This document shows, one piece after another, positions 1 to 34,458 of a DNA stretch of 34,458 nucleotides (position 1 is the stretch's first letter; every line of letters begins with the position of its first letter). A program made the position numbers and the translations under genes. Source of the stretch: a virus (Duplodnaviria > Caudoviricetes); IMG/VR virus record IMGVR_UViG_3300031965_000101, positions 1-34,458 of that record, one strand, 5' to 3'. Under the pieces are notes generated by a model, which was given only the letters and a program-made list of their open reading frames with translations, did no database searches and was not told where the DNA came from.

Positions 1-2
1 GG

Positions 3-290
3 GGTATTGTCAATGGGGACATAACTGTGATTGACTACAAAACAGGAAAAGCCCATTGGTCGGAAGGATTAAAATTGGCGGCATACGCCAGTCTTTTATG
101 CTCCAACCGGTCAGAGTGTTGCATACCGGATAGCTACGATGCACTAAAAATTAAGCGTATTGCAATCGAGTTGACTGCAACTGGCCGCTACAACGTGAAA
201 CCATTTGGCGATGATGATATGGCGGCATGGCGTCATGCGTTGATTTTGTACGTACATAAAAAAAACAAAGAGAGAGGATCACATGTCTGA
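3..290 (+). CDS. PD-(D/E)XK nuclease-family protein, C-terminal part (5'-truncated by window edge)
   Basis: The frame is open from position 3 (GIVNGDITVIDYKTGK). The IDYKTG motif plus a downstream LAAY helix is typical of RecB/Cas4-like phage exonucleases. Confidence 0.65.
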   Translation, partial: GIVNGDITVIDYKTGKAHWSEGLKLAAYASLLCSNRSECCIPDSYDALKIKRIAIELTATGRYNVKPFGDDDMAAWRHALILYVHKKNKERGSHV

Positions 291-984
291 GTTGATAATC
301 GCAGAAGAGGAAATCAAAGCGGAACACTCGGCGTTGGAACGGCGGGCGATGGAATTAGCCCAAAATATCCGCACGGAGGAGGATTACAATATAGCCGGGG
401 AATTTTTGGTCGGTCTCAAAACCGCGATGAAAGCATGGGATGAAAAAATCAATCCCGTCGTAAAAGCGGCGCGGATAGCGCGGGATAAGGCGCTTGCGCT
501 CAAAAATGAAATTCGTCTGCCGCTCAAACGCGCAGAGCTAAAAATCAAACCTGCCCTTGCGCAGTATAACGAAAGGAAGGAGCAAGAGAGACGGAGGGAA
601 CAGGAGCGTATAAATGCACAGCTCCGTGCAGAAGCGCAAGCGCGGCAAAGGGCGGCAGAGGAAGAGCGCAGAAAAACAGAAATCATCCTGCCGGAAGGCG
701 TGAAACGAGAGGAAAAACCGCCAATCCCTTTACCGGAAGTCCCTCAGGTGATCCTTCCTAAGAGTGCCGTGCCGCGGGGTATTTTTCACTTTGATTACTA
801 CAGCGCGGAGGTTACCGACCTTGTCGCGCTCATGCAGGCAGTCATCGAGGGGAAGGCCCCCGCCGAGGCCGTCCAGCCGAACATGAGCTTTCTTAACAAG
901 CGCGCATCAGTACTCAAGGACATGTTGAAGTGGCCTGGCGTGGTAGTCAAACGGGAACGCAGGGTAGGGGGGAGGGTAGTCTGA
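283..984 (+). CDS. Coiled-coil phage protein of the recombination module (function unknown)
   Basis: 233-aa ORF with GAGGA SD, overlapping the upstream stop. Long E/R/A/Q-rich helix and a C-terminal 'WPGVVVKRE' motif seen in phage recombination-region proteins. Confidence 0.6.
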   Translation: MSELIIAEEEIKAEHSALERRAMELAQNIRTEEDYNIAGEFLVGLKTAMKAWDEKINPVVKAARIARDKALALKNEIRLPLKRAELKIKPALAQYNERKEQERRREQERINAQLRAEAQARQRAAEEERRKTEIILPEGVKREEKPPIPLPEVPQVILPKSAVPRGIFHFDYYSAEVTDLVALMQAVIEGKAPAEAVQPNMSFLNKRASVLKDMLKWPGVVVKRERRVGGRVV

Positions 985-1163
985 TGACGCTTGGGAATGA
1001 CCACGTCAACGAGACGCACCGTAGAATTCTATCGGATTTTCTACGGGCGCTTGCTGCTGTCATCGAAAATGCCTCCTGCCATGAGCTTGAGAATGAACAG
1101 GAGTCGGCGAGTGGAGGGACAATTCACAGGGCAAGCAGTTTGGAAAAAAAGGAGAAAAAATGA
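984..1163 (+). CDS. Hypothetical protein
   Basis: ATG at 984 overlaps the upstream TGA, and the ORF ends in an ATGA overlap with the next gene (translational coupling). Confidence 0.45.
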   Translation: MTLGNDHVNETHRRILSDFLRALAAVIENASCHELENEQESASGGTIHRASSLEKKEKK

Positions 1164-1843
1164 GTTATAAAGAATGGTTTCTAAGTCCGAGCGCGTTAAG
1201 CGTGTTCAGGAATTGTCCCAGATGTTTTTGGCATGAAAGAGTTAAAAACATCAAGCGCCCGCGCGGGATTTTCCCATCTCTGCCTGGTGGGGTTGATCGG
1301 GTCGTAAAAACCGCGATGGATCAACTACGGGGAAATGGGGAACCCCCGCCGCTCAATTATGATATTGCGCCCCAGGGGTTGTCTTTTTTTTTGGATCAGA
1401 AACAACTCGACCAGTGGAGAAATTGGCGCAGTGGATTGAAATGTCAGATTGAGACAGCGGATGTTGTTTTGTCGGGCGCCCTGGATGATCTGCTTTTGCA
1501 TGAGGGGAAATATGTTCCGTTCGATTACAAAACAAAGGGGACGCCCACAAAACAAGAGGACGCTGAGAAATACTACCAACCGCAACTTGATTGCTACGGG
1601 TTGCTGTTACAAAAGAAAGGCCTGGAAGTCGCGAACTTTGGAATCCTGTTATACTTTTCGCCGTGTCAAGGAAGCGGCGACGGGCCTTTGTGGGCTCAGC
1701 AGACAATCCTCATGTCTGTCGACCCAAGACGCGCGGAAGCTCTTGTCTCCGCCGCCGCCGCTTGCCTTAATGGCGAAAAACCAAAATCGTCGGTCACATG
1801 CGAATACTGTAAATGGCTTGCGGATATGGAGGGCGCGAAATGA
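1160..1843 (+). CDS. PD-(D/E)XK (Cas4/RecB-like) exonuclease
   Basis: N-terminal LSPS..L..F..CPRCF, central GALDD..FDYKT, QLDCY, and C-terminal CEYC (Cas4/AddB-like Cys arrangement). AGGAG SD. Confidence 0.85.
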   Translation: MSYKEWFLSPSALSVFRNCPRCFWHERVKNIKRPRGIFPSLPGGVDRVVKTAMDQLRGNGEPPPLNYDIAPQGLSFFLDQKQLDQWRNWRSGLKCQIETADVVLSGALDDLLLHEGKYVPFDYKTKGTPTKQEDAEKYYQPQLDCYGLLLQKKGLEVANFGILLYFSPCQGSGDGPLWAQQTILMSVDPRRAEALVSAAAACLNGEKPKSSVTCEYCKWLADMEGAK

Positions 1844-2181
1844 AGCTTGGCAAAAACCAGGCGGATGTTGACTGCCGCGTCGAAAAGGTGTATTTGAACA
1901 ACGAGAATAAGCGCGGTGGATCGGAGCTCCGATTGGTGACATGGATCATCAACGGAAAACCGAGACATCCGCGGCTTGAACGGAGAGTTTACTTTTACAA
2001 AGGCGAGGAAATGACAAAGTGGATTGGCAAAGCAAAGGGGTTCGATTTGACGGACATGAAATTGATCAGGGAAAATATGGACGATATAATTGCTCGAATG
2101 GAGAAAATCGAACATGGCAAAAAAGATGAAGCGGAGCACGACAGAATCGAAGACGAGGAAATCCCCGCCTGGCAAGATTGA
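1840..2181 (+). CDS. PC4/YdbC-like single-stranded DNA-binding protein
   Basis: Start taken at the ATGA overlap (1840). Pattern ELRLVTW...PRLERR...KAKGFDL resembles the PC4 fold. Acidic C-terminal tail (IEDEEIPAWQD) as in SSBs. Adjacent to a nuclease. Confidence 0.55.
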   Translation: MKLGKNQADVDCRVEKVYLNNENKRGGSELRLVTWIINGKPRHPRLERRVYFYKGEEMTKWIGKAKGFDLTDMKLIRENMDDIIARMEKIEHGKKDEAEHDRIEDEEIPAWQD

Positions 2182-2218
2182 TCCAGCTTACCGCGACGTT
2201 ATCATCTTAGGATAACGC

Positions 2219-2599
2219 ATGATCCGCGGAAAACCGATCCAGGGCTGGCAGATCGTCGTTGACCATATAAACGACACGTGGAAAAAAAGAAAAAGGTCTG
2301 AGTACGGCTATCCGTTTGTTGGACGCGATCTTAAAGACCTGCGCCATTTTTGTTTGGTGTATCATCAATGGGGGATCATGGCGCTGTGGGACTGCTACCT
2401 CGCCGGCGCGGATGACTGGACGGTCAAACATGGATTTTCTCTGGCAGAGTTTTACCGCCAGCTCCCCCGATTGGTTGACCAGCCGTGGAAACAACGTGCT
2501 GCGATGTATGAGCCGCTCTTCCCCGCCAACCCCCCGCCGCCCGTTACGGAATTCATCAATAAAACACACAATTTTAGGCGGAAAAAAGAACGGGCTTGA
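2219..2599 (+). CDS. Hypothetical protein
   Basis: 126-aa ORF preceded by AGGA. Trp-rich helical protein with no family recognised. Confidence 0.6.
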   Translation: MIRGKPIQGWQIVVDHINDTWKKRKRSEYGYPFVGRDLKDLRHFCLVYHQWGIMALWDCYLAGADDWTVKHGFSLAEFYRQLPRLVDQPWKQRAAMYEPLFPANPPPPVTEFINKTHNFRRKKERA

Positions 2600-2633
2600 T
2601 GTAAAATATATGTTACATTGCCAAAAAAAAGAC

Positions 2634-2662
2634 TTGACAAATTATGAACCAGGGGGTATACT
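2634..2662 (+). promoter_or_regulatory. Sigma70-type promoter
   Basis: TTGACA (2634-2639), 17-bp spacer, TATACT (2657-2662). A-tract UP-like element upstream. AAGGAGG SD and ATG at 2700 downstream. Confidence 0.8.
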
Positions 2663-2699
2663 GATAGTGTAGGAAGAAGAAAAACAAGGAGGCTCGACA

Positions 2700-2813
2700 A
2701 TGAACGCATTAGATGGATTGAGACGGGAAATCGAAAGAATGGAAATCATGATCCAGCAGTGTCAACAAGCGGAAGTCCGCGTTTTGGGACGAAAAAAGGC
2801 GGGCTCGAAATGA
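2700..2813 (+). CDS. Small hypothetical protein (37 aa, not in ORF track)
   Basis: MNALDGLRREIERMEIMIQQCQQAEVRVLGRKKAGSK. AAGGAGG SD upstream, and its stop overlaps the next ATG (ATGA at 2810). Confidence 0.6.
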   Translation: MNALDGLRREIERMEIMIQQCQQAEVRVLGRKKAGSK

Positions 2814-3226
2814 AAAAATTAACGGTTGAGGATATTCTAGCGGGTGCGGCGTATGCCGTGGATCATCCTGAAAAGTATGACCAAGGGCGATGGTGTGGCA
2901 CGGCGTGTTGCGTACTCGGTCACGCACGGGCGCTAGTGGGGAGTGATCAGCTGGATCGTGGGCTACGTGACGATGAGTTTTCCCCGACGAATAAGAAGGA
3001 AAGCATGATTAGGGATATGCTGCCGTGGACTCATGAGGACACAGCCGCGCTGCTCCCTCATGTTGGGGATGACGGCGTGCTCCGTGTCCCTGCTGAGGGG
3101 ATAGGGCTTTTTGGGGCGGGCGCGCATGTGGGGCAGGGCGCGATTGTGGAGCGAGGCGCGATTGTGGGACCGGACGCGCATGTGGGGCAGGGCGTGCGCG
3201 TGAGACGGGGTGAGGTCTATGAGTGA
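2810..3226 (+). CDS. Hypothetical protein with C-terminal hexapeptide (left-handed beta-helix-like) repeats
   Basis: Start at the ATGA overlap. N-terminal YDQGRWCGTACCVLGHA motif. C-terminal GAHVGQ/GAIVER/GAIVGP/DAHVGQ hexapeptides. Confidence 0.65.
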   Translation: MKKLTVEDILAGAAYAVDHPEKYDQGRWCGTACCVLGHARALVGSDQLDRGLRDDEFSPTNKKESMIRDMLPWTHEDTAALLPHVGDDGVLRVPAEGIGLFGAGAHVGQGAIVERGAIVGPDAHVGQGVRVRRGEVYE

Positions 3227-3395
3227 TCCGAACTTGCCAGAAGGCGTGACGCAACGGGACATTGACGCGACAGCCGGCGAAACGTTTGATCCTAATTTGT
3301 GCGAGCATGAGTCGATGACGTGCGAAAATTGCGGGGAAGATTTTCTCGAAATCTTACGGAAAACGGCTTGCAGGAATTGTGGGAACTCCCTATAA
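3219..3395 (+). CDS. Small protein, SDPNLPEGVT family copy 1, with C-terminal Zn-ribbon
   Basis: MSDPNLPEGVTQRDID followed by CENC and CRNC. GAGG SD. Confidence 0.65.
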   Translation: MSDPNLPEGVTQRDIDATAGETFDPNLCEHESMTCENCGEDFLEILRKTACRNCGNSL

Positions 3396-3410
3396 ATGGA
3401 GTTCGAGCCT

Positions 3411-3447
3411 CCACCGCCGCTCCGTTGCAGGACGCGGGCGGCGGTGG
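3411..3447 (+). other. Stable intergenic hairpin (terminator-like or RNA-processing element)
   Basis: CCACCGCCGC (3411-3420) is the reverse complement of GCGGCGGTGG (3438-3447). The following U-tract is weak (GATTT). Confidence 0.45.
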
Positions 3448-3494
3448 GGATTTGGGAAAGACAATGAAATCGAAAAAACAAGGAGGAAAATAAA

Positions 3495-3695
3495 ATGATC
3501 GCAACGTCAAATCCGATGAGTAGGAAATATACAAAGGAGGAACGTCAGTTGATGGCACGGTGGAATTTTTACCATGCGTTCAGATGTTTAACCGCCCAGA
3601 AAGAGAGCTTAGGAGCTCCGCGCTTTATGTTGGCGTGGGCGTTTTTCCGCTCTGGCATCAGACATGCCGTGGCAGGCAGGAAGCGGTCATGGTAG
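3495..3695 (+). CDS. Hypothetical protein
   Basis: Strong AGGAGG SD; 66 aa. Confidence 0.6.
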   Translation: MIATSNPMSRKYTKEERQLMARWNFYHAFRCLTAQKESLGAPRFMLAWAFFRSGIRHAVAGRKRSW

Positions 3696-3919
3696 GGGGA
3701 GAGAGATTCGTCCTTTGCCTCTTTGGTCATAATCCAATATTATTTTTGGATAAACCCATGTGTCCGCTATGTGATACCGTCCAGCGGAACCTGATGTTGC
3801 AAGACGAAGTGCAGGCACTGTCTGAGGCTCTTGATAAAGCGAAGCAAGAGATTGACGACGCGCGGAAAATAATCGAAGGGCGGGAAGATCAGCTCCCGCC
3901 AAAGGAATTAATCTTATGA
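3689..3919 (+). CDS. Hypothetical protein (CxxC plus coiled coil)
   Basis: Likely start at ATG 3689, overlapping the upstream stop. CLFGH...CPLC followed by a heptad region. Confidence 0.55.
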   Translation: MVGGERFVLCLFGHNPILFLDKPMCPLCDTVQRNLMLQDEVQALSEALDKAKQEIDDARKIIEGREDQLPPKELIL

Positions 3920-4110
3920 GGCTAAAAGCTATTGCGGTGTTCATTTCTATTGTGCTGATTGTCGTTTGCAATGTCTTTATCAGCATGATGTTTGCAACAT
4001 TTCCAAAAAATGTCGAATCCTATGGAGAGAGAAACGGCGAATGGACAGCGACGGAGAAACGACAAATTATCGAATTACTGGAACGCATAGAAGAAAATAC
4101 ACGAGACTGA
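3916..4110 (+). CDS. Small membrane-anchored protein
   Basis: N-terminal hydrophobic helix (AIAVFISIVLIVVCNVFISMMFA). ATGA overlap and AAGGA SD. Confidence 0.6.
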   Translation: MRLKAIAVFISIVLIVVCNVFISMMFATFPKNVESYGERNGEWTATEKRQIIELLERIEENTRD

Positions 4111-4120
4111 AAGGAATTAT

Positions 4121-4324
4121 ATGCCTGAAAATAAAAGAGCATTCGCGCTAACACTCTCAATGTCGGAGAGGGACAATCCAATCTGGCGGGTCGGAAAGAC
4201 ATTATCAGACAAGGCCGGGATGAGAATGAAAGGGAAAAATTACCATGCTGTGCTTGATGCGGCGGAAATGGAACTTTACCGCCAGATAGAAAAATGCGCG
4301 AAAAAAGACAAGGCCGCAGAATAA
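4121..4324 (+). CDS. Hypothetical protein
   Basis: AAGGA SD; 67 aa. Confidence 0.55.
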   Translation: MPENKRAFALTLSMSERDNPIWRVGKTLSDKAGMRMKGKNYHAVLDAAEMELYRQIEKCAKKDKAAE

Positions 4325-4338
4325 AAGACGTACCGACA

Positions 4339-4476
4339 ATGATTCGGAATTTATCCGGAGCGGCGTGTGCAAAATGCGGCATGGTGTTTTTGCCGACAGA
4401 TGAAATCATCGTTACGCAACTTGCCAGCATATCAAACAAATGGACAGCCACGTACCGACACGAAAGGTGCGGTTGA
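4339..4476 (+). CDS. Small Zn-binding-like protein
   Basis: MIRNLSGAACAKCG...HERC (CxxC...HxxC). Start position uncertain. Confidence 0.45.
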   Translation: MIRNLSGAACAKCGMVFLPTDEIIVTQLASISNKWTATYRHERCG

Positions 4477-4485
4477 GTTATCTCA

Positions 4486-4622
4486 TGTCATACGGCAGCG
4501 TGCTGATTGCGGGATTGTTCATAGGTTTTGTTTTTAGGGGCGCGTGGGATAGGAGAAAACCCACCCGCGTTGAACTGAAAAATTGCGCGGCGGCGCTTTA
4601 TCGTTGGGAAAAATCAGAATGA
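4486..4622 (+). CDS. Small membrane protein
   Basis: MSYGSVLIAGLFIGFVFRGAW hydrophobic segment. Stop overlaps the next ATG. Start uncertain. Confidence 0.4.
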
Positions 4623-4831
4623 AGGCGCGAGCGGTCAGTGAAAATCAAAGCAGAACAGGAATCAAACATTATAAATGTCTTTGTTGTTTTGAGTTAGTAC
4701 GCCTGCCGAAATTTGGAGAATCGTTTGAATGCGGATGTTCTCAAAAAGTGTGCGAATATACAAAAATAATTACCTGTCGCGATCACTGTTCGTGCGAATT
4801 CCATTTGAATTATGAAAGGATAAAAAAATGA
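4619..4831 (+). CDS. Small Cys-rich protein
   Basis: ATGA overlaps at both ends; multiple CxC/CxxC motifs. Confidence 0.5.
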   Translation: MKARAVSENQSRTGIKHYKCLCCFELVRLPKFGESFECGCSQKVCEYTKIITCRDHCSCEFHLNYERIKK

Positions 4832-5058
4832 GCGATCCAAACCTACCAGAAGGCGTGACGCATAGAGATATCGACAGAATCGGAGAGCCATTACCGTTAA
4901 CCGAGGAGCCGGAAGATGTGATTTATGGTAGGGACGGGGATAAAATATCGTGTGTTCGTGGGGATTTTTTTGACCTACAAAGCTGGCCTTGTGGATTTGG
5001 AAATACTGAAGAAGAAGCTCTTGAAGATTTAATTAGGCAGGAGAACGACGACAAATGA
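4828..5058 (+). CDS. Small protein, SDPNLPEGVT family copy 2
   Basis: MSDPNLPEGVTHRDID followed by an acidic domain (DLQSWPCGFGNTEEEALEDL). AAGGA SD. Confidence 0.7.
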   Translation: MSDPNLPEGVTHRDIDRIGEPLPLTEEPEDVIYGRDGDKISCVRGDFFDLQSWPCGFGNTEEEALEDLIRQENDDK

Positions 5059-5234
5059 AAATCTGGTGCAATCATTCTGGTCCATACAAATATAGTGAAT
5101 ATATTAATTATTGCACAGGATGTGCCAGGGAAATTACCGATTGGTTTTGTATCGTCGCGTCTGATCTAAAACAGGTATGGTATGGAAAAAGGAACAAAAA
5201 ATATCGTGAAGCTGTCGGGCATAAAAATCCTTAA
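5055..5234 (+). CDS. Small Cys-containing protein (59 aa, not in ORF track)
   Basis: MKIWCNHSGPY...CTGC. ATGA overlap and AGGAG SD. Confidence 0.45.
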   Translation: MKIWCNHSGPYKYSEYINYCTGCAREITDWFCIVASDLKQVWYGKRNKKYREAVGHKNP

Positions 5235-5349
5235 ATTTCGTGGAATGATTTGCCCTCTTTGTGATTCAAAATTTATCAGCCAGGAAGATACTGGGCTGAA
5301 CAAAGTTTATCATTGCCATGCCTGTGGGCATACGTGGGTTGATAACTGA
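5182..5349 (+). CDS. Small Zn-ribbon protein (55 aa, not in ORF track)
   Basis: ...ICPLCDS...YHCHACGHTW is a classical zinc ribbon. Start uncertain. Confidence 0.5.
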   Translation: MEKGTKNIVKLSGIKILKFRGMICPLCDSKFISQEDTGLNKVYHCHACGHTWVDN

Positions 5350-5352
5350 GAA

Positions 5353-5676
5353 ATGAAAATGAGCGAAAAGATTGATCTTGACCATTTCATGCGGGCGACG
5401 TTGCCGAAAATTAAGAAATTTTATGAGGGGCGGTATTATCCTCTGTACACGACGTTGATTGTGGCTCTCGAACAATCAGTCAGGGAGCGAAACGAGATCA
5501 TTAATCCATGCGTATGGGAGGAAGATTGTGACGGAAACTGGGAAACATCGTGCGATCAAACGTTCTGCCTGGATCATGGTTGTCCATCAGAAAATGGAAT
5601 GAAATATTGCTGTTACTGCGGCAAGCCGCTTGTTGAGAAACGATATGCCGAGGAAGATGGATCGAAAGAAGAATAA
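5353..5676 (+). CDS. Hypothetical protein with C-terminal Zn-ribbon
   Basis: CVWEED...WETSC...KYCCYCGKPL, a pattern common in phage small proteins. Confidence 0.65.
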   Translation: MKMSEKIDLDHFMRATLPKIKKFYEGRYYPLYTTLIVALEQSVRERNEIINPCVWEEDCDGNWETSCDQTFCLDHGCPSENGMKYCCYCGKPLVEKRYAEEDGSKEE

Positions 5677-5688
5677 AAAGGAGATAAA

Positions 5689-5982
5689 ATGCCTAAAAAC
5701 GCAAAATACGTGATCGTGAGAACGTCCTCTGCTGGTGTGTTCGCGGGTTATTTAATGCATCGGAATGGGCAAGAGGTAACCCTGCAAAATGCCCGGCGTC
5801 TCTGGTATTGGGCGGGCTCCGCGTCCTTATCCCAACTTGCTGTCACGGGGACATCCGATCCTGCGAACTGTAAGTTTCCGGTCGCCGTCCCAGAGGTCGA
5901 GCTGTTTCAGGCAATCGAAATCCTGACCGTTACGCCTGCCGCACAAAAATCAATCGAAGGGGTACTGGTATGGAAAAAATAA
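5689..5982 (+). CDS. Conserved phage protein (DUF6948-like, small beta-barrel)
   Basis: YVIVRTSSAGVFAG...LQNARRLWYWAG..SLSQLA..G is a recognisable phage family. AAGGAG SD. Confidence 0.75.
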   Translation: MPKNAKYVIVRTSSAGVFAGYLMHRNGQEVTLQNARRLWYWAGSASLSQLAVTGTSDPANCKFPVAVPEVELFQAIEILTVTPAAQKSIEGVLVWKK

Positions 5983-6257
5983 CTTCCGGGTCCGGGTCCG
6001 GGTCCGGGGACGGGTACGGGTCCGGGTCCGGGTCCGGGTCCGGGTACGGGTCCGGGTCCGGGTCCGGGTACGGGTACGGGTCCGGGTCCGGGGACGGGTC
6101 CGGGTACGGGTACGGGGACGGGTCCGGGTACGGGTACGGGTCCGGGTACGGGTCCGGGTCCGGGTCCGGGTACGGGGACGGGTCCGGGTACGGGGACGGG
6201 TCCGGGTACGGGTCCGGGTCCGGGTACGGGTCCGGGTCCGGGTACGGGTACGGGTAA
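5970..6257 (+). CDS. Gly-X repeat protein ((S/Y/D)-G)x45
   Basis: MEKIT followed by 90 residues alternating S/Y/D with G. AAGGGG SD. Overlaps the end of the upstream gene. Confidence 0.6.
   Translation: MEKITSGSGSGSGDGYGSGSGSGSGYGSGSGSGYGYGSGSGDGSGYGYGDGSGYGYGSGYGSGSGSGYGDGSGYGDGSGYGSGSGYGSGSGYGYG
5985..6254 (+). repeat. Tandem hexanucleotide repeat (TCC/TAC/GAC)GGG x45
   Basis: Read directly from the sequence: 270 bp with only three unit variants, every Gly codon GGG. Confidence 0.95.
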
Positions 6258-6263
6258 ATTTGA

Positions 6264-6367
6264 GGCATGACCGATGTGGCGAGACACATCCGGTAACGGT
6301 GAGGGTAGCAGGTCTATGAAAATCGCGCGGTATCCCTCGGAGCAGGTTTGACTCCTGCGTCATGCCA
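6264..6367 (+). ncRNA. tRNA-like structured RNA 1 (8-bp acceptor, 5-bp T-stem)
   Basis: GGCATGAC/GTCATGCC closing stem; ATGTG-GCGAGA-CACAT hairpin; GCAGG-TTTGACT-CCTGC T-arm directly abutting the 3' acceptor strand; internal GAGGG/CCCTC stem. Intergenic. Confidence 0.7.
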
Positions 6368-6374
6368 CACTTTG

Positions 6375-6404
6375 GCCCGCGTCAGTGATTCGTTCACGGC
6401 GGGC
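6375..6404 (+). terminator. Hairpin downstream of RNA 1 (possible terminator or processing stem)
   Basis: GCCCGC...GTGA-TTCGT-TCAC...GCGGGC; weak U-tract. Confidence 0.35.
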
Positions 6405-6428
6405 GAGATTTGAAAGGAGACGAAAAAA

Positions 6429-7124
6429 ATGAAAATAGGAAATAATCACGTACACCTACGAGATCGAACAATGGAATTGAAGTGGGAACAAAAACTCGAC
6501 AGAGGGGAGGACTTCACAGATAACGGATTTTATATTGAGATTTCCAACCTAGCGGTCGAAAAGGAAGTGTGTGCGGTCGTCGATGGGATCCCTACATATA
6601 TCGCAGAGGTATTCGACTCGTCGAATGAAAATCATCGAATCTACCCGAACTTCGATTTTTGGAAAGGCGATGACGACGCAACAAAAAATAAATCCATCGT
6701 CGGCCCCGTCGTGTGGGAATTTGATTTTTGGTATGACCTTCAACTCACAAAAGGTCAATGGTTTTCCATTGCCACTCTCAATAATGGCAATCCTACGACT
6801 CAACAGCATAGACCTGTCACTGTCAATATTGTCGGGGAGTATCCGCAAATCACAATCGAGCACACGCCGCAATTCGGGAGCCATATTTATAAACGTTTGG
6901 TCACAAGCAAGGTTGAAACGAAACGATGGATAACGATCAGGCTTGAATTTGAAATGTCACGAACAGGATATCTCGATGTATACATGGATGATCGTTTGTG
7001 GGCGACAGCCGAGATTCGCAAGCTCCCGCCCTTTACCGGCGGACACTTGGGATTCTACGGCAGCCCTGATATTTCCGTCGGGAAGGTCATGAACCGAAAC
7101 ATCCGGTTTTATGGATTAACATGA
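6429..7124 (+). CDS. Beta-sandwich protein, possibly polysaccharide lyase-like / ConA-like
   Basis: 231 aa, aromatic- and beta-strand-rich, with 'KRWITIRLEF...TGYLDVYMDD' resembling jelly-roll lyase/lectin folds. AAGGAG SD. Function tentative. Confidence 0.45.
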   Translation: MKIGNNHVHLRDRTMELKWEQKLDRGEDFTDNGFYIEISNLAVEKEVCAVVDGIPTYIAEVFDSSNENHRIYPNFDFWKGDDDATKNKSIVGPVVWEFDFWYDLQLTKGQWFSIATLNNGNPTTQQHRPVTVNIVGEYPQITIEHTPQFGSHIYKRLVTSKVETKRWITIRLEFEMSRTGYLDVYMDDRLWATAEIRKLPPFTGGHLGFYGSPDISVGKVMNRNIRFYGLT

Positions 7125-7136
7125 AGGAGAATAAAA

Positions 7137-7364
7137 ATGGAAGAACATAAACTTACGGCGGAAATAAAATCAGAAATCGACAGCATGTCTCATTATGAAA
7201 TGTGTCGTATTTGGAGGTTCGCGCAGCCTGGGAGTAGACTCACATCGGGAGAAACAGGCGATTATTTTTCAAATAGACAACCAAATGCCTCGATATGGAG
7301 CAATTCGTCAAGAAATGATGAACATCGCGCGGTTTTTTTCGGAAAATTGTCCTCCGTCTCGTGA
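7137..7364 (+). CDS. Hypothetical phage protein, probably with a truncated or chimeric C-terminus
   Basis: AAGGAG SD. IDSMSHYEMCRIWRFAQPG...GETGDYF looks like a conserved phage family. The sequence after YFSNR overlaps the next gene out of frame. Confidence 0.55.
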   Translation: MEEHKLTAEIKSEIDSMSHYEMCRIWRFAQPGSRLTSGETGDYFSNRQPNASIWSNSSRNDEHRAVFFGKLSSVS

Positions 7365-7437
7365 GCTATCGTTGGCGTTAACAAAGTTGGAAGAAGCTGC
7401 TTTTTGGGCAAATGCCTCGATTGCGAGGAACGAGTAA
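7285..7437 (+). CDS. Acb2/Tad1-like helical-hairpin protein (putative cyclic-nucleotide sponge), apparently lacking its N-terminus
   Basis: RYGAIRQ...CPPSRELSLALTKLEEAAFWANASIARNE matches the remembered family signature 'SRE.SLA.TKLEEA.FWANA.IAR'. No good SD at 7285. Confidence 0.6.
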   Translation: MPRYGAIRQEMMNIARFFSENCPPSRELSLALTKLEEAAFWANASIARNE

Positions 7438-7467
7438 TTTCCCCGCCGGAATAAAACGGAGGGGATG

Positions 7468-7560
7468 GCAGGCGGCGGCGTGGATAGACACGTGGGAGCG
7501 TTCTACCGTACACCCGCGGATGTAGGAAACCGCAAGTTGGTGAAATTCCAACCCGCCTGC
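7468..7560 (+). ncRNA. tRNA-like structured RNA 2 (8-bp acceptor, 5-bp T-stem)
   Basis: GCAGGCGG/CCGCCTGC closing stem; GCGTG-GATAGA-CACGT hairpin; GTTGG-TGAAATT-CCAAC T-arm abutting the acceptor. Same architecture as RNA 1. Confidence 0.7.
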
Positions 7561-7642
7561 TTGGTTGTGTGGAATAAAAGAACGCCATACCAATTTTCCA
7601 GGAAAGTCGCCCTCGTCGAACTACCGGGAAAGGAAAACGGAA

Positions 7643-7888
7643 ATGAGTGACGAGATTTGCCGGTGTGAGAAAATTCCAGGGACTTTAATCGAAGTAAATT
7701 TTGTAAAGATCCCTCAATGTAAGAAGTGTAGGGGATTTGTTGTAGTTGGAAAAAAAGATGGGATTAGTCTTATTAAATGTCCGCAGTGTGGCGAGATGAT
7801 TCCAATACCGAGACCGGGTGAATCGGACTCCGTGTGTCCATGCGGCATGAAAGCAATAGCCGAGATCGCATGGATAGAAACAATATGA
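7643..7888 (+). CDS. Small double Zn-ribbon protein
   Basis: Likely start at ATG 7643. Motifs CRC, CKKC, CPQC, CPC. Confidence 0.6.
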   Translation: MSDEICRCEKIPGTLIEVNFVKIPQCKKCRGFVVVGKKDGISLIKCPQCGEMIPIPRPGESDSVCPCGMKAIAEIAWIETI

Positions 7889-8139
7889 CTCTCAATAAAA
7901 ACTCCATCGGCGCTATCATGGCCAGGATAAAAACTCAGGCGTCGAGAGACGGACAGTTAACCCTGACCGCTTCCTCGACACGACAAATCCTGTGGTACGT
8001 GAGACATCTTGAATATGAAGTCAAAAGATTATTGATCAGAAAGAAAGAACGCGCGCCATGTATGCATAAGGATTGTGTCTTTTTTAGAGATAGAGAAACG
8101 GAAATACATCGTTTCCACTCAACACATAAAGGGGTATAG
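7885..8139 (+). CDS. Hypothetical protein
   Basis: ATGA overlap at 7885; C-terminal CMHKDC...H..H. Confidence 0.5.
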   Translation: MTLNKNSIGAIMARIKTQASRDGQLTLTASSTRQILWYVRHLEYEVKRLLIRKKERAPCMHKDCVFFRDRETEIHRFHSTHKGV

Positions 8140-8145
8140 GCGAAA

Positions 8146-8343
8146 ATGAGTGACGATGAACAACAACTTGAAATGATCCACGTCTTTGCGGCGTTGGTTG
8201 CCATGCACGCCGGAATTCAAAAAATGCCTATAAATCATGATACTGGGACAAAGGGAGGGAAGGAAGAATACGTGCCGGCGGCGTGGAAATGGGCGGATGT
8301 GTTTTTACAGGAGTATAAAATCAGGTACAGGGGGAAGCAATGA
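8146..8343 (+). CDS. Hypothetical phage protein
   Basis: FAALVAMHA...AAWKWADVFL resembles a common small phage family. Stop overlaps the next ATG. Confidence 0.6.
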   Translation: MSDDEQQLEMIHVFAALVAMHAGIQKMPINHDTGTKGGKEEYVPAAWKWADVFLQEYKIRYRGKQ

Positions 8344-8834
8344 AAAAAATAATTCTGTTTGCATTGTTGATTGTCGGACTGAACTGTAAACAATCAATCG
8401 CCGACGTATACGTGGAATTTGGTACGGCGATTGCTCATGCGAATGACAGACACATAGAGACCGGATCAAAGAACATCGAATTCGGTTATACGAATCCCCT
8501 GCACTGGGGACGTTTCCAAGCCGGCCTCGGCGGGTGGGAAGACCGCTCCGGCTGGCCTGGCGCGGAGGGCAGCATTTACGGTCAAACTTCGTTCGGCATC
8601 GAGCCTGACCTTGGGGAATGGTACGTCAACTATCATATCGGCCCCAGCTACATATCCACACCGGACACCATGCTCGGCAGCCGGTGGCAGATATTCCAGG
8701 AGCTCGGTCTTGGCGTGGTGGACTGGCATGGCAGACGCATCGGCATCGTCATCAAACATTGGAGCAATGGCGCATGGTGGGGACGTCGCATAAACAAAGG
8801 ACGGAACTTTCTGAATCTACGGGTGCAATTCTGA
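8340..8834 (+). CDS. PagL-like lipid A 3-O-deacylase / acyloxyacyl hydrolase family outer-membrane beta-barrel
   Basis: Signal peptide (MKKIILFALLIVG...SIA), amphipathic beta-strands, H-x-S-N motif (KHWSNGA), NxGxN motif (NKGRNF) and C-terminal Phe (BAM signal). Confidence 0.75.
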   Translation: MKKIILFALLIVGLNCKQSIADVYVEFGTAIAHANDRHIETGSKNIEFGYTNPLHWGRFQAGLGGWEDRSGWPGAEGSIYGQTSFGIEPDLGEWYVNYHIGPSYISTPDTMLGSRWQIFQELGLGVVDWHGRRIGIVIKHWSNGAWWGRRINKGRNFLNLRVQF

Positions 8835-9106
8835 TGATAACAAGGATGAAGGGACTTTCCCATTTCGGCGTTGCCGTGCAATACGCGCCGTGCGAAATGG
8901 ATTATGGGAAATGGATGGGTTTTCATCGAGGAGGATATGCAAAAGCAAAGGCATTGAAATTTCGTGGAATGATGCTGAGGATTCATGCTGATACTCCCGA
9001 AAGAAACACCGACAAAATATATATAGACGATTTGATTAAAGCACGGGAAATGCTCGACAAAGAGATAAAGCGGCTGGGAGAAAAAAATGCACAAATCGAG
9101 TCATGA
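8834..9106 (+). CDS. Hypothetical protein
   Basis: Likely start at the TGATG overlap (8834), rather than 8618 as in the ORF track. Confidence 0.5.
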   Translation: MITRMKGLSHFGVAVQYAPCEMDYGKWMGFHRGGYAKAKALKFRGMMLRIHADTPERNTDKIYIDDLIKAREMLDKEIKRLGEKNAQIES

Positions 9107-9602
9107 CAGGATGGCGCTATTGCTCGAAAAATATACTGATGCGCGCAACCGACAACATATGACGATATATGATATCGGTTCTTATGATGTAAATGGATCA
9201 TATAAAGATATTGTAGAGAGAATGAAATTCAAACAATATCTTGGGATGGATACAAGGGATGGCCCGAATGTAGACGTAGGATTGCCAATACTAGAACACT
9301 GCGACAAGTCCACATGGGGAAAAACAATTCCCCCTTGTGATGTGCTGATATCGGGGCAATGCCTGGAACACGTGTTTGATATGTTCAAGTGGATGACGAA
9401 TGTAGCCAGCTTGGTAAACCACCTGGGGATTGCGATCATCATCGCACCGTGGCGGTTCGAGGAGCACCGGTTCCCGATTGACTGCTGGCGCATATTTCCG
9501 GATGGAATGCGCGGGCTCTTGGAGTATGCGGGATTCGATGTTTTGGAAGTCGGAAAAGATGATATCCAACCCGATTGTTGGGGTGTGGGAAAGAAATACT
9601 AA
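9087..9602 (+). CDS. Class I SAM-dependent methyltransferase
   Basis: IYDIGSYDVNGSYK (motif I), YLGMD, GPNVD, DVLISGQCLEHV, HRFPIDCWR. Confidence 0.85.
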   Translation: MHKSSHDRMALLLEKYTDARNRQHMTIYDIGSYDVNGSYKDIVERMKFKQYLGMDTRDGPNVDVGLPILEHCDKSTWGKTIPPCDVLISGQCLEHVFDMFKWMTNVASLVNHLGIAIIIAPWRFEEHRFPIDCWRIFPDGMRGLLEYAGFDVLEVGKDDIQPDCWGVGKKY

Positions 9603-9622
9603 AAGAAATGGGAGGCTGAAAA

Positions 9623-9967
9623 ATGAGGATTCTATTGTTGCTGTTTGCGGTTGTTTCAATGTTTGGATGTGTAAAGCACACGCCTGGCTCCTTCACACAG
9701 GAGGACATTGACAATGCGAAGAAGGAGGGCGCAATCGCCGTGGCTAAAGCTGTCGAGGACTCGCGTCTACACGCATTTCAGGTCGAAGTACTCGACCAAT
9801 ACAAGACGATTTTCGAGAGGCTGAACATGCTCGAGAAGGAGATGAAGCGTGTGTTCCGCAGGAATGAGATATGCACCTACAATGCCAATACGCGGATCAA
9901 GGAGCTTCTCAAGAATTCGAATATCCAAGACCCTGTCTCATATGAACCGAAACATCATCAAGAGTAA
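9623..9967 (+). CDS. Predicted lipoprotein with coiled coil
   Basis: MRILLLLFAVVSMFG-C lipobox-like signal; GGAGG SD. Confidence 0.65.
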   Translation: MRILLLLFAVVSMFGCVKHTPGSFTQEDIDNAKKEGAIAVAKAVEDSRLHAFQVEVLDQYKTIFERLNMLEKEMKRVFRRNEICTYNANTRIKELLKNSNIQDPVSYEPKHHQE

Positions 9968-10000
9968 ATGTTTCACATGAAACAAAAGGAGAATTAAGTA

Positions 10001-10237
10001 ATGAATCGCGGAAGAAAACCAACAGGCAGGCTAAGAACGTTCGTCTCCCAAATATCCCTGACTCAGGAGGAGCATGAGTATGTGGCAAGGAGTGCATTTG
10101 AGGCCGGAGTAACGGCGAATTTCTATATGCGCCAGAGAATCATACCGCCGCTTTGGAGAAATGAGATGGAACGCCTGAGAAAAGAACAGAAAAATATCCC
10201 AGTATATAGTCTGGATGGACGAAGACATCCGAGATGA
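10001..10237 (+). CDS. Ribbon-helix-helix (MobC/CopG-like) DNA-binding protein
   Basis: Basic N-terminus followed by QISLTQEEHEYV...A...GVTANFYMRQ. AAGGAG SD. Confidence 0.55.
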   Translation: MNRGRKPTGRLRTFVSQISLTQEEHEYVARSAFEAGVTANFYMRQRIIPPLWRNEMERLRKEQKNIPVYSLDGRRHPR

Positions 10238-10413
10238 AATTAATATACTGTATGTTCTGTCATACTGTTATATATACGCGCGATAATACAGATGAAGATG
10301 GATTGTTTGATGATTATTGTCTCTCAGGGAGCGGCCCGAGACATAGATATCCCTGCCACGATGCAAAGCGAATGAGAAAAATGAGGGCAAAAAGCAAGCT
10401 CAGGCTCCCCTAA
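10234..10413 (+). CDS. Small Cys-containing basic protein (59 aa, not in ORF track)
   Basis: MKLIYCMFCH...YCLSG...YPCH..KRMRKMR. ATGA overlap with the upstream gene. Confidence 0.45.
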   Translation: MKLIYCMFCHTVIYTRDNTDEDGLFDDYCLSGSGPRHRYPCHDAKRMRKMRAKSKLRLP

Positions 10414-10418
10414 ATATC

Positions 10419-10448
10419 TTGACATAAAAGCAGTTGTCTGCTTATACT
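10419..10448 (+). promoter_or_regulatory. Sigma70-type promoter of the packaging/morphogenesis operon
   Basis: TTGACA (10419-10424), 18-bp spacer, TATACT (10443-10448). The spacer carries the inverted repeat AAGCAG-N4-CTGCTT. Confidence 0.7.
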
Positions 10449-10455
10449 GTCTGGT

Positions 10456-11025
10456 ATGGCACTATCAGACAATGGCGCACAGCCTCAAATCAAAAAAATC
10501 GAGGCAAAAAAAGACATCAGTTCCCAACAACCAACAGCCCGCAAGATGACAGTGCTTCATGGTTTCAAGCCTGATTCAAAAGCAAAAGACAAAAAGCAGG
10601 AAATCCTCAAGCTGAAATTCCTCGACAATTATTTCGATGAGATGACGGTCACGCATACGCTGGCTGTCATTGGTGTTGACCATCCTACGTTCGAGAGATG
10701 GAAAGATACCGACAGGGCGTTTTCAAAGGCGTATTCTGTTTGTTATAACGCTGTTACGGACAGAATGAAGCGCGTTGCGATTGCCCGTGGGATACGCGGG
10801 TCGGACAATCTGCTCATGTTCGTCATGAAACAACAAGACCCGAGTTTCCGTGACAGAATGCTCACGGAGATGGATCCGAAAGTTGTCGAGAATATCGTGA
10901 ATGCGTTGGTTCTTGCCCTGAGAAAGAATATCCCCGATTCTTGCCCGCATTGTAAAAATAACCTTCACCTCACTGAAAAAGTCACTCGGATGCTTGCGAC
11001 CCTATCAAGCGGGTTCGAGCGCTGA
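10456..11025 (+). CDS. Terminase small subunit (putative)
   Basis: Directly upstream of TerL. HTH-like segment (TVTHTLAVIGVDHPTFERWKDTDRAF) and 'SDNLLMFVMK...FRD' as in TerS proteins. Confidence 0.75.
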   Translation: MALSDNGAQPQIKKIEAKKDISSQQPTARKMTVLHGFKPDSKAKDKKQEILKLKFLDNYFDEMTVTHTLAVIGVDHPTFERWKDTDRAFSKAYSVCYNAVTDRMKRVAIARGIRGSDNLLMFVMKQQDPSFRDRMLTEMDPKVVENIVNALVLALRKNIPDSCPHCKNNLHLTEKVTRMLATLSSGFER

Positions 11026-11026
11026 G

Positions 11027-12577
11027 ATGACGATCACGTGGAAACACCCATTCGTAAATAAAAACTCCGGTACAGACGTTGAGCTTCGGCAGGATGTGTT
11101 CAAGCGCGTTCTGGCCCAGTATACGTCACCAGAGATATCCCTGTGGCATTTTTTTCAGCAGGCTTGGGATGTCCTTGAACCAGCGAATCCACTCAAGAAA
11201 AACTGGCACCTTGAGCTTCTTTGCGAATATCTCACGCTCGTCTCTGATGGGAAGATGCAAAAACTTTTGATCAATATGCCGCCGCGCAATGTGAAGTCAA
11301 CGCTCACGACGATAACGTTCCCCGCGTGGGTATGGACTCGGCGTCCCGCGATGAGATTTGTTTTTTGCTCGTATTCATCGTCACTATCTACGAAACACTC
11401 GATTGATCGTCGTAGACTTATTGAGTCCCCCTGGTACAGAGAAAGATGGGGAGGAATCGTTCAGTTGTCCGAAGATCAAAACCAAAAGCACGAGTATGAG
11501 AACACCGCCAGAGGGCACATGGTATCAACGAGCATCGGGGGAACGTTGACCGGCAAAGGGGGAGACATCATCATCGAGGACGATATGTTGAATCCGAACG
11601 AATCGGACTCAGAGGCGGCGCGCCGGCATTCTCTCTCGATGCATCGGAATGTTCTTCCTACGCGCCTTGACAGCCCTATCACAGGCGCTAGAATTTTAGT
11701 TGAACAGAGGACGCATCCCGACGACGTCTCGGGCCATGTGTTGAAGAATGAGAGGGATTGGACGCATCTTTGCCTGCCGATCGAAGCCGAAGAAAAAACC
11801 AGCGTTGTTTTCCCTATCAGTGGGAGGATCATTGAGCGCGAAGCAGGGAATATCCTCAACCCGATGCACCAAGGCAAAAAAGAAGTCGATGACTTGAAGC
11901 GTTCGATGGGATCACGCGCCTTCGCCGCGCAATGCCAACAGAACCCGACAAGCGAGCTTGGCAATATCCTGAAGCGGAGCTTTTGGCGGCACTGGCACGT
12001 CAAGCCGCCTGGGTTTGATATCGTCATTCAGTCTTGGGATATGACGTTCAAAGAGACAAAGAGCGGATCATATGTGTGCGGACAACTCTGGGGCAAACGG
12101 TCGGCGAACTTCTACCTGCTCGACCAGGTGCGCGCGCGCATGGACTTCAATGACTCCGTGAAGGCGCTTGAGACGTTTACGGCAATGCATCAAGAGGCAT
12201 TCGCTAAGCTCGTTGAAGACAAGGCCAATGGCCCCGCGATTATTTCTACTCTCAAAAACAGAATACCAGGGATCATCCCCGTGTCCCCTATCGGGACAAA
12301 GGCCGCACGTGCGCAAAATATCTCCCCGATTGCTGAGGCCGGTAATATTCATTTGCCGGATATGGTCTCGAATCCATGGGTTGCAGACTTCATCGAGGAA
12401 TGTGCCGCGTTCAAGGGTGTCGGTAACGAGCGGAATGACCAGGTGGATGCTATGACTCAGGCGGTATGTTGGTTGATGCAGATGGAATATCAAGGCGAGC
12501 CGATGGATGATGGACTGGGAGAGAATATGCTTGATGAAGCTGAAATGGAAATTGTCGGAGGGTTTTCAAATGTTTGA
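11027..12577 (+). CDS. terL: Terminase large subunit
   Basis: LLINMPPRNVKST (Walker A-like), GGDIIIEDD (Walker B), and nuclease motifs QSWD, VEDKANG, NDQVDAMTQA. Confidence 0.95.
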   Translation: MTITWKHPFVNKNSGTDVELRQDVFKRVLAQYTSPEISLWHFFQQAWDVLEPANPLKKNWHLELLCEYLTLVSDGKMQKLLINMPPRNVKSTLTTITFPAWVWTRRPAMRFVFCSYSSSLSTKHSIDRRRLIESPWYRERWGGIVQLSEDQNQKHEYENTARGHMVSTSIGGTLTGKGGDIIIEDDMLNPNESDSEAARRHSLSMHRNVLPTRLDSPITGARILVEQRTHPDDVSGHVLKNERDWTHLCLPIEAEEKTSVVFPISGRIIEREAGNILNPMHQGKKEVDDLKRSMGSRAFAAQCQQNPTSELGNILKRSFWRHWHVKPPGFDIVIQSWDMTFKETKSGSYVCGQLWGKRSANFYLLDQVRARMDFNDSVKALETFTAMHQEAFAKLVEDKANGPAIISTLKNRIPGIIPVSPIGTKAARAQNISPIAEAGNIHLPDMVSNPWVADFIEECAAFKGVGNERNDQVDAMTQAVCWLMQMEYQGEPMDDGLGENMLDEAEMEIVGGFSNV

Positions 12578-14306
12578 TTTCGTTACGCGCATTCAGGAAT
12601 ATGAATTGATGTTGACCGAGTTGAATTTGAAATCATCCGAGGCGCGTATAATTTCTGAGGCGTCAAATCTCGTCACGCGCGGGCCGGACAGGGATGGATG
12701 GACGAAAGCATTCGCAGTGACTGATCGGGAGAAAGGGCACCTCGAACCAGATCAGTTGGAAATGATCCGCCAGGCGCGGAAAAAATATCGGTGGGAACCG
12801 AACGCAAAAGGCGCGATCAGGACAATGGTCAACTATATCATGGGCGAGGGTATCTCAATCACTCCGAAATCTAAAGACCCGATGGCATGGTATGTTTGGC
12901 GGGAATTCTGGACGGCTAAACGGAATTCTATGTCACTCAGGCAATTCGAGATCATCGCCAGGACGCTGAGAGATGGGGAAGTATTCATTGAGTTTTTTGA
13001 TCGTGATGTAATGGATAGCCCAACCGGCAAAACAACAATCAGATTTTTAGACCCGTTGCTTGTGAAGAATCCTTCCGACGAGAGAGGGTTTGGTCTGAAA
13101 GGATTTGTCAAAGATGTCACGCGAAGCGGGATACAACATGATAAGGATGATATCGAGTCCGTTCTTGGATACTGGGTGGAATCGAACAATGACACGAAGA
13201 CCGGACAGTTTAGATTTGTTCCTGCGGAAAAAGTCCATCACATAAAGCTCGATGCGGACTCAGATCAGAAACGCGGGGAGTCGTTTCTTCAGCCGATCTT
13301 GAATATGCTCACGCAATATGAGCAATGGTTGACGAACAGGATCATCCTGAACAAAATGAGATCGGCGATTGTCATGGTCAGGACGATGGAGGGGACGCCG
13401 ACTCAACTTGCCTCGGTTGTCAATAATCTCAAACAGTCTGCCACTGCCAGGGCGGGAGATGTGAAGCGCGAGTCGTTCCGTGGTGGAACAATACTCACCG
13501 CTACAGGTGGTGTGAAGTATGAAATGCTCTCTCCAAACATAAATGCTAGCGATGTGGCGGAAGATGGTCGAAACATAAAACTCAATATGGCTGCTGGAAC
13601 AAATTTGCCTGAATATGTTTTCGGCGATGCATCGAATGCGAATTTCGCGTCAACAATGATTGCGGAGTCGCCTTTTGTAAAGGCGGTAAAATTCTTCCAG
13701 ACATTCTTTGAGTACCATTTCTGCCAGATTTACAAGAAAGTTATCGAGAATGCCGTTGCCGTTAAATTGATCGAACCTGTTGACGAAATAGACTTCCTGA
13801 AAAAACTCAAGGGCGTATCAGACCTCACTGAGCAGGATGATGAAGGGATTGACCGGAAGGCCGAGAGGATGAAAGAGCTTTTCCCAGATGGAACGATGGA
13901 GATACCTTCTGAGATTTTCTACGGTTGTGATATGCAGTGGCCGGAGATCGTGCATCGTGTCGAGAAGGATTTGACAGGTGCATTGCAGATACAGCGTGCG
14001 TCGGGATGGGTTTCCGACGCGAGCGCATCACAACGCCTGGGGTATGATTATGCCGAGGAAGTGAGGAAACAGAAAAACATTGAAGAAGATGCGGCTCAGT
14101 CTGGGAATCCGCTCATGGGGATGAATCAACAGGATATGAAAGACGCAGACGATGATGGTCATATCGAAAAAGATGCACGAGATGCCATGAAATCATTGAC
14201 AAATGAGCAAAGACAGGCCATAATGAATGCGAAGACACCGGAAGAGGTGTTGAAAGTTTTGAAAATACCCGTTCCCGCAGGGAACGGAACGAACGGAGAA
14301 GAATGA
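12570..14306 (+). CDS. Portal protein
   Basis: Follows TerL. Motifs RDGEVFI, KRGES.L, GDASNANFAS typical of lambda/Mu-like portals. GGAGG SD before ATG 12570. Confidence 0.9.
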   Translation: MFDFVTRIQEYELMLTELNLKSSEARIISEASNLVTRGPDRDGWTKAFAVTDREKGHLEPDQLEMIRQARKKYRWEPNAKGAIRTMVNYIMGEGISITPKSKDPMAWYVWREFWTAKRNSMSLRQFEIIARTLRDGEVFIEFFDRDVMDSPTGKTTIRFLDPLLVKNPSDERGFGLKGFVKDVTRSGIQHDKDDIESVLGYWVESNNDTKTGQFRFVPAEKVHHIKLDADSDQKRGESFLQPILNMLTQYEQWLTNRIILNKMRSAIVMVRTMEGTPTQLASVVNNLKQSATARAGDVKRESFRGGTILTATGGVKYEMLSPNINASDVAEDGRNIKLNMAAGTNLPEYVFGDASNANFASTMIAESPFVKAVKFFQTFFEYHFCQIYKKVIENAVAVKLIEPVDEIDFLKKLKGVSDLTEQDDEGIDRKAERMKELFPDGTMEIPSEIFYGCDMQWPEIVHRVEKDLTGALQIQRASGWVSDASASQRLGYDYAEEVRKQKNIEEDAAQSGNPLMGMNQQDMKDADDDGHIEKDARDAMKSLTNEQRQAIMNAKTPEEVLKVLKIPVPAGNGTNGEE

Positions 14307-14350
14307 TGCCATACAAACAGAAAAGGCCAAAGGGACGCGGGAAGTAGACA

Positions 14351-15484
14351 TTGCCCGCGCTCCTGGAAGCCACCAAACTCAGGTGGACGCCAGAGCTTCA
14401 AAAAGTAAATAGCCAGTATCCTACCGCAGTAAGATCGAGAAATTGGCCGGAGATCGCAAAGCTTGCGAATTCCGGCCAAGTTGACAAGGCAATGGAACTT
14501 GCCAGCCACGGCCTTGTCAACCCAGATATCCGCAGACAGACAGCCGTCGCGCGTCGAATGAGAATTGAGCGAATGGCTTGGTTCCGACGCCTTGATTCCG
14601 CAAAGAAAGACCTTGAGAAGATTTTCTCCGATTCGTTCCAATTCATCGAGCCGGTCATACTCAAGAAATCCGAAGAAAAAAAGAATATAAAACTCATCCA
14701 TGAAAAATTAGACGAATCTGTTGTCATCCTCCGCCGAGAGATCAACAAGTGGATGCGTGCGCTTGTGCGGGATTCTGCACGTATGGGGTTGAAACATTCA
14801 GGCCAGGCGCTTCTTCCGTTCTTCAAAAAGAATAGTGAGGCTTATGATTCTGTGCTGGATGAGCTTGCGATGCTTGAAGATGTGCCTCTTATCGAGGCAC
14901 GGCTGAACCTTGGGCTTGCGGCTTCTTTTATTGCACGATCAAAACCTACAGTGAAAACATCCAGTGATAAATGGTCTGGCGTTTTGCAGAAGATCATGAA
15001 TGTTGTGACAAAGAAAACTACGACTGGATTGAAGCCGTCTGAGCGCGTATGGGATTTGACGCAGAGGATGCGTCTTGAGATGCGCCGAAAAATCGTGGCC
15101 GATGTGACGCAAGGGCGGAATCCTACAGTCATAGCGCGCGAGATGAAAAAGTTTCTTTCGCCAGGCGTGCTTGATGGGACGAATCTTGGCCCTGGTGTCT
15201 ATAAATCCCCTTTCAAAAATGCGTTTCGCATGGCCCAGACGGAAGCGAACAGGGCATATTCCCACGCGGAGGCGGAGTTTGCGAAGGACAAATCTTGGAT
15301 TCAGGGAGTTCAGGTCACGCTTTCGCCTGTTCATTCTGACAGCGATGAATGTGACGACCTTGCGAATCGCGGGGTAATGACGCCGGAAAAATTCCAAGGC
15401 CTCATACCAGCTCATCCTCAGTGCCGGTGTTATGCAACCTATGTGCTCAAAGACGATATTTTCGAGGATAAGGAGGCCGCTTAG
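14351..15484 (+). CDS. Head morphogenesis / minor head protein (SPP1 gp7, Mu gpF-like)
   Basis: RMAQTEANRAY, CDDLA and C-terminal PAHPQCRC. Located after the portal gene. Confidence 0.85.
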   Translation: MPALLEATKLRWTPELQKVNSQYPTAVRSRNWPEIAKLANSGQVDKAMELASHGLVNPDIRRQTAVARRMRIERMAWFRRLDSAKKDLEKIFSDSFQFIEPVILKKSEEKKNIKLIHEKLDESVVILRREINKWMRALVRDSARMGLKHSGQALLPFFKKNSEAYDSVLDELAMLEDVPLIEARLNLGLAASFIARSKPTVKTSSDKWSGVLQKIMNVVTKKTTTGLKPSERVWDLTQRMRLEMRRKIVADVTQGRNPTVIAREMKKFLSPGVLDGTNLGPGVYKSPFKNAFRMAQTEANRAYSHAEAEFAKDKSWIQGVQVTLSPVHSDSDECDDLANRGVMTPEKFQGLIPAHPQCRCYATYVLKDDIFEDKEAA

Positions 15485-15487
15485 GTT

Positions 15488-16429
15488 ATGATGAAAAACG
15501 GAAAATGGCATGAGCTTTACAGCGCCGATTTGAGCGAGGCTCTTTCTTATGGAGCCTCAATCCAAAAGGAAGCGGGGATTATTGGAGGGGTTGTTCTACT
15601 CACGGGAAATAAGGTTTCGAGAAACAAGACGCTTTATACGAGCAACGCTCTGAACGAAGCCGCAACGAGATATGAAGGCGCGAAGATGTTCTTGGATCAC
15701 CCGAAAAATGGAGATGGGAAAGTCCGAAGCGTGCGCGACCTCGGAGGAACATATAAGAATGTTCGGATTGAGGAAGGAAGGCTTCTCAAAGCAGACCTTC
15801 ATCTTTTGCCGAACCAACAGGTAAGGGACATTGTTTTCCCTATTGCAGAGGCGAAACTTGAGGGAGTAGGATTGTCCATCCGCGATAGGGGAAAAGGGAA
15901 AGAAGACGACAAGGGTGTTTTCCTCGTCGAGGGCTTCGCGCCAGGAAAAGGATTTTCAATAGACCTCGTTACGGAGGCTTCCGTCAACGAGAATTTGTTT
16001 GAATCGGAAGGAGGAGATGACGACATGAAAATTGAGGAGATTGGAATCAAGAACCTTGAGGAAGGGAATCCGAAACTTTTGGAGTCCATCCGCACGGAGG
16101 AGAGAAAGAAGGTCACCGAGGAATTCGGGGAAAAACTCAAGAAGGGCGAGGATGCCCAGAAAATGCTTGAGCAGGGCAGGAAATTGATCGCGCTTGCCGA
16201 GGCGGGACTTCCATCGAATGTCACGGAGAAGGTCAAGAAGATGATCGAATCTGAATCAGTTACTTTCGATGTTGCCGAGGGGATCATCAAGGCGCAAAAG
16301 GAAATTTGCGAGGAATTCAAGAAAGATGCCAAGCCCGATCCGAAGGTTAAGGGGCATGGCACTGTGAAAGACGAGAACGATAGCGGGTTGCCGAGTGATG
16401 AGGAACTTGCCGAAGCGTTCTCTCGATAA
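15488..16429 (+). CDS. Prohead protease/scaffold protein
   Basis: SRNKTLY, FLDHP, VGLSI, SIDLVTEAS protease-like motifs, followed by a charged coiled-coil scaffold region. Confidence 0.8.
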   Translation: MMKNGKWHELYSADLSEALSYGASIQKEAGIIGGVVLLTGNKVSRNKTLYTSNALNEAATRYEGAKMFLDHPKNGDGKVRSVRDLGGTYKNVRIEEGRLLKADLHLLPNQQVRDIVFPIAEAKLEGVGLSIRDRGKGKEDDKGVFLVEGFAPGKGFSIDLVTEASVNENLFESEGGDDDMKIEEIGIKNLEEGNPKLLESIRTEERKKVTEEFGEKLKKGEDAQKMLEQGRKLIALAEAGLPSNVTEKVKKMIESESVTFDVAEGIIKAQKEICEEFKKDAKPDPKVKGHGTVKDENDSGLPSDEELAEAFSR

Positions 16430-16451
16430 CAATACATAGGAGGATATTGAT

Positions 16452-16892
16452 ATGGGTGACAGATTCGAGTACAGGTCGGGATTTGAACTTCTCCGCGCGA
16501 TGCCGGTTGCTTTAGGTGTCGTCATTGAGGTGGGAGATAGGCTCAAACTTTCAGGCGGGCAGTTGTTTAGAGTTTCCGGCACAACGGATAATCTCTCATT
16601 CGTTGCGGTTGCAAAAGAAGCGCATTCCGCGACTGATCCGTCAGGAGAGATCACGGTTGCACTGAGAAATGCAAATGCGATCTATGAATTGACGCTTGAT
16701 GCCGCGACGGACATCACGATTATGGATGAATTGCAAATGAATTCTACAACGCCGGAAAGCGTTGCAAAGAAATCCACGACTGATCCTGTTGCGGTTGCGG
16801 TGGAATCAAAGTTGCAGGCTACGAAAATTAGAGCGATCTATACGATACCAGCAACATCTGCTGGCCCTACGTTTCTCGGTGATGCGAGCTAA
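16452..16892 (+). CDS. Head decoration / capsid cement protein
   Basis: 146 aa, beta-rich, located between scaffold and capsid genes. AGGAGG SD. Confidence 0.7.
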   Translation: MGDRFEYRSGFELLRAMPVALGVVIEVGDRLKLSGGQLFRVSGTTDNLSFVAVAKEAHSATDPSGEITVALRNANAIYELTLDAATDITIMDELQMNSTTPESVAKKSTTDPVAVAVESKLQATKIRAIYTIPATSAGPTFLGDAS

Positions 16893-16929
16893 GAGCTCGT
16901 CAAGTCGGATCAACCAATAGGAGGATAAA

Positions 16930-18015
16930 ATGTCCAAAAAAATAGTTGAGGTGGTTGAGGCTTACGAGCGTAAGTTCAACCCGTCGGATACGGAGCGCGG
17001 GCTAAAAATCGCGCATAAAGAAATCGCAAAAAAGGTAAAAAGTCTCATCGAGGAAAAGAAAATTGAGCCGATGAAGATTGACATGAAAGAACTTTATCGA
17101 AAACTCGTCGAGGATATGGACTTGGAGGAGAATATCGTGTCCTCCGCGTTTCCGAGTATCTCCGGTGAGATTATTTCTTCTGTGATAATCGAGGGGTACC
17201 AGTCGTTTCCGAAGGATGTAGAGAAGCTCGTGCGATCTGTACCGTCGAAGTTGAAAACATCTCTTGTTGCTGGATGGACGGCGATGGGCGATTTCGGCGA
17301 CCCTGTGAAGGAAAGCGAACCCGCCGATGAGATCATCCCGCCCGATGAGAAGACACATACAGTCAAAAATCACCTATACGAGAGGATTATCAGTGTCACA
17401 AAGGAAGCGATCTTCTTCGATCAGACTGGACAGTTGCTTGATCGTGCGCGGCAGATTGGTGAGAGAGCAATGCAGAAACGACAGAAGATTATCTTTGAAA
17501 CGGTATGTGATGTGAACAGCACCTCATTGTCAAATGCAGTCCTTTATTCTACTGGCAATGCGAATCTTCTGACGACGAATCCGCTTGACACTGCTGGGTG
17601 GGAGGCGGCGGATCACCACCTTACTGGGAAGAAAGATGATAAAGGGGAGCCGATCTGGGTTTTTGGTGATATGCCAGTGCTTATCGTTGCAGCGAATCTT
17701 AAAAGTACTGCAAGGAAACTCAAGTTAAATCAATATGGCCCTCTTGGGACAGCGAATTTAGATGCGAACTTGGCACAGAATGCGTTCGATTACGTTGTCA
17801 ATCCATATCTTGCGGTTTCAAATACAAGCTGGTGGTATGGAGCATTCAACCGACAGTTCAGATGGGAAGATGTTTGGGCGTTTACGGTTATGTCACGAAA
17901 TGGTGAACAGAGTGAGGATGGGTTCAAACGTCGGATCATCAACCAGACGAAAGCGTCTTTCTATGGTGGATGCGGTGCGGCTGATACGGTCTGGGTTGTG
18001 GAATCCAACGCATAA
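16930..18015 (+). CDS. Major capsid protein (HK97 fold, Mu gpT-like)
   Basis: Size, position and AGGAGG SD. Motifs YERIISVTKEAIFFDQTG, PVLIVAANL, VVNPYL...WWYG. Confidence 0.9.
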   Translation: MSKKIVEVVEAYERKFNPSDTERGLKIAHKEIAKKVKSLIEEKKIEPMKIDMKELYRKLVEDMDLEENIVSSAFPSISGEIISSVIIEGYQSFPKDVEKLVRSVPSKLKTSLVAGWTAMGDFGDPVKESEPADEIIPPDEKTHTVKNHLYERIISVTKEAIFFDQTGQLLDRARQIGERAMQKRQKIIFETVCDVNSTSLSNAVLYSTGNANLLTTNPLDTAGWEAADHHLTGKKDDKGEPIWVFGDMPVLIVAANLKSTARKLKLNQYGPLGTANLDANLAQNAFDYVVNPYLAVSNTSWWYGAFNRQFRWEDVWAFTVMSRNGEQSEDGFKRRIINQTKASFYGGCGAADTVWVVESNA

Positions 18016-18031
18016 AAAGGGGGATGATCAT

Positions 18032-18598
18032 ATGTTGACTCAAAAAGCGAAGACACATCTTCTTCCAGGAATCCTCGCGGCGCTTGTCGCCGTGGGGCTT
18101 GCCTGGGGGGCGGCGACGAAATTCACCGACCTTGAGACCACTGGGACGATGACCGTTGGGACGACGCTTGATGTTACCGGAGCGACAACATTGACAGGCG
18201 GCTTGACGCAGGACGGGACAGCAACGTTAAATGATGACGTTACGCTTGGGAGTGCGGCGAAATTAATTCATACCGCTCCGAGCGAGTATGTCCTTCATTT
18301 TTCAAGCTCTGTCTCAATTGCCAGTTCCTATGCAGTCATAAAGTCCAGTGGTGCGGCAATTACTCTATCACCCGCGAACTCGTTGGCCATACTTTCTACA
18401 ACGACTGCGTCGGCAGGGGAAAGGTTTGTTATAAGAAATTCATCGAATGCTGTGATAACTTTTCAAGACGACGGTTCGCTTTCAACAAGTGGATTGGCTC
18501 TTGGCGCGGCAACGAGGGCTCTCGGAATTAATGATACCTTGGAACTGATATTTACGGGAACGCTTTGGGCTGAGCTTTCTTTCACGAATAACCAGTGA
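18032..18598 (+). CDS. Fibre-like protein with predicted signal peptide
   Basis: Start at ATG 18032 after AAGGGGG. h-region LLPGILAALVAVGLAWG-A. TGTMTVGTTLDVTGATTLTG beta-repeats and a C-terminal DTLELIFTGTLWAELS motif typical of fibre tips. Confidence 0.7.
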   Translation: MLTQKAKTHLLPGILAALVAVGLAWGAATKFTDLETTGTMTVGTTLDVTGATTLTGGLTQDGTATLNDDVTLGSAAKLIHTAPSEYVLHFSSSVSIASSYAVIKSSGAAITLSPANSLAILSTTTASAGERFVIRNSSNAVITFQDDGSLSTSGLALGAATRALGINDTLELIFTGTLWAELSFTNNQ

Positions 18599-18608
18599 GT
18601 CGAAAATC

Positions 18609-19034
18609 ATGAGAAGAATTCTAACCGCTTGTCTGTTCTTTTTGCTTTCTGCATCTCTGAAGGCGGCTGATACGGTCTCAATCTCAACAATGAGTCTCGG
18701 TTCCATATCGAGATTCGTTTTCTCGAACAGATCGGACGCGACCGGAGAAGCGGCTGTAAAGAAGATTGACATATCCGCAATCCCAGGGAATCCGTCAAAG
18801 GTCAGAATAACTGCAATCAAATGGGCCGTGAGCGGAATGAATGTTGATGTTCTGTTTGACCACACAACTGATGATCGTGCAATCATTTTGAATGGTAATG
18901 GAGAGATTCAAGACGCCAACATAAAAGACCCTGCATCGTCTGGTGATACGGGAGATATTCTTTTTACTACGACGGGTCACACCGCAGGCGATGGATACAC
19001 GATTGAGATAGAAGTCAGGCCGGACGGGAGTTAG
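18609..19034 (+). CDS. Putative structural beta-sandwich protein with predicted signal peptide
   Basis: MRRILTACLFFLLSASLKA-A signal; TGDILFTT.G...GDGYTIEIEV C-terminus. Confidence 0.7.
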   Translation: MRRILTACLFFLLSASLKAADTVSISTMSLGSISRFVFSNRSDATGEAAVKKIDISAIPGNPSKVRITAIKWAVSGMNVDVLFDHTTDDRAIILNGNGEIQDANIKDPASSGDTGDILFTTTGHTAGDGYTIEIEVRPDGS

Positions 19035-19038
19035 ACAC

Positions 19039-22000
19039 GTGTTGCGCCGTCTCCTTGCGGCGTCTGTGATTTGTGCGGCAGTTGTCACGGACTGCCTCTC
19101 TGGTTTTGTAATCGGAAAATTTAAGCGCGATGGCAACACGATTTATATTGATATTCGTGATGTCGAGATACGCGATCCCGCAACGTTCCGCCCACCGATA
19201 GGGATAAATCCAACATCATCTGCATGTGATGATGCTTCCGAGCATGGGCGCATCTTCATTGATACAAACGCGGTTTCTGGACAGCAATTATATGTCTGTG
19301 AGGGCGCGGCCGGGTGGATATTGCAGGGCGATGGACTCGGCGCTGGATCAGCTATAAACATTCTTGAGAATGGCTCCACCACGCTTTTGAATGCGGGTGC
19401 TATTGACTTTGATGGCGACGATTTCAATACTTCCGTTGCTGGAACGACGGTTGCAATATCCATCGCCTACTCAAGAACAGTCAGCACGCACACCGCGCAA
19501 ACTCTTTTAAATAAAACACTCGAAAGCCCAACTATCAATTCCCCATCTCTTTCTGCTGATAGCGTTGATGTGATAACAGAGATTGCCGCAGCTATCAAGA
19601 CGGGACTTGATGCCAAGCTCGTGACTGGCACGGCTGGGGCAACCGGAAATTGCGCTGAGTGGAATGCGGATGGAGACCTTGTAGATGCCGGTGATCCATG
19701 CGGGACTGGAAGCGGAGGAGGTAATGCGGTCAATATCCTTGAGGATGGAATAACAGAAATCACAGGGGCCGCTGCCATTGATGCCGGATATGGATTGACT
19801 AATGCGGTAAGTGGAAGTACCGGGACATGGAGTTATGATCCTCTCGTCCTTATTGACAGTTCAACGGTGCAAGCTCTGTATAACAAAACGTTCGGATCAT
19901 CAGTTACAGTGCGTGGAACACTAGATGCGCAGTTCGGTATCACAGCGGCAACAGGCGTATTTAGTTCAACAATCAGCGCATCCGCACTAATCCTTGACAG
20001 TTTCACGACGACTCAACTCAATAACACGACGCCAACGCAGGGGATGATAGTATATGATACAAACGAGGATGCAATCTCAATTGCAACCGCTGCCTCGCAA
20101 GGTGCGTTCTCTAAAATATTCAGCGAAAATGATAATATCCCGGTCACGAATTTGGACAGCGGGACGGGAGCGTCTGCTTCGACATTCTGGCGGGGCGATG
20201 GATCATGGGCAACGCCGGCTGCTGGTGGTGGAGGTGGTACGAGCGGACTTGATCTGTTTATCGGCGATACTGAGCAAGAGATAGACATATCTACTCTGAC
20301 TTTTAATGACGATCAGTTCCAGGCGGCGGAAGCGACGGTTTCGATGAAGACGAATGGACTCTACAATCTTAGTAGAAGCACCTGGTCTGTACATTTAGCA
20401 TCAGCAGCACAAGTACAGATTACCGGACAGGGAGATAAAACGCATTTATTAATAAAAATGCCTCAAAATCAAACGTTGTCTCCTCTTGATATTTTAAATT
20501 CCGCTGGAACGTCAATGTTCACTGTTTCTGCCAATGCCGAGGTTCTTACAACGAGTGCATCGGCTCAAATTATATGGAGAGCCGACGCTGAGTCCGGAGA
20601 AGGTCGTATAACGTCCGCTCAAGATTTGCGATTAGTCAGCGCAGTTGGGGATGATATTATTCTTGATCCAGGAGATACGACAAATACGGGTCAGGTGATA
20701 ATGGGAGGCAATGAGGCTTTTGTCGCAAGTAAATCAACAGGTACTTTTCACGCTATAACAGCATCAAGCCAAGCGACAATCGGACAGCTTCATTTGACGG
20801 CAGGCGCGGGAACGGAAGAATGCCTTCAGAGAGACGAAGCGGGGCGTGTTACCGGCACTGGTTCAGCTTGCGCGGCTGGTGGCGGGGATGGCGGCCCGAC
20901 GTTGGATTATGTTGTGAATGGATCAAGTTTCCTTGTGGATGCTGACACAGAGGCCATAACGAACACAGCGGGGTTGACCTATTCATCCACAACAAAACGG
21001 ATTTCGTGGGAACTCAACAGGTCTTCTGTAACGATGGCGGGGCCGACGATCGAGTCTTCCGAAATAACAGATGGGACGATCACGGCTGACGATCTTGGGA
21101 CGGATTCAGTAAGCGCTGATGAATTGAATGCCACCGGCGTGGAAGCCGAACTTGAAGCCGTCCTCGATGTGAACGAACTTCAGGGAGACTTGGACGCTAA
21201 CCGGATATCAGCAGGGACGCTTGATGTTGATGTTGTCGCTTCTTCTGTTGCCGTGAATACTATCGGTAATATCCAGATGCAGGATGATGCGATAACAAGT
21301 GCTGAAATGGCAGACTCAGATCATGGAGATGTGTCCTGGTCTGGGAATGTGGCGACTGTTGACAATGTGGAGGCAGCGAATGTCGCGTCCGGCTCTTTGG
21401 GGGCTAGCGTTCTTGTCTCTTCCATCGCGGCTGGTTCTGTCTATGGCGCGGGATTGAATGCTACCAATGCGCCTGGAGACAATCAAGTTCCTACGTTTGA
21501 TTCGGCGACCGGACAATTCACGTGGACTGATGACCAAACATCAGCCGGTGGGGGTGATAATCTTGGGAGCCATGTCGCCACGAAGACGATTACAGCAGAA
21601 TTCGGGATTGATGCATCTACCGGTGTGTTTTCGTCAACCGTCACGGCTTCTGCGTTTCTGACGACGGCGGCGTCCAGCCAGGAAGAAAGCCTCGTGCGAG
21701 TCTCCGATAAGAACGATTCAACGATTTGGGGACAACTCATTCAGCGTTCGACGAATTCAACGGATTTTCCGAATCTTGCCGGTCGGTTCGCCATTCAGAC
21801 TTCAACGGATAAAATTTATTTTATTATAAACGGCGGCACAAGCGCCGTATTGACGGATGAGAAAACCTTGACGGTATCATCAGCCACGATAGAATATGTG
21901 GCAGGATCGACAATCACCGTTAGAAGAATTGAATGGGCGGATGGAACTGTGCAGGTCTCAAGCCCGCCGGCGGGCGGCGGATCAGACACAAACGCTATTC

Positions 22001-22488
22001 GGGAGATCATGTTTGACGCCGCCGCCTTTCAAATCTTCGGCTCAACCGGTGCGCCATTGGAGCAGACTTCAACCACAAGCGTTGCGGGTCTCGTGCGAAG
22101 TTTCGATGACACCACACGCGAATACGTCGAGATGAAATGGCAGGTTCCAGGTGATATTGATACGTCCGGCTCCGTGACGCTAAGGACATATGTCATGGCG
22201 AAGACGGCCGCGGCCTCGAAGAACGTCCAACTTGATTTTGAGCACTACTGCGTGAACGACTCTGAGAGCTTCCAGGGTTCATATACCGCGGTGTCATCGG
22301 GCGATTTCGCCATTGATGCGACGCAAGTAGATACAACGGAAAAAACGTGGACTGAAACGGTCAGCACGCTCGGTTGGGCCGCGAATGACATGTGTTTTGG
22401 GAGATTGTCCCGCGACCCTGGCGCTACCGATGATCTCACCGGTGACATGCATTTATTCACTTTCACAATCGAGGTTCCAAGACAATGA
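19039..22488 (+). CDS. Large modular fibre/adhesin-like protein (1149 aa) with predicted signal peptide
   Basis: N-terminal RR plus hydrophobic stretch. Ser/Thr/Ala/Gly-rich modules separated by poly-Gly linkers. Fibre motifs QTLLNKTL and TFWRGDGSWATP; internal repeats. Confidence 0.75.
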   Translation: MLRRLLAASVICAAVVTDCLSGFVIGKFKRDGNTIYIDIRDVEIRDPATFRPPIGINPTSSACDDASEHGRIFIDTNAVSGQQLYVCEGAAGWILQGDGLGAGSAINILENGSTTLLNAGAIDFDGDDFNTSVAGTTVAISIAYSRTVSTHTAQTLLNKTLESPTINSPSLSADSVDVITEIAAAIKTGLDAKLVTGTAGATGNCAEWNADGDLVDAGDPCGTGSGGGNAVNILEDGITEITGAAAIDAGYGLTNAVSGSTGTWSYDPLVLIDSSTVQALYNKTFGSSVTVRGTLDAQFGITAATGVFSSTISASALILDSFTTTQLNNTTPTQGMIVYDTNEDAISIATAASQGAFSKIFSENDNIPVTNLDSGTGASASTFWRGDGSWATPAAGGGGGTSGLDLFIGDTEQEIDISTLTFNDDQFQAAEATVSMKTNGLYNLSRSTWSVHLASAAQVQITGQGDKTHLLIKMPQNQTLSPLDILNSAGTSMFTVSANAEVLTTSASAQIIWRADAESGEGRITSAQDLRLVSAVGDDIILDPGDTTNTGQVIMGGNEAFVASKSTGTFHAITASSQATIGQLHLTAGAGTEECLQRDEAGRVTGTGSACAAGGGDGGPTLDYVVNGSSFLVDADTEAITNTAGLTYSSTTKRISWELNRSSVTMAGPTIESSEITDGTITADDLGTDSVSADELNATGVEAELEAVLDVNELQGDLDANRISAGTLDVDVVASSVAVNTIGNIQMQDDAITSAEMADSDHGDVSWSGNVATVDNVEAANVASGSLGASVLVSSIAAGSVYGAGLNATNAPGDNQVPTFDSATGQFTWTDDQTSAGGGDNLGSHVATKTITAEFGIDASTGVFSSTVTASAFLTTAASSQEESLVRVSDKNDSTIWGQLIQRSTNSTDFPNLAGRFAIQTSTDKIYFIINGGTSAVLTDEKTLTVSSATIEYVAGSTITVRRIEWADGTVQVSSPPAGGGSDTNAIREIMFDAAAFQIFGSTGAPLEQTSTTSVAGLVRSFDDTTREYVEMKWQVPGDIDTSGSVTLRTYVMAKTAAASKNVQLDFEHYCVNDSESFQGSYTAVSSGDFAIDATQVDTTEKTWTETVSTLGWAANDMCFGRLSRDPGATDDLTGDMHLFTFTIEVPRQ

Positions 22489-23249
22489 AAAATATGGTTA
22501 TTTTCTTTTTATTGATTCCGTCTTTATGTTTTGGCGGAGGTAGTATGGATTTTGTTAATGCCAATACGGATTTAGTGAATATGGGGGATGTTGGTACCGC
22601 AACGAATAATATATCTGTTTGTGCTTGGATAAATGTAACCTCGACAATTTCCGGTGGACAGAACGCTGCTGTTTCTAAGATGTATGCTCTTGTCGAGCCA
22701 TTTTGGATTTTTGAGCTTGGGTATAGGTTTAATGCCGGAGCCGAAGTAGACAAAGGGTATATTACTATCGGGGGTACGAGTGGGGGATATAACGATGAGG
22801 GAAATACTTGGAGAACGACCTCAACGCCTCTTTCTCTTGGTAGGTGGTATCATCTTTGTGGTACATGGGCGACCGGAGAGATTCCGAATATTTATCTCAA
22901 TGGTGTGCTTGATAATGGATCAGCAGGAAATCCGGCGGCAAATGGCCCTCTTGAAACGTTTGCGACTAATGTTAATATAGGATTTAATGAGATATTAAAT
23001 GTTTACTCTGATATGAAAATCGCGTATGTTCATGTTTTTTCAAGAACCCTTAGCGCAAATGAAGTTACGCAGGAAATGAGATGGCCAGAATCGGTTGGCC
23101 GGAGCAGTTATTATTATATTCCACTAAGAGAAAAAAGCTCTGCATCTCAAATTTCTGATATGTCTGGCGCTGGAAATCATGGGACAAATGATGGCGCTGA
23201 TGAATCTTCCGATAGTCCGCCTGTAACTTTTCCAGGAGGCCCCCTATGA
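22485..23249 (+). CDS. LamG/concanavalin A-like jelly-roll protein with predicted signal peptide
   Basis: ISVCAWIN, GRWYHLCGTW, IYLNGVLD, VFSRTLSANEV, DMSGAGNHGT. Signal MKNMVIFFLLIPSLCFG. Confidence 0.85.
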   Translation: MKNMVIFFLLIPSLCFGGGSMDFVNANTDLVNMGDVGTATNNISVCAWINVTSTISGGQNAAVSKMYALVEPFWIFELGYRFNAGAEVDKGYITIGGTSGGYNDEGNTWRTTSTPLSLGRWYHLCGTWATGEIPNIYLNGVLDNGSAGNPAANGPLETFATNVNIGFNEILNVYSDMKIAYVHVFSRTLSANEVTQEMRWPESVGRSSYYYIPLREKSSASQISDMSGAGNHGTNDGADESSDSPPVTFPGGPL

Positions 23250-23725
23250 AGCACTTTGTGTTTTTGACTTTTCTGCTTTTTCCCGTCCTGGCTTTCGCCG
23301 GAGACGTGGTAATTTTTGATCCCGCGACCGACAGGGTGACGAACTACATCAGGAGCGCTCATACTCCTGACTTCGATAAACGATCCGATGTCGTCCTGAA
23401 CCCAGACTTATCCGCACTCTCCGGCGTTCCCATCAGATACTGGAAGCATTCAGTGGGTGCGATTGTAGAAATGTCAGCGGCGGAAAAACAAGTGGTTGAC
23501 GATGCGGAAGTTGCGGCCACAGATGCGTTGGTAAGAACAACAGCAAAGGACGCGATAGATGGATTTGAGACAAATCCAATTCTTTATAGAGCACTCATCA
23601 AGGTTCTTCTGGATGAGATTAATCTTTTGAGGGAACAACTGCTTTTGCCACCCAGAACATTGAGTCAGGCGAAAACTGCTATCAGAAATGCAATAGACGG
23701 CGGAACGATTGATGAGAAACCATAA
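23246..23725 (+). CDS. Fibre-associated/chaperone-like protein with predicted signal peptide
   Basis: MKHFVFLTFLLFPVLAFA-G signal. YWK...IVEMSAAEK followed by a helical C-terminus resembles fibre assembly proteins. Confidence 0.6.
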   Translation: MKHFVFLTFLLFPVLAFAGDVVIFDPATDRVTNYIRSAHTPDFDKRSDVVLNPDLSALSGVPIRYWKHSVGAIVEMSAAEKQVVDDAEVAATDALVRTTAKDAIDGFETNPILYRALIKVLLDEINLLREQLLLPPRTLSQAKTAIRNAIDGGTIDEKP

Positions 23726-24791
23726 ATGGATTTGTTTTCTTTTCATCCCATCTCTGAGCCTTGCGTCGCCTTCGATCACGAATGTGACGGGGACATTCTT
23801 CGGCCAGGCTACGGATCAAATCGTTGTGACGATCACAGGCGTGGATTTTTCCACGAAGAGTCCCGCCGCGCCGGTGGTTTTTGCGGATTTCGAGGATGGG
23901 ACGGTGAATCCGACTTCTCTGGGAATAATAACGGCGTGGAACGCCAACGATGGGCCGCTCATTTCTACGACGACGAAGCAGCTTATCAATTCCAGTCACA
24001 GTATCTTAGGCACGTGGGTGAGTCCGTCAACAAGTTTCTCTTTTCAGTTGAAACATATTTCCACCTTCAGCTTCATCTACTCATTCGGACGGCGATACCA
24101 TGAAGCCGACCTTACGGGCAATCAGAAGGTTTGGCGATTGCATCGAGCGGATGGCGGAGGGACATGGGTTGTATCAAGCTCAGGGGATGGAGTCTTTCTT
24201 AATGAGGATTGTAGCGGGAATCAACTTAATCAATTTCAGGATATCCAATCAAAAATTGATGAAGGGAACTTTTACACTGAGGAACATATTTGGTCGCATG
24301 GATCGTATACAGGAGCAGATTGGATCGTCGCCAATGGTTACTGGAACTATCTCGTTGATGGATTTTCAGTTCAAAAAAGTACTTCTGGGGACAATTGCGA
24401 TTCGCAGTCTACTGAAATTCGTGTATGGGATAATTTCTCGAATGTCGGCGTGGTGGATGGCGCACATCTCTGGATGGACGATCTTTATGTGGATTCCACC
24501 TGGTCGCGTGTTTTCATTTCTACAGTTTCAACTTGGACTGAAAATGGTACGGGCGGCAGGCGGGAGATTCAAATCCCAAATGCTTGGAGTGATACGGAAG
24601 TGCAGGTCTATTTTCGGCAGGGGGAAGCCCAAGCGGATGAAACGTGGTACATGTTCGTATGCGATCACACAAATTCCTGCAACTCTAACGGCTTCGAGAT
24701 CACAATTGGTGAATCTATATTTGAAACTGAGACAGACAGCTTTGTCGGGCAGGGGGAGTCCGTGATAAAAGGAACAACGGAAATTAGATGA
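23712..24791 (+). CDS. Secreted beta-rich (lectin/lyase-like) protein
   Basis: MRNHKWICFLFIPSLSLA-S signal. Ig/TIG-like ends (PSITNVTG; EIQIPNAWSDTEV) around a Trp-rich core (WMDDLYVD). Confidence 0.65.
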   Translation: MRNHKWICFLFIPSLSLASPSITNVTGTFFGQATDQIVVTITGVDFSTKSPAAPVVFADFEDGTVNPTSLGIITAWNANDGPLISTTTKQLINSSHSILGTWVSPSTSFSFQLKHISTFSFIYSFGRRYHEADLTGNQKVWRLHRADGGGTWVVSSSGDGVFLNEDCSGNQLNQFQDIQSKIDEGNFYTEEHIWSHGSYTGADWIVANGYWNYLVDGFSVQKSTSGDNCDSQSTEIRVWDNFSNVGVVDGAHLWMDDLYVDSTWSRVFISTVSTWTENGTGGRREIQIPNAWSDTEVQVYFRQGEAQADETWYMFVCDHTNSCNSNGFEITIGESIFETETDSFVGQGESVIKGTTEIR

Positions 24792-24961
24792 AGATTTTTG
24801 TGATAACGATCAAGCCTATTCTTATTTCCTGTGTTTTTTACTTCATTGTTCTTTCCGCGATGATCATATTCGGCCAGAAGATCACCGCAAATGAAAAGGC
24901 GCATATGGAACAGATCATGAAACGGAACACGATCGGCGTGACGGCGACGGTGACGGAATGA
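24788..24961 (+). CDS. Small membrane protein (57 aa, not in ORF track)
   Basis: MKIFVITIKPILISCVFYFIVLSAMIIFGQK.... ATGA overlap with the upstream gene. Confidence 0.45.
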   Translation: MKIFVITIKPILISCVFYFIVLSAMIIFGQKITANEKAHMEQIMKRNTIGVTATVTE

Positions 24962-25004
24962 TTATGAAAAACAATCAACGCTCATTCATGGATACGGTTT
25001 TTTA

Positions 25005-25295
25005 ATGATAGAAAATAAAAATAGAAGGAAACATGATAATGGCATTTACAAATATATCCGATTATTCAGCATCGTATTTATTGTATTTTCAACAGTTTTC
25101 GGATGGGGAATGGTGTATAAAGGGTTCCTCTTTACGCAAGAGAAGGTTTCGCGGATAGAAAATCGGCTTGACGGATACGAGAATATTTCAAGAAAGTACG
25201 TCATTTTGGTCGAAAAGATAGATCAGAACATGCTGAATTTTTCGGAGAGAATGAGACGAATTGAAAATTTAATTGATAAACGTTACCAGAGATAA
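25005..25295 (+). CDS. Single-TM coiled-coil membrane protein (holin/XhlA-like, tentative)
   Basis: TM segment LFSIVFIVFSTVFGWGMVY followed by heptad repeats. Confidence 0.5.
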   Translation: MIENKNRRKHDNGIYKYIRLFSIVFIVFSTVFGWGMVYKGFLFTQEKVSRIENRLDGYENISRKYVILVEKIDQNMLNFSERMRRIENLIDKRYQR

Positions 25296-25307
25296 AGGAA
25301 TCAAATA

Positions 25308-25904
25308 ATGGCGACATGGAAATTCGATATTGCAACTCATAAGGGGTTGACTCTATACGTTCACGTCAAGGATGCTGACGGAAAGACGAATAACGGGAAC
25401 GTATATGAGACGTTTAATATATCGAATTGGGCTGATTATTCAAAGGCGATGACGGAGACGGATTTAGGAGCGGCCTCTCCTGAGATAGGATTGTATAGTT
25501 TTACCGGAGGTTCTGCCTATAGTACGCCCGCATTCGCGTTTGTTTTCGAGCAAGAGGGTGTTTCTCCCGCATCTTCAGATACACAGGTCGGCCTTGCGAC
25601 AATTACTGAAGTTACGGCTGTCACGGCGCCAACGTCTGAACCCTATACGGAAACGAATCTCAAGATACAGCTCACCAGTATTCAGACCGCGATAAATAAT
25701 GCACTCGTGAGTCCGAGGCCGGATTGGAGCGTGGGGCAGGTGAGAATGTCTCAGGGGAGCTATCTCAAAATGTTATTCGATCAACAGGCGGAGATCATCA
25801 AACAACTGAAGTCAATCCCGACGGAAGATATTTCTACTCACCAGGATGCTATTGGGCCATTCGGAGAGGATGTCACAGATTATGTCGGCGAGGAGGCTTT
25901 TTAA
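25308..25904 (+). CDS. Putative head completion/adaptor protein with N-terminal beta domain
   Basis: C-terminal helix-hairpin-helix (IQTAINNAL..PDWSVGQVRMS...LKML) resembles gpW-like adaptors. Located just before the head-closure gene. Confidence 0.55.
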   Translation: MATWKFDIATHKGLTLYVHVKDADGKTNNGNVYETFNISNWADYSKAMTETDLGAASPEIGLYSFTGGSAYSTPAFAFVFEQEGVSPASSDTQVGLATITEVTAVTAPTSEPYTETNLKIQLTSIQTAINNALVSPRPDWSVGQVRMSQGSYLKMLFDQQAEIIKQLKSIPTEDISTHQDAIGPFGEDVTDYVGEEAF

Positions 25905-26273
25905 ATGCCTTCCGTTTTCCTTGAGGGTATGCGCGAGGATATTGAATCTCTCGTTACCGAATGGGGGAAAACATGCGGGGTGACGCGACTGAGCGCTTCT
26001 CTGAACGGACAGGGAAGATTATCCGGTTCGTTCGCATCTATTGTTGCATCGGAACAACTTTGGATACAACCGATAGAAGGGATGTCTCGTGTTGTTGATT
26101 TTGGAATAAATGACGAGACGACACATCTCGCATGGCAGAAGCATGATGGAACGGTATTGAGACCCAAAGACAGAGTTCTTGTCGTAGGTGAATCTTTTGC
26201 ATATGATGTCCTATATGTGCATGTCAAAGAAAGCCATAGGGTCATGGAACTCAAGCAGATAACGAGGACGTAA
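25905..26273 (+). CDS. Head closure/stopper protein
   Basis: 122 aa, beta-rich, LRPKDRVLV...YDVLYV. Neck-module position. Confidence 0.7.
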   Translation: MPSVFLEGMREDIESLVTEWGKTCGVTRLSASLNGQGRLSGSFASIVASEQLWIQPIEGMSRVVDFGINDETTHLAWQKHDGTVLRPKDRVLVVGESFAYDVLYVHVKESHRVMELKQITRT

Positions 26274-26650
26274 TGGCGGACAGGGTTTATGGTCACGATC
26301 AGGTAATTAGGAATCTGAGCCAATACCGGAAAGAGCTTGTTGCCAGGATTGTTCGAGCTGCTACATCAACGCAGGCAAAAGTCGTGAATAATGCAAAGGG
26401 CGTTCTTCGTCCTGGGTATGGGTATATCACAGGAAATTTGCAAAGATCAATCGGTGCGGGACAGGTCATAATCAAAAGCAAAGAGGTAAAAGTCTTTGTC
26501 GAGGCAAATGCGGAATATGCGAGCCATGTTGAGATGGGGACAAGTCGGTCGCGCGCGAAGCCGTTCTTGGGCCCTGCCCTTTTAAAGAATCGGGCCTTTT
26601 ACCAAAAGAGTATGAAGCAAGCGCTGAAGCCGCCGCCGATGAAGAAATAA
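26273..26650 (+). CDS. HK97 gp10-like tail completion protein
   Basis: TGNLQRSI...YASHVEMGTSRSRAKPFLGPAL signature. Confidence 0.9.
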   Translation: MADRVYGHDQVIRNLSQYRKELVARIVRAATSTQAKVVNNAKGVLRPGYGYITGNLQRSIGAGQVIIKSKEVKVFVEANAEYASHVEMGTSRSRAKPFLGPALLKNRAFYQKSMKQALKPPPMKK

Positions 26651-26661
26651 ACTGGGAAAAA

Positions 26662-27090
26662 ATGAAGGACGTAGAGACGCTTATATTTTCTCGATTGACG
26701 GGGGACACGGGAAGCGGAAGCCTTGAGTCTCTACTTGGCGGATCAGGGCGGATCAGATGTGGGTATCAGCAAGGGGCGGCGCTTTCCCCCTCTCTTGTGT
26801 TCTGGATGTTCACCGGCGGGCCTGGGCTTGTCAGACCTGACCGTGCGTTCACGTTCGAGGATTTTTATCAGTTCGATGTTTTTTCAAATTCACACCCGGA
26901 CATTACGTTTCGGCTCAAAAGATTGTTTGATGGGCATTGCTTCGACGATTCTGGGCTGTCTGAAGTCGGCGGTATTTCGTCGGTATTCGACTGGGAGGGG
27001 CCGGATGGATTTGACGAGGCGTTGGAAGTGATGAGGAAATCAGTGCGGTTTAGATTCTTCTCCGCAATCGCGGCGCAGAATCCAATATGA
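26662..27090 (+). CDS. Tail terminator (DUF3168-like)
   Basis: Located between the gp10-like and tail tube genes; YQFDVFS motif; 142 aa. Confidence 0.7.
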   Translation: MKDVETLIFSRLTGDTGSGSLESLLGGSGRIRCGYQQGAALSPSLVFWMFTGGPGLVRPDRAFTFEDFYQFDVFSNSHPDITFRLKRLFDGHCFDDSGLSEVGGISSVFDWEGPDGFDEALEVMRKSVRFRFFSAIAAQNPI

Positions 27091-27105
27091 TAATAGGAGG
27101 ATGAA

Positions 27106-27879
27106 ATGTCAGGATTAAATGCAAATGGATATACGGAGACAAAAAGGCTTTTGCTCGGCCTTGGCGATGCTTATATTAATAATGTTTTCGTCGGGAATCT
27201 GAAGGGAAGTGTTGTATTCAATAACACGAGAACGTATGCATATCAACGTGCCGGGAACAATATTGCCGATCAGAAGGCCGAGGTGATTGGAGAGGAAACG
27301 ATCCTAACGGCTGAGATTTGCGACTTTAAGTTATCGCAATTGAGGCGCGCTTTTGGGGTAAACGAGGCGGTTGACACAACGACGGCTAAGACGATCAGAA
27401 AAAGAGAGGTTCTCAAACTGAGTGCCACGACTCCGACGAGTCCGGTTGAAGCGATTACAGAGGCAGTCGCCGTCTCTTCGCTTGATAGGAAAACGTTGTA
27501 TGTGTCCGGCACTGACTATAGATTATCCGGATCGCCATTGGATATCATACGAGAATCCGGCGCAGGTATTTCCGATGGACAGTTTGTCATCCTGGAATAC
27601 AACTTCAGTGATACGGGAGCCAATTCACTTCGAGTCGGTGGTGAGACGAGAACTCCGAATACATTTGATTTGAAATTTACGCATCTTGATTCAAGCGGAA
27701 AATATATTCAAATCAACATTTTTGTTGCAGTGGCAAATACAGAATTTACGATTGCGTTCAATGAAAGGAGTTCCGGCGATTATACTATGCACAATGTAAG
27801 TTTCAAGGGATTGATAGATGTGACAAAACCGGAAGGACAGAATGTATTTGAGATCGTCCAGGAGGATGCGGCGGCCTAA
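27106..27879 (+). CDS. Major tail tube protein with inserted Ig-like domain
   Basis: LLLGLGDAYI...VGNLKGSV tube motif. Insertion containing TLYVSGTDY...ISDGQFVILEYNF. AGGAGG SD. Confidence 0.85.
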   Translation: MSGLNANGYTETKRLLLGLGDAYINNVFVGNLKGSVVFNNTRTYAYQRAGNNIADQKAEVIGEETILTAEICDFKLSQLRRAFGVNEAVDTTTAKTIRKREVLKLSATTPTSPVEAITEAVAVSSLDRKTLYVSGTDYRLSGSPLDIIRESGAGISDGQFVILEYNFSDTGANSLRVGGETRTPNTFDLKFTHLDSSGKYIQINIFVAVANTEFTIAFNERSSGDYTMHNVSFKGLIDVTKPEGQNVFEIVQEDAAA

Positions 27880-27914
27880 ATATAGCAGGATCGGGAAAAA
27901 GGATGAGAGCTTAA

Positions 27915-28985
27915 ATGCCGAATCTTGAGGAACAAGTAAATGAATTGAAAGATGCCGGATATCCGGTGAGGAAGGGTATCCGGCAATTTTCTGAGGAATC
28001 GGGGAGAGATGTAGCGGATAATATCTGGCTTCACCGATGGGCCAAACACGCCGCGCAGAATTATCCCATCGTGACCCGTTCGGCGGGTGTCCGGTTCTTA
28101 GAAAACGCGGCGAAGGGCGTCCCCGCGTTCGTCATCGGGATCGGCCCGAGCCTTGACAATAATATCGCAAAGCTCAAGGGACTCGATGGGCGCGCATTAA
28201 TATTTGCCACAGACGCGGCGTACAGACCGTTGCTTGCAAATGGTATAATTCCCGATCTCGTAATGACGTATGACTGCCAGAGTGCCCAAAAAAACCTGTT
28301 TGATCATTCTTATTGCGAAGACCCACCGGCTCTACTATGCAACTCATGTTCACACCCCGACACGATATCAGCTTGGGAAGGGCCCATTCTGTTTTATAAC
28401 CAGTGGCATACAAAGGATGTTTTCATTGAATTCCTTCTGCCGTATATCTTCCCACTTATAGGACAAATCCCGTCATCCGGCACGGTCGGAAATATGCTCG
28501 TCAATGTTGCGTATATCTTGGGATGCAATCCCATCTTTACCGTTGGGATGGACTTATGCTATGCGAAACATGGGGAGGGGTGGCGCTACCGATGCCAGGA
28601 TTATAAGTATGGGAAGATTGATGACAGCGGGCAAGGCGGGTGGATAAAGAATGATAATTTGATCCTGTATGACAATGATGACAGGGTAAGAAGTTCATTC
28701 GACGAGGAAATAAACGGGGAGAAATTCCGCGTTGATGCAGAGCTCAAGACATACCGGGAAGCGTTGATCGGGCTTTGTCGTGGATTGGGGATCAAGATCA
28801 TAGATTGCAGTGTGGATGGGATACTCCGAATGTATTTCAGAACGATTTCCGTTGAACAAGCGGCATTGGAATTTTGTACATATAAAATGATGGAGGGACG
28901 AACGGTTGTTCCGCACTTGTCAAAGATAATCCCAGACGGACGGAAAATTTGGGAGGAACAAAGGAAGAACGGGTGGGTATGCTGA
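27915..28985 (+). CDS. Maf/DUF115 (MptE-like) family protein, putative glycosyltransferase
   Basis: AFVIGIGPSLDNNI, ATDAAYRPLLANGIIPDLVMTYD, SGTVGNM, AYILGCNPIFTVGMDLC, IIDCS - the conserved motif series of motility-associated-factor proteins. Confidence 0.85.
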   Translation: MPNLEEQVNELKDAGYPVRKGIRQFSEESGRDVADNIWLHRWAKHAAQNYPIVTRSAGVRFLENAAKGVPAFVIGIGPSLDNNIAKLKGLDGRALIFATDAAYRPLLANGIIPDLVMTYDCQSAQKNLFDHSYCEDPPALLCNSCSHPDTISAWEGPILFYNQWHTKDVFIEFLLPYIFPLIGQIPSSGTVGNMLVNVAYILGCNPIFTVGMDLCYAKHGEGWRYRCQDYKYGKIDDSGQGGWIKNDNLILYDNDDRVRSSFDEEINGEKFRVDAELKTYREALIGLCRGLGIKIIDCSVDGILRMYFRTISVEQAALEFCTYKMMEGRTVVPHLSKIIPDGRKIWEEQRKNGWVC

Positions 28986-29977
28986 TATTCCACGTCACGA
29001 CGACAGACCCCGCCGGCGCGGCGTATAATCTCGTCCAGTCTGTCAATCAGAACACAAAGCACCGTGCGAGGCTTCTGACTACTGTTCCGAATGCTTATGG
29101 TCATCCGACGGATATTGCCGAAATACCAGACTATGGAGATGAGGTTGAAGAATTGCTTCTGAGTGCAGACGTGATTCACTTCCATAAGATCAATGAAGAC
29201 TTCGAGATCGCGTTCAACTCAAAGCGCCCTCGAAGATGGAGAGTCAAGGATTTCCTTACTGTCAATGGAAAGAAAAAGCGGGTAGTGTATCATGTGCACG
29301 GCCATCCTTACGAGCGCGCGAACGTTCAGGAGAACGGGGAACTGTACAAGGAAAGAAATGCAGTCGTGCTCTGCTCGACACCGGACTTGCAAGAAATGTA
29401 TTCGCCGTACTGTAATGCGCGATTTTTCCCAAATTGCGTCCCCGTATTCGACTCAAAATATCTTCCGCGTGAGACGGATAAAATGGCCCAGGACGTAAAC
29501 GGAGAAAAGCGGTGGATCGTATCCCACACGGTCAGCGATAGGAATCTGAAGAATTGCGATATGATTGAGAAGGCCGTCAATTATGTCGCGCGGACACAGC
29601 CTGTCAATCTCATGACGATCGAGAACACGCCGTTCAAGATGGCGATGGTATGGAAGCGAATCGCTCATGTCGTATTCGATCATATGCAGGGATACTACGG
29701 GTTATCGTCTCTTGAGGGGATGGCGATGGGGAAGCCGGTCATTGCGGGATTGAATGATCATACGATAAAGAGCATTATGGAATTTTTCGATATCGGCGAC
29801 ATCATGCCGTGGCAGAGGCCGCGCGACCAGTCTGGTTTGAACGATTGCCTGATGGATTTGATAGCGAACCCCGAATTGCGCCGAGTCATGGGCGCGCGCG
29901 GGAGGGAATTCATGGAAGGCGTTTGGAATGAAAAATTCATAGGGGGGAAGCTCGGTGAGCTCTACGAATCTCTATAG
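28979..29977 (+). CDS. GT-B fold glycosyltransferase (GT4-like)
   Basis: Start at ATG 28979. ADVIHFH, YHVHG, and GYYGLSSLEGMAMGKPVI...LIANPELRRVMGARGREF. Confidence 0.85.
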   Translation: MLIFHVTTTDPAGAAYNLVQSVNQNTKHRARLLTTVPNAYGHPTDIAEIPDYGDEVEELLLSADVIHFHKINEDFEIAFNSKRPRRWRVKDFLTVNGKKKRVVYHVHGHPYERANVQENGELYKERNAVVLCSTPDLQEMYSPYCNARFFPNCVPVFDSKYLPRETDKMAQDVNGEKRWIVSHTVSDRNLKNCDMIEKAVNYVARTQPVNLMTIENTPFKMAMVWKRIAHVVFDHMQGYYGLSSLEGMAMGKPVIAGLNDHTIKSIMEFFDIGDIMPWQRPRDQSGLNDCLMDLIANPELRRVMGARGREFMEGVWNEKFIGGKLGELYESL

Positions 29978-30728
29978 AAAAAATCCGCCGGATGGGACGG
30001 TGGGAATCGTCATCCCGATGAGAGACAACCTACACTATTTCAAGCTGGCGTTCCATTCCGTGCTTTCATTCACCGATGTCCCGTACATGCTCACGATCGT
30101 GGACAACATGAGCACGTTCCAGACCCGTCTTTATCTTCGGAGCCTGATGAGGAACCACCAAATAAATGTCATGCAATATCAGGAGGACTTCAATTACGGG
30201 GCCGAGGTGAACATTGCAATGCGCCAGATGTTTGAGAACCCAGATGTGAAATTTGGCCTCTGCCTCAACTCGGATACTGTGGTAGAAAAGGGATGGCTCA
30301 AGAATTTATCTGAGAATTTCAGGCAACATCCGAAGCTCGGAGTGGTCGGCCCGATATCGAATATCGCCATACCACCGCAACAAATCGGACGCTCATCCGA
30401 TCTATTTGATACGGAGTACGTTTCTGGGTTCTGCATGATGTTCAGACGGGAGGTATTCGAGGCGCTTGACGGATTCGATGAACGCTATGTCGGGGGATGC
30501 TATGAAGATCAGGATTTTTGCATTCGGGCGATTGAAAAAGGATGGCATGTCAGTATAGATAGCTCTGTTTACATCCATCATTTCTGGCGAGTGACAAGAA
30601 ACCTGGACCCGCTTGCAAATGAGAATGTGCAGAAAAATAGGGAGAGATTCCTTCAAAAATTCCAAAATATAAATTTGGAAAAAATTCATACTTTCCCTGC
30701 AAGATTAGCAAAGGCTTTGAGGGAATAA
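29955..30728 (+). CDS. GT-A fold glycosyltransferase (GT2)
   Basis: VGIVIPM, TIVDNMS, LNSDTVV, VSGFCMMFRREVF..LDGFDE.Y..G.YEDQDFC. Confidence 0.9.
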   Translation: MSSTNLYRKNPPDGTVGIVIPMRDNLHYFKLAFHSVLSFTDVPYMLTIVDNMSTFQTRLYLRSLMRNHQINVMQYQEDFNYGAEVNIAMRQMFENPDVKFGLCLNSDTVVEKGWLKNLSENFRQHPKLGVVGPISNIAIPPQQIGRSSDLFDTEYVSGFCMMFRREVFEALDGFDERYVGGCYEDQDFCIRAIEKGWHVSIDSSVYIHHFWRVTRNLDPLANENVQKNRERFLQKFQNINLEKIHTFPARLAKALRE

Positions 30729-30729
30729 A

Positions 30730-31251
30730 TTGACACTCGTCGAAGAGCGCTATAATATCGCGTTGAAATTGCGGAGCGATATTAAGGAGCATATCCCTTT
30801 TTTATCTGCCTTTGCCAGAGGGAATATTCTTGAATTTGGTGTCCGTGACGGAATTTCCACGGCTGCATTTCTATATGGGATCGAACGTCAAGGGGGAATC
30901 CTTTGGAGCGTTGATAAGAATCCGGAGTGCGGAAAATTGTTTTCCGGCCATCCGCTTTGGAGATTCATACAGGCAGACTCATGCGATGTGACGCGAATCA
31001 TTGATTTGGGCCTTCCAGGGAAACTCGATATCGTTTTTTTGGACACGGAGCACGATTATGAGCATGTCTCAAACGAGTTGACTTCCTGGCATACGATGGT
31101 TGATATGGATGGAATGATATTGGTACATGACGTAATAGAATATGGGCAGGCGGCGGGACGAGCATGTGAAGATTTTTCAAAATGTTATGGATGGAATTAC
31201 GTGATACGACCCGGGTCGAATGGCCTGGGAATATTAAATAGGAGGATGTAA
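30730..31251 (+). CDS. Class I SAM-dependent methyltransferase (Methyltransf_24-like)
   Basis: ILEFGVRDGIST, LWSVD, DIVFLDTEHDYE, GMILVHD. Confidence 0.85.
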   Translation: MTLVEERYNIALKLRSDIKEHIPFLSAFARGNILEFGVRDGISTAAFLYGIERQGGILWSVDKNPECGKLFSGHPLWRFIQADSCDVTRIIDLGLPGKLDIVFLDTEHDYEHVSNELTSWHTMVDMDGMILVHDVIEYGQAAGRACEDFSKCYGWNYVIRPGSNGLGILNRRM

Positions 31252-31664
31252 TGCAAGAGTCAAATGACCTGAAAGCCGGAGACAAAACGACGTATGTGGT
31301 TGCGGGAGAAAATCTATTTATCGAGCCGAGACCTTATGGCGTTCTTTGTGATATCGTGGGATTGGTGTTCGGTTCGATAACGGATATCGGGAAAATGGAA
31401 GCGGGGGGGATTATAGCACAACTGCCATCAATCATAAAAACCAAGCTCCCGCAGATTTTCGCACTCGCGTTTGATCGTCGGAGACATCCATTTCTAAACG
31501 AAGAATGGATGAGCAACAACCTGACATTCATTGATATACAGAAAATCATCGAGAGATTCATCAAGGTTAATAACCTAGAGGATTTTTTAGAAAAGATGTT
31601 CCCGGAGATCAAGCGCAAGAAGGAGGCGCAGGTTCGGGAACTTCAGGAGACGCAGGGAAAATAG
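31251..31664 (+). CDS. Tail assembly chaperone (gpG-like)
   Basis: AGGAGG SD, upstream of the tape measure gene, ends at a slippery site (…CAG GGA AAA TAG). Confidence 0.85.
   Translation: MQESNDLKAGDKTTYVVAGENLFIEPRPYGVLCDIVGLVFGSITDIGKMEAGGIIAQLPSIIKTKLPQIFALAFDRRRHPFLNEEWMSNNLTFIDIQKIIERFIKVNNLEDFLEKMFPEIKRKKEAQVRELQETQGK
31655..31661 (+). promoter_or_regulatory. Programmed -1 ribosomal frameshift site G GGA AAA
   Basis: X XXY YYZ heptamer in the correct phase just before the stop. The -1 frame is open to 31912. Confidence 0.85.
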
Positions 31665-31912
31665 AAGATGGGGAATATCTTGCCCAGTCTTTTGTCCATC
31701 ACCTTTTGGCCATGACCTATGGGTGGACGATAGAATATATTGATGGACTGACATGGCCGAATATTAAGAAGATGCTCAGACAGATAGCAGAAAGACCTCC
31801 GGCGGGAATTATCCTTTCGGAGGTATTCAAAAAGAGAACCGAGCCAACATCCAGTCAAATCGGCGGTATTGGTTTACCGTTCAAGAAAGGGAAGATACTG
31901 AGGAGAAAATAA
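31655..31912 (+). CDS. Tail assembly chaperone extension (gpT-like, -1 frame)
   Basis: GKIEDGEYLAQSFVHHLLAMTYGWTIEYIDGLTW...; 'YGWT.EYI..LT' is typical of gpT-like segments. Confidence 0.8.
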   Translation, partial: GKIEDGEYLAQSFVHHLLAMTYGWTIEYIDGLTWPNIKKMLRQIAERPPAGIILSEVFKKRTEPTSSQIGGIGLPFKKGKILRRK

Positions 31913-33799
31913 ATGGCGACAAGCGCGGGCGAAATCATTGTCGAGCTTACGGCCAGGGTTGAAAAACTTGAGAAGGGCCTGAAGAAGGGCGAAAAGGCCG
32001 TCGAAGGCTATAGGAAAAAACTCAATAATTTCGTAAGAGCTCATGGGATCGTAATCGCGACAGCCGCAGCCGCGTTCAGCGCGTTCGTTCTCAAAGCCAC
32101 GAAGGCCGCATCAGATTTGCAGGAGATACAATCGAAATTCGATGTTGTGTTCAGGGGAAACACCGAGACCGCCAACAAATTCGCAAAGGAACTCCAAGAT
32201 AGTTATTTATTGTCGGAACTCTCCGCAAAAAGATTCCTCGCATCAATACAAGACACTCTGGTTCCCATGGGAATTGCGCGCGAGAAAGCCACGGGACTCT
32301 CTGCCGAGGTCGTAAAACTCGCCGCCGACCTCGGGTCTTTCAATAACATTCCCACCGAAATGGTCGTACGCGATCTTCAGTCCGCGCTCGTCGGGAATAC
32401 TGAGACGGTGAAAAAATACGGGATCGTTCTTAGGGCGACGGATATCCAACAGCGCGCGCTTGCGGATAGCGGGAAAACTGTTGCAAGTGAAATTACGCAA
32501 GCTGAAAAAGTTACTGCCGCATACAATATCATACTCGAAGGTTCCGCAGATGCGCAGGGGGATGTCGCAAGAACGTCTGACTCTTACGCAAACCAAGTCA
32601 GATTTATGAATGCTCGCATCGAAGATTTCATGGTGACGCTCGGAAAGCTTACGATTGGCCCGATGACATTGATGGTTGACAAATTGACGCTAATCGTCAA
32701 GGGGCTTGATGAGGCAATAGAGTCTATTGAGCAAGCCACCGTCACATTCGGCGGGTGGGGTCAGGTTATGCGGGCGGTTGTCTTGGAAGCATTGCGCTCT
32801 ATTACGAAAGGGACGCTTGATTTTATAAATGCTATGACGATACTCGGCCCAATTTTGAAGCTGATCGGCATTGATATCATGGGGCAAGTGAAAGCAAAAC
32901 TCGATGAGCAATTCAATGCGTGGCAGGCTTCGGGACAAGCCGCAGGATTGGCCGCTCAGGCGGCCTCAGATGCCGAAAACAAAAAACGTCAAGAGGTCGA
33001 GGCGACGAATCAGACGATAGTAAAGAGTGAGGTTGAACGTCAAGCTCAATTGACTGAACTTGCGAAACAGGGAGACGAAGCGAAAAAGGAACGAGACAAA
33101 CAAAAAAAAGAAGATGAAAAAGCCGCGTTTGAATTGTCTGAGCAATGGCGCAAGCAGGAAGCCGATGATGCGAATAAACTTGCTGATGACGCAGTAGAAA
33201 GATCGAAAAGAATAAAAAAATTCTTCATGATGGACACAAAGGAACATACTGAGTTTGCCATACAACAGGCACAGGCCATGTTCAACAATTTCGGCAGTGG
33301 GGTTGCCGATATGGTTCTTGAAGGGAGAAAATTTGCCGATGTGATGAAGGGTATATGGCAGGACATGGCGCGGGCATTTATAAGTTATGTAGCACAGATG
33401 ATTGCAAAGTGGCTGGCATTCATGGCGTTGAAAGCCGCATTTTCATTTGCGAGCGGCGGGGCTGGCGCTTTTTTTCAGGAAGGTGGATTGATTCGGGAGC
33501 CGTCTATTATCACTGGGCTTCGTTCAGGCAGACAAGCGCTTGCGGGTGAGGCTGGGACTGAGGCGGTTGTCCCCGTGGGTGGAGGGACAAATATTTCAGC
33601 GCAAGAGATGGGCACGAGTTTTAGGGGCGCTGGTGGGGGAGGGGGCGTAAATCTTACCATCAATATATCCGGGCAATTCTTGGAGGGATCAGAGACGAAA
33701 TGGCATTCCATGTTCCGCGATAAGATCATCCCGGAAGTCCGGCGGTTCACGATGTCGTCGCCGACCGGCCCATTTAATCGAAGAAGAGGAGTAGTGTAA
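31913..33799 (+). CDS. Tape measure protein
   Basis: AGEIIVELTA N-terminus, LAADLGSFNN, ALVGNTETVKKYGI, Ala-rich helices and C-terminal GG...AGEAGTEAVVP motif. Confidence 0.93.
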   Translation: MATSAGEIIVELTARVEKLEKGLKKGEKAVEGYRKKLNNFVRAHGIVIATAAAAFSAFVLKATKAASDLQEIQSKFDVVFRGNTETANKFAKELQDSYLLSELSAKRFLASIQDTLVPMGIAREKATGLSAEVVKLAADLGSFNNIPTEMVVRDLQSALVGNTETVKKYGIVLRATDIQQRALADSGKTVASEITQAEKVTAAYNIILEGSADAQGDVARTSDSYANQVRFMNARIEDFMVTLGKLTIGPMTLMVDKLTLIVKGLDEAIESIEQATVTFGGWGQVMRAVVLEALRSITKGTLDFINAMTILGPILKLIGIDIMGQVKAKLDEQFNAWQASGQAAGLAAQAASDAENKKRQEVEATNQTIVKSEVERQAQLTELAKQGDEAKKERDKQKKEDEKAAFELSEQWRKQEADDANKLADDAVERSKRIKKFFMMDTKEHTEFAIQQAQAMFNNFGSGVADMVLEGRKFADVMKGIWQDMARAFISYVAQMIAKWLAFMALKAAFSFASGGAGAFFQEGGLIREPSIITGLRSGRQALAGEAGTEAVVPVGGGTNISAQEMGTSFRGAGGGGGVNLTINISGQFLEGSETKWHSMFRDKIIPEVRRFTMSSPTGPFNRRRGVV

Positions 33800-34458
33800 A
33801 TGCCGGTATCTACGCTTTTCAATACTCAGCTTTGGAACACGCAACTATGGAATGGAGAGGCCAAGGCGCATGGAATAGGGATTGAACATGCGATACTCTT
33901 TATTACGACGACGATATCGTTGACCTGGGCGTCTGTCGCAAGTGCCACGCATTACCAAGTTCAGGTTTCTTTGTTCAGCGATTTCAGGACTATCTTTGAG
34001 ACTGCTGTCGTTACGGCCTCGGAACATTCGTTTACGGACGCGCAAACGAACAATGTGAAACGATATTGGCGCTGGCGTCCGTCCACAGATGGGGGGAGCA
34101 CGTACATGGAACCCTTCAGCGAGGTCGGCTCCTATTGGTTGGACACGGGCGCGGCGCAAGAGATCAGGCTTGATCGGAATGAGTTTATGCTTGCAGACGC
34201 GGATAATACCGCCGACCGATATCAATTCCAGCTTTTCCCAAATTACTCTATCGTTGATGTGAACCTTTTCAGGATACATCAGCGTAATTTACTGGGGGAA
34301 TTGCTTTCGGAGTTTCTTACGATAAAGTCAGAAATAACCATGATGTTTCAAGGGAATCAATATATCTCGAAACAGCAACACAATGAGTTTATCCGTTTCC
34401 ACAATATCGCGCGCGTCTGCTATCTCGTCGCCTACAAAGACGGAGAGAGAGCGCGCCC
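33800..34458 (+). CDS. Post-tape-measure tail protein (distal tail-like) with FN3-like N-terminal domain, 3'-truncated; not in ORF track
   Basis: ATG at 33800 directly after the TMP stop, frame open to the window end. MPVSTLFNTQLWNTQLWNG...LTWASVASATHYQVQVS...RYWRWRP is an FN3-like pattern. Confidence 0.7.
   Translation, partial: MPVSTLFNTQLWNTQLWNGEAKAHGIGIEHAILFITTTISLTWASVASATHYQVQVSLFSDFRTIFETAVVTASEHSFTDAQTNNVKRYWRWRPSTDGGSTYMEPFSEVGSYWLDTGAAQEIRLDRNEFMLADADNTADRYQFQLFPNYSIVDVNLFRIHQRNLLGELLSEFLTIKSEITMMFQGNQYISKQQHNEFIRFHNIARVCYLVAYKDGERAR

Follow-up and report, generated by a model that had tools for sequence, protein, structure and literature searches.

Tailed phages are assumed to complete their particles in the cytoplasm, ahead of lysis, and it is there that the KHP40 cement protein, the Pa223 capsid spike and tailspike tip proteins are made and attached. 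Phage proteins that do use host Sec or YidC export include pIII and pVIII of the filamentous phage Ff, SAR endolysins, spanins and exclusion lipoproteins; the Ff coat proteins are membrane-resident and come together as the particle is extruded from an unlysed cell, and the lysis and exclusion proteins are not parts of the virion. Consecutive genes with Sec-type leaders occur in two cultured Cellulophaga baltica phages, phi18:3 (gp085-gp087; KC821620) and phi10:1 (gp091-gp094; KC821618), where the products are annotated as "structural protein, based on experimental MS/MS proteomics" and the core virion proteins have no leaders. Leaders are present in 7 of the 24 virion-annotated proteins translated from these phages. 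The mass-spectrometric annotation could reflect co-purified exported protein; a literature search found no discussion of the export of these proteins. A structural counterpart comes from the archaeal virus HFTV1, whose turret (a gp30 base hexamer and a gp31 head trimer, PDB 8qpg) sets a glycan-binding head on a base upon an HK97 capsid. A stalk of the base enters the capsid hexamer, the N-termini of the head contact the base, and docking is N-terminal (bioRxiv 10.1101/2024.12.09.627619). The words "signal" and "secret" are absent from its main text.

The window analysed here, the whole 34,458-nt stretch of DNA, carries the operon of a siphovirus-type member of Caudoviricetes, as judged from Pfam and PHROG matches. 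TerS, TerL, portal, MuF, major capsid protein (MCP), neck, terminator and TMP genes all have such matches and lie in morphogenesis order, the protease and tail tube being assigned from position and sequence look alone; the operon outside the block described below encodes an ordinary HK97-type head and a long tail (Pfam, PHROGs). Six consecutive ORFs, G1 to G6, follow the MCP gene at 18032-24791 (Table 1), with ATGA overlaps at the G3/G4 and G4/G5 junctions. An initial annotation had described them as six leader-bearing genes in a row, and indeed every ORF is present and begins with a Sec/SPI-type leader according to our rule-based script. It had also placed the block between the capsid and neck genes. 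This is accurate on the capsid side, but on the 3′ side two small membrane ORFs intervene before the head-tail adaptor; neither is flagged as having a cleavable leader in the rule-based scan, and no family was found for them.

Table 1. Features of the window referred to in the text.
Feature	Position	Strand	Remarks
PagL-like lipid A deacylase, outer-membrane	8340..8834	+	Sec leader; ESM Atlas PF09411 clusters
Lipoprotein gene	9623..9967		flagged in leader scan
MCP, HK97-type	16930..18015	+	PF25209, E 2.4e-16; PHROG head matches; no leader flag
G1, predicted head spike	18032..18598	+	leader 18032-18109, 26 aa; predicted cut AWG/AATKF
G2, predicted single jelly-roll capsid decoration or spike-base protein	18609..19034	+	leader 18609-18665, 19 aa; predicted cut LKA/ADTV
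G3, fibre-like, Ser/Thr/Gly-rich, 1149 aa	19039..22488	+	leader 19039-19101; GTG start; predicted cut CLS/GF
G4, LamG/concanavalin A-like lectin	22485..23249	+	leader 22485-22535; PF13385
G5, 159 aa, no named family	23246..23725	+	leader 23246-23299; predicted cut AFA/GDVVIFD
G6, 359 aa, homologue not found	23712..24791	+	leader 23712-23765; predicted cut SLA/SPSI
Two small ORFs, 57 and 96 aa, a single membrane segment each	24788..24961, 25005..25295	+	block end

The leader flag derives from our own script, a Sec/SPI-type heuristic rather than SignalP, which looks for a basic n-region, a hydrophobic h-region of 7-15 residues and small residues at -3/-1. All three elements occur in each of the six leaders, the exceptions being a Leu at -3 in G2 and an Asp in the c-region of G3. 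The scan flags 9 of the 56 called genes in the window, namely G1-G6, the PagL-like gene, the lipoprotein gene and one small membrane ORF, and a run of six among nine flagged genes is improbable under shuffling (p=1.3e-4). The flag is absent from every terminase, portal, protease, capsid, neck, tail-tube, tape-measure and glycosyltransferase gene of the window, and across the clade only 1 of 173 distinct core-virion homologues carries it, which bears out the earlier view that the core structural proteins lack leaders. By eye, no lipobox Cys stands at the predicted +1 of any of the six, and the Tat consensus S/T-R-R-x-F-L-K is absent, the RR of G2 and G3 not fitting it. The leaders of G4 and G6 look similar by eye, though no BLAST alignment between them was found. 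Shine-Dalgarno scores at codon 1 are weak for G1, G2 and G6, and no better start was found 3′ of the leader in these three genes. Downstream starts had been named as a potential objection; none is well placed in G1, G2, G3 or G6 so as to keep the conserved N-terminus, while G4 does have an in-frame ATG at codon 21 (22545), just past the cleavage site, with a Shine-Dalgarno sequence (GGAGG) stronger than that at codon 1. A leaderless form of G4 is possible from this internal ATG as well. Taken as a set, the G1-G6 leaders behave like genuine signal peptides. The Cellulophaga proteins share such leaders with G1-G6 and differ from them in other respects: there is no sequence similarity, their leaders are followed by a Gln at +1 as in Bacteroidota, which is absent in G1-G6, and the phi10:1 genes lie at the tail end rather than after the MCP.

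Comparison with relatives gives the leaders their meaning. Both leader-bearing and leaderless homologues exist, and in 43 of 48 leaderless relatives of G2 the Met start falls exactly at the predicted cleavage site, as M-x-D/N. The same register recurs in G5, for which four of five homologues begin M-x-[DNS]-[VI]-[VIL]-[IV]-[FVY]-D at the cut and the fifth has a leader of its own, and in a tail-region gene of relatives, which has a leader in L095 and L096, none in L089, and an identical register throughout. For G1, where the register was compared by motif only, the conserved A-x-T-x-F-T start is preceded by a small-x-small site in 15/15 cases, and 15 of 16 other database matches carry leaders when read by eye; G3 and G6 have no homologues to compare. 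The G2 family is large (1187 representatives at E<=0.001) and mostly leaderless, with leaders in 3 of 124 copies of the locus. Most of the leaderless loci hide no leader, because an in-frame stop lies close upstream. All 11 G2 leaders end in Ala or Ser, and their mean identity is 34% as against 50% for the mature part; leaders likewise recur with diverged sequence in independent genomes. In a 47-row G2 tree, which leaves out the long-branched P0092 and 55 other leaderless rows and implies five changes, a single clade of leader-bearing proteins is rejected (AU p=2.5e-5), and the leader has therefore been gained or lost repeatedly. A 103-row tree was run as a quick version only.

The pattern is tighter for the gene that directly follows the MCP. 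This first gene is flagged in 21/21 distinct proteins from 29 clade loci, and the leader-bearing proteins in this position include non-homologous replacements (L095, L096, L208, L209 and L210). The leader tracks the gene slot and not the protein family. Most clade relatives pair a leader-bearing G1 with a leaderless G2, and export of the base is for that reason dispensable. The initial annotation had proposed that the phage exports a set of appendage proteins; the cleavage register in G2, G5 and the tail-region gene, the slot rule and the Cellulophaga proteins together lend that proposal strong comparative support.

What the six proteins might be is suggested by their folds and domains. G1 consists of a conserved N-terminal start, a beta-repeat shaft and an exchangeable beta-sandwich tip, of which there are two alternatives, and is predicted to be a head spike. 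Its match to PF25692 (E 5e-4) is under the cutoff. The monomer model is weak (pTM 0.48), and it is from this model that the tip matches 6o38 (Z 7.0), a Solidus depolymerase (Z 6.1) and the Pa223 capsid spike, and the shaft the P2 spike (Z 3.6). In the wider comparison the G1 tip shares its fold with the Pa223 spike (9ny6) and with tailspike tip domains (24qj and CBA120 TSP4) at Z 4.7, 6.1 and 3.8, and G2 shares its fold with KHP40 cement (7dou, Z 6.8), these being middling scores with sequence homology absent. Two proteins were discarded: P0070 (2764 aa, 25 weak stretches), an artefact of repeats, and P0076, a false flag.

G2 is better modelled (pLDDT 84), as a single jelly roll of about 115-125 aa, and its predicted role is to decorate the capsid or to form the base of a spike. 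Its best fold match is the 114-aa turret-base chain of HFTV1 (8qpg_TD, Z 8.4; 98 aligned residues, rmsd 3.1). 4ind_A and 9i0y tie with it, and scores of Z about 8 can arise from nothing more than a shared, widespread jelly-roll fold. Foldseek gave no match at E<=0.001, and no sequence relatives of G2, G3 or G6 were found in the PDB. The likeness to HFTV1 spans a 19% identity and a virus of archaea, and the oligomeric state and partner of the turret base are only putative counterparts for G2; a complex prediction with three copies each of mature G2 and mature G1 scored 0.00, a result that is counted neither for nor against such an assembly. The true homologues of G2 are leaderless proteins of marine and soil tailed phages, annotated as hypothetical, among them gp086 and gp087 of Pelagibacter phage HTVC008M (36% identity, E 3e-11), two paralogues inside its head gene cluster. 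They share with G2 the position by the head genes and the mature N-terminus, and lack the leader. Many leaderless phages have the gene order MCP, (M)ANTTF.., (M)ADAV.., which equals the head-module order MCP-spike-G2. What links G1 to the (M)ANTTFSGP family is gene position and a motif of six residues; aligned profile to profile, the long G1 forms and these proteins gave no match.

The remaining proteins are more varied. G3 is labelled fibre-like from composition and repeats, and its C-terminal domain (residues 1012-1133) matches phrog_34856 (E 3e-13). An equation of this domain with a leaderless stand-alone 161-aa family encoded after the MCP in distant phages was considered and rejected (phmmer E 0.06-0.2; hhalign probability 1.6; profile search not significant). 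G4 matches PF13385 (E 1.6e-15; 58 bits against a curated cutoff of 27.6) and the virion structural protein family phrog_8510 (E 2e-10), and is related to a leaderless family of ~258 aa encoded after the MCP in distant phages (iE 1.2e-7). The PF13385 match makes it a LamG/concanavalin A-like lectin with putative glycan binding. The lectin foreseen from the sequence is thus present, while the chaperone label given to G5 finds no backing in Pfam or PHROGs; G5 belongs to no Pfam, PHROG or NCBIfam family, and four of its homologues likewise have no Pfam match. G6 has no match in Pfam, PHROGs, PDB sequences, cultured phages or the fetched loci. Overall, the parts resemble head decoration more than tail fibres. 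Cysteines are absent from G1, G2 and G5. G3 has four local pairs (63/87, 205/221, 595/611 and 1071/1119; chance p=0.004), G4 one and G6 two (167/229 and 317/323), the overall Cys content of G1-G6 being 0.7% as against 0.5% in core proteins. Motif enrichment gave no convincing glycosylation-site signal in the mature proteins: Thr-Asn occurs 18 times (12.9+-3.0 expected), D-S/T-hydrophobic 10 times (15.5) and N-x-S/T 25 times (23.4).

We favour, as a fairly probable reading, that exported head-decoration parts join the capsid at lysis, with export, cleavage and incorporation as the steps we infer. What is seen is that late-operon genes between the MCP and neck genes carry Sec/SPI-type leaders, unlike the core virion genes. 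These leaders would probably route the likely spike, spike base, fibre and lectin through host Sec to the periplasm, where cutting by signal peptidase I would yield the same N-terminus that Met removal yields in leaderless relatives: A-D-T-V in G2, G-D-V-V-I-F-D in G5 and A-x-T-x-F-T in G1. As in the HFTV1 turret, docking likely takes place through the N-terminus restored in this way. The mature proteins may then fold and oligomerise in the periplasm, with disulfides in G3, G4 and G6, while head and tail assembly would go on normally in the cytoplasm, the particles collecting the periplasmic proteins during lysis or immediately afterwards. Unlike the Ff case, soluble mature domains would here meet a cytoplasm-built HK97 particle. 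The outcome may be a glycan-binding head coat for a first, reversible adsorption. As for why export should be used at all, disulfide folding would fit G3, G4 and G6 only; conceivably, spikes are instead kept off procapsids or exposed to periplasmic modification. Virion membership of the clade proteins is a proposal drawn from gene order, the HTVC008M head cluster and the likeness of predicted folds.

Of the two fates first envisaged for these proteins, joining the particle at lysis is preferred to forming a surface structure in a lysogen, because the MCP-spike-G2 head order is common to leaderless phages and HTVC008M has its paralogues in the head cluster. A related view is that the genes once specified head decoration and now yield periplasmic, surface or released proteins that never enter the virion, serving in receptor masking, superinfection exclusion, as decoys or as lysogen adhesins. 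The phage does encode other exported envelope modifiers, the PagL-like protein and the lipoprotein; signal-peptide genes of Porphyromonas phages are interpreted as host-surface modifiers in one report (PMC10367356); and no virion homologue was found for G3 or G6. We nevertheless regard this view as unlikely, since the genes lie within the late operon and neither promoters nor terminators are in excess (20 against 17.0 and 14 against 12.5 expected), the leader-bearing slot after the MCP is invariably kept, and the mature N-terminus is conserved exactly, as fits a docking role. Moreover, inspection by eye reveals neither a lipobox nor a C-terminal anchor, and removing G1 from the virion would leave the clade-wide G2 base without its neighbour.

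Docking and export might also be divided between two forms of each protein, a cytoplasmic one (from an internal start, or from slow export and clipping by the prohead protease) decorating the capsid and an exported one being a by-product or having a second function. The internal ATG of G4 suits this arrangement, and signal-like N-termini of Nixviridae capsid proteins have been suggested, in the same report (PMC10367356), to be cut by the prohead protease. It is nonetheless improbable, as G1, G2, G3 and G6 lack internal starts so placed as to preserve the conserved N-terminus, and as the leaders, alike in Sec/SPI character, have little sequence in common, a pattern more in keeping with signal peptidase than with a phage protease site. 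That the leaders are uncleaved anchors, tethering the proteins to the inner membrane or to vesicles, forming a lipid-layer coat or staging assembly at the membrane, appears very improbable: the hydrophobic stretches are real and two uncleaved membrane ORFs follow the block, but the h-regions are short, the small-residue sites close the leaders precisely where leaderless homologues naturally begin, and the rest of the operon specifies an ordinary head and long tail. Wrong start calls or chance hydrophobic N-termini would explain the heuristic detection, the three weak Shine-Dalgarno sites and the database start of G1 at an upstream GTG (P0050). Such an artefact is largely refuted by the comparative data and verges on the negligible, given diverged leaders in independent genomes, ATGA coupling at G4 and G5, the significance of the run and the near-absence of flags among the controls.

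With slightly less assurance than for this phage itself, we lean towards a general proposal: tailed phages may have a second, compartmentalised maturation route, in which a periplasmic, Sec-delivered stock of spikes, bases, fibres and lectins snaps onto a cytoplasmic core at lysis, signal peptides having been added gene by gene before an unchanged docking N-terminus, repeatedly, and having become fixed for the first post-capsid gene across the clade. The parts are of known kinds, and the route, if it holds, would be categorically new for tailed phages. Export of outer parts and their addition at lysis would constitute an overlooked assembly step, one that gives host-recognition proteins access to periplasmic folding and modification, and many signal-peptide phage genes now filed as host-modifying morons would be virion proteins. 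The window offers an unusually clean test in the G2 family, with natural leader-bearing and leaderless twins that have the same mature N-terminus; the clade offers spike and base exported separately or together, and with the cultured Cellulophaga phages the general proposal can be put to the test.

No description of exported head-decoration parts of this kind was found in the literature. Searching 50,697 phage records by tblastn gave no match to the MCP, G1, G3, G4, G5 or G6, and scans of viral contigs with G5 and with the G3 C-terminus found nothing; a second scan, with leader-bearing G2, recovered almost the same set of loci. All 31 loci from a scan of the genome collection with G2 are leaderless. 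An MCP-profile search for hosts matched 1 of 301 genomes in the phylum of G002, 14 of 401 in that of G004 and 4 of 401 in that of G003, all 19 matches being distant (E 1e-38 to 1e-69), and the leader-bearing G1-G2 module is absent from the seven fetched among them. Context evidence comes from the PagL-like gene, which is assigned through ESM Atlas (features 0.97, TM 0.79) with no Pfam hmmscan match. It implies a host with LPS, a periplasm and an outer membrane, pointing to a diderm.

The leaders quoted by the initial annotation are present on all six of the consecutive genes G1–G6 that follow the major capsid protein (MCP) gene. A rule-based scan, which called for an uncharged 8-residue window near the start with a mean hydropathy of at least 2.2, net positive charge ahead of that window and a small-x-small site after it, flagged 9 of the 56 called genes of the window, including these six in a row (p=1.3e-4). 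The accompanying claim that core virion proteins carry no leaders holds across the clade of close MCP relatives, where 17 core genes gave 173 distinct homologues and a single flag.

On whether homologues keep their leaders, the answer is divided. Five of the 48 database homologues of G2, the predicted jelly-roll base, bear one, and the 43 leaderless proteins open with Met-x-D/N (Val for Met in one), in exact alignment with ADTV, the predicted start of the mature protein. With near-duplicates counted, the leader occurs in 3 of 124 G2 locus copies (the window and relatives L005 and L089), and most leaderless copies are preceded within a few codons by an in-frame stop. A G2 profile search of 1.84 billion representatives returned 1187 at E<=0.001, with true leaders in three among the best 150 of these. 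Across 11 leader-bearing G2 proteins, mean identity is 34% in the leaders versus 50% in the mature parts, and the final leader residue is invariably Ala or Ser. On a 47-row quick tree (LG+G4), the leader label takes five changes, gains or losses, three of them forced by starred branches, and grouping the leader-bearing G2s as a single clade is rejected (AU p=2.5e-5). The same register recurs in G5, whose predicted cut is the start of four of five homologues, the fifth carrying a leader, and in a tail-region gene that bears a leader in relatives L095 and L096 and starts at the predicted cut in its leaderless L089 homologue; some clade members may export tail appendages as well. For G1, the predicted spike, leaders were judged by eye to be present on 15 of 16 other matches, and the motif A-x-T-x-F-T follows a small-x-small site in all 15 distinct locus copies. 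Judged from sequence, the G1–G6 leaders behave like signal peptides.

The leader trait, as far as locus comparison goes, follows the clade and the gene slot. Across 29 clade loci with MCP identity of at least 39% (window counted; L098, L099, L207, L211, L212 and L214, which end in or at the MCP, were left out, as were L213, a duplicate of L096, and L196, the window itself), the first post-MCP gene encodes 21 distinct proteins, every one flagged, and five of these (L095, L096, L208, L209 and L210) are by eye not homologues of G1. In L209, all three genes directly after the MCP bear leaders and are non-homologous, a putative parallel exported module; two of the three have no Pfam match. G1 is the sole flagged protein in most relatives, where the accessory genes after it are leaderless; the G2 leader is found in just three clade members, and the window is the extreme case of leader bearing within the clade. 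In 49 loci whose MCP is more distant (mostly 23–29% identity), flags are sporadic across the first seven genes that follow it. One distant phage (L277, G275:C3) encodes, after leaderless post-MCP genes, a fibre-like protein that begins with a hydrophobic leader; sugar-nucleotide genes are interspersed there with terminase and portal.

Pfam and PHROGs delineate a siphovirus-type late operon in the window, with G1–G6 and two small membrane ORFs occupying the MCP-to-adaptor interval. The window, 34,458 bases, is an entire virus record; it stops within the gene 3′ of the tape measure, which leaves out of view the tail tip, along with any lysis or integrase genes past its ends. Homologues of the adaptor-like gene in relatives correspond to its C-terminal 88 aa only, and L210 has a different fusion.

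Features of the window and of related loci, with coordinates
Locus	Feature	Position	Basis or remark
Window	Exonuclease-like and Cas4-like nuclease genes	283-1843	Early region
Window	97-aa ORF, then 95-aa Gly-Ser-Tyr-Asp repeat ORF	5689-6257	97-aa ORF: phrog_18306
Window	Phage PagL-like lipid A deacylase	8340-8834	Sec leader; C-terminal Phe
Window	Predicted lipoprotein	9623-9967	Lipobox F-G-C; upstream of terminase genes; no family match
Window	Small and large terminase, portal, MuF-like, neck protein, tail terminator, tape measure		Pfam, PHROGs
Window	MCP	16930-18015	Pfam, PHROGs
Window	Protease, head-tail adaptor, tail tube		Position in late operon
Window	Head-tail adaptor-like gene	25308-25904	Additional ~110 N-terminal aa
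Window	Cassette genes	27915-31251	MptE-like with partial PseD (flagellin modification) match; GT4-like; GT2; methyltransferase
L209	Three post-MCP genes	798-3522	
L095	Tail-region gene	19786-20223	Leader
L096	Tail-region gene	10301-10780	Leader
L089	Tail-region gene	19128	Leaderless
L277	Fibre-like 532-aa gene	3834-5432, reverse strand	

The G1–G6 parts look like head decoration. In unrelated leaderless phages, G2 comes second after the MCP, the gene between them encoding a protein that begins (M)ANTTFSGP or similar, and Pelagibacter phage HTVC008M has two G2 paralogues between portal and prohead protease. The G2 model is a single jelly roll (pLDDT 84, pTM 0.76) whose top fold match, HFTV1 turret chain 8qpg_TD (Z 8.4, rmsd 3.1, 98 aligned, 19% identity), is tied with the STIV turret and Ena2A; KHP40 cement scores Z 6.8. 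Foldseek of this model found no PDB match at E<=0.001, and its top BFVD matches are all uncharacterised phage proteins. The HFTV1 base hexamer inserts its stalk in the MCP hexamer and contacts head-trimer N-termini (bioRxiv 10.1101/2024.12.09.627619). G1 opens with a conserved segment, continues as a shaft of repeats and ends in one of two exchangeable tips. Its model is weak (pTM 0.48); it matches tip domains of spikes, and its front part matches the P2 spike helix. The lectin proposed by the initial annotation is upheld, G4 being a LamG domain with relatives among the leaderless proteins encoded after the MCP in distant phages. Local Cys pairs number four in the fibre-like G3 (p=0.004), one in G4, two in G6 and zero in G1, G2 and G5.

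The best mechanism, which we consider reasonably probable, is that G1–G6 would be exported, that leader cleavage would expose a conserved docking N-terminus, that the mature proteins would fold in the periplasm, and that the capsid would capture these parts at lysis. What sequence and models show is the leaders, their register, their conservation across the clade, the repeated change and the fold resemblance; that the proteins leave the cytoplasm, are cut and join the virion, and when and why they do so, we infer. Late addition is physically plausible, since finished particles are bound in vitro by lambda gpD, T4 Soc/Hoc and P22 tailspikes. Cellulophaga phage proteins phi18:3 gp085-087 and phi10:1 gp091-094 have classical leaders and carry the GenBank note 'structural protein, annotation based on experimental MS/MS proteomics analysis'; they bear no resemblance to G1–G6. 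Translation of 17 further virion-annotated proteins from these two phages gave no flag. Export with a non-virion role is a minor but appreciable possibility for G1–G6. Signal peptides reported in Porphyromonas phages were read as host-surface modifiers or prohead-protease sites (PMC10367356), and passages of PMC5723332 and PMC5335546 hold nothing further on mechanism. The full-text literature searched, which covers few subscription papers, yielded no description of exported virion parts of tailed phages.

Start sites bear on the remaining alternatives. The concern that true starts lie downstream of the leaders is much reduced for G1, G2, G3 and G6, which have no well-placed internal start keeping the conserved N-terminus, and survives for G4, where a second ATG stands at codon 21; because this ATG has a GGAGG, a leaderless G4 form may be made from it. 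ATGA overlaps couple G4 and G5. Dual forms of the G1–G6 proteins are nonetheless improbable as the general explanation, and uncleaved anchors, set beside leaderless homologues that start at the predicted cuts, are more doubtful still. The leaders are real and very likely functional, and that they are an artefact is barely credible.

MCP and G2 searches of genome collections found no host for the phage. The PagL-like gene and the lipoprotein imply, on gene content, an LPS diderm host with a periplasm; LPS remodelling or exclusion is a possible role for the former. Between tail tube and tail chaperone lie four leaderless genes, a candidate cytoplasmic virion-glycosylation cassette. A similar cassette is found in the relatives that extend that far (L004, L089, L091, L093, L095, L096, L097 and L210), and in the distant element L293 too.
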